64,000 nt of DNA from Nitrospirae bacterium UBA2233 (GTDB taxonomy: Bacteria > UBA2233): assembly GCA_002347965.1 (NCBI GenBank), contig DDYN01000031.1, positions 20,177 through 84,176 of the forward strand. Reading direction: 5' to 3'. The notes beneath the pieces were generated by a model that was given only the letters and a program-made list of their open reading frames with translations, was not told the origin of the DNA and did no database searches. Made by a program: the position numbers and the translations under genes. This document shows, piece by piece, positions 1 to 64,000 of this stretch (the stretch's first letter is position 1; the number at the start of each line of letters is the position of its first letter).

Positions 1-433
1 ACTCTTTCCTAGACTCCTTGACCAACCCCTTAGGGCTCTCGAGCCCTGCCTGGTCAATGACCTTGGCATCGACGTAGATCGGCGCCTGGAACCTAAGGGC
101 CAAGGCGACAGAATCGGACGGCCTTGCATCGACCTCGAACGTTTTCCCGTCCTTCTGAACATGAAGTTTCGCATAAAAAGTAGATCCCACCAAATCGCAG
201 ACGACAATGTGCTCTACGATCGCATCGAGTGCGATGAGCAGCGACTTTATGAGGTCGTGCGTGAGCGGCCTTGGCGGTGTCTTATGGCCCATCTCCATAA
301 GAATCGCTTGGGCCTCGAACTGTCCGATCCATATCGGAAGGACTCGCTTCCCGTCCTTCTCTTCGAGCATGACGATCCAAGTATCCTGAAAAGGATCCTT
401 GACCAACCCGGCTACCTTGACTTCACTCAGCAT
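1..433 (-). CDS. Bifunctional nuclease (BFN/DUF151) domain protein, 3' end lies beyond window start
   Basis: Manual minus-strand translation from ATG at 433: MLSEVKVAGLVKDPFQDTWIVMLEEKDGKRVLPIWIGQFEAQAILMEMGHKTPPRPLTHDLIKSLL...ARPSDSVALALRFQAPIYVD. The run is open to position 1 and is missing from the ORF track because it runs off the edge. The RPLTHDL and ARPSD...ALR motifs are typical of DUF151. Confidence 0.55.
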   Translation of the reverse strand, partial: MLSEVKVAGLVKDPFQDTWIVMLEEKDGKRVLPIWIGQFEAQAILMEMGHKTPPRPLTHDLIKSLLIALDAIVEHIVVCDLVGSTFYAKLHVQKDGKTFEVDARPSDSVALALRFQAPIYVDAKVIDQAGLESPKGLVKESRKE

Positions 434-455
434 AAGGCATCCTCTTCCTAAGTCA

Positions 456-1022
456 TTAGGCCAGGATTTCGCGCTCCTTGCGGTTCAAGAGCACATCCGC
501 CTGCTCTATAAACCGGTCTGTAAGCTTTTGGAGCTCGTCTTGGGCCCTATGAAGGTCGTCTTCGGAAAGGATCTTGTCTTTCTGAAGGCTCTTGAGCCTA
601 TCGAGGGTATGACGACGCACGTTCCTGAGCGCCACCTTGGCCTCTTCCCCGAGCTTGTGCACATACTTGACAACCTCTACGCGTCTTTCATGGGTAAGCT
701 CTGGAATCGAAACCCTCAACTTGGCCCCGTCGCTCGCAACGCCGACCCCTAGGTTGGCACTTTGGACAACCTTCTGAAGGGGCTCAAGCATGGCCTTGTC
801 CCATGGCTCCACGATGAGCGTCCTGGCATCCTGGACTGAGAGCGTGGCCATCTGGTTCATGGGAAGCGTACTCCCGTAGTAATTGACCTTAAGATGCTCT
901 ATGAGCCCGGCATGCGCCCTTGAAGTCCGCACACTGGTGAGCTCGGAGGACAACACCTCCAAGGTCTTTTCCATAGACTGCCTTGTTTCCTCGAAAAGTG
1001 CCGAGGCTTCGCTTCCTTCCAT
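456..1022 (-). CDS. frr: Ribosome recycling factor
   Basis: 188 aa, full-length RRF-like sequence. Conserved position after pyrH. Confidence 0.95.
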   Translation of the reverse strand: MEGSEASALFEETRQSMEKTLEVLSSELTSVRTSRAHAGLIEHLKVNYYGSTLPMNQMATLSVQDARTLIVEPWDKAMLEPLQKVVQSANLGVGVASDGAKLRVSIPELTHERRVEVVKYVHKLGEEAKVALRNVRRHTLDRLKSLQKDKILSEDDLHRAQDELQKLTDRFIEQADVLLNRKEREILA

Positions 1023-1025
1023 CGC

Positions 1026-2282
<1,257 letters not shown>

Positions 2283-2286
<4 letters not shown>

Positions 2287-3089
2287 GCTTTGTTCGCACC
2301 CTCCTCCAAAAATGTCTCCTCGATGGATCCCGGGGGCATGTCCTGCGGTGCGACTGCGGCATCTTGCGGAATGTCCACGCGAATCCCCATGTCTTTGGCC
2401 AGCCTCATGCCCTCCAAAAGGGCATCGGCAACGCCAGAGGCAAAAAACCGCACCGATTTGATCGCGTCGTCGTTGGCGGGCACGATGTATTCGACAAAGT
2501 CAGGGTCGCCGTTTGTATCTACCAGCCCAACGACGGGAATTCCTAAGATGTTTGCCTCGTGGATCGCGATAGCCTCTTTCTTGGTATCCACGACGAAGAG
2601 GGCATCTGGAAGCCTCGTCATCGTTTGGATGCCTCCTAGGTAGGTCAAAAGCTTTTCGCGCTCCTTACGGAGCTTCGTCGCCTCCTTCTTGGTGTGCAGC
2701 TCGAGCTGGCCTTCTTTTTCCATCTGCTCAATCTGCTCTAGGCGTTCCACGGTCTTTCGAATTGTCGGAAAGTTTGTCAACATCCCGCCAAGCCAGCGTT
2801 TGATGACATAGGGCATTCCGCAACGGCTCGCCTGTTCCCGGATAACTTCCTGGGTTTGAGGTTTTGTGCCGACGAAAAGCACTTTTCCTCCGCGTGCTCC
2901 AACTTCCCTGACGAACCTAAGGCTTTCTTCGTAGAACTTGACTGTCTTCTGAAGATCGATGATATACAGGCCGTTTCGCTGGCCGAAGATATATGGCCTC
3001 ATTTTTGGGTTCCACCTGCGCACTTGATGCCCGAAATGAGCGCCGGCTTCCAGCATTTGCCTGATCGAGACTTGCCCTGGGTTCACCAT
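2283..3089 (-). CDS. rpsB: 30S ribosomal protein S2
   Basis: 268 aa with AGAHFGHQVRRWNPKM... S2 signature. It is followed upstream by a 370-nt AT-richer leader/promoter region (3090-3462). Confidence 0.95.
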
Positions 3090-3462
3090 GTCTTTGCTCT
3101 TTTAGCCTCCATTTGGTTACAGAACCCTTAAAAACCGCACCATAAGCGGGTAGTCTAGCCTATCTAAACGAAAAGCACAATCCTTCTTTTCATCATAGCA
3201 GCCTCCCGATGCTTAGGAAATAGGAGTAAAAACGGCTGATTTGTTGAGTGCTTTATCGATCGCCTCGTATACCTACAATAGACTTCAGATTTTTATGCAT
3301 GCGCTTTTTGGTAAGCCTTAAACACCCCTTATCTCTCGAATATCAAACTCTGGGTCGTCTTAGCTGAACTCCAGCCGCCGCTGAGCTCCCCCAAAAAGCG
3401 CTTGCCCGCAGGACGTGCCATGAAAACGCTCAGAGCCTGGAAGACCCTTTGCTGCTATAGCT

Positions 3463-5085
3463 TTAAAACACATACTGAAGCCCCAAATCAACTCCGTCGT
3501 GCCGGGCAAACTGGCCAAAGACGCCTCCTGGCTTGCCCCAGTAGAGATGCCCGCCCAAAAGAACGGTAAGTTTTTCCGAAAGCTCATAGGTCATGTTCGG
3601 CTCGTAGCGGAACCCCCCATCACCCGAAAGCCATATCCAAAGGCTTCTAAAAGTAAGCCTGTCGTTGGTAAACCCGAAAGGCTTGAGAACCGTCCAGTAA
3701 ATACCCTCCTGGTTGCGGTTCAGGGGCGAGCCGACGGGCAAATCGAGCATGTCGCCGTCATAGCCGAAGATGTGCTCGTGGTCCCAGCGCAGTATGTTTG
3801 TCCAGTCCTTATAAAAGTAGGTCTCGAGCTGAACGCCGGTCAACAGCGAGTCGGCCTTGTCCCACCCGTGGTTTTCCGGGGTGTAGTTCCTCACCTGGTA
3901 GTAGCGGCCCTTTAAATAGCGTCCCTCGAACTTAAGCGCCCACTGGCGGCCAAGCCAGTCAAAGGAGCGGTCGGCGCCCAGGCCGAACTTGTGCACCCGG
4001 TTGTATTTGGGGTTCAAGTGAACGTGGACGGGCGGCCAAAGGTCGCGAATAAAACCCGTGTTCAAGCTTGATGAGGCAGCTAAAGAAGACTTTGGCATGG
4101 GCGGGAGGTTAAACCGATCGAACAAAAGCACGTTTTGAAACATCGTGGGCATGTCGTACCAGCTCCAAAGATAGTGCAGCGATACATCCCAGCCGCTTTT
4201 CATCATCCCCAGCTTGACCCCGATTTGGCTGTTTTCAAAGGTCCTCGCTGGCTTGTCCGCCTTGGCAAACGACACGCGCGAGAAGCGGTCCATGGCCGAG
4301 GAAGCTCGCTGGTTAAACTCCCAGACGCTGCCCGAAACTGTCGGCCCAAAGCTCGGCTCGAAGTTTGGAATCCACAAAAACTGGAATTCGTAGTCCTTAA
4401 AAAAATAATCGGCGTTTACCATGAACTCGGGGATTCTTTGGTACTCCACGGGAATAAAGGGGTTGATCGTGGGAAAGGGGTACCATGTGTAGTCAAAGCC
4501 GTGCACCATGTCCAGGATCTGACGGCCGTCTACGCGCCCCCAAGAGACCTGCTGCTTTCCCACGCGCAGCTGTAGCCCGCCAACCTGGTAATCGGCGTAC
4601 CACTCCCTGAAGATCTGGTCCATGGAGTTGTAGTAATGGAGCGTATCCATAGAACCGTAGAACGAGTTACGGAACCCGTCGTTCCAGTCGTAGGCGGAGT
4701 CGTACAAGAACATGTTCCGAACCGTAAACTTTAAATCCGGGCTCATCCTGTAAGCCGTCTGGAGGTCCATGAGCCAGTGGATGCCCTGGAAGTTAGAGCT
4801 AGTAGACGGAAGGTTTCGGTTTTGGTTCATATCCTTGTGGATGCTTAGGCTCGTTAGATTCTGCAGGTTGGCCTTTAGCTCTAGCCCTGGAACGCTCATT
4901 TGGAGGGGCTGAGTAATCGCCTTACCTAAAGGGTCAAACTCTTCAATCTTGCGACGAAAATCGGCGCCGTCGAGTGCCATCGCACCCCCAGCCCAACCCG
5001 CGAGCAAAACGCCCGCAATCAAGCCTTTGCCTGCTGCCCCGAACATGCTCGGAATCCTCCTTGTCTGCAGTTTTGACCGGGGCAA
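3463..5085 (-). CDS. Outer-membrane beta-barrel protein, DUF1302-like
   Basis: 540 aa with an N-terminal signal peptide (MFGAAGKGLIAGVLLAGWAGGAMA), an aromatic-rich sequence with alternating hydrophobic strands, and a C-terminal ...GLQYVF ending in Phe (OMP signature). It sits in the position DUF1302 occupies in DUF1302/DUF1329/RND triads. Confidence 0.6.
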   Translation of the reverse strand: MPRSKLQTRRIPSMFGAAGKGLIAGVLLAGWAGGAMALDGADFRRKIEEFDPLGKAITQPLQMSVPGLELKANLQNLTSLSIHKDMNQNRNLPSTSSNFQGIHWLMDLQTAYRMSPDLKFTVRNMFLYDSAYDWNDGFRNSFYGSMDTLHYYNSMDQIFREWYADYQVGGLQLRVGKQQVSWGRVDGRQILDMVHGFDYTWYPFPTINPFIPVEYQRIPEFMVNADYFFKDYEFQFLWIPNFEPSFGPTVSGSVWEFNQRASSAMDRFSRVSFAKADKPARTFENSQIGVKLGMMKSGWDVSLHYLWSWYDMPTMFQNVLLFDRFNLPPMPKSSLAASSSLNTGFIRDLWPPVHVHLNPKYNRVHKFGLGADRSFDWLGRQWALKFEGRYLKGRYYQVRNYTPENHGWDKADSLLTGVQLETYFYKDWTNILRWDHEHIFGYDGDMLDLPVGSPLNRNQEGIYWTVLKPFGFTNDRLTFRSLWIWLSGDGGFRYEPNMTYELSEKLTVLLGGHLYWGKPGGVFGQFARHDGVDLGLQYVF

Positions 5086-5086
5086 T

Positions 5087-6166
5087 TTAAGCCCCCTTGT
5101 CTTCCTTGCGCTCTTTCTCGATCAAGCGCTTGGTCTCTTCTGGAATTTCCCATTTGCGCTCGCTGGGAAACCTGCCTTCCAAAAGAGGAGGAAGCTTCGG
5201 CAAGTCCTTTGGAGACTTAATGTAGGGGTAGGCACCGATGTCGGGCACGCGCCAGGTGAACTCTTTTCTCAGGAAATTGGGCTCGAACTCCGTTTCCTTG
5301 AAGTTGCCCTCGTGGGTTACGTTAAAGATCCGCACCCACTGCCTAAAGTGCTTCTTGACGTTCCAGTCGTACCAGTTCGTATGATCGAGGATGGCGTCTT
5401 TGCCCTGAGGTTCCATGCGTCTTTCAAAAATCTTCCAGAGGTCGCCCTTCTTGTCGTACTGCTCTTCTCTCCAGCGGATGAAGCGCTTTTTATCTATCCA
5501 AACGATGCGTTTGCCCAAATAATAGCCGGGATCGGTATGGACGGCCTTGATCACGTAGCAACCGACGGGCTCAGGGATAATGCCGTCCGCTGGAAGCGTG
5601 TCTTCACCCAAAAGCGTGTGCGTTTCGTCGAAGGGCTCCCGGCCGACGATGTCGTCGTAGGTCATGTCGCCACCCGCGACGCCATCCGAGCGCTCCCCCG
5701 TGGCCAGCCGCCTGACCTGTCTCAAGGCGGGAATGTATATCCACCAGTCCACCATCTTGCGCACGTCCGGAGTTTCTTTGTATGTCCAAGAAAGAAGCGT
5801 CTGGTTCTTAAGCTGCGGGGGGGTAAGCATGAAGATGATATCCTTGCGCTTTGGGGCTCCAGGCTTGAGCGTGACGCCTTTGAAATCGAGGAGATCTCTG
5901 TAGTCTTCGTATTGCTGCAAGCGCTTTCGCATGGTGGCCCTTTGCCTCATGTAGCCGCGGGCGTCCACTTCAATTTCTAAGGCATCGCAATCGTAGTTCT
6001 TTACCGCCGGAAAATACGTGGCATCCTCCAAGAAGGCAATTTGGTCCGCCGTGTAGGGTGGCTTCCATGGGAACGCCTCGGGATGGAGCGTCTTCATATC
6101 TAGCCCGAATGCCAAGGCTGGAATCATAGCCTGGGCAAATAGAAGGCCTAACAATCTTTTGAGCAT
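5087..6166 (-). CDS. DUF1329-like (LolA-like) periplasmic/outer-membrane protein. ORF-track start is 6235; the favoured start is M24.
   Basis: Classic signal peptide MLKRLLGLLFAQAMIPALAFG if started at 6166, immediately after the RND stop. The middle motif YIPALRQVRRLATGERSDGVAGGDMTYDDI resembles DUF1329. Confidence 0.55.
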   Translation of the reverse strand: MLKRLLGLLFAQAMIPALAFGLDMKTLHPEAFPWKPPYTADQIAFLEDATYFPAVKNYDCDALEIEVDARGYMRQRATMRKRLQQYEDYRDLLDFKGVTLKPGAPKRKDIIFMLTPPQLKNQTLLSWTYKETPDVRKMVDWWIYIPALRQVRRLATGERSDGVAGGDMTYDDIVGREPFDETHTLLGEDTLPADGIIPEPVGCYVIKAVHTDPGYYLGKRIVWIDKKRFIRWREEQYDKKGDLWKIFERRMEPQGKDAILDHTNWYDWNVKKHFRQWVRIFNVTHEGNFKETEFEPNFLRKEFTWRVPDIGAYPYIKSPKDLPKLPPLLEGRFPSERKWEIPEETKRLIEKERKEDKGA

Positions 6167-6168
6167 GT

Positions 6169-8541
6169 CTAACCCCCTGTGGAAGGTGTTTTTGTGAGGC
6201 GTCCGGCTTCCGTCAGGAATTTTGGCCGGATCCAAAAGACCAAGAAGGGCAAAACGGCTGAGGCAAGCACCATGTTGGCCAAAAAATCCAACGCCAAAAG
6301 TCCGCCCAAATATCCATGCACCTTGAGCCCCGTCCCCAAAAGGGCGAGAGAGCCCAAAGAGAGCGCAATCGCCGTGAATAGGACCGCCTTCCCGGAGCTA
6401 GCAAGCGCCCTGGTGACGCCTTGATCGAGCGAGCCGAGGGCCGCAAACTCTTCTTTGATTCGGCTGAGTACGTAAAACGAGAAGTCTACGCCGATCCCGA
6501 TACCCAAGGAGGCCACTGGGACGGTCGGGATAAACATACCAAAGCGGCTGAAGCCCATCACGCCGGCCGTAATCAGGCTGGCAATGACGAGCGGCACCAA
6601 AAGCACCAGAGCGGCCAGCACAGAACGGTACGTAAGAAGCGCAAGGACAACCACCACGGCGCTTACTACGAGCACGTTGGGCATGTTCTCGTTGGCGATC
6701 GATTGCATGGCGGCGTAGTAGAGCGCGGCAGTCCCGCCGGCACGGCGAATCTCGATGCCATCGATAGGCGGCTTGCCCTTCAAGAACGCCGAAATGGTAT
6801 TTTCAAGGTCTTCGAGGTGGTGGTTCTGCCGGTCTTTCAGGAGAATGAGCATGTTTGCCCTTGAGTAGTCCATAGTAAAGAAGCTGCGGGTGTCCTCCGG
6901 GTCGCCGCCGCCAGAAACGAACATCTCCAAGTATACGTAGGCCAGCTGGTCGGTTGGCGGAATTTCAGGCCTTTTGGTGTTCGCCCAGAGGAAATGGATG
7001 TTCTTTAAGATGTCCCCGTAGTGGCTCACGTAGCCGACGTAGGACTTTTGAACCAGGATGCGCTCGAGCTCGTCTAGCCTCTTGAGCAGCTCGACGTTGG
7101 CGATGGCACCCTCGCCCTGCCCCTTGATTTGGAGCATGTAGCTCTCCGAACCGGCAAAGTTCTTTCCGATACGCGCGACATCTTTATTGACCTCGCTTGA
7201 CGGCCAGAACAGGTAAGAGCCTTTATCTAAATCTCCGTACTGAAGCTTCGAGGCACCGTAGGCAAACACGCAGGCTACAACAAGAATAGCGGCCAAGACG
7301 CCGAACCGTGCCTTGGTTTTGGCCTGGCTCGCAATCTTCAAAAAAATCCTGTCTAGGAGCCCTATCTTGTATGCCCTCTTGAGCTCGGGCAGCTTGGGGC
7401 TCGACATAAGCGTGCACATGAGCGGGATGAACAGAAGAACGGTGAAAAAGACGGAGAGTATACCTAGCCCGGCCAAGATCCCCATATTTTTAAGCCCGCT
7501 AAACGGGAACAAGGCAAGCGCCACGAAGCCCGCACCGTCGGTGATGATCCCTGCCGAGGTCGGCACGATCAGGTTGACGATTGTCTTGTGAGCGGCCAGG
7601 TTTTTGTCTTTTTCAAACCCGTAGGTTTCGTAGAAGCGTTTTAGCACCTGGATACTGTGGGCGACCGAGAGCGCCACGATCAAAAACGGCGCCGTGAGCG
7701 TCATCGGGTCTAGCTTAACGCCCATCCAACCCATGATGCCAAGGCACCAAACGAGCGACAGTAGCCCCCCGGATAACGGCAAAAAGACGCCCCGCTTCGA
7801 TTTGAACAAAGCCCAGAGGACAAAGCCCATCAATACGAGCGCCACGACCCCGATAATCACGAAGCGTCGAACCCCCTCGAGCAACACGCCGATCTCTACC
7901 GGCTGGCCAGCCAAAGAGACCCGAAGAGATGGGTTTTCCCGTTCGAGCGATCGCTTGAGCCGCTTGAGCCCCCCGTAGATAGCCCCAGGGTCGGTGTAGG
8001 GGCTGTAATCGGCCTGCACAAGGGCCCCCTTGAGGTCCTTCGAAACGAGCGTCCCTAATACTTGCGGGTCCCGAAGGACCCCTTGCTTGAGTGCGACCCT
8101 CGCCCAGGCATCGCCTTTAAGGGCACGCTCCGCCAATGCTCGGAACGGTACGGCGTTAAGCACCTCCAGCCCGTCCGGGTCTTTTGTGATATAGAGATAC
8201 CGGAGCTTGTTGGCCGCGATGGAGAGCACCCTGTAGCCGTAAACCCCCTCCATGTCCAAGAGCCCCTGGGTCGCCCTTATGACCGAGCGGAGGTTTTCTT
8301 CGGTGAATACATCGCCCTTTTTAAACCGAAGGCCAAACGATACAAGGTTTCCGCCGCCGAAATCGCTCTCGATTTCTTCGTTCACACGCGTGTAGGGATG
8401 GTTTTGAGGGACGAGGAAGCTTAAATCCTTTGTAAGGCCAAACCTGAGGGCTCCCGCCCCCAGAGCGAGGGTGACGATAAACAGGAAGGCCAAAAGCCAA
8501 GACCTGTGACGAATAATTTTAGGCTCCATCCCCTCCTCCAA
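6169..8541 (-). CDS. RND/MMPL-family exporter (12-TM, two large periplasmic loops)
   Basis: 790 aa. N-terminal TM followed by a large loop, then a TM bundle (IIGVVALVLMGFVLWALF..., GILAGLGILSVFFTVLLFIPLM...), a second loop and a second TM bundle. This topology and length are typical of HpnN/MMPL-like RND transporters. Confidence 0.8.
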   Translation of the reverse strand: MEEGMEPKIIRHRSWLLAFLFIVTLALGAGALRFGLTKDLSFLVPQNHPYTRVNEEIESDFGGGNLVSFGLRFKKGDVFTEENLRSVIRATQGLLDMEGVYGYRVLSIAANKLRYLYITKDPDGLEVLNAVPFRALAERALKGDAWARVALKQGVLRDPQVLGTLVSKDLKGALVQADYSPYTDPGAIYGGLKRLKRSLERENPSLRVSLAGQPVEIGVLLEGVRRFVIIGVVALVLMGFVLWALFKSKRGVFLPLSGGLLSLVWCLGIMGWMGVKLDPMTLTAPFLIVALSVAHSIQVLKRFYETYGFEKDKNLAAHKTIVNLIVPTSAGIITDGAGFVALALFPFSGLKNMGILAGLGILSVFFTVLLFIPLMCTLMSSPKLPELKRAYKIGLLDRIFLKIASQAKTKARFGVLAAILVVACVFAYGASKLQYGDLDKGSYLFWPSSEVNKDVARIGKNFAGSESYMLQIKGQGEGAIANVELLKRLDELERILVQKSYVGYVSHYGDILKNIHFLWANTKRPEIPPTDQLAYVYLEMFVSGGGDPEDTRSFFTMDYSRANMLILLKDRQNHHLEDLENTISAFLKGKPPIDGIEIRRAGGTAALYYAAMQSIANENMPNVLVVSAVVVVLALLTYRSVLAALVLLVPLVIASLITAGVMGFSRFGMFIPTVPVASLGIGIGVDFSFYVLSRIKEEFAALGSLDQGVTRALASSGKAVLFTAIALSLGSLALLGTGLKVHGYLGGLLALDFLANMVLASAVLPFLVFWIRPKFLTEAGRLTKTPSTGG

Positions 8542-8596
8542 TCCTTTACATGTAAAGCTTTCGGTATTTTACCGAACCAAGAGGGGATTGTCAACG

Positions 8597-9817
8597 CTAC
8601 GCCTCGATTTTGTAGCCGGACTCCAGGTGTTCGGTCAGGTCAAGCCCGCTCTGTTCGGCCTCAGAGGCCACCCGAAGCCCCATGAAACGCTCCAAGAGCC
8701 AAACGATCAAGAAGGTCACCAAAAGAGAATACGTCACGGCCACGACTACGCCGATTCCTTGAATCGCGATTTGGGAGAAATTGCCGAACAAAAGCCCGTC
8801 TGCGCCGGAAGGGTTCCAGTATTTTGCGGCAAAGATGCCCGTCGCCAGGCCTCCCCAGACTCCGCCGACACCGTGGATACCGACCACGTCGAGCGCGTCG
8901 TCGTAGCCGCCCTTAAATTTTGCGAACACCCCCGCGTAACACAGCAGGCCCGCGACAAGCCCGATGAACAGCGCGGGGGCAGGTCCGACGAACCCTGCCG
9001 CCGGAGTGACGGCCACAAGCCCGGCCAGCGCCCCCGAGGCGATCCCTAAGGTTGTGGGCTTGCCCCTATGAACGGCCTCGGCCAAGATCCAGGATAGCGC
9101 CGCACCGGCCGTGGCCGCCTGGGTGTTGAAGAATGCGAGCGCGGCCAGGGGGCTTGCCGAAAGGGCGCTGCCCGCGTTGAACCCGAACCATCCAAACCAC
9201 AAAAGCCCGGCGCCCAAAAGCGTCAAGGGGAGGTTGTTCGGGTGGAACGGCTCGTGGCCCCAGCCCATGCGTTTGCCGATGAACCAGGAGCTCACGAGGG
9301 CCGCCGCGCCCGAGTTGACATGAATAACTGTTCCGCCCGCAAAATCGAGCGCTCCCAGCTTCTGAAGCCATCCGCCCCCCCAGACCCAGTGGCACACGGG
9401 CAGGTACACGAACGTCGTCCAGAGGACCACGAACCAAAAAAACGGCCAAAAGCGCATTCTTTCGGCGAACGCGCCCGTAATCAGGGCGGGTGTAATAATC
9501 GCAAACATCAGTTGGAACGCGCAGAACAACACGTGTGGAATCCCTGGAGCGTAGGGCCCAGCATCGAGCCCCACCCCTTTTAGCATCACCCAGTCGAAGT
9601 TGCCCAAAACCCCGCCCACGTCCGGGCCGAACGCGAGCGAATAACCATAAAGCACCCAAATCACGGAAACAATGCCCATGCACGCAAAGCTATGCATGAC
9701 AACCGAAAGGACGTTCTTAGCGCGCACTAGCCCGCCGTAGAAGACGGCAAGTCCCGGCGTCATCAGCATGACCATGGCGGAAGCGATCAGCATGAATCCC
9801 GTATCCGCGGCGTTCAT
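8597..9817 (-). CDS. amt: Ammonium transporter (Amt family)
   Basis: 406 aa, 11-TM Amt signature (MLIASAMVMLMTPGLAVFYGGLVRAKN..., FGFNAGSA). No adjacent glnK/PII gene. Confidence 0.9.
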   Translation of the reverse strand: MNAADTGFMLIASAMVMLMTPGLAVFYGGLVRAKNVLSVVMHSFACMGIVSVIWVLYGYSLAFGPDVGGVLGNFDWVMLKGVGLDAGPYAPGIPHVLFCAFQLMFAIITPALITGAFAERMRFWPFFWFVVLWTTFVYLPVCHWVWGGGWLQKLGALDFAGGTVIHVNSGAAALVSSWFIGKRMGWGHEPFHPNNLPLTLLGAGLLWFGWFGFNAGSALSASPLAALAFFNTQAATAGAALSWILAEAVHRGKPTTLGIASGALAGLVAVTPAAGFVGPAPALFIGLVAGLLCYAGVFAKFKGGYDDALDVVGIHGVGGVWGGLATGIFAAKYWNPSGADGLLFGNFSQIAIQGIGVVVAVTYSLLVTFLIVWLLERFMGLRVASEAEQSGLDLTEHLESGYKIEA

Positions 9818-10698
9818 CGAAGGCCCTCCTGTTTCCCCAATAACGTGAGTGTGTTCAACCCCCCGATGTTCGCCCGCTCCTGGCTAGAGATGGGAAGCTT
9901 GAAGAATCGCTCCAAGTTCCGCTCGGCGCTGCCGTAGGGCGTATCCGTCCCGAAGAGCACCTTATCGTCCCCGTGCTTTTGGATGATCTCGAGCACCGTA
10001 CCCTGCTCCAAAAAGCCGAGCGCGTAGGAGAGATCGAGGTATACTTCCGAACCCAAAAGCTCTTCATGAATCGCCCCCCAGTTGTAAATGGCTCCGAGGT
10101 GCGCGGCGATGATCTTGAGCCCCGGGAAAGCTTGAGGCAGCCTGGCCAGGTCGTTCGCCGCTCTGGGGGATTTCTGGACGATTTCGTCGTAGAAGACCGT
10201 GCAGGTAAGCACCACGAGGCCCAAATCGCGGCAGGCTTCAAAGAGCCTAAGCCAGATAGGTTCAAAAAAAGGGCTCATTGTCGCGCCCTTTTGGAAGAAC
10301 GGGTGGATCTTCACGCCCAGGAACCCTCTTGCCTTAAGATCCTCAAGCGTGGCCTTGAGATCGTCAAGGTCTGGATGAATCGCGCCGAACGGCAGCAGTC
10401 TGGGAAAGCGCTTCGTCACCTTTTCGGTGAAGTCGTTGAGCTTATGCACCTGGTGAGGCTTCATGGCGAGCGGCAAGATGACGCCGTAGGCAAAGCCCTC
10501 ACGCTCTAGCCAGGCGTCATAAGCCTCAGCCGTCCCGTCAAGATCCGTATCGCCATCATAGTTGGATTCTCCCTCGAGCCTTCTTTGCTCTCTAAAGGCA
10601 AGCGCTTTTTTTGCGAGCTCGGGCGGGTAGACATGCGCATGGCAATCGACAACGGGGGTCAAACCCCCAGGCTCAGGCATCCCCATACCCCGCAACAC
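9814..10698 (-). CDS. Amidohydrolase-2 family TIM-barrel metal-dependent hydrolase
   Basis: VVDCHAHVYPPE N-terminal metal-binding motif; ...HPD..., ...AAHLG..., ...GTDTPY... His/Asp ligands. The stop overlaps the amt start as ATGA (9814-9817). Confidence 0.7.
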   Translation of the reverse strand: MLRGMGMPEPGGLTPVVDCHAHVYPPELAKKALAFREQRRLEGESNYDGDTDLDGTAEAYDAWLEREGFAYGVILPLAMKPHQVHKLNDFTEKVTKRFPRLLPFGAIHPDLDDLKATLEDLKARGFLGVKIHPFFQKGATMSPFFEPIWLRLFEACRDLGLVVLTCTVFYDEIVQKSPRAANDLARLPQAFPGLKIIAAHLGAIYNWGAIHEELLGSEVYLDLSYALGFLEQGTVLEIIQKHGDDKVLFGTDTPYGSAERNLERFFKLPISSQERANIGGLNTLTLLGKQEGLR

Positions 10699-11035
10699 AT
10701 CCGGGCGCCTCTTCGACCTCGACCCGTAGGGGCGCCGAGCGGAATGTTGGCTTGAGCGTCTCGTACACGAACCTGGCGAAGCGCTCGGCCGTGGGGCTGG
10801 TGTGCTCGAAGGGGGGTACCTCGTTCATGAGCCTTTGTGAAAAAGGGGCGATCGTGTTTTTTAGGAGCGCCTTGAGCTCCAAGAAATCGACGATCATCCC
10901 CTCGTTTCCCGGGTCTCCGTACACGCGTACACGAACGCCGAAAGAATGGCCGTGAACGGGCTCGGGGCTTCCCTTATAGCTCGTTAAGTAGTGGGCCGCC
11001 TCAAAACGCTCGAATGCTTCCACATACCCGATCAT
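10673..11035 (-). CDS. 6-pyruvoyl-tetrahydropterin synthase (PTPS/QueD) family protein, lacking the QueD catalytic Cys
   Basis: 120 aa; EAAHYLT...PVHGHSF...E zinc-binding HGH motif of the PTPS fold. No Cys precedes HGH, so probably not a canonical QueD. Confidence 0.65.
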   Translation of the reverse strand: MIGYVEAFERFEAAHYLTSYKGSPEPVHGHSFGVRVRVYGDPGNEGMIVDFLELKALLKNTIAPFSQRLMNEVPPFEHTSPTAERFARFVYETLKPTFRSAPLRVEVEEAPGCVAGYGDA

Positions 11036-11151
11036 CGGAGCCCTTCACCTTTCTTTTGGCTTGAGGCGATAATCTTCCAGACACAAAACGCGCTGAGGAC
11101 AATGATAGCCGACCAGGATAATACCATTAGAGCAAGGCCATAGCCGTTCAT
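11032..11151 (-). CDS. Predicted 39-aa single-TM microprotein, translationally coupled on both sides
   Basis: MNGYGLALMVLSWSAIIVLSAFCVWKIIASSQKKGEGLR. The ATG overlaps the NSS transporter stop as ATGA (11148-11151) and the stop overlaps the PTPS-like start as ATGA (11032-11035). Hydrophobic core plus a basic C-tail. Confidence 0.45.
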   Translation of the reverse strand: MNGYGLALMVLSWSAIIVLSAFCVWKIIASSQKKGEGLR

Positions 11152-12710
11152 TCTGGAACCTCCAGGGCTGTCATCTGGGTGAGCCGTTCTTTCTTGAGCT
11201 TGATGAGCACGCAAATCACGCTGAACATGACGAGCACGAACGCCCTGGCCGCCCAGCGCGTGCCTATATGTTCCTTGGGAATCCCCTCGAAAAACAAAAA
11301 CGCCGGCGCTTCCTTTACGCACCACGCTAGGAGCAATACAAGAAGTGCGACTGGTGTAACCCATGTGAGCAGAGGCTTGAAGAAGGAAGGGACTGCGATG
11401 TCGTTGTCTCGCGTAATCTCTTTCCAGGCCCTGTTTGCCCCGAACACCCACACGAACAAGACAACCTCGATGAGCCCAAAAAAAACGATCCCCATAGTCC
11501 CAGCGATAAAGTCCAGCTCATCCAAATACCCTTTACCCAAAAAGAAGTAAACGGGCTGGACGCACGCGAACATCACGACCCCTACGATCGAGGACGCCCT
11601 GGTCGAGTCCATGTCGAAGGCGCTGGCCAAAAAATGCACGCTCGGCTGGATCAAAGCGATCGAGCTCGTGATGCCGGCAAAGAATAAAAGTAGAAACCAA
11701 AAGAAGGCAAAGAGCCTGCCGGCCGGGATTTGCGTGAAGATCACGGGCATCGAGACAAACCCCAAATCGAAGCTGCCGCCCTTGGCGATCTCAACCGTCA
11801 TCTGAGGCCCGAAAAACAGGTAGGCCGCGATGATACCGATCGAAGCACCCAAGATTACCTCGCACGCCTCGTTTAGAGACACGGCGGTTAGGCCGCTTAG
11901 CGCAATGTCGTCGTTTTTGTGCAAATAAGTAGCGTACGTAAGGATCTGACCCCAGCCCAACGACAGCGTGAAGAAAACCTGCCCCGCCGCGGCGAGCCAA
12001 ACCCCCGGGTTGGTGAGCGCCTTGAAGTCCGGGTTCCACAAGAACCCGAGTGCGGCGTTAAGGTTCCAATCGGGCCGAAAAGGAGAGCCAAGGCTGAACA
12101 CCCGAACGACCAAAACCAGCCCCATAAAGAATAAAAGCGGCATCGCTAGCTTTGAAAACCACTCTATTCCTTTTGAAATGCCGCGTGAGAGGATCCAGAG
12201 GTTGATAACGAGCGTTACGAGCAAAAAAAAGTAAGCCCAACCCCCGCCCTGAAAGAATTCGTTTCTTTCGAGGCCCTGGAAGCCCTTCAAGAAGCTCGCC
12301 ATCTGAGTGTGCTCGGTAATCCGCTCAAAGCGGCCTGTAAGCGCAAAGAAGCTGTATGCCAGGCTCCAGGATTCGATGTAGACGTAGTATACGCTGACAA
12401 CGAACGTTAAAAGAATGCCGATTCCGCCTAAGTACTTAGCGACGCGCCTTGGCCACAGAAGGTGAAACACGCTGGGCAGCGAGCCACGGGTAAAGGCCCC
12501 TCCGTACCGCCCCATCGCCCATTCCATCCACATTAAAGGGATGCCGAGGATCACGAGCGACACGAGGTAGGGGATAATGAATGCCCCGCCGCCGTTCTGA
12601 CTGGCCTGCACGGGAAAACGAAGGAAGTTGCCAAGGCCCACGGCAGACCCAGCCATGGCGAGGATCATCCCCCACCTGGACGCCCAGCCGTCGTGCTTTG
12701 TCCCTTCCAT
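11148..12710 (-). CDS. Sodium-dependent transporter, neurotransmitter:sodium symporter (NSS/SNF) family
   Basis: 520 aa; N-terminal GMILAMAGSAVGLGNFLRFP... NSS signature; about 12 TM. Confidence 0.85.
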   Translation of the reverse strand: MEGTKHDGWASRWGMILAMAGSAVGLGNFLRFPVQASQNGGGAFIIPYLVSLVILGIPLMWMEWAMGRYGGAFTRGSLPSVFHLLWPRRVAKYLGGIGILLTFVVSVYYVYIESWSLAYSFFALTGRFERITEHTQMASFLKGFQGLERNEFFQGGGWAYFFLLVTLVINLWILSRGISKGIEWFSKLAMPLLFFMGLVLVVRVFSLGSPFRPDWNLNAALGFLWNPDFKALTNPGVWLAAAGQVFFTLSLGWGQILTYATYLHKNDDIALSGLTAVSLNEACEVILGASIGIIAAYLFFGPQMTVEIAKGGSFDLGFVSMPVIFTQIPAGRLFAFFWFLLLFFAGITSSIALIQPSVHFLASAFDMDSTRASSIVGVVMFACVQPVYFFLGKGYLDELDFIAGTMGIVFFGLIEVVLFVWVFGANRAWKEITRDNDIAVPSFFKPLLTWVTPVALLVLLLAWCVKEAPAFLFFEGIPKEHIGTRWAARAFVLVMFSVICVLIKLKKERLTQMTALEVPE

Positions 12711-12954
12711 TGGTATTGTCCCGCAAAGGTTTTAAGTGACAAAACATCCCCCGCCGGTCTATTATGCCAACGGAGCGGCCTCATTTCAAGGAGGATGAGA
12801 ATTGCAACGCAATAAACAAAACTTGTTCCTTAATGTCCCTTAAAAAAGGAGGGCGCCCAGACGTTCGATGGCTCGAGGATTACGATAGGAGCGTGCAATG
12901 CGCGATGGGACGGGTGCTTTTCGCTCGAAACCCCCTTGGGAAAGCGCTTCTATC

Positions 12955-13878
12955 TTACCTTATGCCCGCGTAAACGCCCTTAGGAGAATTGATTCTCGAT
13001 AAGACGAAGCGCATGAGGGCTTCTTTATCTTCAAAGGTATGGCGCTCGCATGGGAACACGACAAACTCCTTGGGGTCGCTTGCGGCACGGAAGAGGTCGA
13101 GAGCCCTTGGCAGCGTGACGGTTGCATCGAGCGCACCGTGGAGCAACAAGACAGGGGTTGGCGAGAGCAGGCCGATGGAGTCCTTCATCCGTACTCTGTT
13201 GCCGTCGATGACGAGCTCTTCGAAGGACGTCTGATCGAATAAGATCCCTCCTACCGGCTTAGGGGAACGAAAGAACAGCTCAAGAACGGGGAAGCCCCCG
13301 TTTTCCACCCTAAGGTTCAGCATATCGAGCAACGGCTGCATGCGATACAAGTCGCCTAGCTTTGAGGGCGAGGCAACCGACACGACGAGCTCAACAAGGT
13401 CCTTGGCGCGGGTCGTTCCGAGCATGCAGCCCAGCGAAGCCCCCAGCGAATGGCCATACACAACAAGACGCTTCTTGGGGTATGCCTCCTTCAGCCAAAC
13501 GATCAGCGTTTCCAGGTCGGAAAGGCTGCCTAGAAACGAGAACGGAACCTTGGAATCCCCGTGTCCACGTTGATCGAACCCTACCCAGCCGATTCCATCG
13601 GCCTCCAACATGGACTTTTCTTTAAGGAAGCCCCCCTTCGTGCCGCCCATCCCGTGAAGGAACACGACCAACACGTCGGCGCCTTCTACGAGGTTCGCCA
13701 AGCAAGGAATTTCCACTCTGTCGGCTGGGTTTGTTAAGGCGAACGCCTTGGGTTCGCTCCATTGAAACTCCTGCGCGCAGAGAGCAAGCCCGGCCTCAAA
13801 TACCCAGCCCCCCGCTACGGCAAACCCGCAAAGTGTCCCAACGAAGGCCACCAGCAGGCGTAAGCCTACGCTATGCAC
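12955..13878 (-). CDS. Alpha/beta-hydrolase fold protein with N-terminal membrane anchor/signal
   Basis: HGMGG oxyanion motif, GHSLGAS nucleophile elbow (GxSxG), and a C-terminal His region. Confidence 0.7.
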   Translation of the reverse strand: MHSVGLRLLVAFVGTLCGFAVAGGWVFEAGLALCAQEFQWSEPKAFALTNPADRVEIPCLANLVEGADVLVVFLHGMGGTKGGFLKEKSMLEADGIGWVGFDQRGHGDSKVPFSFLGSLSDLETLIVWLKEAYPKKRLVVYGHSLGASLGCMLGTTRAKDLVELVVSVASPSKLGDLYRMQPLLDMLNLRVENGGFPVLELFFRSPKPVGGILFDQTSFEELVIDGNRVRMKDSIGLLSPTPVLLLHGALDATVTLPRALDLFRAASDPKEFVVFPCERHTFEDKEALMRFVLSRINSPKGVYAGIR

Positions 13879-13880
13879 GA

Positions 13881-14270
13881 CTAAGATAGCGCGCTAAGCC
13901 TTGGAGTAGGGCTTTTTTCTGCCACGATCCTGTTTTTTTCGTCTACATACACAAGCCTCGGGCGATGATGCGCAACCTCTTCGTTCGTAAGCGTGTCAAA
14001 CGCGGCGATAATGACAATATCGCCCTTCTTGGCCAGGTGTGCAGCCGCCCCGTTGATGACGACCTCGCCCGTATCCCTTCCCCCAAGAATCGCGTAGGTC
14101 TCAAAGCGCGTTCCGCTGGTTACGTTCCAGACATGCACCTGCTCGAACGGTAGAATCCCAGAGGCCTCCAGGACCCTTGCGTCTATCGTGATCGAGCCCT
14201 CGTAGTCCAGGTTGGCATCGGTCACTCTCGCCCGGTGAATCTTCGCTTTCAGCATCGTCTTCATACTCAC
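13881..14270 (-). CDS. panD: Aspartate 1-decarboxylase
   Basis: 129 aa; MLKAKIHRARVTDANLDYEGSITID...; the pyruvoyl-forming G-S site is in the expected position. Confidence 0.9.
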   Translation of the reverse strand: MSMKTMLKAKIHRARVTDANLDYEGSITIDARVLEASGILPFEQVHVWNVTSGTRFETYAILGGRDTGEVVINGAAAHLAKKGDIVIIAAFDTLTNEEVAHHRPRLVYVDEKNRIVAEKSPTPRLSALS

Positions 14271-14278
14271 TCCTTTCT

Positions 14279-15118
14279 TTAAAGACGAACGTTATCGATC
14301 AGCCTAGCCCTTCCCACTCTCGCGGCAACCATCATTCTGCATCCCGGGTAAGCTTGGTTTGGGGTTTCGAGTGTTTCCGGTTCGATCAGGGTCACGTAGT
14401 CCAACGTCTCGATACCGGATTCCAAAAGAGCCTTCCTCACGATCGCAACGAGCACATCCGGGTCTTTTGTCCCGCGCTCAAAGCACACTCTGCCCGCTTG
14501 TAGCCCAAGAAATATCCCCGCCGCTAGCTGGCGCTCTCGAGGAATGAGGTAAGCATTCCTGGAAGAAAGCGCAAGGCCGTCTTTCTCTCGCACCGTTTCT
14601 ATAGCCTCGAGGGCCACTTGAAGGTTCAAATCTTTGACCATTCTTTGAAGGATGACGAACTGCTGGAAGTCTTTCTCGCCAAAAAGCGCGAGGTCAGGCG
14701 ATACGATCTCGAACAGCTTCAGGACAACCGTGGCCACCCCGTCAAAATGCCCTGGCCGAAACGCCCCGCAGAGCTTTTCAGAGAGCCCTTCCACCCGAAC
14801 TTTCGTAGTAAAGCCCTTGGGGTACATCTCTTGAGCTTCTGGTGCAAACACAAGGTCTACCCCTTCTGCCCGGCATAGCTCCAAGTCTTTCTCGAGCGTG
14901 CTGGGGTAGCGTGCGTAGTCCTCGCTCGGACCGAATTGGGCTGGGTTCACAAAAATGCTCACGACCGCCACGTCGCTTTTTTGCCTGCACGCTCGAATGA
15001 GAGCCCTGTGGCCTTCATGGAGCGCGCCCATCGTGGGGACGAGGCCGACACGCCGATCGGCCCGGCTCTTTGAAGCCAGCCATTCCCTTGTGGACCGGAT
15101 AGTCGCCTTCTTTTCCAC
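14279..15118 (-). CDS. panC: Pantoate--beta-alanine ligase
   Basis: 279 aa; VPTMGALHEGHRALIR HIGH-like motif. Confidence 0.9.
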   Translation of the reverse strand: MEKKATIRSTREWLASKSRADRRVGLVPTMGALHEGHRALIRACRQKSDVAVVSIFVNPAQFGPSEDYARYPSTLEKDLELCRAEGVDLVFAPEAQEMYPKGFTTKVRVEGLSEKLCGAFRPGHFDGVATVVLKLFEIVSPDLALFGEKDFQQFVILQRMVKDLNLQVALEAIETVREKDGLALSSRNAYLIPRERQLAAGIFLGLQAGRVCFERGTKDPDVLVAIVRKALLESGIETLDYVTLIEPETLETPNQAYPGCRMMVAARVGRARLIDNVRL

Positions 15119-15123
15119 GACCC

Positions 15124-15921
15124 CTACCCGTACGTTTCGTCGGGCCCGGGAAAGGATCCTTCCCGAACGGCTGAGGCGAACGCAGTAAGCGCGTTCCGCG
15201 CCTCTTGAGAGGTTTTTCCGAACGCGCGGGCAAGCTTAGGAGGAGAGGGGCTGATTCCGACTACGTCGTGGAACACCAAGATTTGCCCGTCTGTGTAGGG
15301 CCCGGCCCCGATCCCGATCGTAGGGATGGAAAGCCGCGTCGTAAGGCTCCTGGCAACCTCGGAGCGAGTGCCCTCAATCACGACAGAAAAGGCCCCGGCC
15401 GCCTCGAGGCTGAGGGCGTCCTCGAGCAGCCTGCTTGCCGATTCTTCGGTTTTGCCCTGGATGCGGTACCCCGCCATGGCCCGAACATGCTGGGGCATGA
15501 GGCCGATATGGCCCATTACCGGGATACCTGCTTCGACCATGGCTCGGACCGTGGGGGCGACCTCTTTCCCGCCTTCGAGCTTGACGGCAACGGCGCGGGT
15601 TTCCTTGAGCACCCTTCCTGCGGCCTTAAGCGCGGCTGGAACGCTAGTTTGATAGCTCATGAACGGCAGGTCTACGATGACGGGGAGAGCCTTGGCTCCC
15701 CTCGAAACAGCCTTAGCGTGGTGAAGCACCTCGCCTAGCGTCACGGGCAGGGTCGTTTCGTAGCCGAGCTCGACCATACCCAACGAATCACCGACCAAAA
15801 TCGCGTCCACCCCTGCCTCCTCGGCAAGATGGGCCTGCCAGGAGGTATAGGCCGTGACCATCGCCAGGGTTCGTCCTGGTTTGGAGCGGAACAAAAGCGT
15901 CCCTTCAAACACGCGCGGCAT
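15124..15921 (-). CDS. panB: 3-methyl-2-oxobutanoate hydroxymethyltransferase
   Basis: 265 aa; TAYTSWQAHLAEEAGVDAILVGDSLGMV signature. Confidence 0.9.
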   Translation of the reverse strand: MPRVFEGTLLFRSKPGRTLAMVTAYTSWQAHLAEEAGVDAILVGDSLGMVELGYETTLPVTLGEVLHHAKAVSRGAKALPVIVDLPFMSYQTSVPAALKAAGRVLKETRAVAVKLEGGKEVAPTVRAMVEAGIPVMGHIGLMPQHVRAMAGYRIQGKTEESASRLLEDALSLEAAGAFSVVIEGTRSEVARSLTTRLSIPTIGIGAGPYTDGQILVFHDVVGISPSPPKLARAFGKTSQEARNALTAFASAVREGSFPGPDETYG

Positions 15922-16188
15922 CGCGACGCCTTCCCTTAAGTTCCTTAAGAAAATTTGACCACAATAACGCTGGAATCAGCAGGACCGGAGCAAACCAAAG
16001 ACGGGCGGAACGCCAGGCTCCCTTACCCGCATAGAAGGGCTGACACGCTTACATTCTCTCGGTCCCGGTCCTTGCAAGATCCAGGCCTCATTTTTATTCA
16101 AGCATTAAGAGAAAAAAAGAGCAAGATATAAAAGCCTTGCACGGCCAGGCTAATCTATGTTTGGATGAAAATCAGGAGGTTAGGAGCG

Positions 16189-17339
16189 TGAAACTTGGAG
16201 TTCTCAAGGAAACCTGCGAGGGCGAAAGGCGCGTTTCCCTCGTGCCCGAGCTAATCTCTGCCTACGCGAAGCTCGGGATCGAAGTCTTTTTCGAGCCCGG
16301 CGCGGGGGAAGACGCAAACTTCGGCGACGAGGCCTACCTTGGAAAAGGAGCAAAGTCCACACCCAAGAATCGACTTCTTCACGATTCCGACATCTTACTT
16401 TGTGTGCGCGCCCTTGGCGCCAACCCGAAGAGTTACCGGGACGACCTGGAAAAAATGCACCCCGGGCAGCTCTTGGTGGGCTTTTTGGACCCACTAGATG
16501 CTCCCTCGGCCATCCAAGAGGCGGCCAAAAAAGGCGTCACGGCATTTGCCATCGAACTTTTGCCCAGGATAACGCGTGCCCAGAGTATGGACGCGCTTTC
16601 TTCGATGGCCACTATCACGGGCTATAAGGCGGCCGTCATCGCTGCCGAGGCCCTGCCCAAGATCTTTCCTATGCTCATGACGGCCGCCGGCACGCTCTTG
16701 CCGGCCAGAGTGTTCGTGATCGGTGCCGGGGTGGCCGGGCTCATGGCCATCGCAACGGCCAAACGACTAGGCGCCAAGGTTCGGGCCTACGACGTCCGGC
16801 CGTCCGTCAAGGAGCAGATCCAAAGTTTGGGAGCCAGCTTTGTCGAGCTAGGCCTCGAGCAAAAAAAGGCCGAGGACGAATCTGGGTACGCCAGGGCGAT
16901 GGACGAGTCTTTCTACCAAAAACAGCGGGAACTTTTAGGCGAGGTTCTTTCGGAATCAGACGTGGTTATCTCTACCGCGCTTGTTCCCGGCAAACTCGCG
17001 CCCGTCTTGATTACGGAGGCAATGGTCCAGGCCATGCCAAAAGGTTCTGTCATCGTGGACGTCGCCGCAGAACGGGGTGGAAACTGCGAGTTGACCAAAC
17101 CCGGCAGCGTGGCCGTAAAGCACGGCGTGACGATTTTAGGGCCTACAAACCTTCCTTCCAGTGTGCCGCAGCATGCAAGTATGATGTTTGCCAGGAATAT
17201 GTTCAACTTCCTCAAGCCGATATTCACGGAAGGCAGGCTCGAGATCGACCTTGAGGACCAGGTCTTGCGAGAAGCACTCGTCGCCAAGGACGGCAATGTC
17301 GTTCACCCAAGGGTTATTGACCTGCTTCGAGGGGGATAG
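16189..17339 (+). CDS. pntAA: NAD(P) transhydrogenase subunit alpha part 1 (start taken at GTG with an aggagg RBS; ORF track starts at 16137)
   Basis: Alanine dehydrogenase/PNT N- and C-domains with an NAD Rossmann motif VFVIGAGVAGL. RBS caggagg lies 8 nt upstream of GTG 16189. Confidence 0.85.
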
Positions 17340-17344
17340 AAGGC

Positions 17345-17632
17345 ATGGATGTATTCATCGGGCTGCTGACCATATTTGTCCTCGCCATGTTCGTTGGGTT
17401 CGAGGTGATCACCAAGATCCCTCCCATCTTGCACACGCCTTTGATGTCCGGCTCGAACGCAATCTCCGGCATTACGATCATCGGGGCCATCCTTTCTGCG
17501 GGCACAAAGCTTACCATGCTGACCACGGTCCTTAGCTTCCTTGCCGTCGTGCTCGCCATGGCAAACGTCGTGGGCGGCTTTTTGATCACCCACAGGATGC
17601 TTCGCATGTTCCGGACGAAGGGGCGCGCATGA
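17345..17632 (+). CDS. pntAB: NAD(P) transhydrogenase subunit alpha part 2 (membrane)
   Basis: 95 aa, 3-4 TM helices, typical of the split PntA. Overlaps the pntB start by 4 nt. Confidence 0.85.
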   Translation: MDVFIGLLTIFVLAMFVGFEVITKIPPILHTPLMSGSNAISGITIIGAILSAGTKLTMLTTVLSFLAVVLAMANVVGGFLITHRMLRMFRTKGRA

Positions 17633-19026
17633 ACCCCGCCGTAGTCCAGCTTGCCTACCTCTTCTCTTGCATCCTGTTCATCGCAGGGTTCATGCAGCTT
17701 TCACGCCCCAAGACCGCCAAGCGGGGGAATCTTTTGGGGGCATCCGGAATGCTCTTGGCCATCGTGGTCACGCTGCTCGATAAACAGATCGTGAGCTTCG
17801 AGATTATCCTTGTAGGGCTTTTGGTGGGTACGGCGCTCGGCATATTTACGGCGCTTACCACCCCCATGACGGCCATGCCACAGATGGTCGGGCTGTTAAA
17901 CGGGTTCGGCGGCGCGGCCTCCGCCCTTGTTGCGGGCGCCGCGCTGTTCGAAATACTGAGCCTTGGCAACCCTTTGACGCTGCAGTTTCGCATCGCCACG
18001 GCAGCCTCCAGCCTCATCGGTACCCTCACACTCTTTGGCAGCCTCGTCGCGGCGGGAAAGCTCCAGGGCTTAATCAAAGAGAGCCCGATCCGATACAAAG
18101 GAGAGCAATGTATCAAGCTGCTTGTTTTGTTCGTGTGTCTTTTCTTGGGTTCCATGCTTACCACACGGCCTGATACGCTCTGGGCCTACTGGGCGCTACT
18201 TGGCGTCTCCGCGCTGCTAGGGGTTCTCCTCACCGCCCCTATAGGCGGTGCGGACATGCCCGTCGTCATCTGCTTGATGAACTCCTACTCTGGGCTTGCC
18301 GGAGCGGCCACAGGGTTCGTCTTGAGCAACACGGCGCTCATCATCGCGGGCTCGCTGGTCGGTGCCTCGGGCATCATCCTCACCCAAATCATGTGCAAGG
18401 CGATGAACCGCTCACTCGCAAACGTCCTACTTGGAGGATTTGGCGAGCTCAAAGAGGATACGGCACTAGCGGGCACCATCTACGCAGGCAGAGTTAAGTC
18501 GACAGACCCAGAAGAGGTGGCCATGCTGCTCGAGGCGGCCTCGAGAGTCGTTCTGGCCCCTGGATACGGGCTTGCCGTCGCTCAGGCGCAGTACGCCGTC
18601 CGCGATTTGTACAACTACCTGACATCGCTCGGGGTCGAGGTTGATTTTGCCATTCACCCCGTTGCGGGAAGGATGCCGGGCCACATGAGCGTCCTTCTGG
18701 CCGAGGTGGACATCCCCTACGAAAAGCTCAAGGAAATAGACGAGATCAACCCAGAGTTCGAGCAGGTTGACGTCGCGATTGTCGTCGGAGCCAACGATGT
18801 CGTTAACCCACTGGCCAACACCGACCCAAACAGCCCGATCGCTGGCATGCCGATCCTTGAAGTCTACAAGGCAAAGACCGTCGTGGTAATCAAACGCAGC
18901 CTCTCGCCAGGGTTTGCCGGTGTTCCAAACCCTTTGTTTGCCTACGACAACACGCTCATGCTGTTTGCCGACGCCAAGCAGGCCCTTCAAGCCGTTCTTG
19001 CCTCCCTTAAGGAACTTAAAGCCTAA
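17629..19026 (+). CDS. pntB: NAD(P) transhydrogenase subunit beta
   Basis: 465 aa; N-terminal TM domain plus a C-terminal NADP(H)-binding dIII domain (VLAPGYGLAVAQAQ...). Confidence 0.9.
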   Translation: MNPAVVQLAYLFSCILFIAGFMQLSRPKTAKRGNLLGASGMLLAIVVTLLDKQIVSFEIILVGLLVGTALGIFTALTTPMTAMPQMVGLLNGFGGAASALVAGAALFEILSLGNPLTLQFRIATAASSLIGTLTLFGSLVAAGKLQGLIKESPIRYKGEQCIKLLVLFVCLFLGSMLTTRPDTLWAYWALLGVSALLGVLLTAPIGGADMPVVICLMNSYSGLAGAATGFVLSNTALIIAGSLVGASGIILTQIMCKAMNRSLANVLLGGFGELKEDTALAGTIYAGRVKSTDPEEVAMLLEAASRVVLAPGYGLAVAQAQYAVRDLYNYLTSLGVEVDFAIHPVAGRMPGHMSVLLAEVDIPYEKLKEIDEINPEFEQVDVAIVVGANDVVNPLANTDPNSPIAGMPILEVYKAKTVVVIKRSLSPGFAGVPNPLFAYDNTLMLFADAKQALQAVLASLKELKA

Positions 19027-19039
19027 AAGCAAGCCAACT

Positions 19040-20338
19040 ATGCAAACAAGCGTCCCGCTCGCCGAGCGTATCCGGCCGATGAACCTTGGAGCGTTCGTCG
19101 GCCAGAGACATCTGTTGTTCCGAGGGCACCCCTTAAGGGAGGCGCTCGAACAGCAAAAGCCCTTTTCTATGCTCCTTGTCGGCCCTCCTGGGTCGGGCAA
19201 AACGAGCCTTTTTGCACTCATGGCCGGCCGCTTCCCCGGGGCTATTCTGACCAAAGGCCAAGACATTACGGCCGTATGGGTTCGAAGCCTCAAAGACAAG
19301 GGCTCCCCGGTTGTCCTGCTCGTCGACGAGGCGCACAGGCTTAGCCGGATCGAGCAGGACAGGCTTCTGCCTATGATCGAGAAAGGAGAAGCCGTGTTTA
19401 TCGGGGCAACGACCGAAAACCCCAACTTCTACCTAGGCAGGGCGATTCTTTCGAGGCTTAGCGTCTTCCGGTTCGAGGCGCTAAACCCAGAAGAGATCGT
19501 CGCCATACTCAAGCGGGGGGTCCTATTCCTCCAAGGCGGCGAACAGCCGGCCGCACCCGCCTTCCTGGAGGCATGGCTCGATAAGATCGCTCGGGCGGCA
19601 AACGGAGATGCAAGGGTTGCGCTGGGAATGCTCGAGAGGGTGTACGCCCAGCTTCTTGCCAAGGGGTCGCTTCCAGAACCAGACCATGGGCGCCTTATGG
19701 AAATTGCGGGCCAAGCCCCGCTGCCCTACGACAGGACGGGCGATGAGCACTACGACGAAATTAGCGCCTTCATCAAGAGCATGCGCGGCTCCGACCCGGA
19801 TGCCGCGCTCTACTGGCTCGTTAGGATGATCGAAGGCGGAGAAGACCCGCTGTTCCTCGTAAGGCGTATGCTTATCCTGGCGGCCGAGGACATCGGCAAC
19901 GCCGACCCGAACGCGTTGGTTCTAGCCTCGGCTTTAAAGCAAACAATCGAACTCGTCGGCCTTCCCGAAGGGCTTATCCCGATGGTGCAGGTATGCATCT
20001 ACCTATCGCTCGCCCCCAAATCCAACGCGGCCTACGCCGCGCTCAACCAGGCCAAACGCGCGCTTAAAACGCTCGGCGCGAGGCCCGTCCCGGATTTTCT
20101 CAGGAACCCCGTGAGCGCGCTCGACAGAAAGCTCGGTAAGGGCGTGGGCTATATTTACCCGCACGACGACCCCGAGAGGATCGGAAACGCAAGCTTCCTC
20201 CCTAAGGGAATGGAGAGCCTCTCTTTCTATCAACCGGGCGATTTGGGCTTCGAGAAGGTCCTTAAGGACAGGCTCGAAGCCCTCAAGGCGAAAAAACGAC
20301 CCACGAGGTCGGCTAAACAGAAGCCAGAAAGCTCGTAG
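19040..20338 (+). CDS. rarA: Replication-associated recombination protein A (AAA+ ATPase RarA/MgsA). The ORF-track start at 18914 would overlap pntB.
   Basis: N-terminal LAERIRP...L.DFVGQ.HLL, Walker A GPPGSGKTS, Walker B LLVDEAHR, and a C-terminal MgsA domain (ALYWLVRM...). Confidence 0.85.
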   Translation: MQTSVPLAERIRPMNLGAFVGQRHLLFRGHPLREALEQQKPFSMLLVGPPGSGKTSLFALMAGRFPGAILTKGQDITAVWVRSLKDKGSPVVLLVDEAHRLSRIEQDRLLPMIEKGEAVFIGATTENPNFYLGRAILSRLSVFRFEALNPEEIVAILKRGVLFLQGGEQPAAPAFLEAWLDKIARAANGDARVALGMLERVYAQLLAKGSLPEPDHGRLMEIAGQAPLPYDRTGDEHYDEISAFIKSMRGSDPDAALYWLVRMIEGGEDPLFLVRRMLILAAEDIGNADPNALVLASALKQTIELVGLPEGLIPMVQVCIYLSLAPKSNAAYAALNQAKRALKTLGARPVPDFLRNPVSALDRKLGKGVGYIYPHDDPERIGNASFLPKGMESLSFYQPGDLGFEKVLKDRLEALKAKKRPTRSAKQKPESS

Positions 20339-20359
20339 CCAGGCCCATTACGGCGGCCG

Positions 20360-21679
20360 TCAGGAGCGTGACGGCGGGAACAGTTCGCGCCGAACGATCG
20401 TTTGGTGCCGCTGCGGCCCAGTCGAAAGGATTGCCACGGGTACGCCCGTTGCCTCTTCGATGCGGCCGATATAGCCCTTGAGTGCTTTGGGCAGCCCTTC
20501 GAACGTCTGGATCCCCTCCAGCGAAGACCCCCAACCGGGGAGCTCCTCGATTACGGGCTCGGAGGCCTGCAAAAACTTAACATCTGGGTTGAACGTCTTG
20601 GTCAGCGCCCCTTCGTAGCGGTATGCCGTAACAAGGCCGATCGTTTCGAACTCGTTCAACACATCTAGTTTCATGATGGCCAAGCCCGTCAAGGAATTGA
20701 CCTCGCAGGCATACTTGAGCGCTACAAGATCGAGGTATCCGCAACGCCTCGGCCTTCCCGTCGTAGCCCCGTACTCTCCACCGCGCTCACGGAGCCTGTC
20801 CCCTTCCTCCCCAAAAAGCTCGCTAGGAAACGGCCCTTCGCCCACGCGCGTCGTATAGGCCTTGGAAACGCCCAGAACGTCCGTAATCTTGGTCGGGCCT
20901 ATACCGCTACCCGCGCAGGCGTGTCCGGCAAGCGTATGCGACGCGGTAACGTAGGGGTAGGTTCCGAGCTCCACATCGAGGAGCGTTCCCTGAGCCCCCT
21001 CGAACAGGACATGCCTTCCCTCTTCAACAGCCTTGAAAAGCACGTGCGGAACGTGCGTTTCGATAAACGGGGCGAGCCTCTCACGCTGCTCAAGCAGGCC
21101 TTCTAAAATTTCTTGCGCATCCAGCTCGCGGGGTTCGTGGGCACCCTTGCCGAAATGTTCGAACAAAATCCGCTTCTCTTCGATCAAGTCGAGCAGCTTT
21201 TCTTTGAGTTGAGCAGGATACTGAAGGTCCTCCACGAGCACGGCCTTCCTTGCAGCCCTGTCCTCGTAGGCAGGCCCTATACCCCGCCCTGTCGTACCGA
21301 TCTTCTTGGCGCCTTTATGCTGCTCGCGGATCACGTCCAGGCGCTTGTGAAACGGAAGGATCAGCGCGGCCCTGGATGAAACCCTTAAATCTTGCGGCCC
21401 GACGGCGATGCCGAGCTTTGAGAGCGTGTCAATCTCCTCGAACAGCACCCCCAAGTCCACCACAACGCCGCTCGCGATCACAGACACCTTCCCCGGGTGG
21501 AGGATGCCGGACGGGAGCAGGTGGCAAACCACCCGCTTGCCTTCCACGACGATCGTATGGCCAGCGTTGTTCCCGCCTTGGAACCGAACGATACAATCGG
21601 CCCTAGAAGCGAGCATGTCGACGATCTTGCCCTTACCTTCGTCTCCCCATTGAGCGCCTACCACAACCAGGTTGGCCAT
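20360..21679 (-). CDS. purA: Adenylosuccinate synthetase (start at internal MANLVVVGAQWGDEGKGK; the ORF track begins at an upstream TTG, 21811)
   Basis: GAQWGDEGKGK P-loop and GNNAGHT motifs. Convergent with rarA with only a 21-nt gap. Confidence 0.9.
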   Translation of the reverse strand: MANLVVVGAQWGDEGKGKIVDMLASRADCIVRFQGGNNAGHTIVVEGKRVVCHLLPSGILHPGKVSVIASGVVVDLGVLFEEIDTLSKLGIAVGPQDLRVSSRAALILPFHKRLDVIREQHKGAKKIGTTGRGIGPAYEDRAARKAVLVEDLQYPAQLKEKLLDLIEEKRILFEHFGKGAHEPRELDAQEILEGLLEQRERLAPFIETHVPHVLFKAVEEGRHVLFEGAQGTLLDVELGTYPYVTASHTLAGHACAGSGIGPTKITDVLGVSKAYTTRVGEGPFPSELFGEEGDRLRERGGEYGATTGRPRRCGYLDLVALKYACEVNSLTGLAIMKLDVLNEFETIGLVTAYRYEGALTKTFNPDVKFLQASEPVIEELPGWGSSLEGIQTFEGLPKALKGYIGRIEEATGVPVAILSTGPQRHQTIVRRELFPPSRS

Positions 21680-21704
21680 CACATTCTCCTCAAAAGTTGG
21701 CAGG

Positions 21705-22703
21705 TTAACGCCGAACCTCCATGATGGCGCTGAGCTTGAACCCAGCACCGACCGCCGGCACGTTTGTTTCAAAAACGGAAAAAAGCTGGTCGTAGCGGCC
21801 GCCCAAGGCAATCAGCTGAGGAAAGCCCTCCGCATAGACCTCGAAGAACAGCCCTGTATAGTAGGCGTGCTTCGGAGTGGCACCATAGTCTAGCTCGATG
21901 CATGCCTCAGCTTCGGGAAGGACGTCTTCTAATGCCTTAAAGAGCCCCTCGACCCGCAGAAGGCTCTTTTGAAGCGGCCTCCAGGGGGAGGGAAAATCCC
22001 GTCCTTTGAGCGCATCCCTGGAGCTTACGAAGAAAGGCAGGTTAATGAGAGTACCCTTAGTTTCCTGGTCTACAGGAAGCTTCTCGACGATCACCTCGAG
22101 AGCCTCAAGATTCCTTTGACGCCACGCACACCAGAACGCATGGCGGGTAGTGCTATCTTGAAAAGGAAGCGCAAGAAGGGACCTAACGAAAGCGGCATCC
22201 CCTATGTACACCTTGAAACGCTTAAAACCCATGGCTTTTAAGGAGAGACAAACCGCCCCTAGGACCTCTGCATCAGCCCTGATCCCTGCCTCGCCGATCA
22301 GCTCGGCCCCGCCTTGGTGCTCCTCGAGCCTCGAGCCGCCCCCATCATGGCCAAACGTGGGTCCTAAATAAAGCAAACGCATAGGAAGCTGGACGAATTT
22401 CAGGCGAGAGGCTACAAGCCTCGCTATTTGCGGGGTAAAGTCCTGCCTTAGCGCAAGCAGCCTTCCCGTGACTGGCTCCAAGAAGCCAAAGATGCCCGCG
22501 GGCAACTCGTCTTTGCGAGCATCGGTCAGGAAAGTGTCGAGGTATTCAATTGTCGGAAGAACGACCTCTTGGTATCCTAACCGGCCGAAATCCTGCCTGA
22601 TCGCGCCTTCCAATTCCCGCAACCCCTTCGCTCCTTCGGGCAAGAGATCGCAAACCCCCTCGGGCAGCAAAGGAACAAGCCTGGCAGGCTGAGACCCGCT
22701 CAT
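21705..22703 (-). CDS. hisZ: ATP phosphoribosyltransferase regulatory subunit (HisRS paralog)
   Basis: 332 aa class-II aaRS-like core without an anticodon domain. Conserved hisZ-purA adjacency. Confidence 0.8.
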   Translation of the reverse strand: MSGSQPARLVPLLPEGVCDLLPEGAKGLRELEGAIRQDFGRLGYQEVVLPTIEYLDTFLTDARKDELPAGIFGFLEPVTGRLLALRQDFTPQIARLVASRLKFVQLPMRLLYLGPTFGHDGGGSRLEEHQGGAELIGEAGIRADAEVLGAVCLSLKAMGFKRFKVYIGDAAFVRSLLALPFQDSTTRHAFWCAWRQRNLEALEVIVEKLPVDQETKGTLINLPFFVSSRDALKGRDFPSPWRPLQKSLLRVEGLFKALEDVLPEAEACIELDYGATPKHAYYTGLFFEVYAEGFPQLIALGGRYDQLFSVFETNVPAVGAGFKLSAIMEVRR

Positions 22704-24304
22704 TTAAAGCGGACAACCTTGGCCCGGATGATGTCGGGCATCTGCCGGATCCTTTCGAGCAAATGAGCCGGAATATCGTTGTCGACGTGGTAGAGCGCGT
22801 ATGCCCGGCCGCCGCTTTCCTCCCTTCCCAGCATAAGGCCCGCGATATTAACGCTTTCCTTCCCGAGCTCCGAACCGATTCTACCGACAACACCCGGCAC
22901 GTCGCGGTTTTCTAGGAATAGAATGAACCCGGCCGGGGAAAATTCTAGCTGAAACTCTCCCATGCGCACAACCCGGGGGTTGTTTTTGCCGAACACGGTC
23001 CCTTCTGCGCGAAATTCCCGGGAACCGTCCCGGACGTTCACGGCGATCAGGCTCGTGTATTCCGTGCTCTGCGAGTTGCTCGCTTCGACGACCTCGATGC
23101 CGCGTTCTTTGGCTAGATAAGGCGCGCTCACCTCGTTGACCTTCTCGCCGAGCATGAACCCAAGGAATGTCTTAAGAAACGCGGAAGTCAGGATGGCTAC
23201 GGGCATGGAGGCAAGCTCGCCCCTGTATTCGAGCCTAACGCTTTGGACAGGCCCTTCCCACAATTGGCCCATGAGCTCGCCAAGCTTGACGGAAAGCCCC
23301 TGAAAAGGCTCGATGCGCAGGGCGACCTCCGGAGGGACGGCTGGGAAGTTCACGGCGTTGCGCAAAATCCCCTTCTCGAGGTAATCGGCGATCTGCTGGG
23401 CGATCCCTAACGCTACGTTACGCTGGGCCTCCTTCGTCGCAGCCCCGATGTGGGGGGTCATGACCACGTTGTCCATCGACCGGAAAGGGTGCTCCTTGGG
23501 AAGCGGCTCTTGCTCGAACACGTCCATCCCGGCTCCGGCGACGATCCCCTCTTCAAGCGCCCAAAGAAGGTCTTTTTCGACGACGATCCCGCCGCGGGCC
23601 GCGTTGATCAGGAGGACCCCGCGCTTCATGCGTTCAAAAGCGCTCCTGGCGATGAGCCCGCGCGTTGCGTCCGTCATGGGGGTATGAATCGTGATTACAT
23701 CGGACCTGGAAAGAAGCGTGTCCAGGTCTACGAGCGTTGCGTTGTAGGGTCTAGCCAGGTCTTGGGTAAGATAAGGGTCGAAGGCTATCACCTCCATCCC
23801 AAACCCGGAAGCCTTCGTGGCGACGATCTTCCCGATATTGCCCAACCCTACGATACCCAGCGTCTTTTGCTCGAGCTCGACGCCAAGAAAGCGGCTCTTG
23901 TCCCAAAGCCCGGAATGCATGGACATGTTGGCCTGAGGAATGTTCTTGGCCAGGGCAAGAAGGAGCGCGAGCGCATGCTCTGCAGTCGTGGTCGTGTTCT
24001 CGGAGGGGGTGTTCATCACGAGTATACCCCGCCTCGTAGCTTCGGCCATGTCGATGTTGTCTACTCCAATCCCTGCCCTTCCTATCAGCTTGAGCCTGGG
24101 AGCGTGTTCGAGAAGCTCTTTGTCCACCTTCGTGGCGCTTCTTACGACGAGCGCGTCCACGTTGGCGATTTTCTCCTTAAGCTCCTCCCGAGAGAGCTTC
24201 TTGATCGCCTCGGTACGGAGCACATCCGAGCCCTTAAGAATCTCGATTCCGCTCTCTTCAAGCCCGTCCAAAACAAGAACGTTCCATGTTGGCATGCTGG
24301 CCAC
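22700..24304 (-). CDS. serA: D-3-phosphoglycerate dehydrogenase (long form with ASB and ACT domains)
   Basis: 534 aa; 2-hydroxyacid dehydrogenase NAD motif GIVGLGNIGKIVA, and a C-terminal ACT domain. Confidence 0.9.
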   Translation of the reverse strand: MASMPTWNVLVLDGLEESGIEILKGSDVLRTEAIKKLSREELKEKIANVDALVVRSATKVDKELLEHAPRLKLIGRAGIGVDNIDMAEATRRGILVMNTPSENTTTTAEHALALLLALAKNIPQANMSMHSGLWDKSRFLGVELEQKTLGIVGLGNIGKIVATKASGFGMEVIAFDPYLTQDLARPYNATLVDLDTLLSRSDVITIHTPMTDATRGLIARSAFERMKRGVLLINAARGGIVVEKDLLWALEEGIVAGAGMDVFEQEPLPKEHPFRSMDNVVMTPHIGAATKEAQRNVALGIAQQIADYLEKGILRNAVNFPAVPPEVALRIEPFQGLSVKLGELMGQLWEGPVQSVRLEYRGELASMPVAILTSAFLKTFLGFMLGEKVNEVSAPYLAKERGIEVVEASNSQSTEYTSLIAVNVRDGSREFRAEGTVFGKNNPRVVRMGEFQLEFSPAGFILFLENRDVPGVVGRIGSELGKESVNIAGLMLGREESGGRAYALYHVDNDIPAHLLERIRQMPDIIRAKVVRFK

Positions 24305-24329
24305 CTTGTTTGTATGTTTATTCCCCCAC

Positions 24330-25496
24330 CTACACCTCTTTCAGGAAGCCTGCCTCAAGAAAGGCCTGCTCCGCAATCCCTACGGCCTTTCCGGGCTCAA
24401 CGCGTACACCGAAGCGCGCAAGGCCAAGCTCCAGGGCTGCAATGGCAAGTAGCGTATCCAACTCTGAAAGGTAGCCTATGTGGGCCATTCGTACGACCTT
24501 GCCCTTAAACTTGTCCTGCCCTCCTGCGAACGTAATGCCCGCTTGGTCCCTAAGCGCCTTTACGAGTTTTTCGCCTGGCACGCCATCCGGAAGAATAACG
24601 CCCGTAAGCGCGGGGCTCGGCGCATCTTTGGCTAGCAACTCCAGACCAACCCCCTCAAAGGCGAGCCTTGTGGCCGTCGAAAGCAGGGCCGTGTGGGCAA
24701 ACAACGCTTCAAGCCCTTTTTGGCGGATATGCTCGAGAGCCACCCTAAGGCCGATAACGAGCGATACGGCCGGCGTATAGGCGCTCGTACGGTCTTTAAG
24801 CGCCTTTCTTTCTTTGGCCAGGTTAAAATAATAGCGGGGAAGGTCGGACCGCTTGTTCCTCGCCCACGCCTTTTCCGAAAGTGCAATAAAGGCAAGACCC
24901 GGCGGAATCATGAATGCCTTCTGGGAGCCGGACAAAAGAACGTCGAGTTTGAGCGTATCGAAGGGAATGTCGAACACGCCCACGCCCGTGATGCCGTCGA
25001 CTATCAGCAGCGTGTCCTCCTTTGGGGAGACGATTTTGGCCAGCTCCTCGATCGGGTGGCGGACTGCGGTCGATGTCTCCGTCGCCTGAACGAGCACTCC
25101 TTTGATGTCCGGCTCAACTCTAAGCGCCTCTTCGACCTGGCCGGGGTCTACAGCCTTCCCCCACTCGACGTCGATACAAACAACCTCCAGGCCGTAGGCC
25201 TTGGCGATGTCCCTCCATCGTTCGCCGAACTTCCCGCCGACAACGGCTAGAACTTTCTCCCCTTTAGCAAAAAGGTTGCTGATGGAGGCTTCCATCGCGC
25301 CCGTCCCCGAGCTTGACAGAATAAGCACGTCCTCTTTGGTTTGGAACAGGAATTTCAGCCCCTCTGCCGCTTCCTCGAAGATTTTGCTGAACTCCGGCGT
25401 CCTGTGGTGCACGAGGCTTTTTGCCATGGCAAGCATGGCGTCGTCCATCGTCTGCGTCGGCCCGGGGGAGAACAGGTAGTTCTTCTTAATAAACAT
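24330..25496 (-). CDS. Class-V aminotransferase (SGAT/archaeal-type phosphoserine aminotransferase-like)
   Basis: 388 aa; PLP-Lys context SGSQKAF. Adjacent to serA, which suggests a phosphoserine aminotransferase role. Confidence 0.75.
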   Translation of the reverse strand: MFIKKNYLFSPGPTQTMDDAMLAMAKSLVHHRTPEFSKIFEEAAEGLKFLFQTKEDVLILSSSGTGAMEASISNLFAKGEKVLAVVGGKFGERWRDIAKAYGLEVVCIDVEWGKAVDPGQVEEALRVEPDIKGVLVQATETSTAVRHPIEELAKIVSPKEDTLLIVDGITGVGVFDIPFDTLKLDVLLSGSQKAFMIPPGLAFIALSEKAWARNKRSDLPRYYFNLAKERKALKDRTSAYTPAVSLVIGLRVALEHIRQKGLEALFAHTALLSTATRLAFEGVGLELLAKDAPSPALTGVILPDGVPGEKLVKALRDQAGITFAGGQDKFKGKVVRMAHIGYLSELDTLLAIAALELGLARFGVRVEPGKAVGIAEQAFLEAGFLKEV

Positions 25497-25529
25497 GCAC
25501 GCATCTCCTTTTTTGGGAGTTTTCTGGTT

Positions 25530-27029
25530 TTAGAAGCACGTAGAAGAAGAAGCTGGAATGGCCCGATCATGCGCCCATTTCTTGATTGCCTTGATCTGCT
25601 CGAACATCGTGACGGAAAGCGGCACGAAGGAGCCGATCGAACGGTATATGTCGGCCTCGGAAACCTCCCTAGCCTCCGCAAGCCCTTCGATAAGGGCCTG
25701 CTTGACCACCTGCTCGATCTCCGCCCCGCTGAACCCCTTTCCCGCCTCGGCAAGGTTCTCCGCATCAAACCCTGATGGGTTTATGCCAAACCGCTCGAGC
25801 TGGATGCGGAAAATTTCCTTTCGTTCTGCAAAATCCGGCAGATCGAGGAAAAAGACGTCATCAAACCGGCCCCGCCTCAGGATTTCCGCGGGCAACATCA
25901 TGATCCTGTTTGCCGTTGCCACGACAAAGATCCGGGAGCGTCGTTCCTGCATCCACGTAAGAAAGCTCGCCGAAATGCGGGATGAGGAAGACCCGCCCGC
26001 GTCAATCCCCGAGACGAACCCTTTTTCAATCTCATCCACCCACAGGACGCAGGGTTCGAGGTTCTCCAGCTCATCGATCGTCCTAAGAAACACCGTATCG
26101 GGGCTATCCTGATCGCTTTGCTGCGCAAACAACGCCGACAACTCGAGCCTCAAGAGCGGAAGCTCGAAGATGCCCGCGGCAACCTTGGCACAAAGACTCT
26201 TTCCCGTCCCTGCAACGCCCATGAGTAGAACCCCCTTTGGGACAAGAAACTCCCCCGCCGCCTCGGGAGGATGAAAAAACAACGGCCTCCTTTTCACGAG
26301 CCAGCCTTTAAAGCGGTCCAAACCGCCGACTTTCGAGAGGTCGACGTCCGGTTCGACATAACTGAGCGCACCCGACCTTTTGAACACCCGAACCTTCTCT
26401 CTGGCCAACGTCTGGAGAAACGCCGCCTTTGTCTTCCCCGTTGAGAGCGCCAGCCGAAAGGCCAAAAGCGCCTCATGCTCCAACAGTCCTTTCAACACCA
26501 AGCAGGCTTGCCTCTTAGCGTCTTCATCGAGCACTGCTACCAAAGGGTTGGCCGCATTCTCGCCGCTTAGGACGTCTTCAAGAAGGCGCAAAAGCTCCTG
26601 CACCCCGGGCGAGGGAAGAAGCGCCGGAACGGCAAACCGCTCCAACTCTCTGGGCGGATGCTGGAGATCGGACACGACAATGAGCGATTTTTTCTTGGAT
26701 AGCAGCTCCGGGTATGCGCTTCGAACGCGCAGGGCCCAACCAAGAAGGTCTTTCCTGTCCGGCCCGAGGACGACCAGCACGCTGGCCTCGGGATGTCCAA
26801 AAAACCCCTCGAGCACCTCCTCAAACCCGGACACGGAACCGCAGTCTTGGTGGGCATACCTAAGCGTCCCGCCCAACGGCTCGTAGGTCCAGAAAGCACA
26901 GCTTGACCCGATGAGCCGCAGGGCCCTCTGTTCTTCCAGCGTGAAGACCCATACCAACGGGTGGCCAGCCCCTAGAAGCTCCCCGAGCTTCTGAATAAAT
27001 TCCTCGCTACCTTGAGCTAAGATTCTCAT
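25530..27029 (-). CDS. AAA+ ATPase with an uncharacterised ~260-aa N-terminal domain (start at internal MRILAQ...)
   Basis: Walker A GVAGTGKS; Walker B VLWVDEIEKG; second region of homology ATANRIMMLPAEILRRGRFDDVFFLDLP. The N-domain has no recognisable motif. Divergent from the GGDEF sensor gene. Confidence 0.7.
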   Translation of the reverse strand: MRILAQGSEEFIQKLGELLGAGHPLVWVFTLEEQRALRLIGSSCAFWTYEPLGGTLRYAHQDCGSVSGFEEVLEGFFGHPEASVLVVLGPDRKDLLGWALRVRSAYPELLSKKKSLIVVSDLQHPPRELERFAVPALLPSPGVQELLRLLEDVLSGENAANPLVAVLDEDAKRQACLVLKGLLEHEALLAFRLALSTGKTKAAFLQTLAREKVRVFKRSGALSYVEPDVDLSKVGGLDRFKGWLVKRRPLFFHPPEAAGEFLVPKGVLLMGVAGTGKSLCAKVAAGIFELPLLRLELSALFAQQSDQDSPDTVFLRTIDELENLEPCVLWVDEIEKGFVSGIDAGGSSSSRISASFLTWMQERRSRIFVVATANRIMMLPAEILRRGRFDDVFFLDLPDFAERKEIFRIQLERFGINPSGFDAENLAEAGKGFSGAEIEQVVKQALIEGLAEAREVSEADIYRSIGSFVPLSVTMFEQIKAIKKWAHDRAIPASSSTCF

Positions 27030-27088
27030 GGTTCCCTCTGTTTCTATCCTATACCTACGCCTCGTCGTATAGGCAAAAAAACCGGCCC

Positions 27089-29389
27089 ATGAACCGCGAA
27101 AATGCCGTCTTTCATGGTACAATGAACGCCAGGTTGTTCATTTCGGGTCGAAAAGCTATGACCTATGCCTTCCTTCGAAGTGTTCGGTCTAGACTGCTGA
27201 TGGCATTCTTGCTGACCGCGGCAACCCCCCTTTTGTTGCTGAGCATCCTTTTTTACGCCGGCTTCAAAGAAGAGATGCAAGCCATCCAAACCGACACCCG
27301 CAGGCAGGTTTGGGATAGTTTGACCGAACGCGCCCATGAAAGCGTTGAATCCGCCCAGCGGCTCGCACAGACAAAGCTTCTTTATTGGCGAGAAAGGCTG
27401 GAAGCGATCGCATCGCTCGCAAGCAACATTTACCTCCACCCGAAAAACTACAAAAGAGTGCCTCTCTTATGGAGCCCCCTTGACTTTTTCTTCTCGAGTA
27501 ACGAGGGTAACCCCGATGTCGGCCTCATTTACTCCCCATCCTCCAAGAACATCCTTTCTCCCTCCCACTTCTCTAGATTCTCCTACGTTGCCCCCCTTTT
27601 GGCAAGCGTCTATGAAGGCGGAGATATTCAAAACGTCTGGATAGTGCTAAAAAACCGGGCATACATCATCTACCCCGGTGTAAACCACGAGCGGCTTGCT
27701 AAAGAGGGGAAATTGGACCTCAAGACGATTACAACCCCTGAACCTTCGGGCGCTATCACCGATTTTTCCGAAGGTGAGAGCGCACGACTAGACCCAGTTT
27801 ACCTCGATGTTTACGGGGGCGGTTACCTCTCCTGTTTTCGCGTTCCGATTCGTTCGGCTAACAAAACTCTAGGGGCCGTTGCGATCGACATCGTGCCGGA
27901 AAAGCTCCTGGAGGCGTTCGACGTCGAGATGCTGATCGACCCAAAAGGCCATATTATTGCCAAAGGAAGGCCTGTCCGGGGAGGGGTGGACCCTTCTCTT
28001 CGCCGTAAAGCAGGAACACCGTTAACCCTTAAGGATTCCGGGCTCAAGCTTGTGGATGGGGTTAAATACCAACAGGGCCGATTCGTCGCTCTCAAGCCGC
28101 TAAAGGGGCTTGGAGCTGGATGGTGGGTTTCCAAGGTCGAGGACCCAAAGGCTCTGTCGAAAGGACTCTTTGACCCCACGTTCCTCAAACGCTCGAGAGA
28201 AAGGTTTTTAGCCTACATCCGGAACGTCTTCATCCTCGCGCTGTTCTTGTCTTTCGTACTGACGTTCACTATTAGCGGCCGCATTCTAGAGATGTTCGAG
28301 CGGATCCGAAGGAACCTCCTGCTTATCGCCGAGCGCAAGTTCGAAAGGGTACCCAGGTCCAAACAAGCCGGCCGGAAAGACGGGGATGAACTCTCTAAGC
28401 TTCTTGCCATTACTTCGGAGTGCGCGACCCTCATCTCTAAACAGATTCAAGACATCGAGGCTTTTTCAAGCCTCGATCCTTTAACCAGGCTGTTCAACCG
28501 TAGGCCCATCTACGCGATCATGGCATCAAAACCGAGAAAAGGCGCCATGGTCTTGCTAGACATCGACCACTTTAAGCACGTCAACGACACCTATGGGCAC
28601 GCGCTCGGCGATGCCGTGATCGAGCACATTGGCCAGGCTCTTCGGGCAAACACACGCGACGGCGACATGGCGGTTCGCTGGGGCGGGGAAGAATTCCTCG
28701 TTTACCTTCCGCGCACGACCAAAGAAGATGCCGCGCTCATCGCAGAAAGAATAAGACGCAAGGTGGCCCTAGATCCGGTCGAGGGCATTTTCGTCACGAT
28801 AAGCCTTGGCGTGGCGGATGGAACGCTCAGCCACCAGTTGATCAAACAAGCAGACGAGGCGCTGTACAAAGCCAAGCAGGCTGGAAGAAACTTGGTCATG
28901 GTCTACGAAGACGGCAATTTGCTCGAGGTTTCGAGGGCACTCCATAACATCTTGGTTTCTTCGGCCTACTTGCCCAAAAGGATAGGTGACGAACAAGGCA
29001 CCCCTAGGCCTTCCTTGTGGCTTCGAATTCCTGTAGTCTTTCAGCTTGGACAAGCACTATCCGTACTCAAAAAGCTGGGATACCGTCTAAACGTGATCAA
29101 CGGGGTTTTTCCGGACATACCTATTGAGCAGCTCAAACAAGGCCCATTTTTTTGTGAGCGATGCAACCAAGAAGGCTTAGGTGTAGGCGTTTTGCTCGTG
29201 GATAACGCCGGAGTCGTCTCTATGCCTAAGGGCTTCTCGCTTCAAAGCTGCGAGCCTCCAAGCCAGGACGGTTCGACGAACATTTTATTGATGAACATTT
29301 TAAAGGACATCCTCGAAGCCCACGGGTTCATCATGCCAAACCCAAGCCAGCCGTGGCACTTTGAGCTCCCCAACATGGATCAGCTCTAA
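27089..29389 (+). CDS. Membrane-anchored sensor diguanylate cyclase (TM, periplasmic sensor, HAMP-like region, GGDEF) with a degenerate VanY/peptidase-M15-like C-terminal tail. The start could instead be 27122 or 27158.
   Basis: TM helix LLMAFLLTAATPLLLLSILFYAG; GGDEF domain with RWGGEEFLVYLP active-site motif and RLFNRRPIY... I-site context. After the GGDEF there are ~160 aa ending ...LKDILEAHGFIMPNPSQPWHFELPN, resembling the YGFI..YP...EPWH.RYVG C-terminus of M15B enzymes. Confidence 0.8.
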   Translation: MNRENAVFHGTMNARLFISGRKAMTYAFLRSVRSRLLMAFLLTAATPLLLLSILFYAGFKEEMQAIQTDTRRQVWDSLTERAHESVESAQRLAQTKLLYWRERLEAIASLASNIYLHPKNYKRVPLLWSPLDFFFSSNEGNPDVGLIYSPSSKNILSPSHFSRFSYVAPLLASVYEGGDIQNVWIVLKNRAYIIYPGVNHERLAKEGKLDLKTITTPEPSGAITDFSEGESARLDPVYLDVYGGGYLSCFRVPIRSANKTLGAVAIDIVPEKLLEAFDVEMLIDPKGHIIAKGRPVRGGVDPSLRRKAGTPLTLKDSGLKLVDGVKYQQGRFVALKPLKGLGAGWWVSKVEDPKALSKGLFDPTFLKRSRERFLAYIRNVFILALFLSFVLTFTISGRILEMFERIRRNLLLIAERKFERVPRSKQAGRKDGDELSKLLAITSECATLISKQIQDIEAFSSLDPLTRLFNRRPIYAIMASKPRKGAMVLLDIDHFKHVNDTYGHALGDAVIEHIGQALRANTRDGDMAVRWGGEEFLVYLPRTTKEDAALIAERIRRKVALDPVEGIFVTISLGVADGTLSHQLIKQADEALYKAKQAGRNLVMVYEDGNLLEVSRALHNILVSSAYLPKRIGDEQGTPRPSLWLRIPVVFQLGQALSVLKKLGYRLNVINGVFPDIPIEQLKQGPFFCERCNQEGLGVGVLLVDNAGVVSMPKGFSLQSCEPPSQDGSTNILLMNILKDILEAHGFIMPNPSQPWHFELPNMDQL

Positions 29390-30411
29390 TGGCACGGCTT
29401 GTTCTGACCGTCAACCTTTGTACCGTAGCGGAGAATATAAGGCGGATCGCTCGCGCCACAGAGCGCCGGCTGATCGCCGTGCTGAAGGCCGACGCCTACG
29501 GCATGGGGGCAACAAGCCTGGCCCGCCAGCTCGAAGCAATGACGGAAGTGTTCGGCTTTGCCGTTTCGTGTCCGCTTGAAGGGGTCGTATTGCGGAAGGC
29601 TAAGATCGTCAAGCCCATCCTCGTGCTTACGGGAATCTTGCCTGGCGAGCTAAACTTAATCGAACGTTGGCGTCTTACCCCGGTTGTTTCGGACCCGGCG
29701 CATCTCCTTACGCTAAAAGACAGCACCCTCCCCTACCACGTCAAGTATGATACTGGAATGGGTAGGCTCGGTTTCTTGTCCCCTCAAAACCACGACCCTA
29801 GAATCTGCGGCGTCATGTCGCACCTTTCCTCGGCTGGCACGGATTCGGACTACACGAAAGAACAAATTGAGCGGTTCGAGGGCTTTTTAGGAGCACACGG
29901 CCCGCTTCCCTTCGTCCACCTGCAAAACTCCGCGGGTATCGCCTTCAAGGTACCTCGGGCAAACCTTGTACGCGTAGGGCTAGCGATGTTTGGCGAACAG
30001 CCTGCCGAGCCGTTCCCGGTGCAGCTCTCTTACGCCCTAGAACTCAAGGCTAGAGTCGTTTCGGTAAAGACGCTCGCCAAGGGCTCGAGCGTTTCCTACA
30101 ACCGCTCGTGCGTCCTTTCAGAAGACGTCCAGATTGCCGTGGTGAACATCGGTTATGCCGACGGGCTTACGAGGGCCCTGTCCAACAAGGGATTCTTGCT
30201 TGTGCATGGCAAGCCGGCCCGGGTCCTGGGGGACATTACGATGGACATGGTGCTTATCGATACAACGGGAATGGATGTGCGCGTGGGAGATTGGGTTGTC
30301 GTAGTCGACGCATCCCAAACTTTCGGAGCCCTGGCAAGGCTTGCAGGAACAATACCCTACGAGCTAATGTGCAACCTATCTTCAAGGACAAGGCGTGTCT
30401 ACAGGCGCTGA
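29389..30411 (+). CDS. alr: Alanine racemase (short, 340 aa)
   Basis: PLP-lysine motif AVLKADAYGMG near the N-terminus; C-terminal beta-domain. The start overlaps the upstream stop as TAATG (29387-29391). Confidence 0.85.
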   Translation: MARLVLTVNLCTVAENIRRIARATERRLIAVLKADAYGMGATSLARQLEAMTEVFGFAVSCPLEGVVLRKAKIVKPILVLTGILPGELNLIERWRLTPVVSDPAHLLTLKDSTLPYHVKYDTGMGRLGFLSPQNHDPRICGVMSHLSSAGTDSDYTKEQIERFEGFLGAHGPLPFVHLQNSAGIAFKVPRANLVRVGLAMFGEQPAEPFPVQLSYALELKARVVSVKTLAKGSSVSYNRSCVLSEDVQIAVVNIGYADGLTRALSNKGFLLVHGKPARVLGDITMDMVLIDTTGMDVRVGDWVVVVDASQTFGALARLAGTIPYELMCNLSSRTRRVYRR

Positions 30412-30837
30412 AACAGCCCCCCCGTTCTCGGACATCCCCCTGTACGCCGCATCCAACAGGCCGTTCACGAACGCGGGAGATTGCTCAGCACCAAACACCT
30501 TGGCAAGCTCGATCGCCTCGTCAATCGCCACCTTGGGAGGCGTTTTGGTGCGCTCCGGATAGGTCAGCTCGAACAGGGCCAGCCTAAGAATACACAGGTC
30601 GACCAGGCCGATCCGGTGTAGCGGCCAGTTGCGGGAAATTCCCCCGATCGTACAGTCGAGGGCCTGCTTGTTGTCGATGGTACCATGGACCAAAAGCTCG
30701 AAAAACGGGTCTTCGTCTTCTTTCGGGAAAAAGGCCTTCAGGGTACGCTCAACGAACCCCCCCAAGTCGGCCTCCTTCGCGACCGTCAGCCCGTAAAGCA
30801 GCTGGAAGGCCTGAATGCGGGCTTTGTGCCTTGTCAC
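30382..30837 (-). CDS. nusB: Transcription antitermination factor NusB
   Basis: 151 aa; MTRHKARIQAFQLLYG..., all-helical NusB signature. The 3' end overlaps the convergent alr by 30 nt. Confidence 0.9.
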   Translation of the reverse strand: MTRHKARIQAFQLLYGLTVAKEADLGGFVERTLKAFFPKEDEDPFFELLVHGTIDNKQALDCTIGGISRNWPLHRIGLVDLCILRLALFELTYPERTKTPPKVAIDEAIELAKVFGAEQSPAFVNGLLDAAYRGMSENGGAVSAPVDTPCP

Positions 30838-31323
30838 CTAAGCCAAGCCATCCTTGAGGTGTTTTTTAAGCGTTGCCATTTCTACGGCGGCAAGCGCCGC
30901 TTGGTACCCCTTGTTCCCATGCTTAGAGCCGGAGCGCTCGATGGCCTGTTCGAGCGAGTCTGCCGTAACGATGCCGAACGCTACTGGAAGCCGAAATTCG
31001 CGCATCACCTGACCAATGCCCCGGGTCACCTCGGCGCTGATATACTCAAAATGTGGCGTTGCACCGCGAACAAGCACTCCAAGCGCGATAATGGCATCGA
31101 ACCTGCCGGTCTGAGCAAGCTCTCTAACATAAAGCGGGACTTCATAGCTGCCTGGCACCTTCACCACGACAACGTCTTCCTTACTGACTCGGCACTGCCT
31201 TAAGGCCTCGAGGGCACCTTCGAGCAGGCGAAGCGAGAACAGCTCGTTGAACCTGGAGGCCACGAGCCCGAATTTTAGGCCTTCCCCGCTAAGATGGCCT
31301 TCAAACGTCTTTACCGTCTCCAT
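30838..31323 (-). CDS. ribH: 6,7-dimethyl-8-ribityllumazine synthase
   Basis: 161 aa; [11 protein letters not shown]..., [16 protein letters not shown] motifs. Confidence 0.9.
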
Positions 31324-32551
31324 TGACTTCTCCTACGCCGCATTGCTGAAAATGAGAAAGGAGGTGGCCTAATTTCTCGGACTTTGTCTTCAGGTAAAAA
31401 TAATTCTTCTCGTTTGGAGGGATTTCGATGGGCACGCGCTCGACAATATCAATCCCGTAACCCTTCAAGCTGACCACTTTTTTGGGGTTGTTCGTAAGGA
31501 GCCGAATGTTTCGTACCCCCAACTCCACCAAAATCTGGGCGCCGGTCCCGTAATCTCTCAGATCAGGCTTAAACCCAAGCCTTTCGTTCGCCTCGACCGT
31601 ATCCAGCCCCTCATCTTGGAGGGCATAGGCATGAATTTTATTTTTGAGCCCGATCCCCCTGCCCTCCTGGCGCATGTACACAAGAATGCCCTTGCCTTCT
31701 TTGCCGATCAAGTAAAGCGAAACGGCAAGCTGTTCCCCACAGTCGCACCGAAGCGACCCGAACACGTCACCAGTCAAGCACTCGGAGTGCATCCGCACAA
31801 GGACGGCGTCATCCGGACCGACGTCTCCTTTGACCAGCGCCACATGCTGCTTTTTGTCGATCTTGCTCTCGAACAAAAGAATTGAGCACTCTCCCGCTAG
31901 CCTTACCGGGAGCGTCGCCCTGGCTACCTCCTTTACAAGCCGCTCTCTTCTGATCCTGTAGGCAATCAAATCGGCGACCGTCAGGATCTTCAACCCATGA
32001 GTCTTTGCAAACGCTATCAGCTGAGGCATACGAGCCATCGTACCGTCCTCGTTCATGATCTCGCAGATCACGCCGTAAGGCTTGAGACCTGCAAGCCTGG
32101 CCAAATCGACTGACCCCTCTGTTTGCCCGGCTCGCACGAGGACTCCGCCGTTCTTGGCCCTTAAGGGAAAAATATGGCCTGGTACGGTGAAATCCGAAAG
32201 TACCGCATCGTCTTGAGTTGCCTTCAGGATGGTGATAGCCCTGTCAAAGGCGGATATGCCTGTCGTTACGTCTTTTTTGGCATCGATCGAAACCGTGAAA
32301 GCCGTCTGGTGGGGGGATGTGTTTTCGGGGACCATCATAGGAAGGCCAAGCGAGGCAACTTTTTCTTCCGTGAGCGTCAAACAGATCAACCCTTTGCCAT
32401 GCGTGGCCATAAAGTTGACGGCCTCGGGGGTAACCATTTGGGCTGCCATGAACAAATCACCCTCGTTCTCCCTATCTTCATCGTCCACCAGGATCAGCAT
32501 CCTGCCGGCTTGGATCTCTTCCAAGGCCTCTTCAACGGTCGCAAACGACAT
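31301..32551 (-). CDS. ribBA: Bifunctional 3,4-dihydroxy-2-butanone-4-phosphate synthase / GTP cyclohydrolase II
   Basis: 416 aa; DHBP synthase N-half (ENEGDL) plus GCHII C-half (CxxC...C zinc motif RCDCGEQL). Confidence 0.9.
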
Positions 32552-32561
32552 GCATGCCTCC

Positions 32562-33209
32562 TTAAAAAAAACCGTGCTCTTGGAGCAGGTCCAAGCTGAT
32601 CGTTTCTTTTACGGCCACTTTTCCACGTTTGGCGCCCAAGAGCCTTTCTACGTACTTGGCCAAAACATCTACCTCCAGGTTGACCGACTCTCCAGCCTTG
32701 ACATATTGAAGCGTCGTGTGCTCACGCGTCAAGGGAAGGACCGCAACGGCGAAGCATTCTTCGTTCGTACCTAGCTCGGCTACCGTAAGCGAAACGCCAT
32801 CGACGGCGATGGAGCCTTTCTCGGCGATGTAGGCCATGAGCCGCTTGGGCGGCTCTACCCACACGAGCATCTGGTTGGGCCCTGCCGCCAGGTTCATCGC
32901 TCTTCCAACGCCGTCGACATGCCCCTGGACGATGTGCCCGCCGAGCCTCCCGCCGAGCCGAAGCGCTCTTTCTAAGTTAACCAACGCCCCTGGCCGCTTT
33001 CTTTGGAGCGTCGAACGCACGAGCGTTTCCTTCGAAACTTCGGCCCGAAACCATTCTTTGCTCCGTGCGATTACGCTCAAACAAACGCCGTCCACGCTGA
33101 CACTCTCGCCAATATCGAGCTCTAAGGACTTCGCGGTAAACCCGATCTCGAGAAACCCAGCCCCCGCGGCCCTTACGACGCCCAGAGTTTCGATCAACCC
33201 TGTGAACAC
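32562..33209 (-). CDS. ribE: Riboflavin synthase (alpha subunit)
   Basis: 215 aa; [10 protein letters not shown]... duplicated lumazine-binding halves. Confidence 0.9.
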
Positions 33210-34363
33210 GGGGGGTTTGCCTTTTTGAGGACAATAAGGATATCCGGCCCGTTGCGCCGGATACCGGCTAACTCCAAGGATAGCGCGTCTTCGATGGAAC
33301 GAACTCCGGTTTCTTGAATAAACGGCACGCCGTGCATTCCGATAAGTTTGGGTGCCATGTTTAGGTATAGCGTATCATAGCGCCCCGAAAGGATGAAGGA
33401 GGTCAATACTCGAGACCCCCCCTCGACCAGTATGTTCACAACCTCCTTCGACCCAAGAACCCTAAGGACATCCCCTAAGTCAACGCCGCCCACGGCGGAA
33501 TTTCCAGCGGCGACAAATACACTCACCCCCCTAGCAAGAAGCGCTTCCTTGCGGGCGGAATCGTGCTCGGAAGAGCAGAAGACCCACGTCTTGGAAGCGT
33601 CCTCATCCGCCACAATGGAGGCGTCCAAGGGCACCCGGAGGTGCGAATCCAGGAGGACGCGGATAGGCTTTTTTCGAACCCTGCCTAGGGCATCCCGGGC
33701 TGTAAGCCTCGGGTTGTCGGCAATGACCGTTTCCACGCCGACTAGGATCGCGTCCGCTCGAAGGCGGAGTTCGTGGGCGAAAGAAAGGCCGTGCTTCGAG
33801 CTTATCCACTTGGAGCTTCCGTCCGGGGCGGCAATTTTACCGTCCAGCGAAACGGCCGCCTTGAGCACAACGCGGGGCAACCGTGTGCGGACCCACTGGA
33901 AATAGTCCTCGTTGACCTGAAAACAGGAGCGGCTGAGCACGCCGAGCGAAACATCGAGGCCTGCACGGCTCAAACGCTCCACGCCCTTGCCGGATACGAG
34001 CGGGTTTGGGTCGAGCGTCCCGATGACAACCCTACGAATTGGAGGAGAGTGCTTTAGGATGATTTCCGTGCAGGGGGCCGTCTTCCCGAAATGGTTGCAG
34101 GGTTCTAGCGTACAGTAAAGCGTAAGGACTTGGCATTTGTCAAAAGAAGCTCCCAAACGCCTCTTGGCATCCTCGATCGCCTCAACCTCGGCGTGGGCTT
34201 TGCCAAAGGCCTTGTGATAGCCCTGACCAACAAGCTCATCTCGACAGACAAGCACGCACCCGACATAAGGGTTGGGGTGAGTTTTGCCCAGGCCCTTCGT
34301 TGCAAGCCGAAGGGCCTTGCGCATCCAAGAGGCATCCTTGTTTGCATCCGAAACAACGCTCAT
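33194..34363 (-). CDS. ribD: Bifunctional riboflavin biosynthesis deaminase/reductase
   Basis: 389 aa; CMP/dCMP deaminase zinc motif (HAE...PCxxC: TLEPCNHFGKTAPC) plus a C-terminal RibD reductase domain. Confidence 0.9.
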   Translation of the reverse strand: MSVVSDANKDASWMRKALRLATKGLGKTHPNPYVGCVLVCRDELVGQGYHKAFGKAHAEVEAIEDAKRRLGASFDKCQVLTLYCTLEPCNHFGKTAPCTEIILKHSPPIRRVVIGTLDPNPLVSGKGVERLSRAGLDVSLGVLSRSCFQVNEDYFQWVRTRLPRVVLKAAVSLDGKIAAPDGSSKWISSKHGLSFAHELRLRADAILVGVETVIADNPRLTARDALGRVRKKPIRVLLDSHLRVPLDASIVADEDASKTWVFCSSEHDSARKEALLARGVSVFVAAGNSAVGGVDLGDVLRVLGSKEVVNILVEGGSRVLTSFILSGRYDTLYLNMAPKLIGMHGVPFIQETGVRSIEDALSLELAGIRRNGPDILIVLKKANPPCSQG

Positions 34364-34378
34364 AAGTTGCCCGCGCGG

Positions 34379-35608
34379 CTAGGCGTAGAGAGGAAACGCC
34401 TCACAAAGCTCTAGAACACGGTGCTGTACGCGCAATTTCACGCTTTCGTCGTCCTTTTGCTTGAAGACATCGGCGATCAGACGTCCGACTTCTTCGGACT
34501 CCTGGCCGGTAAACCCGCGGGTTGTGATCGCAGGGGTTCCTATCCGGATACCGCTCGTCACTCCGGGAGGTAAAGGATCAAACGGGATGACATTCTTGTT
34601 CGTCGTAATGCCCACCTGCTCCAGCAAGCTCTCGGCCTGCTTGCCCGTAAGGCCAACGGAGCGGACGTCCAAAAGGAGCATATGCGTGTCCGTTCCGCCG
34701 CTCACGAGCCTAATTCCAGCTGCTTCGAAAGCCCTGCTCATCGCGCGGGCGTTCTCAACCACCCGTCGTTGGTAGGCTCGGAATTCCTCCGTGGAAGCCT
34801 CTTGAAACGCAACGGCCTTTGCCGCGACGACGTTCATCAGCGGGCCGCCCTGTATTCCTGGAAACACGGCCTTGTCGATGCTTTGGGCATGCTGCTGCCT
34901 GGTGAGGACAACCCCGCCTCTCGGGCCCCTTAACGTTTTATGCGTGGTAAAGGTTACATACTCACAGAATGGGACGGGGTTTGGAAACAGCCCAGCCACG
35001 ATAAGCCCCGCATAATGGGCCACGTCCGCCATGAGCTTGGCCCCGACCTCGTCCGCAATCTCACGGAAAGGTTCGAATGGGATCGTTCTTGGATAGCTCG
35101 ACGCTCCGACAACGATAAGCTTCGGCCGAACCTTCATGGCCTGGAGACGTACTCGGTCAAAGTCGATCCGCTCGGTTTTTTCATCCACCCCGTAGGAATG
35201 GACATCGTAAAGGATACCGGAAAAATTTACAGGGCTTCCGTGGCTTAAATGCCCGCCATGCTTCAAGTCCATGGCCAAGATGGCATCGCCCGGCTTGAGG
35301 CAGGAGAACAAAACGGCCATGTTCGCCTGCGTTCCAGAATGGGGCTGAACGTTGGCATGCTCCGCCCCAAAAAGACGTTTAACCCTGTCGATCGCCAAGG
35401 TTTCCGCCCGGTCCATGTACAGGCAGCCGCCGTAGTAGCGCTTGCCAGGGTAGCCTTCGGCGTATTTATTCGTCATCACGCTGCCAAGCGCCTCGAGGAC
35501 CTCCTTTGAGGTAAAATTCTCCGAAGCGATGAGCTCCAGCCCCTCTCTTTGGCGTTCCGTCTCATGCTGAATAACGGCGGCAATTTCAGGGTCAATCTCT
35601 CTTAACAT
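34379..35608 (-). CDS. glyA: Serine hydroxymethyltransferase
   Basis: 409 aa; PLP site [12 protein letters not shown]. Confidence 0.95.
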
Positions 35609-36081
35609 CGCTCTTGGCCTATATCGCCTATATCGTCCATCATACGAACGCGCCTCAAGTGTCTTCCTCCATCAAACGGCGTGACCATCCAAGCCTTCAT
35701 CACTTCCAACGCCGTCTTTGTATCGAGGAACGCGGCGGGGAGGACGAGCACGTTGGCATCGTTGTGAGCCCTGGATAACTTGGCAACCTCCTCGCTCCAG
35801 GCAAGCGCCGCCCGGACCCCCCGCAAACGATTGGCCATAATACTCATCCCCACGCCCGACCCACACAAGAGCACGCCACGAAAATGGGACGAGATGGCCA
35901 CCTTCCGGGCCAGACGCAGGGCAATCAGCGGATAATCCACGCTTTCTTCGTCAAAGCTCCCAACATCCTCAACATCGAGGCCACTCTCTGCAAGGTACCC
36001 TACAACGACCCGCTTCAGAGAAAAGCCTCTATGGTCCGCACCCACGAACCAGCGGGAAACCTCCGGATGCCCTTGGCTCAT
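35602..36081 (-). CDS. rpiB: Ribose-5-phosphate isomerase B
   Basis: 159 aa; [15 protein letters not shown] RpiB/LacAB motif. Confidence 0.85.
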
Positions 36082-36314
36082 GCCTTGACGCGCTGCTTGA
36101 TGTAGTCGATCGTGTCTTGAACGGTACGGATTTTTTCGAGCTCATCGTCCGAAATCTCGATGTCAAACTCTTCTTCCAGCGCCATGACGAGCTCCACGAC
36201 ATCGAGCGAGTCGGCCCCTAGGTCGTCCACGTAAGAGGACTCGTTGGCTACCTCCTCTAAGCTCAGGCCTAGCTGTTCGGCAATGATCTCTTTGACCCTC
36301 TTTTCGATGTCCAT
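36078..36314 (-). CDS. acpP: Acyl carrier protein
   Basis: 78 aa; phosphopantetheine-attachment motif [11 protein letters not shown]. The stop overlaps the rpiB start as ATGA. Confidence 0.9.
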
Positions 36315-36340
36315 TCACGTTCTCCTTTTGAGTGGTTCAC

Positions 36341-37366
36341 TTAATTCCCGTCGTAAAGTGTAGAGAGTTTTTTCAAGAGCTCTTTGGTTTCCATGCCTTC
36401 GATGATTCGCTTTCCTACCTCTTTTTCGTTGCACTCTTTTGCCCTTCGAAGCGCATTCAGGATTGCCCTTGCCGAGGAGCGCCCGTGTGCAACCAGGACA
36501 ACCTCGTCAATCCCCAAGAGCGGGGCCCCCCCGTAAGCTTCGTAATCGTAGGCCTTCAGGAAGGAAGAGAGTGGACGCTTGATTAACGCGCCTCCCAAGC
36601 GCGAAAGAATACTCTTCCCAACCACCGAACGAAGGCCGCTCGAGAGGACTTCGTACACGCCCTCCATACTCTTAAGCGCAATATTCCCGTAAAACCCGTC
36701 GGCAACCACAACGTTCGCAACGCCCTTGAGAAGGTCCCTTCCCTCTACGTTCCCGATGAAGTTAAGGCCGGATATCCTAAGGAGCTTGTTCGCCCGTTTG
36801 GTCAGCTCGTTTCCCTTGTCATGCTCCTCCCCGCAGGAGAGCACGGCTACAGAAGGGTTTTCGAGCCCATGGATTGTTTTTGCGTACACTTCCCCCATGA
36901 ACGCAAACTGCACGAGATGGTAAGGCTTGCAATCTACGTTCGCCCCGGCATCGATCAATAAGGCGGGCTGGTCTCCGGACGGAAGCGGGATGGCGATGGC
37001 CGGCCGATCTACCGTCTTTAGGCGGCCGAGCGTAAAAAACGCGCTGGCCATGACCGCCCCGGAATTCCCCGCGCTGACGAAGGCGCCTATTTTTCCGTCC
37101 CGAAGGAGCTCCATCCCGACGGCAATCGTGGAAGATCGCTTCTTTCGAAGGGCATGCGATGGGGATTCACCCATCCCAACGACCTCGGGAGCGTGGACAA
37201 CCTCAATTTCCCGCGCGGTTGGGCTGTGCCTCCGGAGTTCATCCCTCAGAACCTCTTTAGGGCCGACCAGAACCACGTCGAGCCCTTCTTGGAGCGCGGC
37301 GAGCGCGGCGCCGATGCATACACCGGGAGAGTGATCCCCTCCCATCGCATCGAGGCCGATCTTCAC
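36341..37366 (-). CDS. plsX: Phosphate acyltransferase PlsX
   Basis: 341 aa; MKIGLDAMGGDHSP N-terminus. Confidence 0.9.
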   Translation of the reverse strand: MKIGLDAMGGDHSPGVCIGAALAALQEGLDVVLVGPKEVLRDELRRHSPTAREIEVVHAPEVVGMGESPSHALRKKRSSTIAVGMELLRDGKIGAFVSAGNSGAVMASAFFTLGRLKTVDRPAIAIPLPSGDQPALLIDAGANVDCKPYHLVQFAFMGEVYAKTIHGLENPSVAVLSCGEEHDKGNELTKRANKLLRISGLNFIGNVEGRDLLKGVANVVVADGFYGNIALKSMEGVYEVLSSGLRSVVGKSILSRLGGALIKRPLSSFLKAYDYEAYGGAPLLGIDEVVLVAHGRSSARAILNALRRAKECNEKEVGKRIIEGMETKELLKKLSTLYDGN

Positions 37367-37382
37367 GCAACCCTCTTCATGG

Positions 37383-37574
37383 CTAAGAGGCCGCCTCCGC
37401 CTTCTTCTTTAAAACAACGCGCCCCTTGTAGGTTCCGCACGAAGGACATACGCAGTGAGGCTGCTTCGGTTCGCGACATTTGGGGCATCGCGAGAGCGTC
37501 GGAGGAACCACTCGAAAGTGTGAACGGCTTTTGTCTCTTCTTGCGCGGGAGTGCCTGTACTTTGGTTGTGCCAT
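37383..37574 (-). CDS. rpmF: 50S ribosomal protein L32
   Basis: 63 aa; MAQPKYRHSRARRDKSRSH... with CPKC...CPSC zinc ribbon. Confidence 0.9.
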   Translation of the reverse strand: MAQPKYRHSRARRDKSRSHFRVVPPTLSRCPKCREPKQPHCVCPSCGTYKGRVVLKKKAEAAS

Positions 37575-37589
37575 AAATAACCTTCTTTG

Positions 37590-38159
37590 CTACGTTGTTG
37601 GCTCGTTTCGTTGCTTGGTCTGAACAATCAAGTCGCGTAGGCTTAAGGCCGCCCCTTCATTGGAACACGAACACGAAGAGAGGTTGAGATTGACCCCGCA
37701 ATTTGGGCACAGGCCGCGACACCCTTCACGGCAGACCGGGTTGATCGGCATCTCCAAAAAAACGGGTTCCATAAGAAAAGGAAACAAGTCGATGGAATGC
37801 CCTTGGTAGGTCGCCACAACGTCCCCCTCATCCTTAGGGTCGAGGGCCGGTAGCTCCCCTTGCGGGATGAAGGTAAGGTCGATTTCGCGTGCAACCGCAA
37901 AGGCAAACCTCTCCGCGCATCGCGAACATACATCCGAAAGGCTTGCATGGTTGACCCCATGGATATGGACCCATTCTTGGTCGTTCTTTTCGAGATCGAG
38001 CGCGAACGAAAGCCCTTCTACTTTGAGAAACGCCATCCCTTTGAGCGTCTTAACGGCCTCCATCAAAGGAGCCTCACGCTCGCGCGAGTCATAACGGACG
38101 GCGCTCTGGCCGGCTGGGATGCCCTGCACGTTTAAGGTAAACCCCTTGAGCATTTCCAT
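37590..38159 (-). CDS. yceD: YceD/DUF177 family protein (23S rRNA accumulation protein)
   Basis: 189 aa; C-terminal Cys cluster (CREGCRGLCPNCG) and a conserved position upstream of rpmF-plsX. Confidence 0.8.
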   Translation of the reverse strand: MEMLKGFTLNVQGIPAGQSAVRYDSREREAPLMEAVKTLKGMAFLKVEGLSFALDLEKNDQEWVHIHGVNHASLSDVCSRCAERFAFAVAREIDLTFIPQGELPALDPKDEGDVVATYQGHSIDLFPFLMEPVFLEMPINPVCREGCRGLCPNCGVNLNLSSCSCSNEGAALSLRDLIVQTKQRNEPTT

Positions 38160-38348
38160 GGCAAAGGCCTTTTTCGCCCGAGAAAGAGCGCTTTTATTAT
38201 AATTGCCATACTTCTATTGTCAAGCAAGCCATCATCGCTTGCAGCGAGAGTTGTTTTCGCCTACACTTAAAAAACGAAGTCCCGCCGGCACTGGTGAGGC
38301 CTGATATTTTCACTATACACGAGAACTGACCCGGAGGAAAGAAACACC

Positions 38349-38630
38349 ATGGCACAGCACAAAAGTGCGATCAAGCGCTACAAGCAAAGCTTGCGGAACA
38401 GGGCGGCAAACAGGACGTACAAGGCTACCATAAAGACGGCCGCCAAGAAGGCTATAGGCTTAGCCACGGCAGAAGGAAAAACGGAGCAGAGCCTTGAGGC
38501 CATGAAGACGGCTGTTTCCTTGATCGCCAAGGCTGCCCAAAGGGGTATAATGCATCGCAACACCTCGAGGCGAAAAATCTCCAAGCTCATGCGTACGACG
38601 AATGGAACAAAGCAGGCCTCGGCCTCTTAA
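38349..38630 (+). CDS. rpsT: 30S ribosomal protein S20
   Basis: 93 aa; MAQHKSAIKRYKQSLRNRAANR...; RBS ggaggaaag upstream. Confidence 0.9.
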   Translation: MAQHKSAIKRYKQSLRNRAANRTYKATIKTAAKKAIGLATAEGKTEQSLEAMKTAVSLIAKAAQRGIMHRNTSRRKISKLMRTTNGTKQASAS

Positions 38631-39502
38631 AAAACCCGGGGCCGGGTTTTTTGAAGCAGCGTTTGTGCAAGGCTAAGCTCTACGACGAGAGCCTTAGGAA
38701 GCCTGCTTGTTTTGAGCGTGATCTCGAGCTCACCCAGGGTCTGTAAGTGCTCATTGTCGAGCGTGTTGAACTTAAGCAGGTTTTGGCGTACCCGCCAAAC
38801 AAGCGCCCCAAGGACGGAGAACGCCGAAGAGGCGTTTGAATACAGCTTGGCGGTCTCCTTGAACAGGTCAGGGTTCTTTTGCTCAAGCATGCGTAAAACC
38901 TCAAACGCATCGGCCTGGACGGACCCAGGGGGCGAAAGGGCGCCTTCTTGGCCGGTTAGGAGCATCTTTTCGAGCTCATAGCAGGCCTGGAGCGTGTCGT
39001 ATTTATAGTGCTCCCACAGGAAGCGCTTTGCCTCGGTGGAAACAGATCCGCCAAACTCCTCCAAAAGACCCTTTAAGCGCGCGCCCCAAAGTGATTTTTG
39101 CTGCCTGTCTCCATCTATTACGGTTGCAGTATCCAGTACAAAAGAAAACAGCGGGTTGTCCGGCAGAGGCTCCTCGGCTAGGAATACGACGGTTGTACGT
39201 ACAGGCAGGGCAAGGAGTGCCTTTTCCCAACGACGAACCCCTTGAGACTTCCCATCTACGGAAGGAAATTTATCGAAGGCGATCATCCGAGCGCTAGCAA
39301 ACAGTGGAGGGACCGAAAGGAGCCTTAGCAGCCCTTCGTAGCCATCATCTTGGACCGGATCGATTCGTAAAAAACCAAGCATACGGTCCTGATCGCCCGG
39401 AAGCTTCTCGGCAAGGAGCCGCTCCAGGAGCGTTCTTCGTGTTAGGTTGTCCCTGGCGACGATCAGGTAAATGGTGTTTGCATCCATGTCGCTCAAGCTC
39501 AA
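38627..39502 (-). CDS. holA: DNA polymerase III subunit delta
   Basis: 291 aa helical AAA-lid-like protein in the conserved leuS-lptE-holA arrangement. Sequence motifs alone are weak; the assignment relies mostly on context. Confidence 0.65.
   Translation of the reverse strand: MSLSDMDANTIYLIVARDNLTRRTLLERLLAEKLPGDQDRMLGFLRIDPVQDDGYEGLLRLLSVPPLFASARMIAFDKFPSVDGKSQGVRRWEKALLALPVRTTVVFLAEEPLPDNPLFSFVLDTATVIDGDRQQKSLWGARLKGLLEEFGGSVSTEAKRFLWEHYKYDTLQACYELEKMLLTGQEGALSPPGSVQADAFEVLRMLEQKNPDLFKETAKLYSNASSAFSVLGALVWRVRQNLLKFNTLDNEHLQTLGELEITLKTSRLPKALVVELSLAQTLLQKTRPRVF
38631..38654. terminator. Perfect GC-rich hairpin flanked by an A-run and a T-run (aaaaacccgg-gg-ccgggtttttt); bidirectional intrinsic terminator for rpsT. 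It lies within the last 9 codons of the convergent holA.
   Basis: Read directly: 38627 ttaaaaaacccggggccgggttttttgaag. The rpsT and holA stop codons share the TTAA palindrome at 38627-38630. Confidence 0.6.
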
Positions 39503-40014
39503 AATGGATAGAGGATCCTCTCGGAAATGTCCCTGGCCAAATCCGCTGAAACCGCCTGCATGGCCTGTTTGCGATTCTGTTCCGCCTCCAGGATGCTCGG
39601 AAGGAACAGGTATTGACCGAACCTGGTCAAGAATGGGTCCTTCCAGTACACCTCTTCAGAAGAGGCACGCCTTAGGCGAACCTCCGCGATCATCGTCAAG
39701 CGATACTCGGCCACGTTATCCTGCTTGTTGTAGGCAAACGCCCGCGTACGAACTTCTTGGACCCTACCCTCGAGGACAGCATCGGCAGAGCCCTCGTCGT
39801 AGACAAGCCGCACACCGGAAGCCCCTTGGAGCCGTTCGATAAGGGCGGCGTAAAGCCACTGTTCCACCCCGATCTCTTCCGAGCCGTTTATAAACTTTTT
39901 GACCAATACGCTCTTGTAAGGAAGGTCTGCCTGTGCGCGATACCCAACCCTGTACCCGCAAGAAAGGGCAAAAAGGGCGAGAAAGACGACGGACCATGCC
40001 CTACCGCGTAACAA
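39499..40014 (-). CDS. lptE: LPS-assembly lipoprotein LptE-like (start taken at TTG 40014; ORF-track start 40068 would overlap leuS by 68 nt)
   Basis: Signal peptide MLRGRAWSVVFLALFALSCG with a lipobox Cys; ~170 aa; conserved position between leuS and holA. Confidence 0.6.
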   Translation of the reverse strand: MLRGRAWSVVFLALFALSCGYRVGYRAQADLPYKSVLVKKFINGSEEIGVEQWLYAALIERLQGASGVRLVYDEGSADAVLEGRVQEVRTRAFAYNKQDNVAEYRLTMIAEVRLRRASSEEVYWKDPFLTRFGQYLFLPSILEAEQNRKQAMQAVSADLARDISERILYPF

Positions 40015-42487
40015 GGTTAAGCAACCTGCCCGGAACGTACACAACCCGCATAACTTCCTTTCCTTCAAGAAGCTTTTTTATCTTTTCGCTCTGGAGGGCG
40101 ACTCGATAAACTTCCTCTTGGCTTGCCTCGCCGTTGAAGACAAGCGTTTCTCTTACTTTGCCGTTCACTTGAACAACCATCTCTTTAGCAGGGCTCTCGA
40201 TCGTTCCAGGCTCAACCCTCGGCCAGGAAGCCTGCATGGCAAACCCATTCTCCCCCATGAGGGCACGCAACTCATCGGCATGGTGGGGGGCAAAAGGCGC
40301 AAGCAGGAGGGCGTAGCGCTTGAGCGCACCCAGGAAGGCAAGCCTTCCCTCTGCGGAATCAAGCAGGCCGTTAAGCTCGGTAAGGCTGTTCAGGCATTCC
40401 ATGAGAGCAGCAACGGCCGTGTTGAGGTGCTGCCTTTCGATATCCTGGCTAACCTTGTGCGTAGCGCGCAGAATGGCCATTTCCAGCGCCCTCAGAGATT
40501 CTCTATTGCCCTCCTGAACCAGAAAGGGGCGTTTGAGGCTTTGGGCAACCTCCTGAAACAACCGCCAGACGCGGGACAAGAAGCGTGCGCAGCCCTCTAT
40601 CCCTTTTTCGTTCCACTCCAGGTCTTTTTCCGGAGGGGCCGCAAACACCATGAACAACCTAACCACGTCCGCCCCGTATTTCGCGACCATGTCGTCCGGG
40701 TCGACGACGTTCCCTTTGGATTTACTCATCTTCGACCCGTCCTTGATCACCATCCCCTGCGTGAGCAGTCGGGCAAAGGGCTCGTCGAAGCGCAAGACTC
40801 CCGTCGCCTTAAGCAGCCTCGTAAAGAACCGTGCGTAAAGAAGATGCAGGACGGCGTGCTCGATCCCCCCGATGTACTGATCGACGGGATTCCAGTAATG
40901 GACTCTGGCTGTATCGAGCGGGCCGGCTTCGTAATCGGAGCATGTGTAACGCAGAAAGTACCACGAGGATTCCACGAACGTGTCCATCGTGTCCGCCTCG
41001 CGCCTGGCTGGCCCTCCACAGTTTGGACAAACGGTTTGAAGGAATTCCTCGAGCTTGGCAAGGCCAAAACCAGGAGCAATCTTGCGGGACAAATCAATCG
41101 GAAGAACGACAGGGAGTTGATCGTCTGGCACGGGAACGACCCCGCAGACCTCGCAGTAGACGACGGGAATGGGCACCCCCCAGTACCGTTGTCTAGAAAT
41201 TCCCCAGTCTTTTAGCCTGTATTGCACGACCCCCTTGCCCACGCCAAGCGATTCAAGCTTGGAGATAATCGCCCGCCTCGCCTCCTCGGAGGGCATACCG
41301 GAAAACTCGCCCGAGTTTACCAGCACGCCGTCGTCCTCGAACGCGGCAGGCTCCATGGGGTGAGAACCATCCGCAGGTCGAACAACCTCCGCAATCAAAA
41401 GGCCCATTTCCTCGGCGAATTCGAAGTCGCGGCTGTCGTGGGCGGGGACACCCATGACGGCCCCCGTTCCGTAGGCTGTCAGGACAAAGTTGGCGGCAAG
41501 CAGCGGGACTTTCTCGCCCGTCAGCGGATGAATGGCCTCAAGTCCCAAAAGGACACCTTTTTTACTCAGCTCGGTCTCAAAGCGGCTGGAGAGCTTTTCT
41601 TGCCTTAGCGCTTCGATTTCCCTCCACACCGCCTGTTGAATGCGGCCCGTTTGGTACCAGGAGTCGAGTATATCGTGCTCGAGTGCGAGCGCCACGAACG
41701 TCACGCCAAAAAGCGTGTCCGCGCGCGTGGTGAACACCTCGAGCGTGTCTTGAGTTTCGTCGACGGGAAACCGTACGAGCGCCCCGTGTGATTTCCCAAT
41801 CCAGTTGCGTTGCATAGCGCGGACCTTTTCTGGCCAGCCGTCTAACGTTTCAAGCCCCTCCAAGAGTCCCTCGGCAAACGCGGTAATCCTAAGGAACCAT
41901 CCTTCCATCTGCTTGAGGATTGCCGATGAACCACACCGCCAACACCGCCCCTCCAGGACCTGCTCGTTGGCCAGCACGGTCTGGCATTTGGGACAGAAGT
42001 TCACCATGGAGGGCTTTTTGTACGCGTAGCCTTGCTTAAGGAAACGGAGGAACATCCACTGCTCCCAGCGGTAGTACGCAGGGTCGCACGTCACCACCTC
42101 CCGGCTCCAGTCGTAGCTAAACCCGAAGCGTTTGAGCTGCGCCTTCATGGTGGCGATGTTTTCGTACGTCCATTTCGCGGGGTGCACGCCGTGCTCGATG
42201 GCCGCATTCTCGGCAGGAAGGCCAAAGGCATCCCATCCCATCGGATGCAGGACGTTCTTCCCTTGCATGCGAAGATAGCGGGCCAGAACATCGCCGATCG
42301 TGTAGTTCCGGATATGGCCCATGTGGATCCTTCCGGAAGGATAAGGAAGCATCTCGAGGACGTAATACTTTTGCCTGTCCGTTTCCTCGAATACGCGATG
42401 AAGGCCAGCCTCTTCCCAGCGTTCCTGCCAGAAAGCTTCCAACGCATTCGGGGCATACTTGGCTTGCTCGTTCGTGGTCATGCTCAA
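40001..42487 (-). CDS. leuS: Leucine--tRNA ligase
   Basis: 828 aa; HMGHIRNY (HIGH) and KMSKS motifs, plus a CP1 editing domain. Confidence 0.95.
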   Translation of the reverse strand: MSMTTNEQAKYAPNALEAFWQERWEEAGLHRVFEETDRQKYYVLEMLPYPSGRIHMGHIRNYTIGDVLARYLRMQGKNVLHPMGWDAFGLPAENAAIEHGVHPAKWTYENIATMKAQLKRFGFSYDWSREVVTCDPAYYRWEQWMFLRFLKQGYAYKKPSMVNFCPKCQTVLANEQVLEGRCWRCGSSAILKQMEGWFLRITAFAEGLLEGLETLDGWPEKVRAMQRNWIGKSHGALVRFPVDETQDTLEVFTTRADTLFGVTFVALALEHDILDSWYQTGRIQQAVWREIEALRQEKLSSRFETELSKKGVLLGLEAIHPLTGEKVPLLAANFVLTAYGTGAVMGVPAHDSRDFEFAEEMGLLIAEVVRPADGSHPMEPAAFEDDGVLVNSGEFSGMPSEEARRAIISKLESLGVGKGVVQYRLKDWGISRQRYWGVPIPVVYCEVCGVVPVPDDQLPVVLPIDLSRKIAPGFGLAKLEEFLQTVCPNCGGPARREADTMDTFVESSWYFLRYTCSDYEAGPLDTARVHYWNPVDQYIGGIEHAVLHLLYARFFTRLLKATGVLRFDEPFARLLTQGMVIKDGSKMSKSKGNVVDPDDMVAKYGADVVRLFMVFAAPPEKDLEWNEKGIEGCARFLSRVWRLFQEVAQSLKRPFLVQEGNRESLRALEMAILRATHKVSQDIERQHLNTAVAALMECLNSLTELNGLLDSAEGRLAFLGALKRYALLLAPFAPHHADELRALMGENGFAMQASWPRVEPGTIESPAKEMVVQVNGKVRETLVFNGEASQEEVYRVALQSEKIKKLLEGKEVMRVVYVPGRLLNLVTR

Positions 42488-42492
42488 AAACC

Positions 42493-44241
42493 CTATTCAA
42501 CAAAGAAGCGCTGAGTAATGGGCATGCGCCTGTCTTTACCGAACGCCTTGGGGGTAATCTTTACACCGGGCGGGGCCTGCCTTCGCTTGTATTCGTTCGA
42601 GTCAACCATCCGAATCACGCGCCTTACGACCTCCTCGGAAAAGCCCAACCCTACAATCTCTTTCAAGCTCGCATCCTCCTCAACGTAGGCATGCAGGATT
42701 GTGTCCAAATCCCGGTAAGGGGGAAGCAAATCCTCGTCTTTTTGGTCCTGTTTGAGCTCTGCAGAAGGAGGCCTAAAAATCACCTCTTCCGGAATGAGCG
42801 AGAACCCCGCCTTTTGATTCACAAGATGTGCCAGCTCGTAAACGAGCGTTTTTGGGACATCCTTGATCAGCGCGAACCCCCCGGCCAGATCCCCGTAAAG
42901 CGTGCAGTAGCCGACGCTGAGCTCGGATTTGTTCCCTGTGGCCAACACGAGGTAGCCCAGTTTGTTCGACACGGCCATCAAGAGATTACCCCGAATGCGC
43001 GCCTGGATGTTCTCCTCTGCCGTCCCATGGGGAAGATCGTGGAAGTGGGGCTCAAGGTCGGCAAGGTAGGAAGAAAACGTGTTGTCGATCGGCATGGACC
43101 AGACTTCGACCCCAAGGTTCTCGGAAAGCTGTTTGATGCACTGAAAGGACAATTCCGAAGTAAAACGCGAAGGCATGGATACGGCAAGCACGTTTTCTTT
43201 CCCTAGCGTCAATACGGCCAACGAGGCGACAAGCGCGCTGTCAATACCGCCGCTTAAACCCACGACTACCCTGGAAAAGCCGTTTTTGGTCACGTAGTCT
43301 TCGAGCCCTAGCTTTAGGGCCTCGAGCACTTCTTCTTGATCGGAAAGCGGATAGGGCACCCCTACAGGAGGGAGCGGAGGCTTGGGTTCAGCGGTTAGGG
43401 CGTTAGGGAGCTCAACTGCGCCCATGCCTACATTGTACGAGCCATCTATACCCATGAGTTCCTTGCGCAACCTTGGGTTCCGCAGCTGTCGCCTGAAGGG
43501 CTCGGGAACCTTTAAGTCGAACACGACGGAGTCTTCCTCGAAGGCCTTGGCCTTTGCAGGGATCGAGCCGTCCGAGTCGAACACGGCGGAGTTGCCGTCA
43601 AAGACGAGTTCGTCCTGACCGCCCACCAAGTTACAAACCAACACAGGGCAGCCGTAATCCAGCGCCCTGGTCTGAAACATGCGCTCCCTTTGGAGCGTTT
43701 TGCCCCGCTGGTAGGGCGAGGCCGAGATGTTCACCAAAACATCCGCACGGCCTTGGAAGGCTTCATCCTTGCACACCCCCGAAGGCAGCCAAAGGTCTTC
43801 GCAAATGCTGAGCCCTATGCGGACGCCCATGTCGAGCAACGCCATAGCCGTACCTGGCCGGAAGTACCTGTCCTCGTCGAAGACGCCGTAGGTAGGAAGG
43901 TTCCGCTTTCGGTAGCGGGCAATCATTTGCCCGGCATGAAGGACTGCCATGGTGTTGTAGATGTCGAAATCCGAATCCACGCCCCCCAAGAGGACAACCT
44001 CTCGATGGACGGTTTGAGCAATGGCTTCCATCGCCTCTTTTGCCGCCCGAATGAAGTAGGGTTTTAACAGCAAGTCCTCCGGCGGGTAGCCCGTAATCGC
44101 CATCTCCGGGAATACGATGAGGTCCGCCTGAAGCTTTCTTGACCAGGCAATCTTTTCAAGAATTTTGAGCTTATTGCCCGAAATATCCCCAACCGTAACG
44201 TTGACCTGCATAAGGGCGACCCGAAGCGTAGGCATACTCAT
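42493..44241 (-). CDS. nadE: Glutamine-dependent NAD+ synthetase
   Basis: 582 aa; N-terminal CN-hydrolase domain (E...K...C triad region LSICEDLW) plus a C-terminal NAD synthetase domain (SGGIDSA P-loop). Confidence 0.9.
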   Translation of the reverse strand: MSMPTLRVALMQVNVTVGDISGNKLKILEKIAWSRKLQADLIVFPEMAITGYPPEDLLLKPYFIRAAKEAMEAIAQTVHREVVLLGGVDSDFDIYNTMAVLHAGQMIARYRKRNLPTYGVFDEDRYFRPGTAMALLDMGVRIGLSICEDLWLPSGVCKDEAFQGRADVLVNISASPYQRGKTLQRERMFQTRALDYGCPVLVCNLVGGQDELVFDGNSAVFDSDGSIPAKAKAFEEDSVVFDLKVPEPFRRQLRNPRLRKELMGIDGSYNVGMGAVELPNALTAEPKPPLPPVGVPYPLSDQEEVLEALKLGLEDYVTKNGFSRVVVGLSGGIDSALVASLAVLTLGKENVLAVSMPSRFTSELSFQCIKQLSENLGVEVWSMPIDNTFSSYLADLEPHFHDLPHGTAEENIQARIRGNLLMAVSNKLGYLVLATGNKSELSVGYCTLYGDLAGGFALIKDVPKTLVYELAHLVNQKAGFSLIPEEVIFRPPSAELKQDQKDEDLLPPYRDLDTILHAYVEEDASLKEIVGLGFSEEVVRRVIRMVDSNEYKRRQAPPGVKITPKAFGKDRRMPITQRFFVE

Positions 44242-44903
44242 TCACCCTTCTCGTGTGGCGCATGGCGGATGTCCTTGCCCTGAACCATGAACACGATCAT
44301 CTCGGCGATGTTCGTCGTATGGTCTCCTACCCTTTCTAAGCTCTTGGCGATGGAAGAAAGGGCGAGAGCCTTCCGGATGTTCTTCGGGTCTTCCATCATG
44401 TAGGTCAGAAGCTCCCGAAACACTTGAATGTTGAGGTCATCGACAAACTGGTCGTCCGCAATCACGTCTTGGGCAAGCTCGACGTCCCCTTCGAAGAAGG
44501 CGTCCAAGCTCCTGCGGATCATCTTGCGTACCTGCTCGGCCATTCTGGGCAGGTCCACGTAGGGCTTTAAAGGGGGCTCATTGACGATTTCCAACACCCT
44601 TTCGCCGATGTTGACAAGAAGGTCCCCGATTCGCTCCAGATCTGTCGTAATCTTTATGGCCGTGAACACAAACCTGAGGTCTTTGGCCGCCGGCTGTTTT
44701 AGAACGATCATATTCCTAGAAATCCTGTCGATCTCGAGCTCAAGCTGGTCGATCTTGTCGTCAGATTCGATAACCATCTGGGCCTTCCGTTCGTCCTTTT
44801 CGACGAGCGCGCCGAGCGCCATTTCAAGGCGCTCTTCGATCATCGCCCCCATCTTGAGGATCAGCCTTCGTACCTCCAGGATGTCTTCGTCGATTCTTCG
44901 CAT
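44238..44903 (-). CDS. phoU: Phosphate signalling complex protein PhoU (start at internal MRRIDEDILEV; ORF-track start 45041)
   Basis: Two PhoU repeats (...DLERIGDLLVNIGE... and ...SLERVGDHTTNIAE...). The stop overlaps the nadE start as ATGA. Confidence 0.85.
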   Translation of the reverse strand: MRRIDEDILEVRRLILKMGAMIEERLEMALGALVEKDERKAQMVIESDDKIDQLELEIDRISRNMIVLKQPAAKDLRFVFTAIKITTDLERIGDLLVNIGERVLEIVNEPPLKPYVDLPRMAEQVRKMIRRSLDAFFEGDVELAQDVIADDQFVDDLNIQVFRELLTYMMEDPKNIRKALALSSIAKSLERVGDHTTNIAEMIVFMVQGKDIRHAPHEKGE

Positions 44904-44917
44904 TTTTTGCCTAAAAC

Positions 44918-45691
44918 CTAGCCGAATTTTCCGGTAATGTAGTCTTCCGTTTCCTTCTTGGTCGGGGTGACAAAGATCGCCTCGGTCTTGTCGTACTCGA
45001 TCAAGCGGCCCATGTAGAAGAATGCAGTGGAGTCGCTGCACCTTGCCGCCTGCTGCATGTTGTGCGTAACGATGACGATCGTGTACGAGCTCTTCAAGTC
45101 TTGAATCAACTCTTCGAGCTTTGCCGTTGCAATCGGGTCGAGCGCGGAGGCCGGCTCATCCAAAAGAAGAATCTTCGGGCCTACTGCCAAGGCCCTGGCT
45201 ATGCAAAGCCGCTGCTGCTGCCCCCCCGAAAGGCCGAGTGCGGGTTCTCTAAGCCTGTCTTTAACCTCGTCAAACAGCCCGGCCCTTCGCAGGCTATCCT
45301 CGACGATAGCATCCAAATCTCTTGCGCCGCGAACCCCGTGCAACTTCGGGCCAAACGCCACGTTGTCGTAGATGGACTTAGGGAAGGGGTTGGCCTTCTG
45401 GAACACCATCCCTACGTTTTTGCGAAGCTGGGCCACATCCACACCGTTGTTGTAGATATCGGCCCCTTCGATCGTCACCCGGCCTTCTACCCTGGCCCCT
45501 GGGACAAGCTCGTGCATACGGTTCAATACCTTGAGGAACGTCGATTTTCCGCAGCCTGACGGGCCAATCAGCGCGGTGATCTGGTTGCGGTAAATCTCGA
45601 TGCCGACACCAAACAGCGCCTGTTTCTTGCCGTAAAAAAAGTTAAGCCCCTCGACTAGAATCGAAACCCTGCCGTTCGCCATAATAAACAC
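44918..45691 (-). CDS. pstB: Phosphate ABC transporter ATP-binding protein PstB (no pstS/pstC/pstA adjacent)
   Basis: 257 aa; [23 protein letters not shown] PstB-type Walker A region, LSGGQQQR signature, and Walker [13 protein letters not shown]. Confidence 0.85.
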
Positions 45692-45704
45692 AACCCTCCA
45701 TGAG

Positions 45705-46481
45705 TCAGGCTGACGGAACGAATAAAGACCCTAGCGTGACTTGAGGAAGCGCGGCAAAGCTCCGTATGGACTCAAGAACGCCAGAAAAATACCCCTTGCA
45801 CTCGATGTCTCCAGGATGAAACTCTACACGTAGAACGGGCGAACGCTGCACTCGAACGCCAAGGCGGACGTACGGAAGGGCAAACACCCTCCGAAGCGGG
45901 GTTCGAACAGACCCGGAGATGACCTTCGAGCGAACACCAAGCCTTTGACGGAAGTCTACAAGCCACCCAAAGGTTGCAAGCGAACGAAACCCGGCCATTT
46001 GTACCGCAGCCCATTGTTTCCTGGAAAGCATCCAGGCGGGGGCAACAAACCCCCCCGGGGAAAGTCCGGCCTGCGATAGTATTTCAAGGCCCTCTTGAAG
46101 GCGCTCGAGGAGGTAGGGTTCAGCCATACCCAAACACTCCCCTTCCCCGTTGGTCGCCACTCTTTGCAGGACACGCCTATGGGCCCATTTTAAGCCTTTT
46201 GCCAGAGATGGATCCCAGCGGTGAAGAATACCGTGCATCGCCACGTCGTCTCCCTTGGCCGTTCTCTCTTTGACATACTTCACGAGCCTGGCTTCCTGCG
46301 AAAACTTCAGCCTGCCATGATACCACGGAACGGCAAGCAGCGTTACCCGCTCCACCCCGACCGTCTCCAGCGCACGCCGGATGGCCACAACCTGGCAAAA
46401 GCTTCCGGGGTATACGTCATGAATGGCGACGTAAAGAGACTTACTGGCCAAAAAGGCTTCTTTGATCCCGCAGGGCAACAT
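45705..46481 (-). CDS. DUF2334-like (polysaccharide-deacetylase-like) protein
   Basis: 258 aa; N-terminal [12 protein letters not shown] motif resembling the DUF2334 'IHDVSP' start. Overlaps the upstream GT4 gene by 41 nt. Confidence 0.55.
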
Positions 46482-47613
46482 ACAAAGCCTTCAGCGATTC
46501 GAACGTACGGTTCCAACTGAAACGATCAAGGACAAGCCTCCTTGCAAGCGAACCCAAGCGTTCGCGATCCATACCGAGAACTTTCGCAACGACATCGGCA
46601 AACGCGCCCGGAGAGGGGTCTGCAACGGGAAAGCTTGCTTGTCCCATGTCGGCACACAGAAACCCGAGGTTTTTTTGGAATACCACGGGCGTCCCGGAAG
46701 ACAGCGCTTCGAGCGCGGCCAAGCCGAACGTCTCGTAACGGCTTGGCATCACCAGCACGTCCACGCTCGCGTACAGCACGGAAAGCGTTTGTTTTGGCAG
46801 ATAGCCCAAGTACCGAACCGCTTGTGGGTATTCCCGCTGAAGCTCCAGGGCTTGGGGGCTCATAGGCCCGTCCCCCGCGATCAGGCAATTTGTAGCCATT
46901 CTTTCCCAAAGCATGCGCTGCATCTCGAGAAATAGCGGAAAACACTTGTCTTTACTAAGCCTGCCAACGTAAAGAACCGAGGGGAGCGAGGGGTCTAGCC
47001 CTAAGGCTTGGAGCAGTTGAGGGTTACGTTTTTCTGGGGCAAACAATGAGGTATCCACACCGAGGCTCACGAGCGTTGCGTTTTCGATTCCTAATCGCCT
47101 CAGCTTGTCTAATAGGGGTTGGCTAGCGGCAAGCGTGGCATCGAACCGGTTATAGAGGGCCTTTGTGTATTTAAGCGCGATCGTATACGGAAGGCTTGCA
47201 AGCCGCCATGTATTCCAATTCTGGGCAGATACCCGAAAATATGTATCCGAGAAATCGCTGTGGTAAAACCCGACGCATGGAACCTTCCGAGTCCTGGCGT
47301 AGTACAACGCGCTCCAGGGCAAAAGGTCCGGAGAGCCTACTTCAAGCACATCAGGCGCTTCTTTTCTCAAGATTCGAAGGCATGCGAGCGGGTTTAGAAT
47401 GAGCCGGTACTGCATGTTCCATGGAACGGGCATCCCGTGCACCCTGTAGATTTTCCTACCCGGCACCTCGAGGACCTCATTCCGTTTGTAAGGCACGATA
47501 AGCAGCTGCTTCCACGCGCCCGTCCTCACGCCATATTCGCCTTTGGCCTCAAGGTAGGTCTTGATCCCACCGCTCCTTTCCGAGTAGAACTGCGTAAGGT
47601 CGCAAACGTACAT
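46441..47613 (-). CDS. Glycosyltransferase family 4 (GT-B fold)
   Basis: 390 aa; C-terminal VGRLSKDKCFPLFLE... and the EX7E region YETFGLAALEALSSGTPVV. Confidence 0.8.
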   Translation of the reverse strand: MYVCDLTQFYSERSGGIKTYLEAKGEYGVRTGAWKQLLIVPYKRNEVLEVPGRKIYRVHGMPVPWNMQYRLILNPLACLRILRKEAPDVLEVGSPDLLPWSALYYARTRKVPCVGFYHSDFSDTYFRVSAQNWNTWRLASLPYTIALKYTKALYNRFDATLAASQPLLDKLRRLGIENATLVSLGVDTSLFAPEKRNPQLLQALGLDPSLPSVLYVGRLSKDKCFPLFLEMQRMLWERMATNCLIAGDGPMSPQALELQREYPQAVRYLGYLPKQTLSVLYASVDVLVMPSRYETFGLAALEALSSGTPVVFQKNLGFLCADMGQASFPVADPSPGAFADVVAKVLGMDRERLGSLARRLVLDRFSWNRTFESLKALYVALRDQRSLFGQ

Positions 47614-47685
47614 TTTCTGCGCTCCGGAGCGGTACGAGTGTTTTTTCCATTGTACGCGCGTTCCTCACGATTCGGCAAAGGGCTT

Positions 47686-50220
47686 TCAAGAAAGGCGCTT
47701 GAGGGCAAACGTCTCTCTTGCGTGCATTTGCCAAAATGCCTCAAACGCCTTGTCGAACGAACGGTTTTCCATGTAGCGCCTGGCCTCGATCATCATCTCC
47801 TGTCTTCTTGCTGGGCTCTCGAGTAGCTCTTCGATGGCCTTGACGAGCGCGAAGCTGCTCCCAGCCTTGAACACAAGGCCCGTCCTGCCTGCTTCAAGGT
47901 TCTCGGAGGGTCCGCCCTCATCGGCCACGACGACGGGGATACCGGAGGCTTGGGCTTCGAGGACGACGTTCCCAAACGTATCCGTCGAGGAGGGAAAGAC
48001 AAAAATATCGGCCGAAGCGTAAACGCTCGAGAGCTCTTCCCCTTCAAGCGGCCCTGTGAATGTAATGCCAGAACCTTCGTATTTTGCCTTCAGTGCCCCT
48101 AGATAAGGGCCATCTCCCACGACAACCAACTCGGCGGTCTTATGGCGCTCTTTGATAAAAAGGTAGGCATCGATCAGCAGGTCCAACCCCTTCTCTTTCG
48201 ATACTCTTCCCACGTACAGGAGCTTTGTTCCTCCGTTGTTCGAAAAATTTTTCCAGATATCTTGGTTGCGAAAGCGCGGATGAAAACGCTGAATGTCTAT
48301 CCCCCTCGGAAAAACCTTGATCTTATCCGGCGTAAAACCGTTTTGCACCAGTTGGTTCATCGTCGCCCTGGAGGGGACGAACACGATGTCCATCTGTTCG
48401 TAGTACCAGCGGATATATCGCCAGCTCATCTCCTCCATCGAAAAATCCCCCGTTAGGATCCGGACATACTGAGGGATGTCTGTGTGATAGATGCCGTTGA
48501 TCGGGATGTCCAAGAGCCTTGCAACCAACAGCCCGGCTAGTCCCATTGGGCCGGGCGTCGAAGAGATCACGGAGTCAAACCCCTCACGCTCGCAAAACTC
48601 CACGATGTCCAAGAAGGGCGGGACGTATAGCTTAATGCTCTCGTATTCCGGGATCGGGAATGTCAAGAGCGGAAGAAACTTGACGAATACGTCCTCTAGG
48701 TAGGCCTCAATTTTGGCGTTCTGCGGGCATGCCACGACTTTTAAGTCTTTGGCGCTCCTCTTGGCGGATCGTGCCATCTCGAGGATGGTCCTGGCTACGC
48801 CGTTGACGTCGAAGATGGTGTCCGAAAACCATACCCTCCTGTCTAAGGGTTCCCCGCGTAGGTCCTCTAGAAGGCCGAGCCCGTCTAGGACTTCACGAAT
48901 ACGCTTTTTGTCTTTGTTTTGATGGTGGTAGGAAAAAAAGTAAGGCATAAGGAACATTTGAACCATGGTAAGGGCGGAGAGGTGGTTAAAGTTGTCTAGA
49001 ATCTTGAAGGTTTTTAAGTTTTTTAAGAACTTCGAGACAAAGTTCAAAGTCATGTGCTGCGAGATGCCGGAAGCAAGCTTTAGGTAGTTGTCGTTTATCG
49101 CCTCCCACTTTGCCTCGTCCGTAGCCCAAAGGCCCGAAAGCTCTTCGCTATGCGTCAAAAAAGAGGCCCTTCGTCCAAGAATACGAAGGAGGGCTTGATC
49201 GCCCTTTGGGATGTCCTCTCTGGGCTCGTAGCGTTCGATGAGCCGTTTGACCTTTTTCGCGATCCCCGACTGGAGTGTGCCCTTGGCGCTGGACTTGGAG
49301 TTTTCTCCGTTGCTCCCCGACCCTTGGGAAATCTTGTCAAGCAACGAAAATAGCAAATCTTCCGGCTTTTTGGCCTCCTTGAGCACGTCCTTTGCTAAAA
49401 ACTGGTAAGCAATCGCGTATAAACTATGGGCAAGCCCCAGAGGCGAGCCGTACCGTCCTGCACCCCTGCTCTGGCCAGATCGAAGGAACGAAAGAAACTC
49501 TTCAGGCGTGGCAGCTTTGGGCACAACCGTGTAGGCATGGCCGACAAACAGGCCCCCGTGGTCGTCCGAACCCCCTGCCATACCTCGCCTTGTCTCAAGG
49601 ATAGGCTCGAGGTCCATCGGGTTTCGGTCGGCAAGCTCGAGCAGGAAGTCTCTCGTAAGGCACCCTAAAAGCCTCTCGAAGGCCATGCTCGTGATCGCTT
49701 TCCTCGAACCATTCACCGTCTCGAACGCAGGAAACAAGAGCAGCAACCTCTCGATATGGTAGCGCTTCAGGCGGTCGTTAATGGCATAGAAGGGGTGAGT
49801 CACGTAATGGACGACGTTCTTTTCGCGCAGATAAGCGACGAGCTCGTAGATATTGTCCCGCACGCTCGCAACATCCTCGTGAATCTTTTCGTCTATCCCT
49901 AGCACCTGGACGTGAATCTTGCAATCGTCCTCGGGAAAATACGTCGTGACTTCTTCGCCGACAATCACGTCCGGGTGGTGGGCGATTTCGAGCGCTCCGT
50001 CGATCACGTTATGGTCGGTGATCGTCACGAAGTCCATTCCTAGCGCCTTCTCCGTGGTGTACACCCAAGAAGGCTCGAGGTAGCACTCCTGGCAGCCTAG
50101 CCGCCTCAAGAGCCACTGCGTGGGCTTTGTGGAGTACTTTGAGTGAACGTGAAGATCGGCCACGGATACCAACGCCCGGTCTATATTCGAAGAAAGCGCT
50201 TTCCCTTGTTCGGTGTCCAT
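47686..50220 (-). CDS. PHP-domain phosphoesterase fused to a GT4 glycosyltransferase (844 aa)
   Basis: N-terminal PHP motifs (DLHVHSKYS..., TITDHN, ...GGSDDHG); C-terminal GT4 domain (LLYVGRVSKEKGLDLLIDAY, SSTDTFGNVVLEAQASGIPVV). Confidence 0.75.
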   Translation of the reverse strand: MDTEQGKALSSNIDRALVSVADLHVHSKYSTKPTQWLLRRLGCQECYLEPSWVYTTEKALGMDFVTITDHNVIDGALEIAHHPDVIVGEEVTTYFPEDDCKIHVQVLGIDEKIHEDVASVRDNIYELVAYLREKNVVHYVTHPFYAINDRLKRYHIERLLLLFPAFETVNGSRKAITSMAFERLLGCLTRDFLLELADRNPMDLEPILETRRGMAGGSDDHGGLFVGHAYTVVPKAATPEEFLSFLRSGQSRGAGRYGSPLGLAHSLYAIAYQFLAKDVLKEAKKPEDLLFSLLDKISQGSGSNGENSKSSAKGTLQSGIAKKVKRLIERYEPREDIPKGDQALLRILGRRASFLTHSEELSGLWATDEAKWEAINDNYLKLASGISQHMTLNFVSKFLKNLKTFKILDNFNHLSALTMVQMFLMPYFFSYHHQNKDKKRIREVLDGLGLLEDLRGEPLDRRVWFSDTIFDVNGVARTILEMARSAKRSAKDLKVVACPQNAKIEAYLEDVFVKFLPLLTFPIPEYESIKLYVPPFLDIVEFCEREGFDSVISSTPGPMGLAGLLVARLLDIPINGIYHTDIPQYVRILTGDFSMEEMSWRYIRWYYEQMDIVFVPSRATMNQLVQNGFTPDKIKVFPRGIDIQRFHPRFRNQDIWKNFSNNGGTKLLYVGRVSKEKGLDLLIDAYLFIKERHKTAELVVVGDGPYLGALKAKYEGSGITFTGPLEGEELSSVYASADIFVFPSSTDTFGNVVLEAQASGIPVVVADEGGPSENLEAGRTGLVFKAGSSFALVKAIEELLESPARRQEMMIEARRYMENRSFDKAFEAFWQMHARETFALKRLS

Positions 50221-50241
50221 ACCTTATTCCCTCTTAGGGTT

Positions 50242-51714
50242 CTACCTGGTTTGGCCTTGAAACAGCTCCTTCAACCCCTCGGCCCAGGCCAGCATAGCCT
50301 GAAAAACATCCAAGGAAGCCGATTCGAAATACAGCCTAATTTTATTCTCGGTGCCAGACGGGCGGATCAAAACCCAAGAGTCATCTTCAAAGTACCTCTT
50401 GTAGCCGTCCAGCGAGGCATCGTGCAGCATCGAGGCCCCTTGGAAGGCGCTTGGGAGGCTTTCGATCGTCGAGCGAAAGGCTTTCTCGGATCGGGCTTCC
50501 GCAACGGGGACGTCCAACCTTCGGAATGTAAGCTCTCCGTACCGAGACCTAAGCCTTAAGAGTTGTTCATGGAAAGGCCCTTCTTTGATCCGCATTTCAA
50601 GCGCAAACATGTCGGCCAAAAGCCCGTCTTTATCCGGGATGTTCGGGGAGTACGCAAAACCTCCACTCTCTTCGACGCCCAGAAGTCCCGAAGATTGCAG
50701 CATCCGCGACGCAATGTTTTTGAATCCTACGGGGCTCTCGATCACCTCGACGCCAAAGGCTCTTGCGATACGGTCAACCATGCTTGAGGTGGAAACGCTC
50801 TTGACGATGGTGCCCCTTTCCCCCCGCACACGGAGCAGGTAATCTACAATCAGCGCAATCAAATCGGTGTTATCAACATAAACCCCTTGATCGTCCATCA
50901 CCCCAAACCGGTCCCCGTCGCCGTCCGTTGCCAGACCAAGGAGCGCCCCTCTTTGGCGAACCTCGCAAGCCAGGCCACGAAGCGCCCTGGAAGAAGGGGC
51001 GGTTTCTTCAAGACCTCCAAAGTATGGGTCTGGCTGAGCATGCAACGGAAACGCTACCGCTCCCGCTTTGTTCAGCAGGCGTCCAAAGCATCGGGCACTG
51101 GCGCCGTAAAGGGAGTCGTATACGACGACGGGATTGGCTTTGCAAATTGCCCGCACATCTAGCAGCGAACACAGGTGCTCTACATAATTCTCGCTCGCGG
51201 ACACGCTCCGGAGCATCCCCTCGTTTTCGATCGGCTTAGGCACGGCGGCGTTTCTATCGCACAAGGCCTCAATTTCGCCCGTTAAAGAGCCGTCCGCAAG
51301 CCCCGTACACGTTGTAAGCTTGACGCCATGATAGTAAAACGGATTATGACTTGCCGTAACGTTGACCCCCAAGTCGTATTTGCCCTGAATGGTCGCAAAC
51401 GTCAACGCCGGGGTTGTGTTCGGATGAGCCTCAAAATCGACTGAAACCCCGGAGCGCACGAGCGTACAAGCGATCAATTCTGCAAACAACCTGGAAAAAA
51501 AGCGCGTATCGTACCCCAGACGAACAACGCGTTGGGCCTCCGAATCGCCCCGACTCAGGTAGGCGGCAATTGCGTTTGCAAGGGTTACAACCTTGGAAAG
51601 CGTAACTTCTCGGGCAAGTATGCCCCGCCAACCGGAGGTACCAAACCGGATTGGAAAATCGCTTTTGTCGAACGTCAGGTTCTCAAAAAGCCCTAAAAAT
51701 TGGATGATATCCAT
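50242..51714 (-). CDS. Phosphoglucomutase/phosphomannomutase family (alpha-D-phosphohexomutase); start taken at internal MDIIQF...
   Basis: FGTSGWRG N-terminus, active-site loop TASHNP, and metal-binding DGDGDR. Confidence 0.85.
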   Translation of the reverse strand: MDIIQFLGLFENLTFDKSDFPIRFGTSGWRGILAREVTLSKVVTLANAIAAYLSRGDSEAQRVVRLGYDTRFFSRLFAELIACTLVRSGVSVDFEAHPNTTPALTFATIQGKYDLGVNVTASHNPFYYHGVKLTTCTGLADGSLTGEIEALCDRNAAVPKPIENEGMLRSVSASENYVEHLCSLLDVRAICKANPVVVYDSLYGASARCFGRLLNKAGAVAFPLHAQPDPYFGGLEETAPSSRALRGLACEVRQRGALLGLATDGDGDRFGVMDDQGVYVDNTDLIALIVDYLLRVRGERGTIVKSVSTSSMVDRIARAFGVEVIESPVGFKNIASRMLQSSGLLGVEESGGFAYSPNIPDKDGLLADMFALEMRIKEGPFHEQLLRLRSRYGELTFRRLDVPVAEARSEKAFRSTIESLPSAFQGASMLHDASLDGYKRYFEDDSWVLIRPSGTENKIRLYFESASLDVFQAMLAWAEGLKELFQGQTR

Positions 51715-52775
51715 GATGCAAGCTGCTCCGGTGCGAACTTTCCTTTTGCTTGAAGCACCCTCACCCGACCGTTGAAATTTTTGAACAAAGCCAGGTCGGA
51801 TGCTTTCGGACAAGAACGGTCTACCGTCCCGACGACGGGAACCTTCAAGGTTTTACCAGCGAACGAAGACAGTTCTTCTTGCTCCAGCTGATCTATTTTG
51901 AAATCCTCCTTTGCATTGCGAGACCACTCCAAAAACACAACCCCCTTCAGCTCTCCCCAGGGCTTTGCAATGCCATGGCCGTACACTTCTTGTACGGGAA
52001 CGTCACGCTTCATCTCGAGGTTCCAGAGGCTATCTTGCCCTAAAGATGCGAGCTCTTTTAACTCCTTGTGACTCAAGAGCGTCCGGAGGCGGGGGTCCGA
52101 AAAGATCGTCCCAGGGTTCACCCTAGGGAGCTTTGGAAACCCGACGGCCTGCATGGATGACCCCGTATATCCTACGAGCACCCTATCGTTGGCCACGTAA
52201 CGGAACCCTTCGCCAAGGAGCCTGAGGAGCGTTGTCGTCTTGCCGCTCCCCGAGCTCGAGGCGATGAGAACAACGCCACCCTTTCTCGTAGCCGCGGCGC
52301 CTGCGTGGAACAGCAAGAACCCCGCCTCAAGCCAGGCAAGGCTCAACACGTCGTTCACAACATTGACCGCGGAATTCCAATCCGAAACGCCGGGCTCTTC
52401 AAGCCATACCGCTCGCCGCTCGCCGTTTACGATGTAGCGCAAGCCAGAGCGAACTTTCTTTATCACCAGGAACGACCCTACTTTCAGCAAGGCTTCTTTC
52501 GCCGAAATCGGCGCAAAGGAGAGCCCGTCGAGCCCTTCTGGGAACCTTCCCGCAAGCACCGCCTTGAACTGGAGGCTTGGTCCAAAAGGCATCCTCCCCT
52601 CTTCTACGAGGTAGGGGGCGTAGCGGTCCAGCAAGGAGGTTAGAGGCTTCGGGGTGGGTGCGCTGACAATCAACTCCTGCCCCATGAGGACAAGCGGAAA
52701 ACGATGGGTAGCCCTACGTTCCTGTTGCGCCAGAAAGGCCGCCAGAGAAGACTCAAGCGAGTCGTCGAAGGACAT
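51693..52775 (-). CDS. HprK C-terminal-domain-like P-loop kinase with an unknown ~190-aa N-domain (start uncertain: 52775, 52685 or the ORF-track 52910)
   Basis: LIASSSGSGKTTTLLRLLGEGFRYVANDRVLV matches the HprK GxSGxGKSE...LVADD core. Overlaps the ATP-grasp stop and the PGM start. Confidence 0.65.
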   Translation of the reverse strand: MSFDDSLESSLAAFLAQQERRATHRFPLVLMGQELIVSAPTPKPLTSLLDRYAPYLVEEGRMPFGPSLQFKAVLAGRFPEGLDGLSFAPISAKEALLKVGSFLVIKKVRSGLRYIVNGERRAVWLEEPGVSDWNSAVNVVNDVLSLAWLEAGFLLFHAGAAATRKGGVVLIASSSGSGKTTTLLRLLGEGFRYVANDRVLVGYTGSSMQAVGFPKLPRVNPGTIFSDPRLRTLLSHKELKELASLGQDSLWNLEMKRDVPVQEVYGHGIAKPWGELKGVVFLEWSRNAKEDFKIDQLEQEELSSFAGKTLKVPVVGTVDRSCPKASDLALFKNFNGRVRVLQAKGKFAPEQLASWISSNF

Positions 52776-53643
52776 AGCCGGCAAACAGTCGGGCGGCATC
52801 CAGCCCGTATGCTTCATGCAGCCCACGAAACCCGCCAAAGGCGCTGACTTCGTAGACCAAAAAACCGTCCGGCCCCTCGACGAGGTCCACTCCGGCATAA
52901 CTAAGGCCAAACACGCGCTCGGCCTGTTTTGCTATCTCAAAGGCCGACCCAGGAAGGTCGTAAGGCTCGTAATACCCGCCTTCTGCGGTGGTCGTTTTCC
53001 AGCTCCCCTCCTTCGCCACACGAGCGTAGGCTTTAAGGAACTCTCCGCCAAGAAACATCACCCCGATGTCCCTCATCCCCTTGGCAGGAATGAACTCTTG
53101 CGCATAAAAGAAAGGGCCGTGTGTTTGCTTCCAGGCCTCTAGCGCACCCTTTTCGGCTTCCGGCCTGCCCAAACCAACCCGGATCATTCCACGAGCCTTT
53201 GAGGTAAAAAGCGGCTTGATGACGACCTCTTGCACCTCCTTGAGAAAATTCAACACATCCTCGGCCCGCTCCGTGATCAGGGTTCTTGGCATGGGAACGC
53301 CCGCAAGGGCAAGTTGGAGCGTCATTCTCATACGATCAATCGCCGCCTCGATCGCTTCGGGAGGAGAAAACACGGGCGTTCCCAGGGATTGTATCGCTTT
53401 GAGCTGCGCTACGCGCTCTGTCAGCGTAATATCGGAGGAATCGCCCAGCTTCTTCACTACCACGGCATCGACGGATAGTGCATCCTCCAACCCGAGGCGG
53501 ACTTTAAGCGAAGGCAACGATGCCGCGATCGCATCGTAAGGGACCAAAAAAGCCTCGGCCCCCTCCTTGAGAAAGGCTTCTTTAAGCCTTTCGGAAGACC
53601 AAGCGCCTGGGATACCGACAACCGCTATTCGCTTTGAGGCCAT
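52753..53643 (-). CDS. ATP-grasp enzyme (RimK-like, small form)
   Basis: 296 aa; ...VIKPLFTSKARGM..., ...YAQEFI..., ...YAGVDLVEGPDGFLVYEVSAFGGF... consistent with an ATP-grasp nucleotide-binding core. Overlaps upstream and downstream genes by 19 and ~20 nt. Confidence 0.75.
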   Translation of the reverse strand: MASKRIAVVGIPGAWSSERLKEAFLKEGAEAFLVPYDAIAASLPSLKVRLGLEDALSVDAVVVKKLGDSSDITLTERVAQLKAIQSLGTPVFSPPEAIEAAIDRMRMTLQLALAGVPMPRTLITERAEDVLNFLKEVQEVVIKPLFTSKARGMIRVGLGRPEAEKGALEAWKQTHGPFFYAQEFIPAKGMRDIGVMFLGGEFLKAYARVAKEGSWKTTTAEGGYYEPYDLPGSAFEIAKQAERVFGLSYAGVDLVEGPDGFLVYEVSAFGGFRGLHEAYGLDAARLFAGYVLRRLA

Positions 53644-55229
53644 GCGATAAACCGCTCCAAGTGTAGAATGCCTAGTAGATAGAGCTTTTTTGCCAACTCC
53701 AGTTGGTTGACAACCCTGCTCGAAGTAATGAACACGCGTCCCAACGCAACCATGAGCCTTCGTTTGACATGGCGATCAGAGTAAGCGCTACCAAACGCTT
53801 CGGCAAACCTTTCGAGCGATTCATTCACAAAGACTAAGTCTTCTTTAAGGTAGGTAGAAAGCAGGGGGTTTCGAATGTTTGAAACGATGATCGTCGCGAT
53901 ATCCTGAATATAGTCCCCGTAGCCGGAGCGGTGCACATCGATGAACTTTACGCCGTCTGTTCTGCTGTCGTAAAACACGTTGTTGGAGTTAAAGTCTCCG
54001 TGAATCCAAACTTCAAACGGCGGGAAAACCTCCTCTTCTAGCAGGGCGGCTCTTTGAAGGAGTTCGCTCAATGAAGGGGCGGACTTGCCGCAAAAGGAAA
54101 CGGGAAACTTCCTGATCTCTTCGAGCTCCGGATAAAAGGCATGCACCTCTTTTAGTCTCTTGATCAATTGAGGAACATAGCGGGTCGAAGGCTCTGCTTT
54201 TCGGATTGTCGATTGCCATAGCATTCGAAGAACTTCGATAATCCTCTCGAGCGAGCGACGTTTTAGATCAAAGTCCCCGAAAAAGAGGATCTCTTCGAAA
54301 GTCTTGCCCTGGAGGTATTCCGTGACGAGGATCTCTCGGTCCCCAAAGTACTGCTCGACCGTTAGTTTAGGAACGACCCCAGGATAAACCCTCTGCCAAT
54401 CATCGATCTTCTGCGCCTCTTCCGAAATTTTACTCCGCTCGCCTTCTTTAAGCACAAGACGCCGATGGCCATCCTGCTCCACGAGGAAAACGCGCGCGCC
54501 GCTTTTCCCCCCCCAAAGCGCTTGCATCCCGGCTACCGACTGATTTTCTAACGTTTCCCGGATATGCAGCAATTGATGGACTTTTATCTTTTCTCCTAGA
54601 ATCGTGTATACTCCGAGCTCTCCCAAATTGGCAAGGACATCCCCCATGTTCTCGGCATATTTGAGGGCAAAGAGATAAGTGATCGGAAAACTCTCTTCAG
54701 TTAAGCCTACGCGACTCGCCTCTTCGAAAAGAGCGGTCACTCCTCGCTGGTAAATTTCATCCAGCCTCACCTCGAAAGCGCAGACATCCTGTGCAAGCTC
54801 GATATTTTTTTGAAAGAGCGCGTCTAGAGCCATCTTGAGCCCGGCATCGATGATACCTACAAGCTCATCAACGGGCACCCACGGGGGCATCGGGGAGTTG
54901 TCCTTGAGGTGAAGGGTTTGCTTTGCGATGTTCACCCCATAATCGGCCAGCTTCTCTAAGTTGGTCGAAACCCTCACGTATCCCCTAAGAGAGAGAACCT
55001 CGGGCTTGGGGAGCCTACCTTGCTCAATGAGATCAAAACAGCGGTCTACAATAAGGACGTTAAGGGCGTCGATCTGGTCGTCCTTCTCGATAACACCCTG
55101 GGCAAGCGTTTTATCCCTCCCCTTAAAGGCCCCGAAGGCCTCCGCCACGAGAGCTCCGACCATTCGGCCCATCTTGCCCAGCTCGTGCTGGATGCTTTCT
55201 GCATTCAGCCTTGCGTCTGCAATATCCAT
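53625..55229 (-). CDS. PhoU-domain protein fused to an aminoglycoside-phosphotransferase-like (PF01636-type) kinase domain
   Basis: N-terminal ~215 aa with two PhoU-like repeats (...STNLEKLADYGVNIAK..., ...ENMGDVLANLGE...). C-terminal domain with Brenner motif WIHGDFNSNNVFY and downstream FIDVHRSGYGD. Confidence 0.7.
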   Translation of the reverse strand: MDIADARLNAESIQHELGKMGRMVGALVAEAFGAFKGRDKTLAQGVIEKDDQIDALNVLIVDRCFDLIEQGRLPKPEVLSLRGYVRVSTNLEKLADYGVNIAKQTLHLKDNSPMPPWVPVDELVGIIDAGLKMALDALFQKNIELAQDVCAFEVRLDEIYQRGVTALFEEASRVGLTEESFPITYLFALKYAENMGDVLANLGELGVYTILGEKIKVHQLLHIRETLENQSVAGMQALWGGKSGARVFLVEQDGHRRLVLKEGERSKISEEAQKIDDWQRVYPGVVPKLTVEQYFGDREILVTEYLQGKTFEEILFFGDFDLKRRSLERIIEVLRMLWQSTIRKAEPSTRYVPQLIKRLKEVHAFYPELEEIRKFPVSFCGKSAPSLSELLQRAALLEEEVFPPFEVWIHGDFNSNNVFYDSRTDGVKFIDVHRSGYGDYIQDIATIIVSNIRNPLLSTYLKEDLVFVNESLERFAEAFGSAYSDRHVKRRLMVALGRVFITSSRVVNQLELAKKLYLLGILHLERFIAWPQSE

Positions 55230-55232
55230 GCC

Positions 55233-55538
55233 TCAAGGCTGGGCCTCATTCTCGACGGACTCCCGTTCGACCGTAATCAGCAGCGGCTCGGCGGCTAATT
55301 CAGCCTTTTTCTCCCAGGAAAGCTTCAGCACAAGCTTTGCTTTTCCTCCCTTCTTTTTTGCCTCTACATCCAGTTCGATCGCCCCTTCGGGGGTCAGGTA
55401 CATCTCTTCCACGCCGCTTGTCAGGCGTACGGCCCCATTCCTTAGGGCGCTTGCGAGGCTCTCCAGGTATTCGGCAACGACATACGGTTCGGCGAAAGTG
55501 CTAAACTCAAACTCTTCCTTCTGCCCTCTTTTTGCCAT
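55233..55538 (-). CDS. Small protein, paralog 1 of 3 (possible amphi-Trp domain)
   Basis: 101 aa; ...VAEYLESLASALRNGAVRL...ELDVEAKKKGGKAKLVLKLSWEKK. The conserved LxLKLSW strand is shared with paralog 2. A 3-nt gap separates it from the PhoU-kinase gene. Confidence 0.5.
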   Translation of the reverse strand: MAKRGQKEEFEFSTFAEPYVVAEYLESLASALRNGAVRLTSGVEEMYLTPEGAIELDVEAKKKGGKAKLVLKLSWEKKAELAAEPLLITVERESVENEAQP

Positions 55539-55596
55539 CTGTGTCGCTCCTTTTATGACATCCTAAGACCATTTTAGCGTTTTTATTCGGCAAGTC

Positions 55597-56124
55597 TCAA
55601 TGCCCAAGAACCCTAAAGCCTCTTTCTGGGCCGCTTAAAGCCTTGTAGATTTTTCCTTCCTTTTGGAGCTTTCCCTCTCCGATCAGCCGGAGCACGACAG
55701 GAGCGAGCCTTCTCCAGTTCTCTCCAAGGCCCTCACCCAACTCTATCAACGAGGCACCGTCAGGTTTTACGCGCAACAAATAATCCAGCACCCTTTCTTC
55801 CTGCAAATTACTTCCGACGGCTGAGGCAGGCTGAAATGCGTCCTCGACAGTGGTGCCGGACTCTTGGGGTCGAACATCTAGACCGACCAACATAGTAGCA
55901 TCTTTCCAGCTCAAAACAACTTTTATTTTTTCTCTATACTTGCTGGAGCTTGTAGGCCTGCGACTCGCCTTGATCCGCAACAGCGGGAGAGACGATCGAG
56001 CAAAACTGAGGTGTTGCACCCCGGCTCGGATCGTAAAACGCCCCTCTCGCACGCCGTCGGCAAGGAAGCTAAGCAGGTCGGCCACCCTTTCCTTGTCCAG
56101 TTTCAGCAGCTCCTTTATCGTCAA
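55597..56124 (-). CDS. Small protein, paralog 2 of 3 (same N-terminal ~85-aa domain plus a ~90-aa C-terminal extension, possibly winged-helix-like)
   Basis: 175 aa; ...VADLLSFLADGVREGRFTI...KYREKIKVVLSWKD aligns with paralogs 1 and 3. The C-terminus is LDYLLRVKPDGASLIELGEGLGENWRRLAPVVLRLIGEGKL. Confidence 0.45.
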   Translation of the reverse strand: MTIKELLKLDKERVADLLSFLADGVREGRFTIRAGVQHLSFARSSLPLLRIKASRRPTSSSKYREKIKVVLSWKDATMLVGLDVRPQESGTTVEDAFQPASAVGSNLQEERVLDYLLRVKPDGASLIELGEGLGENWRRLAPVVLRLIGEGKLQKEGKIYKALSGPERGFRVLGH

Positions 56125-56347
56125 TGTCCAAGGCCCTCCCCTTCAACCCCTCGACCTTGAGAGTAATACGGAAGCGATCCCCATCCTCTTTGAGCTCAAA
56201 CTCGAGCGCTACTGGACCGACAAGGAGCACGGGCTTGGAGGGCCCAAGCCCGCCTTCTACGACGAGCCTCCCCTTTGCAAACCCATACCCTAGGGTTCGA
56301 AGAAATTCCGCAGCTTCATCTCGGTTTAGCGTACGCTTAAAACGCAT
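56069..56347 (-). CDS. Small protein, paralog 3 of 3 (Trp replaced by Gly at the conserved position)
   Basis: 92 aa; ...AAEFLRTLGYGFAKGRLVV...ALEFELKEDGDRFRITLKVEG aligns with the other two. Overlaps paralog 2 by 56 nt in another frame. Confidence 0.4.
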   Translation of the reverse strand: MRFKRTLNRDEAAEFLRTLGYGFAKGRLVVEGGLGPSKPVLLVGPVALEFELKEDGDRFRITLKVEGLKGRALDIDDKGAAETGQGKGGRPA

Positions 56348-56375
56348 TCTCTTTTTTTGTCACACGCATAACGGG

Positions 56376-57155
56376 CTAACAGGCCAAACGGCCGGGAACC
56401 TCCAAGGGGATTTCATCGATTCCCCTTGCACGCTTCACGACCCTCTTGATCTTATGGCTCATGTACACCCTGAGCGCAGGGAATTTGCCGCAGTAATAGT
56501 TGGTCTTCCGGTCGTGGATGGCGTCAAACAGGTGCTCAAGGCCAAACCGCTCGTCCGGAACGAGGGTCGCTCTAACGGCCAATTGAAGCCAATGGTGGGC
56601 ATCCGACCCGCCTGTCACGGCAAGTTCGAGCTCAGAGGCACGCTGAAGGAGCTTAACCTCCAGCCCGTAATCCTTCCCGTTCACCTCCACGGCATCAAGA
56701 CGCTTGAGCAGCCTTTCGGGAAACTTTTCGAGGTTTTTTTCCCCTCTAAACATGTGCGCACCGATCAGCAACAACTCAAGCCCATCGCGGGCACCGAGCA
56801 ATTCCTCGAACGGCGGCTTGTAGCCCGACGCTGGGGGCATCGAAAGCCTCGCTGCAAGGATACGAACGTGTTCAACCGGGCCTATGGCCAAGATGTCCCC
56901 CCCCTCGGCTACGCTAACCTCCGCCCCAGGAAGAAACGCAAAATTCTTTCCGACTCGGTACACTCCATCCTTGTAAGGAAAACGAGACGAAAGGTAGCGG
57001 TATACGCTAAAAAAATCCGGCGCGTGCAAGTGCTCTGTAACCGCTATGCCTTGCAGGCCGACTACAGAAGCGGTCCTGATGTAACGATCGACGCGCTTCG
57101 GCTCGAACGTGAACGTTTTGGATAGCATCATATGGGTGTGCAGGTCTATGACCAT
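56376..57155 (-). CDS. PHP-family metal-dependent phosphoesterase (histidinol-phosphatase-like)
   Basis: 259 aa; MVIDLHTHMM..., ...AVTEHLH..., ...GGSDAHH... PHP His/Asp motifs. Confidence 0.75.
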   Translation of the reverse strand: MVIDLHTHMMLSKTFTFEPKRVDRYIRTASVVGLQGIAVTEHLHAPDFFSVYRYLSSRFPYKDGVYRVGKNFAFLPGAEVSVAEGGDILAIGPVEHVRILAARLSMPPASGYKPPFEELLGARDGLELLLIGAHMFRGEKNLEKFPERLLKRLDAVEVNGKDYGLEVKLLQRASELELAVTGGSDAHHWLQLAVRATLVPDERFGLEHLFDAIHDRKTNYYCGKFPALRVYMSHKIKRVVKRARGIDEIPLEVPGRLAC

Positions 57156-57248
57156 TTATTGCCTCCTGACGGCTAGTGTTTTACCAATCATGAGATTAGC
57201 GTACCACAGCCCAGGTTGCAGGTTTATGACGGAAACGTTACAGTTTTA

Positions 57249-59528
57249 TTACAAGGCATCGGCTTTCCACGAGGCGACAAAGCAGCTCGCAGGGTTTTTC
57301 TTGGCGACCTTTTTGAGTTTGGCCGCCTCCTCGCCCACCTCAAGATGCCCATTAAACACTCCAGGCTCAAGCAGAACGCCAGCCAAAGAGATGGCGATGA
57401 GGGGAAATTCCCGAACGTGCCCTTCTCTATCCTGGGACACGATGTATCCTCGGCTCCGGTCCTCTTCGGTGTAGAAGTTCACGATGGAGGCGTCGAAACG
57501 TTCGACAATTTCCATGCAGGCTTTTGCCGAGTTTTCTACAGGGAGGATAAAGATAAAGTCATCCCCTCCGACATGCCCCAAAAACCCGTCCTCGGCTTGA
57601 TCAATCGCGCTCTTGAGCGTAAAGGCCGTGTATTTGATTACGTCATCCCCATGGGTGAACCCATAACGGTCGTTGTAGGCCTTGAAGTTGTCGAGGTCCG
57701 CATAGACAACCACGTGCTCAAGACGCCCCTGAATCCTTCGGTTGATCTCGTCGTAAATCGGGATGTTTCCGGGTAGCCCCGTCAACGGGTTTGCGTACGT
57801 CGCGAACAAGATCTGGAGCTCGGAGGTCTTTCGGAATAGCTCGTGGACCGTGCCTAGCCCCGAATACTTCCCGGACGTCGTCACAAGAAACGGGTCGTAC
57901 ACACGAGAAGGCGGGCGTTCCAGGCAGGCCCTGGAAACACGCTCTAGAGAATCCGTTGCTTCGACGATAACGGGGTTGGGGTCCATTAGCCGCTCGATCG
58001 GCTTTTCGCAGTACAAGGCATACCCGAACTCACTCGAGAGCTTAAGGAACAAGGGTTCACGGACAACGAGGCCGACGGGACTTCCCGTTGGGTTGACGAC
58101 AGGCAGCGCCACCAGGTCTTCTTTCTCCTTGAACCTCTGAACCACCACCCTTACCTTTGTGTTTGGGAAAATTGGTTCGACAAAATATTTCAGTTCCTCG
58201 ATGACGCTTCCCGAGACGGGCCTTTCGCCGACTTCTACCTTGGAGAACAATTTATGGATATTAGTAAACGACTCCGAAAAACCAGCCACCGATTCGTTCG
58301 GCCTTCCCAAGAAATAGCCTTGCCCTAGGTCTACTCCAAGCTTGTAGACCTCTTTGAGCTCGTCAAAGGTCTCGATCCCCTCGGCAACAACGAGGATCCC
58401 TAAGGCGTGGGCCAAATCCACAAGCGAACGCACGAGGCGGAGCTTGATGTACGACTTGCCGAGGTCTTGAATAACTCCCCTGTCTATCTTGATGATATCC
58501 GGCGTTTGATGGACAAGGATGGGGATGAGGCTGATGCCGGCACCCACGTCGTCGATTGCCACGACAAACCCCTGACGCTTGTAATGGGCAATGGCCTCGA
58601 GCACGCCCTGTAGGCTAGGGAGCCTGACGTTTTCAGTAACCTCCACCACGAGCTGGTCGTAGGAAAGCCCATACCTCCGGGCAAGCGCTTTGGTAAGCCC
58701 AATTTCTCGGGAAGGCGCCAAGACCACTTCCGGATCAATGTTGACGGCAAGCCTTTTTTGGATTTTTTGCCTTGAGGCGTTGAAGAAGGCGCGTTCCCGC
58801 ATGGCTCCCTCGAGCAACGTCAGCTGGCTAGTCTCTTTGGCCGCTTCAATAAGCCGAATGATGCTTAAAAACGGCACCGAGGTGGTAGGGAAGGAGAGGC
58901 ATTCGTAGCCAAACAGCTCGGCCGTCTTGAGCGAATAGATCGGCTGGAAACGCGTAGAAATCAGCCCCCTTTGAACAATCTCCTGAATGCAGGCCTCAAT
59001 CTTGTAAGAGGTGTCGTAGCCCTTGTCAGCCCCCTTCCCTCCGTCGTTTAGCGTAGTGTTGAGGTCTTGGAAAATACGAAGAACCTGATAGTCCAAGGAA
59101 AGCTTGCAGTTCAACGCCGCTTCCAGCACGCCAACACGAATGTCCCCCCGCAAAGAGGCGGCATCTTCTATCCCAAAGGCCTGAAGGGAGGCGGGGTTCA
59201 GGAAAAACTCCCGAATTTTTGGTACCACGACTATTTTCTCGCTATGCTCAAGCGGCGCGTCGGGGATTAGGAGGAGCTCCCATGGGCCTATCACGCAGCC
59301 GGTCCCATCGATGCCCGCATATTCGGCCAGCGATTCCGCAAGGGTTCGCATCTGGTAAAGATCGGACTTAGGGGATGCGCTTGCCTGGCCATTGCCAAGA
59401 ATCTCCCGGAAGTTCACAGAAAACACACAAAACTTCTGACTTTCGGAAAGCAGGCGCTTCATGAACACGATCAGGGATTCTAGGTCGGGCAAGAGGCTAA
59501 GGCGTCTCGATTTTTCTCGTATAAACAC
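57249..59528 (-). CDS. c-di-GMP turnover protein: unknown N-domain, EAL, tandem CBS, degenerate GGDEF (GGDDF)
   Basis: EAL motifs (EVTENV, AIDDVGAG, IIKIDRGVI, VVAEGIETFDELKEV); a CBS-like region; C-terminal GGDEF fold with HVGGDDFIFILP. Confidence 0.8.
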   Translation of the reverse strand: MFIREKSRRLSLLPDLESLIVFMKRLLSESQKFCVFSVNFREILGNGQASASPKSDLYQMRTLAESLAEYAGIDGTGCVIGPWELLLIPDAPLEHSEKIVVVPKIREFFLNPASLQAFGIEDAASLRGDIRVGVLEAALNCKLSLDYQVLRIFQDLNTTLNDGGKGADKGYDTSYKIEACIQEIVQRGLISTRFQPIYSLKTAELFGYECLSFPTTSVPFLSIIRLIEAAKETSQLTLLEGAMRERAFFNASRQKIQKRLAVNIDPEVVLAPSREIGLTKALARRYGLSYDQLVVEVTENVRLPSLQGVLEAIAHYKRQGFVVAIDDVGAGISLIPILVHQTPDIIKIDRGVIQDLGKSYIKLRLVRSLVDLAHALGILVVAEGIETFDELKEVYKLGVDLGQGYFLGRPNESVAGFSESFTNIHKLFSKVEVGERPVSGSVIEELKYFVEPIFPNTKVRVVVQRFKEKEDLVALPVVNPTGSPVGLVVREPLFLKLSSEFGYALYCEKPIERLMDPNPVIVEATDSLERVSRACLERPPSRVYDPFLVTTSGKYSGLGTVHELFRKTSELQILFATYANPLTGLPGNIPIYDEINRRIQGRLEHVVVYADLDNFKAYNDRYGFTHGDDVIKYTAFTLKSAIDQAEDGFLGHVGGDDFIFILPVENSAKACMEIVERFDASIVNFYTEEDRSRGYIVSQDREGHVREFPLIAISLAGVLLEPGVFNGHLEVGEEAAKLKKVAKKNPASCFVASWKADAL

Positions 59529-59693
59529 TGATAACGCCCTTTTTGTTTCTTTTCAGCGTAACACAACGGATGCACGCACAAGTCCTAAGCCGTGCCGCAT
59601 TCACCCAGAAAGCCCGCCCGTATAGGCGCTTTCTGGGTAGCTCTCTATCTTTAAGGAAAGAAAGGGTTTAAAAAAATGCGACCCCTAGGAGCG

Positions 59694-61016
59694 TTACACG
59701 TCCCTTTCGGCGTCGAAGATTCGGGGGGTCGTCAAATCAACCCGCAACTCTCTTAGGAGTACCTCGCCGTTGGAACGCTCAAGAGTGCTCGTCGCGATAC
59801 CGACCTGCATGTCCGGGTTTGGCAAGGTCGGAACCATTCCTACCGGAAACTCCAGGATCCGAGAGGCCGGGTCGAACCGGAACTTTTGGAAGCCCGACCT
59901 CTGGAATGCTCGAAGGACCTCCATGGCATCCTTGCCGTATACCTTGGCTGAAACCAAGAAGTAGCTGTTCTCCGAGAAGGTGTGCGTTTTTGGGATTGGA
60001 CCGCCCGCATTCTGGCGAAACAGCTGGGCCGTGTGCTTGTTCTCGCCGGAGCAATAATGCACCCCAAGCTTAAGGCCCTCCTCAAGGGCATACTCCAGTA
60101 GATTCAGACAGGCCGCTTCGCTGCCCGCAATCGGCAAAGTGCCGGGGTACCAATAGTCGTATAGAACGGACCAAGGGGGATTTTTAATCAGGTATCCCCG
60201 CTCTTTATAGGCGCCGGGGTGAACGAGCGAACAAAGCATTTCGAGCAGGTTGATGCCGAATATCCCGATCTGGTTGAGCTTACTCAAGATGCCTTGCATC
60301 ACGCCTTCCGTACCGGGCTCTATGGGCATCTCGACCATCGTTACAAGGTGGTGCTCGTTGGCCGAAACAAGCGAATCAAATATGGTTTTTCCCTCGTAAA
60401 AATCCTCCATCTTGATGCTGAAACGAATCTCGTTCAGTCCTGCCTTTGAAAGCGCCCGAAGGATGGAAGAATCTACAAAATCCCCGTTGGTATAAAGCCT
60501 CGTGTAGGCCTCCGGAAAAAGCGTACGGGCGGTCTGAAAAAAATCGATCACTTTTTCAGGATGAAGCAGCGGCTCTCCTCCGCTAAGGCCTACAAACTGC
60601 AATCCTGGCGTTTTTTCTGCCAAAGCATAAAGGTCTGCTTTGGCATCCCTCTCATGCTGAAGGTAGTAGCCGTAATCCTTCATTGCATGGTTAAAACAAA
60701 AATAACAATCCCTGTTACACTGGAAGGAGATGAAAAACGTCCGGCTTCCTATGCCTTTCTCGCAAGCCCTGCATGCGGGCGAGAGACGGCCGACGTGAAT
60801 GCTCCTTCCTCCATTGAGAAAGATGGCCCCTCCTTGCTTGAGCCGTTCCAGCTGCTCTTTTGGCTGAACCGGGTCGGGTTTGGGAGCAAATTCAAACCCA
60901 AGCCGGCGAACCTGCCCGTAGAAATCTTCTTGGATTTGGAGGTACCCGGCGGCCTCCTCGCGAAGCTGCGGGTTCTTCGCCAAGGCCATCGAGTCTGCAT
61001 CCAAAGGAATGATCAT
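59694..61016 (-). CDS. Radical SAM protein of unknown function, with a ~95-aa N-terminal extension carrying CxxC and a ~150-aa C-terminal domain
   Basis: CNRDCYFC (CxxxCxxC) at residues ~99-106, a GGEP SAM-binding motif (LSGGEPLL), and an upstream CRAC pair. Confidence 0.75.
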   Translation of the reverse strand: MIIPLDADSMALAKNPQLREEAAGYLQIQEDFYGQVRRLGFEFAPKPDPVQPKEQLERLKQGGAIFLNGGRSIHVGRLSPACRACEKGIGSRTFFISFQCNRDCYFCFNHAMKDYGYYLQHERDAKADLYALAEKTPGLQFVGLSGGEPLLHPEKVIDFFQTARTLFPEAYTRLYTNGDFVDSSILRALSKAGLNEIRFSIKMEDFYEGKTIFDSLVSANEHHLVTMVEMPIEPGTEGVMQGILSKLNQIGIFGINLLEMLCSLVHPGAYKERGYLIKNPPWSVLYDYWYPGTLPIAGSEAACLNLLEYALEEGLKLGVHYCSGENKHTAQLFRQNAGGPIPKTHTFSENSYFLVSAKVYGKDAMEVLRAFQRSGFQKFRFDPASRILEFPVGMVPTLPNPDMQVGIATSTLERSNGEVLLRELRVDLTTPRIFDAERDV

Positions 61017-61037
61017 TGGCTTTTGAAGGAAACCTGA

Positions 61038-61463
61038 TTAGTCCTTTTCTTCGGACTTAAGCTCTTCTTCGGCCTTGGAAAGCTCTTCTTGGATCGTCTT
61101 CTTTCCCGCATCGATCGCATCCAGCAGTTCTTTTTTCCTGGTCTCCGCCAGCAACCTCCCGCGCTCGAACAACTCCGTCGATGCCCGAAGAATCCGGTCC
61201 AAGGCTTGTCTCGCCGATTCAGAAAAGCTAGAGCCCATTGCTTCGGCTTTGTCTTTCAGCCTTTCAGAAAAGCTAGAACCCATTGCTTCGGCTTTGTCTT
61301 TTAGCCTTCCTGCCAAATCCTTCGCCTTTTCCGCATACTCAAGCTCACGCCTTGAAGACAGAAGAAAGCCCGTCAAGGCGCCCATGCCCCACCCCACTAA
61401 GAACATCGCCACCATAGAAAGACCGCCGCGCTCACGATCCAAAGGCACTTCTTTTCTCTCCAT
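61038..61463 (-). CDS. YtxH-like membrane-anchored stress protein with an internal 15-aa duplication
   Basis: 141 aa; N-terminal TM (MVAMFLVGWGMGALTGFLL), then helical low-complexity K/E/A-rich sequence with RLKDKAEAMGSSFSE repeated twice. Confidence 0.55.
   Translation of the reverse strand: MERKEVPLDRERGGLSMVAMFLVGWGMGALTGFLLSSRRELEYAEKAKDLAGRLKDKAEAMGSSFSERLKDKAEAMGSSFSESARQALDRILRASTELFERGRLLAETRKKELLDAIDAGKKTIQEELSKAEEELKSEEKD
61218..61307. repeat. 2 x 45-bp tandem direct repeat, in-frame inside the YtxH-like gene
   Basis: ttcagaaaagctagaGcccattgcttcggctttgtctttCagcc followed by ttcagaaaagctagaAcccattgcttcggctttgtctttTagcc (2 mismatches). Confidence 0.8.
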
Positions 61464-61493
61464 TGCTGCCCCTCCCTTTGTTGTGTCTAAACC

Positions 61494-61913
61494 TTAAGAA
61501 CCAAACGAACGACCCTTCCTTTGCTGCCTATCCAAGAAAAACCTTAACCCTTTGTAGATGCCATACGCCGTAGCGTACGTAGTGTTGACGGCCGGCAGGA
61601 CACGGGTGCTTAGCACTGAAACCGACTTCACCACGCCGTCCGTCGCCTGCAGCAGGCCCTTATGGACGTATTCGAGGGTTTGATCGCTCCTGCGAAGCTG
61701 AAATTTTGCATTCTCGGAAATATCCCGAACATCTCCGATGAGGCGGTCAAGGGAATGAGCCACTGGGCTCACTTCTTTTTTGACAACCTCGGCCAGTTCT
61801 TTCGTTTTTTTTGCAAGAAGGGCTAGCTGGGCAAGAAACAAAATGCAGAGAATGACCTGGAAAAGCGCAAAAAAGCACAATACAATCGCAAGAATCAACA
61901 GGGGCCGGTCCAT
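61494..61913 (-). CDS. DUF948 (YtxG-like) membrane protein
   Basis: 139 aa; N-terminal TM (LLILAIVLCFFALFQVILCILFL), then a helical domain. Pairing with the downstream YtxH-like gene mirrors the B. subtilis ytxG-ytxH order. Confidence 0.55.
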   Translation of the reverse strand: MDRPLLILAIVLCFFALFQVILCILFLAQLALLAKKTKELAEVVKKEVSPVAHSLDRLIGDVRDISENAKFQLRRSDQTLEYVHKGLLQATDGVVKSVSVLSTRVLPAVNTTYATAYGIYKGLRFFLDRQQRKGRSFGS

Positions 61914-61995
61914 GGTCCCTCCTTCGTAGTTTAAAGCGAACCTGGTTCCATTATACTAGGAATTCCTGGCTGTATCTACGGCAGCCTGGTCGTCC

Positions 61996-62304
61996 TTACT
62001 TAACAGGCGTTTGGGATGCATCCAGCTTGGCATCCGGGAGCCCAGGCTCGAGTGCTTGAATTTTCTTGGCAAGCTTCTTTGCCTTTCGCCAATGCTTCAT
62101 GTCCATCTCTTGCTGCATCTGAATAAACAGATTGCGGTAGTCCTCGTATTTCTTCGGGTCTATGGCCTGTACCATCGGGGCCTTTGTCTCGTAGGTTTGC
62201 TTTGCCGCGTAGTAGTCCCTGTATGGTGCCGTGGCACAGCCTCCAACGAGAAAAAAGACTCCAAAACATACAGCAACGGAAACGGGATGCTTTTGGCTCT
62301 CCAT
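61996..62304 (-). CDS. Small lipoprotein
   Basis: 102 aa; signal peptide with lipobox LVGGC; basic, K-rich mature part. Confidence 0.5.
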   Translation of the reverse strand: MESQKHPVSVAVCFGVFFLVGGCATAPYRDYYAAKQTYETKAPMVQAIDPKKYEDYRNLFIQMQQEMDMKHWRKAKKLAKKIQALEPGLPDAKLDASQTPVK

Positions 62305-62439
62305 TTCCCTCTTTCTCTCCTTTTTTTACACAAACTTATTGTGCGTGCACGCACGAAACAGCCACCCTTCCTGCGGCCGAAAGCCCGCAGAACGAGGCAA
62401 GCGGCGTTTTATCGGCAAGGCGGCTACAACCTCCTGGGC

Positions 62440-64000
62440 TTATGCGTCCAATCCCCCCGTCTCTGCCTTTGACTTCACGAGCCGTATCCCAAGCTCTTGA
62501 AGCTGATCCTCGCTAACGGGAGAGGGCGCTTGGGTCATCAAGCAGGTTCCTTTTTGCGTTTTTGGGAAGGCAATCACATCGCGGATGCTGGAAGCCCCTA
62601 CTACCAGCGTAACGATGCGATCCAACCCGTAGGCAATGCCGCCATGCGGAGGGGCTCCGTAGGCCAAGGCGTCCAACAAAAAACCGAACTTCTGCCTCGC
62701 TTCTTCCTTGGAGATTGCCAGCAAGGAAAACACGCGCTCTTGGAGGGCGGAATTGTAGATTCGCATCGATCCACCTCCAATTTCGTTGCCGTCTAGGACC
62801 ATGTCGTAGGCCTTCGCACGGACCGCCAGAGGGTCTTGCTCGAGCTTATGTACATCCTCGTCCATCGGGGCAGTGAACGGGTGGTGCATCGAAGTATACC
62901 TTCCTTCTGCCTCGTCGTACTCCAATAGCGGAAAATCTACCACCCAAAGGAACGCGTGGCTTCCAGCCGGGACAAGCCCAAGCTTGTCGCGAAAGTAGAG
63001 ACGAACCTGGGAAAGCGCTGTACAGAGTCTAGCGTTGGGCCCGACTGCAAGTATTCCCCATTCACCGTCCCCGAGGCCTAGCGTTTCTATGGTTCCGGAT
63101 GTCTCAGCCTCGGAGAAGTGTCGAGTAAGTCGGCCCTTGAGGGCGCCTCCTTCTCGCCTTATGATCGTCAACCCCCCCAACCCTACACTTCGGGCCATTT
63201 CTTCGAGAACGGACTGCTCTTTTGGGGGAAACTCATTCAGCCCTTCCGGCTTGAGCCCCTTGATAACCCCTCCCGACTCCATGGCCTTGCGAAAAACCTC
63301 GAGAGACGAGCCCGAAAAGACGGCCGAAAGATCCTTCAGGTGCATACCAAAACGAACATCCGGCTTGTCCGTCCCGTAAGTCTCGATGGCATCCTTGTAG
63401 GAAATCCTACGTAAGGGCCTCTCAAGCGGAATCTCAAGCTCACCAAAAATCTTCTCAAGGAGCCTTTCGTTAACCTCGAGGAACTCTTCGAGCGTGAGGA
63501 AGGACGCCTCGATGTCGATCTGGGTAAATTCCGGCTGCCTGTCTGCCCTTAGGTCTTCGTCTCGAAAGCAGCGGGCAATTTGAAAGTAGCGGTCGAACCC
63601 CGCAACCATCAAGAGCTGCTTGAACAGCTGCGGGGACTGCGGAAGGGCATAGAAATGTCCCCTTGTAAGCCGTGAAGGGACGAGAAAATCCCTTGCGCCC
63701 TCCGGAGTGCTCTTCGTCAAGATGGGGGTTTCGACCTCCATGAACCCGTTATCGCTCAAGAATTTCCGCGTGGCCTGCATCGCGGAATGCCTTACCCTAA
63801 GGTTTTCGATCATGCGCGGACGACGCAAGTCAAGGTACCTGTAAAGAAGCCTGACGTTCTCCTGAACTTCTGCATCGTCCTCGACGAGAAAAGGAAGCGG
63901 CTTGCAGGCATTCAGTACGGTTAGCCTAGAAATACGGATCTCGACATCCCCGGTGCGATGCTGCAGGTTCTCGGTACCCGAGGGTCGCCGCTTTACTTCA
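62440..64000 (-). CDS. aspS: Aspartate--tRNA ligase, N-terminus beyond the window end
   Basis: Class-II aaRS motifs (FRDEDLRADRQPEFTQID motif 2 region; GGGSMRIY and GLDR motif 3); the reading frame stays open to position 64000. Confidence 0.9.
   Translation of the reverse strand, partial: EVKRRPSGTENLQHRTGDVEIRISRLTVLNACKPLPFLVEDDAEVQENVRLLYRYLDLRRPRMIENLRVRHSAMQATRKFLSDNGFMEVETPILTKSTPEGARDFLVPSRLTRGHFYALPQSPQLFKQLLMVAGFDRYFQIARCFRDEDLRADRQPEFTQIDIEASFLTLEEFLEVNERLLEKIFGELEIPLERPLRRISYKDAIETYGTDKPDVRFGMHLKDLSAVFSGSSLEVFRKAMESGGVIKGLKPEGLNEFPPKEQSVLEEMARSVGLGGLTIIRREGGALKGRLTRHFSEAETSGTIETLGLGDGEWGILAVGPNARLCTALSQVRLYFRDKLGLVPAGSHAFLWVVDFPLLEYDEAEGRYTSMHHPFTAPMDEDVHKLEQDPLAVRAKAYDMVLDGNEIGGGSMRIYNSALQERVFSLLAISKEEARQKFGFLLDALAYGAPPHGGIAYGLDRIVTLVVGASSIRDVIAFPKTQKGTCLMTQAPSPVSEDQLQELGIRLVKSKAETGGLDA

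Follow-up and report, generated by a model that had tools for sequence, protein, structure and literature searches.

The 534-aa protein encoded at 53625..55229 on the minus strand of the window, as we call the whole 64-kb stretch of DNA analysed here, joins a complete PhoU module to an APH/choline-kinase-like kinase domain, and its gene is a core gene of the GAK cassette. We take the GAK system to be the one described by the NCBIfam/TIGRFAMs models TIGR04354 (amphi-Trp), TIGR04355 (HprK-related kinase B), TIGR04356 (ATP-grasp), TIGR04357 (CofD-like) and TIGR04358 (XXXCH). Judged from its conserved residues, the kinase half is catalytically intact. With moderate confidence we lean towards the view that the protein is an active cytoplasmic kinase, regulated by PhoU, at the core of a cassette that would be transcribed from a PhoB-type promoter when phosphate is scarce.

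The original prediction had placed a fusion of a PhoU domain and an APH-like kinase domain at these positions, and the coordinates proved exact: the gene is an ORF with an ATG start, the peptides quoted for it (VSTNLEKLADYGVNIAK, WIHGDFNSNNVFY and FIDVHRSGYGD) all occur in its translation, and Pfam, structure prediction (AF2 model, mean pLDDT 86.9) and residue conservation across the family agree. The same prediction had called the fusion unusual, and in this it was mistaken. In an exhaustive search, at least 150 full-length cluster representatives (clusters at 50% identity) were found at E <= 1e-85, and 496 representatives at E <= 1e-30. Among species-representative genomes, 102 matches were confirmed and 80 loci were retained from many phyla; the family occurs in Desulfobacterota, Nitrospirota, Methylomirabilota, Nitrospinota and others. 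Both domains are already auto-annotated in databases, and IMG has a name for the fusion, 'phosphate uptake regulator/aminoglycoside phosphotransferase family kinase'. The fusion as such has no model of its own in NCBIfam or Pfam, and our literature searches found no publication on it or on the GAK system, and for 'ScmC' only unrelated acronyms.

The PhoU module (aa 1-225; 54555..55229, minus strand) consists of six helices that form two three-helix repeats, as recognized by TIGR02135, a PDB profile search and Foldseek. Pfam PhoU (PF01895) matches it in two stretches over aa ~18-215 with 92.5 bits against a cut-off of 23.5, and TIGR02135 aligns over positions 8-211 of 212 with 96.7 bits, which is under the equivalog cut-off of 130.25. 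PhoU proteins in the PDB are matched at E ~1e-13 with the single sequence and at 1e-37 with a profile, and the AF2 model of the module, with helices at residues 2-37, 40-69, 75-105, 120-140, 143-174 and 183-211, aligns with 4q25 and 1t72 at a TM of 0.90-0.92 and an rmsd of 1.6-1.9 A (Foldseek). The two PhoU-type repeats claimed for the N-terminal part are therefore present as a complete module. Their claimed likeness to the genuine PhoU encoded at 44238-44903 also holds, as the latter contains ITTDLERIGDLLVNIGE and is 28% identical to the N-terminal half of the fusion over 205 aa (E = 2e-24). All conservation figures given here for the fusion refer to a family alignment of 145 members with a median identity of 27%. 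In that alignment the ExxxD motifs of the module (E92/D96, E153/D157 and E193/D197) are retained in 84-88% of members, less strictly than the kinase residues, and E204 is retained in 98%.

The kinase domain (aa 226-534; 53628..54554, minus strand) was delimited by Pfam, Foldseek and residue conservation, the Pfam APH model (PF01636) scoring 53.3 bits against a cut-off of 23.2 over aa 243-460. Its landmarks, with coordinates on the minus strand, are a G-loop at S243-G244, K261 (54447-54449), E271, the catalytic loop H410-G-D-F-N-S-N-N417 (53979-54002) and the metal-binding D431 (53937-53939). The Brenner motif HGDxxxxN that had been reported for the C-terminal ~300 aa is thus present, and K261, E271, H410-G-D412-x-N414..N417 and D431 are 99-100% conserved. 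Because all of the catalytic residues are retained to this extent at 27% median identity, a pseudokinase is unlikely. HMM scoring and the 145 members accordingly gave an N-terminal domain that is PhoU-like and a kinase domain that keeps its catalytic Asp and Lys, the two points on which the prediction had been made to depend. Foldseek matches of the kinase at E 1e-8 to 1e-5 include APH(3')-Ia, ethanolamine/choline kinases, macrolide phosphotransferases and FN3K, so that its nearest structural relatives are mainly small-molecule kinases, at a TM of just 0.5-0.6 and with sequence similarity confined to the catalytic core. The C-lobe is family-specific, with R453, D485, R491, R498, S503 and R505 invariant among the 145 members. 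The sequence around the metal-binding Asp, I-D-V-H-R-S-G-x-x-D-x-x-x-D-I-A, resembles what we take to be the APH(3') motif, and we dropped the idea that the invariant Arg cluster is a sign of an anionic substrate because the stretch with R434, D439 and D443 matches that motif.

The fusion lies in a compact group of genes that are all on the minus strand. The gene 3 bp upstream (55233..55538) encodes an amphi-Trp protein of 101 aa, aT1 (TIGR04354 59.1 bits, cut-off 31), which is a candidate partner or substrate of the fusion and whose AF2 model (pLDDT 71) has a beta-alpha-beta4 core and a disordered tail. Two amphi-Trp paralogs are encoded close by: aT2 (55597..56124; 175 aa), which has an extra C-terminal region and scores 29.3 bits with TIGR04354, just under the cut-off, and 23.3 bits with Pfam Amphi-Trp, and aT3 (56069..56347; 92 aa; TIGR04354 40.3 bits). 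The first gene of the cassette encodes a PHP-family phosphoesterase (56376..57155; Pfam PHP_C 23.3 bits). On the other side, the gene for a RimK/MptN-type ATP-grasp ligase, the GAK ATP-grasp (52753..53643), overlaps the 3' end of the fusion by 19 bp; its product is nearest to MptN, CofF, RimK and LysX and scores 68.7 bits with Pfam RimK and 277.3 bits with TIGR04356, below the cut-off of 300. An HprK-related kinase B-like P-loop protein (51693..52772) is likewise below its cut-off (TIGR04355, 135.2 vs 200 bits); its ORF reaches 52910, with a likely start near 52772. A tight string of genes with Pfam assignments, PGM/PMM (50242-51813), a PHP-GT4 fusion (47686-50220), GT4 (46441-47613) and DUF2334 (45705-46481), makes up a lineage-specific downstream set (45705..51813) that recurs in two other loci, L005 and L007. 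The gene string of the window is closed by a pair (44238..45691) of an orphan pstB (44918-45691; TIGR00972 396 bits, cut-off 343) and the genuine phoU (44238-44903; TIGR02135 216 bits, cut-off 130). Since no pstS, pstC or pstA occurs anywhere in the 64-kb window, the description of this pstB as stand-alone, next to a second PhoU gene, was correct. The pair does lie 9 kb off, as had been pointed out, but the key context of the fusion is its immediate amphi-Trp, ATP-grasp and HprK-B neighbours.

The same context recurs across genomes. The order amphi-Trp, fusion, ATP-grasp, HprK-B is almost invariant, with median gaps of 5, 19 and -4 bp, and the fusion sits between the amphi-Trp and ATP-grasp genes in essentially all loci examined, with an amphi-Trp gene directly upstream in 70 of them (median gap 5 bp). 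Loci seeded on the fusion contained the ATP-grasp gene in 82 of 86 cases, an amphi-Trp gene in 76 and HprK-B in 62. A reverse test seeded on HprK-B recovered the fusion in 39 of 43 loci and a frameshifted copy in one more; three GAK-like loci were wholly without it. Type-B loci clear the cut-off of each of the five NCBIfam GAK models (ATP-grasp 437 bits and HprK-B 525.6 bits in L047) and contain CofD-like (2-phospho-L-lactate transferase family) and XXXCH genes, homologs of which are absent from the 64-kb window. The cassette of the window is a divergent type A, lacking u388, CofD-like and XXXCH genes, possessing PHP and having PGM/GT4 appended; its amphi-Trp proteins aT1 and aT3, at 59.1 and 40.3 bits, exceed the cut-off of 31. 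PHP occupies the first cassette position in all type-A loci, and three kinds of phosphoesterase partner recur: type A has PHP, type B has an ArsC/LMW-phosphatase-like protein, and in P0089 PhoU-APH is itself directly fused to a Metallophos domain. PGM/PMM is found in the window, L005 and L056, and GT4 genes in the window and L005. The accessory enzymes (CofD-like vs PGM/GT4/PHP) are thus lineage-dependent, whereas amphi-Trp, fusion, ATP-grasp and HprK-B are constant. Depending on the lineage the cassette has about four to nine genes, and it is found in sulfate reducers, Nitrospirota, Methylomirabilota and Nitrospinota.

Two of the protein families in the cassette were characterized further by profile and model searches. 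The 388-aa protein u388, conserved in type-B cassettes, has no NCBIfam or Pfam model, and its profile found no relatives in the PDB; a reading of it as a divergent PHP phosphoesterase, suggested by the motifs HWHPE, PHPE and GDDTH, was rejected at an hhalign probability of 0.1%. In the amphi-Trp proteins no position is an invariant Ser, Thr or Tyr, and only F10, K63 and W75 come close to invariance. The profile of these proteins gave chance-level matches only against the PDB (best E = 0.006), and Foldseek matched nothing to the AF2 model (pLDDT 71) at E < 0.1. Acidic C-terminal acceptor tails of the RimK or LysW type were looked for and are absent, the C-termini being variable, though '...I-[GS]-S' is the ending of many copies from Desulfobacterota. 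One cassette amphi-Trp protein is reported to be among the 20 most abundant proteins in Dissulfuribacter thermophilus (PMC13490349).

A link between the cassette and phosphate homeostasis is likely. Genes for pst or phoU lie within 8 kb of the cassette in 17 of 44 genome loci, including 10 of the 11 of type A, and within 7 kb in 7 of 28 independently seeded metagenome loci; for 25 of 31 type-B loci, the 8-kb range holds neither a pst gene nor phoU. In L001 the cassette stands between phnGHIJ and a gene for a phoB-like regulator, followed by pstSCAB-phoU. In the window, a Pho-box-like array of four units with an 11-bp period, TGTAAT-n5-TGTAAC-n5-CGTCAT-n5-TGCAAC (57215..57253, minus strand), lies directly upstream of the PHP gene; after it come a -10-like element, TACGCT, and a ribosome-binding site, AGGAGG. 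With a position weight matrix (PWM) trained solely on Rokubacteria phoB-like promoter arrays, whose operators are inferred and not mapped, the array is the top match of the 64 kb on both strands (17.4 bits; runner-up 7.8). It is also the only array there with at least three of the four units, against an average of 0.08 in shuffled sequence. The site upstream of PHP ranks in the top four in 10 of 11 Rokubacteria loci, and L007 also keeps the array, as does L005 on visual inspection. With the full-length Rokubacteria PWM, neither the type-B loci nor L005 gave a match, and a units-only PWM gave suggestive matches in type B that are confounded by AT-rich intergenic sequence; scans of the operon for promoter and terminator consensus sequences remained at the level expected from shuffles. 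From the array we predict that the cassette is probably under PhoB control. We infer that the kinase is tied to phosphate status via its PhoU domain, and the inference is considerably strengthened by context, because the cassette repeatedly adjoins pstSCAB-phoU, phoB-like and phn genes and because of the array in the window.

The explanation that we favour would work as follows. PhoB would turn the operon on when phosphate is scarce. The PhoU domain, like free PhoU, would read the phosphate status, either through metal or anion binding at its ExxxD sites or by docking on the PstB of the same operon, and would set the activity of the attached kinase allosterically. The kinase, with ATP as donor, would then phosphorylate a hydroxyl either of the co-translated amphi-Trp protein itself or of a group that the ATP-grasp enzyme has added to it, and the PHP phosphoesterase would remove the mark. 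The parts of this scheme are not equally secure. That the PhoU domain is the regulatory input of the kinase seems to us evenly balanced, and an amphi-Trp protein, or some group that it carries, can be put forward as the substrate only tentatively, although the original suggestion that the small paralogs might be substrates is a reasonable one. More speculative still is the broad reading that the GAK cassette is an unrecognized and widespread branch of the phosphate-starvation response, in which a PhoU-controlled kinase, ATP-grasp, HprK-B and a phosphoesterase might write and erase a phosphate-containing mark on abundant amphi-Trp proteins.

Several other explanations were weighed against these data. 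That the fusion is an artefact of a frameshift, an assembly join or read-through of two genes is effectively excluded: one ORF of the same layout recurs in 144 full-length representatives, which come from different phyla and were assembled independently, a single ORF also occurs in Desulfocicer vacuolatum DSM 3385 and Desulfamplus magnetovallimortis, and the AF2 model is confident and unbroken over the domain junction. Nothing was found that speaks for this explanation, and L081, L083 and L161 show the opposite, a fusion split by apparent frameshifts. A role as a resistance kinase for aminoglycosides or macrolides, or in an anti-phage or conflict system, is highly improbable. The best NCBIfam match of the kinase is indeed to APH(3') (NF033068), but at 60.9 bits against a cut-off of 205, and the APH(3') resistance subfamily models score less than 25 bits each where the curated cut-offs span 205-625. 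A weak TCAD9 match on the fusion (Pfam, 26.7 bits vs a cut-off of 40) and matches of the nearby glycosyltransferases to GT4-conflict hint at a conflict system; against this, the fusion, amphi-Trp, ATP-grasp, PHP, u388 and CofD-like proteins have zero PADLOC model matches, for which reason we rejected membership in a defence system, and the locus is chromosomal, with housekeeping genes on its flanks, unremarkable GC content and conserved association with pst genes across phyla. It is also quite unlikely that the protein is a PhoU paralog that regulates Pst/PhoR, with the kinase half as a scaffold or pseudokinase, or that the PhoU half is a dimerization or metal-binding domain unrelated to phosphate. 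PhoU-like helical bundles do occur in several unrelated fusions, the TIGR02135 score is short of its cut-off and not every family member keeps the ExxxD motifs, but the near-complete conservation of the catalytic residues in so divergent a family and the presence of a genuine PhoU in the window tell against a mere paralog, and the recurrent pst/phoU/phoB/phn linkage with Pho-box arrays argues for a real connection to phosphate.

A more serious alternative, although we think it rather unlikely, is that the kinase acts on a small molecule belonging to a biosynthetic pathway which the cassette encodes, for instance a sugar, a polyol or a cofactor-like intermediate. On this account the ATP-grasp enzyme would add glutamate as in F420 or methanopterin tails, a phospho- or glycosyl group would come from CofD-like or GT4/PGM enzymes, the amphi-Trp proteins would serve as carriers or scaffolds or have no part in the pathway, and PhoU would give feedback from the phosphate pool. 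The nearest relatives of the kinase (APH(3'), choline/ethanolamine kinases, macrolide phosphotransferases and EcKL) are small-molecule kinases, and the affinities of the ATP-grasp protein, the CofD-like gene of type-B cassettes, the occurrence of PGM/PMM and GT4 noted above and the lack of an invariant hydroxyl residue in amphi-Trp proteins all fit such a pathway. On the other hand, no neighbour is coupled to the kinase as tightly as the amphi-Trp gene, and it is the accessory enzymes that vary by lineage while the four central genes are constant. HprK-type enzymes and RimK, moreover, act on proteins, and the fold matches include FN3K, which acts on protein-bound groups.

If the broad reading of the GAK cassette as a branch of the phosphate-starvation response is true, the PstB/PhoU sensor would have in the GAK kinase a second output, one other than PhoR. 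The question of what PhoU senses and relays is decades old, in part since canonical PhoU offers no measurable activity of its own. A PhoU module that shares one polypeptide with an intact kinase would provide a direct readout, in that activity could be followed in vitro against Pi, metals and PstB, and such a natural 'PhoU-with-a-readout' could reveal what the PhoU fold senses. Phosphate limitation would also become the physiological setting of the GAK cassette, which now has placeholder names only and whose hosts include environmentally important anaerobes.

With PhoU itself (E. coli PhoU and the solved homologs 1T72, 4Q25, 1XWM, 1SUM and 2I0M) the fusion shares the two-repeat, six-helix fold, the ExxxD motifs and an operon with pstB. 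It differs in carrying a ~300-aa kinase, in scoring below the TIGR02135 cut-off and in lying inside a GAK cassette and not at the end of pstSCAB. An enzymatic output of its own is not known for canonical PhoU. With the APH/choline-kinase/FN3K group (PF01636; APH(3')-Ia 4FEU and APH(3')-IIa 1ND4) it shares the Brenner motif, the metal-binding Asp, the beta3 Lys, the alphaC Glu and the Gly-rich loop, whereas the family-specific C-lobe, the N-terminal PhoU and the absence of a resistance context set it apart. HPr kinase/phosphorylase is a functional analogy only, as a kinase set by Pi whose substrate is a small protein (~90 aa), and the second gene downstream of the fusion encodes a distant homolog of HprK; HPr kinase/phosphorylase, however, has a P-loop fold and senses Pi at its active site and not through a PhoU domain, while the fusion kinase has a protein-kinase-like fold. 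We found no example of a characterized PhoU-kinase architecture. Other PhoU fusions are the Na/Pi-cotransporter-PhoU proteins and the archaeal AbrB/SpoVT-PhoU regulators; these share with the present protein a PhoU module joined to an output domain for phosphate homeostasis, and here that output is a kinase.

The ORF at 53625-55229 (minus strand) encodes a protein of 534 aa, and the original prediction that a PhoU-like N-terminal half and an APH-like C-terminal half share this single reading frame was borne out by Pfam. A two-repeat PhoU domain occupies the N-terminal ~215 aa (92.5 bits; cut-off 23.5) and an APH-family phosphotransferase domain occupies aa 243-460 (53.3 bits; cut-off 23.2), satisfying the Pfam definitions of both domains, and every peptide quoted in the prediction was found in our translations. 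Weaker Pfam matches to the related kinase families EcKL and TCAD9 (the latter below its cut-off) overlap the kinase half. The N-terminal half covers positions 8-211 of the 212 in the NCBIfam full-length PhoU model and scores 96.7 bits against an equivalog cut-off of 130, thus failing the test for a genuine PhoU; the C-terminal half also fails the equivalog test for APH(3') (60.9 bits, far under the cut-off of 205). When aligned with the genuine PhoU encoded at 44238-44903, the N-terminal half shows 28% identity across 205 aa (E = 2e-24).

An AlphaFold2 model of the fusion, for which nine family members served as input, reached high confidence (mean pLDDT 86.9). Solved PhoU structures can be superposed on its first six helices with TM scores of 0.90-0.92 and an rmsd of 1.6-1.9 A. 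The remainder resembles APH(3')-Ia, APH(3')-IIa, ethanolamine/choline kinases, macrolide phosphotransferases and a fructosamine-3-kinase homolog, with E values of 1e-8 to 1e-5 and TM scores of only 0.5-0.6. The family profile matches PhoU structures at 1e-37 and kinase structures at 1e-3, the latter around the catalytic loop only. Because of the low TM scores and the restriction of the profile match to this loop, we regard the kinase half as a very divergent member of its fold.

A word-indexed search returned only eight homologs, each full length with both domains (32-95% identity). An exhaustive profile search, which covered 1.84 billion cluster representatives, yielded at least 150 with a match over practically the full length of the fusion (E <= 1e-85), and 496 at E <= 1e-30. 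In a scan of one genome per species 102 matches were confirmed, and 80 loci were kept. One of these, in a Nitrospirae MAG (WOZJ01000018.1), is 95% identical to the window protein; the others include Desulfobacterota (among them Desulfocicer vacuolatum DSM 3385 and Desulfamplus magnetovallimortis), Methylomirabilota/Rokubacteria, Nitrospinota, Spirochaetia, Actinomycetota, Moorellales, Dehalococcoidia and further groups.

We aligned 145 full-length members, whose median identity to the window protein is 27%. The kinase catalytic set (S243-G244, K261, E271, H410-G-D412-x-N414..N417 and D431) is 99-100% conserved, as are the family-specific C-lobe residues R453, D485, R491, R498, S503 and R505. 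In the PhoU half, 84-88% of members retain the ExxxD motifs and 98% retain E204. The idea that the fusion is an artefact is poorly supported, since conservation across so many full-length members rules out an error of assembly; the constancy of the catalytic set likewise argues strongly against a pseudokinase. The fusion is an intact kinase with a complete PhoU module. One metagenomic member (P0089, 1009 aa) is a triple fusion in which a calcineurin-like phosphoesterase lies N-terminal to PhoU-APH, placing phosphatase and kinase on a single polypeptide. It matches the PHP and LMW-phosphatase genes of the cassettes described below, and suggests a kinase/phosphatase cycle acting on a shared substrate.

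In the window, the fusion sits in a tight co-directional gene string with no gap above 72 bp. In the direction of transcription, a PHP phosphoesterase gene (56376-57155) and three paralogs encoding small amphi-Trp proteins precede the fusion, which is followed by genes for a RimK-type ATP-grasp, an HprK-like P-loop protein, PGM/PMM, a PHP-GT4 fusion, GT4, DUF2334, PstB, PhoU, NadE and LeuRS. NCBIfam identifies the immediate neighbors of the fusion as the "GAK system" (TIGR04354-TIGR04358). The small proteins score 59, 40 and 29 bits against the amphi-Trp model TIGR04354 (cut-off 31), the ATP-grasp scores 277 against TIGR04356, under its cut-off of 300, and the P-loop protein scores 135 against "HprK-related kinase B" (TIGR04355), under its cut-off of 200. 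The middle amphi-Trp paralog (55597-56124, minus strand) belongs to a set of 175-205 aa proteins, including L005:7226-7843 from another locus, with an extra C-terminal ~70 aa (…LIELGEGLGENWRRLAPVVLRLIGEGKLQKEGKIYKAL…) that by eye looks like a winged-helix domain, and to which no HMM match was found.

Contigs that encode homologs at 32-50% identity have the same core genes as the window. Among 86 loci, the ATP-grasp was present in 82, amphi-Trp in 76 and HprK-related kinase B (HprK-B) in 62, and many of the missing cases are short contigs. The order amphi-Trp, fusion, ATP-grasp, HprK-B is nearly invariant on a single strand, with median intergenic gaps of 5, 19 and -4 bp. Two configurations exist. 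Type A, found in Rokubacteria/Methylomirabilota and the Nitrospirota lineage of the window, opens with the PHP gene, and its amphi-Trp genes number two or three. Type B, found in Desulfobacterota, Spirochaetia, Nitrospinota, Actinomycetota and others, comprises an ArsC/LMW-phosphatase-like gene and genes for an XXXCH-domain protein, an unannotated 388-aa protein, amphi-Trp, the fusion, the ATP-grasp, HprK-B, a CofD-like protein and another amphi-Trp protein, whose tail is disordered. All five NCBIfam GAK cut-offs are passed by type-B loci. Amphi-Trp, a glutamate-ligase-type ATP-grasp, a distant HPr-kinase homolog and a phosphoesterase are inherited together with the fusion and encoded in tight linkage with it.

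In the reverse direction, a metagenome scan seeded on HprK-B rather than on the fusion gave 43 loci with sufficient upstream sequence. A PhoU+kinase ORF lay upstream on the same strand in 39, was broken by a frameshift in one, and was absent from three GAK-like loci. On the basis of this test we call the fusion a core GAK gene, for which neither NCBIfam nor Pfam has a family model. Some genomes carry two GAK loci: Desulfamplus magnetovallimortis (L069/L080), Desulfamplus sp. (L063/L073), Desulfovibrio sp. (L052/L071) and the pair L098/L107, in which the second copy, L107, lacks the PhoU-kinase. The ~388-aa type-B protein (u388; L047:6189-7355 and 55 other loci, alignment A4) has a mean column identity of 56% and invariant HWHPE, PHPE, W-N-P and GDD-H motifs. 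It had no match in Pfam, NCBIfam, PADLOC or PDB, and probably represents an unclassified family of metal-dependent enzymes; kinship with the type-A PHP protein was not detectable (hhalign probability 0.1%).

Ties between the cassette and the Pho system recur, and three independent lines, besides the PhoU domain itself, connect the cassette to phosphate homeostasis. In Rokubacteria the genes immediately downstream of it are one for a phoB-like response regulator and then pstSCAB-phoU; in several Desulfobacterales the order is the opposite, with pstSCAB-phoU upstream of the cassette, and in L001 phnGHIJ and the remaining C-P lyase genes are directly upstream. Among loci with at least 15 kb of sequence, 17 of the 44 species-representative ones (10/11 in type A, 6/31 in type B) have pst or phoU within 8 kb, and such linkage recurs in 7 of 28 loci of an independently seeded metagenome set. 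By a rough estimate, a lone pst operon in a few-Mb genome would lie this close by chance in well under 1% of cases. In the window, the PstB and PhoU pair that closes the operon (44238-45691, minus strand) scores 396 and 216 bits, both over cut-off. The pstB gene does stand alone as predicted, with pstS, pstC and pstA absent throughout the 64 kb, and the cassette of L005 also ends with an orphan PstB-PhoU pair. Such a pair may serve the PhoU-kinase rather than a transporter; alternatively, pstSCA may be elsewhere in the genome.

Promoter sequences also bear on this connection. In Rokubacteria, four direct repeats spaced at 11 bp lie ahead of the phoB-like genes (e.g., CTGTCAC..ATTTAC..CGTCAT..TGTAAC). 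A PWM trained solely on six of these promoter sites recovered held-out sites at 38-53 bits, matched pstS promoters, and, in 10 of 11 loci, ranked the stretch ahead of the PHP gene, at the start of the cassette, in the top four of ~35,000 positions. On both strands of the window it found a single outstanding site (17.4 bits; runner-up 7.8), a Pho-box-like array at 57215-57253 (minus strand; TGTAAT-aaaac-TGTAAC-gtttc-CGTCAT-aaacc-TGCAAC) in the 93-bp gap between the EAL-GGDEF and PHP genes; a -10-like TACGCT and a ribosome-binding site, AGGAGG, come after it. This array is the sole instance in the window of at least three of four GT[ACT]A[CT] units at an 11-bp period, for which shuffles expect 0.08. 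It is conserved in L007, and the equivalent place in L005, at 50% protein identity and from an AT-richer genome, reads TGTAAC-aaaaa-CTTAAC-ttaat-TGTCAT-cattt-TGCAAT. For type B, a units-only PWM has its best site in the 250 bp ahead of a GAK or pst gene at 15 of 49 loci, a result weakened by AT-rich intergenic composition; examples include three TGTCAC repeats in L023 and "CTAACA" arrays common to a pstS promoter and the u195/u388 promoters.

In Rokubacteria the same Pho-box-like array is also found in front of a gene for a ~245-aa ABC ATPase that lies just upstream of the cassette (L008:3895, L010:5128, L012:5157, L018:5708, L064:3766), so that the whole neighborhood looks like a phosphate-starvation island. 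Behind the Pho-box-like site in the window, the same string includes PGM/PMM, an 844-aa PHP-phosphoesterase+GT4 fusion, a second GT4 and DUF2334 (45705-51813, minus strand), genes which we take to resemble PlcP-Agt-type phosphoesterase+glycosyltransferase systems of lipid or envelope remodeling induced by phosphate starvation. Directly upstream of the window cassette is an EAL-CBS-GGDEF gene (c-di-GMP turnover; 57249-59528, minus strand), and EAL/GGDEF genes adjoin GAK cassettes in unrelated lineages too (L005, L046, L057, L061, L075, L084, L098). Further upstream, at 59694-62304 (minus strand), are a radical SAM enzyme and three small proteins with weak, sub-threshold DUF948, YtxH-like and DUF5411 matches, a set also conserved in L005.

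Free PhoU binds metals, PstB and PhoR. By analogy, we propose that the PhoU module would set kinase activity according to phosphate status, with PstB from the same operon as a candidate docking partner, in a cassette that PhoB would induce upon phosphate limitation. The kinase might then phosphorylate the amphi-Trp protein, or a group put on it by the ATP-grasp, and the phosphoesterase would undo this phosphorylation. The substrate is the weakest step of the proposed function. Near-invariant amphi-Trp residues are only F10, K63 and W75, an acidic RimK-type tail is absent, and a model with a beta-alpha-beta4 core and a disordered tail (pLDDT 71) matched no solved fold. A "[LI]-x-I-S-S" element after the Trp, common but not universal, is a candidate acceptor site. 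Many short copies have this element as their C-terminus, and in long copies "EP" and a disordered tail follow; short kinase-adjacent copies often end exactly at an I-[GS]-S motif. The distal type-B proteins, encoded after the CofD-like gene (observed in L021, L023, L028, L030, L033, L035, L049, L053, L067, L074 and L077), have the amphi-Trp core, a conserved [LI]-x-I-S-S-x-E-P strand and a disordered tail of 40-140 residues rich in acidic residues, Pro and Lys.

For these reasons, and because the relatives of the kinase act mostly on small molecules, the main rival is a small-molecule pathway, for which the CofD-like and MptN/CofF-like enzymes suggest a logic like that of F420 or methanopterin tails. 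That the protein is an antibiotic resistance kinase, or that the cassette is a defense system, are both poorly supported readings.

Public records name the fusion "PhoU domain-containing protein" and IMG names it [quoted passage not shown]; automated annotation could therefore already recognize both domains. Public databases contain the architecture, and the cassette bears a TIGRFAMs name. Our literature search found no paper, experimental or published analysis, on the fusion protein, and no earlier statement tying GAK to the Pho regulon. In the fusion, a PhoU module comes with an enzymatic output that can be measured, and a widespread uncharacterized cassette gains a physiological handle. Homologs of the CofD-like, XXXCH and 388-aa proteins were absent from the 64-kb window, and we therefore consider the window cassette a divergent GAK variant: two curated cut-offs are failed and two components are absent, yet the cassette and the GAK system are alike.

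Follow-up and report, generated by a model that had tools for sequence, protein, structure and literature searches.

The window, the 64-kb stretch of DNA that was analysed, carries three small open reading frames, here called ORFs A, B and C, on its minus strand. They lie between a gene for a PHP-family phosphoesterase and genes for two kinases and an ATP-grasp protein. The three ORFs are present at the stated coordinates, and the sequence blocks that the original prediction had quoted from them proved correct. The features of the locus, from upstream to downstream, are as follows.

56376..57155, minus strand: PHP-family phosphoesterase, 259 aa, immediately upstream of A (PF13263 PHP_C)
56069..56347, minus strand: ORF A, divergent amphi-Trp protein, 92 aa (TIGR04354, 40.3 bits)
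55597..56124, minus strand: ORF B, putative amphi-Trp domain, linker and C-terminal domain, 175 aa (profile match, orthologs)
55571..55600, minus strand: promoter-like site TTGAGA-18-TAAAAT in the spacer between B and C, ahead of C (consensus scan, 10/12)
55233..55538, minus strand: ORF C, canonical amphi-Trp protein, 101 aa (TIGR04354, 59.1 bits; PF20068, 32.3 bits)
53625..55229, minus strand: fusion of PhoU and an APH/choline-kinase-like kinase, 534 aa (PF01895 PhoU, 92.5 bits; PF01636 APH, 53.3 bits)
52753..53643, minus strand: GAK ATP-grasp of the RimK/LysX/MptN clade, 296 aa (TIGR04356, 277.3 bits)
51693..52910, minus strand: HprK-related kinase B with P-loop SGSGKTT (TIGR04355, 135.2 bits)

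Coding signal and neighbouring genes

Given a start of B at the TTG at 56124, A and B overlap by 56 nt in different frames, as had been described. In relatives an ATG lies two codons downstream of this TTG, which shortens the overlap to 50 nt, and both frames stay open. ORF A is also kept in L001 and L005. Relative L001, at 75% identity, served as the reference for counting substitutions at codon positions 1, 2 and 3, which number 11, 9 and 35 in A, 38, 33 and 74 in B, and 15, 8 and 40 in C. The alignment with L001 contains no frame-breaking indels in A, B or C. Judged by these comparisons, coding constraint acts on all three ORFs. Both hexamers of the promoter-like site upstream of C are conserved in L001 and L005; such sites are no more frequent in the region than chance would give, and the site is only a lead towards a promoter.

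The stop codon of C lies 3 nt ahead of the start of the PhoU-APH kinase gene, and C is probably translationally coupled to it. The kinase translation shows the catalytic motif HGDFNSNN. By far the best match of the ATP-grasp protein is TIGR04356, although its 277.3 bits fall under the equivalog cut-off of 300, and its scores against GAK and RimK models range from 135 to 277 bits (TIGR00768, 134.8 bits; PDB 4iwx, 5zct and 7qyr). Its closest solved relatives are LysX, RimK and ArgX, and MptN and CofF are also related to it. TIGR04355 is the best match of the HprK-related kinase B, below its cut-off of 200 bits. The true start of this kinase is probably downstream of that of the longest ORF, and gene callers assign it a length of 360-368 aa. 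The PHP protein matches PsfC in the PDB (7rty, E=2e-10), for which a literature search turned up only unrelated acronyms.

Elsewhere in the window, genes for a PGM/GlmM-like mutase and GT4 glycosyltransferases are found. PstB-PhoU is coded downstream, and an EAL-domain protein (RimA-like match, 116 bits) is coded upstream and is present in 5/80 of the related loci described below. Rfam returned nothing for the 50-60 kb section of the window, PADLOC defence models showed no membership and a plasmid tblastn gave no match.

Family membership and structure of the amphi-Trp proteins

On profile evidence, A, B and C are almost certainly members of the amphi-Trp domain family (TIGR04354 / PF20068) and ancient paralogs of one another. 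The NCBIfam model TIGR04354 matches A, B and C with E-values of 2.9e-10, 7.8e-7 and 3.9e-16. ORF C is above both curated cut-offs (59.1 vs 31 bits for TIGR04354; 32.3 vs 27 for PF20068), and ORF A is above that of TIGR04354 (40.3 vs 31 bits) and has no Pfam match. ORF B is under both (29.3 vs 31 bits and 23.3 vs 27), each with E<1e-4. An iterated amphi-Trp profile built on 80 related loci gives E-values of 4e-15, 7e-14 and 7e-25 for A, B and C, and by any reasonable reading of the profile scores B belongs to the family despite its sub-cut-off curated values.

The shared strand motif that first drew attention to the three ORFs is more than a chance similarity, the profile E-values being significant for all three. 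Pairwise identity among A, B and C is about 20%; BLASTP finds no significant match between A and C or between A and B, and a marginal one between B and C (E=0.002). Since the similarity is detectable at the profile level, with both TIGR04354 and the iterated profile, and pairwise BLASTP is mostly not significant, the term “paralogous” is right and the recent tandem triplication that had been proposed is wrong. A full HMMER scan, which it took to reach the wider family, counted 1,457 representative clusters at 50% identity (E<=1e-3). Close relatives from the window's lineage were all that word-indexed searches retrieved, whether the query was C or an A/B/C alignment. The amphi-Trp family and the GAK cassette had already been named and catalogued, and the finding is a rediscovery of a known family.

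A and B are divergent, lineage-specific copies. The Trp that ends the shared strand is present in B (KVVLSW) and C (LVLKLSW) and is Gly in A (RITLKVEG), as originally described. This Gly is retained in three orthologs of A (P0009, P0012 and P0013) and is followed in A by a 25-aa Gly/Lys/Asp tail. In ORF B, the amphi-Trp domain is N-terminal (aa ~8-74, ending in the KVVLSW strand) and is accompanied by an extra C-terminal domain of ~70-75 aa (aa ~105-175), which none of the other 80 GAK loci showed. Orthologs of B share 65-99% identity across the full length and conserve this domain. It is real, as the original prediction held; the winged-helix nature also suggested there found no confirmation, with no Pfam match, no significant fold match and a poor AlphaFold model (pLDDT 45).

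The AlphaFold model of ORF C has a pLDDT of 85.8 overall and above 90 over residues 11-70, with a helix at 18-34 and strands at 37-41, 44-48, 55-63 and 66-74. The amphi-Trp domain is confidently predicted to consist of one helix packed against an antiparallel sheet of four strands, the last of them amphipathic and terminated by the Trp, and the model is a closed two-layer monomer. Comparison of the modelled fold with the PDB gave no significant analog, and PDB sequence searches with C and with a 107-sequence family profile gave nothing meaningful. The 26-aa tail of C is acidic and predicted to be disordered (pLDDT 52-69).

Among 301 family sequences, the Trp is present in 90%. The conserved positions of the family are the hydrophobic core, Gly/Pro, the Trp and several Lys, with no conserved His, Asp, Cys or Ser and no Ser/Thr/Asp/Glu acceptor; the sole candidate for a conserved Ser is the residue before the Trp, which is Ser in 53%. 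Tails after the Trp (median length, 24 aa) are rich in E/A/P/K/S; those of some paralogs are polyacidic, and those of others are Lys/Ala/Pro-rich. They show no conserved acceptor and no conserved C-terminal residue (last residue E in 16%, A in 15% and S in 14%). A motif 'h-[KR]-I-[ST]' occurs in 26/49 downstream-type copies vs 3/56 upstream-type copies and was rejected as a family-wide site on the latter count. The amphi-Trp proteins are, to judge from these residues, non-enzymatic. In some proteins the domain is fused to an XXXCH domain, in others to itself (tandem proteins of 2-3 domains), and inside one GAK locus to a metallophosphoesterase with DVHAD / GDCLDKGP / GNHD motifs.

These features bear on the proposal that A, B and C are graspetide or RiPP precursors in which the ATP-grasp makes side-chain lactone or lactam cross-links. 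Peptide-maturation cassettes are known to include the HprK-like relatives ScmC and HprK-related kinase A. Small tandem genes do adjoin an ATP-grasp gene here, and the names ScmC and HprK-related kinase A do appear at weak NCBIfam scores. However, the ATP-grasp belongs to the alpha-L-glutamate-ligase clade of RimK, LysX and MptN, and the maturase models score far below their cut-offs (TIGR04185, 34.8 vs 425 bits; TIGR04187, 33.1 vs 350; TIGR04184, 22.9 vs 475). The amphi-Trp protein is modelled as a folded domain of ~70 aa and not as a leader and core peptide, no Thr/Ser/Lys-Asp/Glu core motif is conserved in the family, and no protease or exporter was found in the cassette. Graspetide-like logic was part of the original prediction and is extremely unlikely to apply. 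The broader class named with it, a substrate or regulatory partner family, remains plausible and is genomically tied to the ATP-grasp and kinases.

The GAK cassette across genomes

Hundreds of species, from at least ten phyla, carry the GAK cassette; cultured carriers include Maridesulfovibrio sp. FT414, Desulfoluna butyratoxydans MSL71 and Aestuariispira insulae. The ATP-grasp was used to find 80 genome loci, 52 of them complete. Amphi-Trp ORFs lie on the same strand in 72/80, and 51 of the 52 complete loci, from many phyla, contain amphi-Trp genes, usually two and up to four copies. In the reverse direction, a metagenome scan from the amphi-Trp side with a narrower subfamily alignment found the set of PhoU-APH kinase, ATP-grasp and HprK-related kinase B in 8 of the 9 loci with enough upstream flank. 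The co-occurrence with ATP-grasp and HprK-like genes that the original prediction had proposed as a check is seen from both sides.

Homologs of the PhoU-APH kinase, which is outside the curated GAK names, are found on the same strand in 75/80 loci, and homologs of the HprK-related kinase B at the same position are equally frequent (75/80). In 64 loci from various phyla, the gene that immediately precedes the PhoU-APH kinase gene codes for an amphi-Trp protein, and the gap between the two has a median of -5 nt. In one alternative reading the amphi-Trp proteins are pure regulatory subunits. The domain would control the PhoU-APH kinase in the manner of KA1/AMPK domains and would itself be unmodified, the paralogs would be differently tuned and B would provide a link to DNA. 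Such a role is considered unlikely.

A slot next to the amphi-Trp gene holds the PHP protein in the window and an uncharacterised 388-aa protein in most GAK loci. Among the 52 complete loci, 7 have the PHP protein and 41 the 388-aa family, and none has both. Homology between the 388-aa family and the 259-aa PHP protein was ruled out by hhalign (probability below 1%), and the 388-aa family profile matched nothing in the PDB. Other loci have a metallophosphoesterase or His_Phos_1 protein at this place, and the various occupants are mutually non-homologous. The slot is a phosphoesterase slot filled by non-homologous proteins.

The cassette comes in two flavours, and the window has the rarer one, with PHP and tandem upstream amphi-Trp copies and without the CofD-like and XXXCH components. 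The PHP flavour (7/52 complete loci) is found in Nitrospirota, Chloroflexota and Rokubacteria. A CofD-like protein is coded in 29/52 complete loci and in 0/7 PHP-flavour loci, and the 64-kb window has no homolog of the GAK CofD-like protein TIGR04357. The XXXCH C-terminal domain (TIGR04358) was not found in the window, where the amphi-Trp part of that profile alone matches A and C.

Orphan amphi-Trp genes without GAK enzymes within 10 kb also exist, beside a CDF transporter gene (L104-L106) or beside PPK1/PPX (L085). A proteome study of Dissulfuribacter thermophilus (PMC13490349) places an amphi-Trp protein (A0A1B9F478) in its top 20 by abundance, and such a protein is thus translated at a level far above that of a typical enzyme or regulator. 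This abundance would suit a scaffold protein that self-assembles through edge-strand pairing or a conserved post-Trp 'LxI' strand. The oppositely charged tails of paralogs (polyacidic vs Lys/Ala/Pro-rich) would then form an abundant scaffold or a condensate, or would bind polyphosphate or another polyanion, and the PhoU-kinase and phosphoesterases would act on that scaffold. The tandem proteins of 2-3 domains, the position of a 3-domain member next to PPK1 and PPX, and the phosphate theme of the cassette (its PhoU domains, with PstB-PhoU downstream in the window) are consistent with this reading. However, a search of the 80 GAK loci and of the window found no PPK1/PPX, the polyphosphate link comes from one 4.4-kb contig and the monomer is modelled as a closed fold. 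On balance a scaffold role is judged rather improbable.

Possible roles and comparison with known systems

As ancient amphi-Trp paralogs, A, B and C belong to the 'A' component of the GAK cassette, which is not an enzyme. Taken as a whole, the evidence is best explained if they serve as docking or acceptor partners of the cassette's enzymes, a reading given an even chance of being right. The amphi-Trp proteins would dock with, or accept from, the two kinases, the ATP-grasp ligase and the phosphoesterase. A mechanism of handle plus payload is put forward tentatively. The folded domain, with a Lys-rich beta3-beta4 hairpin, would serve as a handle for binding to the PhoU-APH kinase and/or the other enzymes, and the part after the Trp would be presented, modified or targeted. 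This payload would vary between an acidic or basic disordered tail, an XXXCH domain, a phosphatase and, in B, possibly a DNA-binding domain.

The ligases LysX, ArgX and RimK join amino acids onto small protein partners. An acceptor role is supported by the ATP-grasp, because these nearest solved relatives act on such partners, and a cycle of phosphorylation and dephosphorylation fits the filling of the phosphoesterase slot by non-homologous proteins. No defined modification site is visible, as neither an acceptor in the domain or tail nor a C-terminal residue is conserved. Against the acceptor model, the enzymes could act on a small molecule instead, since MptN and CofF are related to the ATP-grasp and CofD-like proteins transfer phospho-groups to small molecules; the orphan amphi-Trp genes also count against it. 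A more specific version has a small chance of being correct. In it, the GAK kinases and ATP-grasp would covalently phosphorylate and/or amino-acylate (glutamylate) the tails or fused domains, which the phosphoesterase would then reset, as a tagging or carrier system possibly linked to phosphate status via PhoU. In the Nitrospirota variant of the window, B would be a handle coupled to a DNA-binding output.

A different carrier role can be drawn from LysW, which has a zinc-ribbon globular domain and a conserved acidic C-terminal end of the EDWGE type. The ATP-grasp would join a small-molecule amine to the carboxylate of the amphi-Trp tail, and the kinases, CofD-like protein and phosphoesterase would process the tethered intermediate until its release. 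The solved enzymes nearest to the ATP-grasp include LysX and ArgX, the two that load LysW, and the amphi-Trp proteins are small, acidic-tailed and coded inside an enzyme operon. However, they have no zinc ribbon and no conserved C-terminal Glu or EDWGE-like motif, their last residue varies freely, the LysX model TIGR02144 gives 104 bits vs a cut-off of 276, and the reductase, aminotransferase and hydrolase of LysW pathways are missing. LysW-like carriage is accordingly highly unlikely.

The searchable literature contains no experimental paper on the GAK system or its amphi-Trp proteins, a gap for a widespread cassette whose small protein can be among the most abundant of the cell. The present analysis adds that the conserved core includes the PhoU-APH kinase, whose gene abuts the amphi-Trp gene, that the phosphoesterase slot has non-homologous fillers, that the cassette has two flavours and that the predicted amphi-Trp fold is without a solved analog. 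If amphi-Trp proteins are acceptors of a new protein modification, they would be of broad interest. Under the tagging or carrier version, GAK would be a widespread and so far unrecognised bacterial system and the amphi-Trp proteins a new class of protein “handles”.

Of the known systems, the catalogued GAK system (TIGR04354-TIGR04358) is the nearest. The locus shares its family profile, with the helix, amphipathic strand and terminal Trp in B and C, and its neighbours, an ATP-grasp and an HprK-related kinase B, and several copies per locus are normal. It differs in the Gly for Trp of A, in the scores just under cut-off and the extra domain of B, and in having a PHP protein, a PGM/GlmM-like mutase and GT4 glycosyltransferases without CofD-like and XXXCH components. 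LysW with LysX or ArgX resembles it in that a small protein partner is coded beside a RimK-family ATP-grasp, whereas the amphi-Trp proteins have another fold, without zinc ribbon, Cys pairs or C-terminal EDWGE/Glu, and the window is without downstream enzymes of the LysZ/Y/J/K type. Poly-glutamylation of S6 by RimK involves the same ATP-grasp clade, an acidic-tailed protein acceptor is plausible here and the window has the EAL (RimA-like) protein. In contrast to S6, the amphi-Trp proteins have no conserved C-terminal Glu-Glu, and the two kinases and phosphoesterase of GAK have no RimK counterpart.

The precursors of microviridin-type graspetides are likewise coded by several small tandem genes beside an ATP-grasp, but here the ATP-grasp is of the wrong clade, the putative substrates are folded domains and there is no core motif. 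HPr with its HPr kinase-phosphorylase is comparable in that a protein of ~90 aa is coded beside a P-loop kinase that is related to the C-terminal domain of HprK, whereas the amphi-Trp proteins resemble HPr in neither sequence nor fold (no Pfam/NCBIfam HPr match) and have no conserved Ser at the equivalent of Ser46. The KA1 and AMPK-alpha C-terminal domains are alike in having a helix on a small antiparallel sheet, a basic patch and an association with a kinase of protein-kinase-like fold.

Three ancient amphi-Trp paralogs

The original prediction described three tandem paralogous small proteins, referred to here as A, B and C:

56069-56347, minus strand: ORF A, 92 aa
55597-56124, minus strand: ORF B, 175 aa, TTG start
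55233-55538, minus strand: ORF C, 101 aa

The sequence blocks that had been quoted were correct on re-reading of the ORFs. The amphipathic strand ends in ...LSW in B and C and in ...KVEG in A, and the translations confirm Trp in two copies and Gly in the third. The 56-nt overlap of A and B (56069-56124) in different frames was likewise borne out. Both frames stay open in the related loci L001 (75% DNA identity) and L005 (90%), where B has an ATG two codons after the position of the window's TTG and the overlap is 50 nt; the window uses TTG because its codon at that ATG is ATA. Substitutions relative to L001 at codon positions 1/2/3 number 11/9/35 in A, 38/33/74 in B and 15/8/40 in C, and no frame-shifting indels occur in the alignments of the three ORFs to L001. 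All three evolve like coding sequence.

Pairwise comparison barely relates the three (identity approximately 20%): BLASTP gave no match for A against C or A against B, and matched B to C with E=0.002 over 26 residues. NCBIfam model TIGR04354, “amphi-Trp domain-containing protein”, matches all three. Its curated cut-off of 31 is exceeded by C (59.1 bits, E=3.9e-16) and by A (40.3 bits, E=2.9e-10) and narrowly missed by B (29.3 bits, E=7.8e-7), which is marginal but clearly related. Pfam PF20068 matches B and C, and our own profile, built up iteratively from ORFs in 80 related loci, matches A, B and C at 4e-15, 7e-14 and 7e-25. The three almost certainly belong to one family, that of the amphi-Trp proteins. 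Since similarity is clear at the profile level and barely detectable pairwise, they are ancient paralogs; the predicted paralogy stands, and a recent triplication does not. C scores 75 bits on profiles of both the upstream type (copies before the kinase) and the downstream type (copies after the enzyme core), whereas A and B score weakly on either and so are divergent copies specific to this lineage. A full HMMER scan, covering 1.84 billion representatives, puts the family at 1,457 clusters (E<=1e-3), mostly single-domain proteins of 85-130 aa, some with two or three tandem domains.

The GAK cassette and its variants

“GAK” stands for Grasp, Amphipathic (amphi-Trp) and Kinase in the TIGRFAMs descriptions, and denotes a cassette defined in silico; we know of no function assigned to it. 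The names of the matched NCBIfam models are consistent with this meaning. Downstream of C in the window, the same-strand ATP-grasp enzyme has TIGR04356, “GAK system ATP-grasp enzyme”, as its best model by far (277 bits, cut-off 300), and the same-strand P-loop protein is best matched by TIGR04355, “HprK-related kinase B” (HprK-B; 135 bits, cut-off 200). The other neighbours are:

53625-55229, minus strand: PhoU + APH-type kinase fusion, starting 3 nt past the C stop
56376-57155: PHP-family phosphoesterase, upstream of A
57249-59528, minus strand: EAL-CBS-GGDEF protein, bordering the cassette upstream, beyond the PHP protein
further downstream of the cassette: GlmM/PGM-like mutase, PHP+GT4 fusion, GT4 and DUF2334 deacetylase-like protein; also PstB, PhoU, NadE and LeuS

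Genomes were scanned with an ATP-grasp alignment, one genome per species, and 552 matches were confirmed among the 600 matched stretches listed, the true number being at least 552. The best 80 loci come from Desulfobacterota, Nitrospirota, Nitrospinota, Planctomycetota, Chloroflexota, Zixibacteria, Rokubacteria, Ignavibacteria, Gemmatimonadota, SAR324 and Alphaproteobacteria; the closest genome among the matches listed is the Nitrospirae (Nitrospirota) MAG WOFB21 (ATP-grasp 93% identical). Same-strand amphi-Trp ORFs are present in 72 of the 80 loci, the remaining eight including several 2-4 kb contigs, and in 51 of the 52 complete loci (5 kb or more on each side). These 51 carry one copy in 7, two in 37, three in 6 and four in 1. 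A reverse search of metagenomes with the amphi-Trp family motif recovered the full enzyme set in 8 of the 9 loci whose upstream flank was long enough. The proposed check, co-occurrence of homologs with ATP-grasp genes, thus came out positive in both directions, and the family is tightly linked to a core of PhoU-APH kinase (75/80), ATP-grasp and HprK-B (75/80).

The usual order is an amphi-Trp protein with an XXXCH domain (TIGR04358), a highly conserved 388-aa protein, an amphi-Trp protein of approximately 92 aa, PhoU-APH kinase, ATP-grasp, HprK-B, CofD-like TIGR04357 (50/80) and a second amphi-Trp protein with a long charged tail. The upstream amphi-Trp stop practically coincides with the kinase start in 64 loci, and the median gap of -5 nt suggests translational coupling. 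Among complete loci, the 388-aa protein (41) and a PHP protein like that of the window (7) are mutually exclusive. CofD is never present in these seven, amphi-Trp copies are upstream only, and three of them have two or three tandem upstream copies. The window belongs to this flavour together with Chloroflexota and Rokubacteria loci, and no CofD-like, 388-aa or XXXCH protein occurs anywhere in its 64 kb. Its cassette is a GAK variant, with enzymes under the equivalog cut-offs and two named members missing. No PADLOC defence family matched, and no plasmid copy was found.

The slot held in the window by the PHP protein is filled elsewhere by the 388-aa family (e.g. L061:813-1979), approximately 3.2 kb upstream of ATP-grasp. 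Mean column identity is 64% across phyla, with invariant HWHPE, PTQHN, PHPEQFWPILLA, EVWNPQS and GDDxH motifs, and there was no match in Pfam, NCBIfam or PDB sequences. Its sequence looks like that of an unrecognised metal-dependent enzyme.

Other neighbours recur less often. The EAL-CBS-GGDEF protein scores 116 bits against the model of RimA, the EAL regulator of RimK; with homologs in only 5 of 80 loci, its link to the ATP-grasp is probably lineage-specific or coincidental. A GT4 glycosyltransferase of approximately 800-850 aa (window 47686-50220; L087:339-2750), whose large N-terminal extension shows only a faint PHP_C match in the window copy, recurs beside cassettes in several unrelated loci (7/80, plus L087), and GlmM/PGM-like mutases recur in 5/80. 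These recurrences hint that a sugar-phosphate module is an optional extra of the cassette and may replace the CofD/YvcK-like protein. At 44238-47613 (minus strand), GT4 and DUF2334 resemble a GlcNAc-phosphatidylglycerol synthase/deacetylase pair (NF053787, 219 bits; NF053788, 123 bits; both under cut-off). PstB and PhoU follow, with no pstS/C/A genes directly before them; together with the PhoU-kinase fusion, these genes lend the region a phosphate/hexosamine-lipid theme.

Fold, tails and fusions

A confident AlphaFold model of C, built with a 107-sequence alignment, has a mean pLDDT of 85.8 (above 94 over residues 11-70, low in the tail); in it, four antiparallel strands (37-41, 44-48, 55-63 and 66-74) follow a helix (18-34). 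In the sequence of the last strand, A67, L69, L71, L73 and W75 lie on one face and Lys residues opposite. The hydrophobic face probably packs against the helix, which would make the Trp a core or capping residue and not an obvious functional group. Among 301 sequences of the family, Y16, L17, L20, G23, G27, L40, P42, A52, K55, K58, K60, S66 and W67 are conserved, and no His, Asp, Cys, Thr or Glu is. Tails after the Trp (median 24 aa) are rich in E/A/P/K/S, some polyacidic and others Lys/Ala/Pro-rich; their C-terminal residue is not conserved, and a hydrophobic “LxI” element recurs approximately 12 residues past the Trp. Conservation is thus of a non-catalytic kind, and a variable tail is combined with a folded handle.

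The domain is fused to the XXXCH domain, to a metallophosphoesterase, to itself in tandem and to the C-terminal domain of B. The extra domain that had been noticed on B is real, approximately 70 aa long and conserved, and has no Pfam match. The model of B is poor (pLDDT 45); a winged helix would fit its predicted helices and hairpins, which do not prove one. P0210 (L086:8001-9791; 596 aa) joins a calcineurin-like metallophosphoesterase (DVHAD, GDCLDKGP, GNHD, VHGH) to a C-terminal amphi-Trp domain. The fusion stands where an upstream amphi-Trp protein normally would, ahead of the PhoU-APH kinase of a full GAK locus, and follows a His_Phos_1 phosphatase. P0135 (L085:3189-4214; 341 aa) has three tandem domains; on its 4.4-kb contig it lies divergent beside the polyphosphate kinase PPK1 and beside a Ppx/GppA phosphatase. 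PPK/PPX are absent from the 80 loci and the window. Orphans of 178 aa (L104:10001-10537; also L105 and L106) immediately follow a CDF cation-efflux transporter. GAK enzymes are absent from 10 kb upstream and the approximately 1.4 kb of contig downstream in L104, and from approximately 4.5 kb downstream in L105, so the domain is not strictly confined to the cassette.

Candidate role and known systems

The reading favoured over its alternatives, at somewhat below even chances, is that the amphi-Trp proteins are docking or acceptor partners of the cassette enzymes. LysX, ArgX and RimK, the closest homologs of the ATP-grasp with solved structures, act on small protein partners; two kinases suggest a phosphorylation cycle, together with a phosphoesterase slot whose occupants differ in fold from locus to locus; and the fusions place different payloads behind one handle. 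High abundance also points this way, an amphi-Trp protein being among the 20 most abundant proteins in the one proteome study found to mention the family (PMC13490349). Against a docking or acceptor role, no conserved acceptor residue is seen in domain or tails, the related MptN/CofF-like and CofD-like chemistry makes a small-molecule substrate possible, and orphan copies exist. A role as pure kinase regulator is unlikely, and one as scaffold or polyanion binder slightly more so.

No paper on the GAK system was found in the literature searched, and amphi-Trp has one incidental mention there. The observation was correct and amounts to a rediscovery: the family was already catalogued, as one of unknown function, and the member within a minority cassette flavour is new. 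It matters mainly because the whole system is uncharacterised. Of the known systems, the graspetides, whose logic had been proposed from the adjacent ATP-grasp, differ in every defining feature tested, and precursors of that kind are very improbable. The family likewise differs from LysW and from HPr in every defining feature tested, and a LysW-like carrier, despite the relationship of the ATP-grasp to LysX, is improbable.
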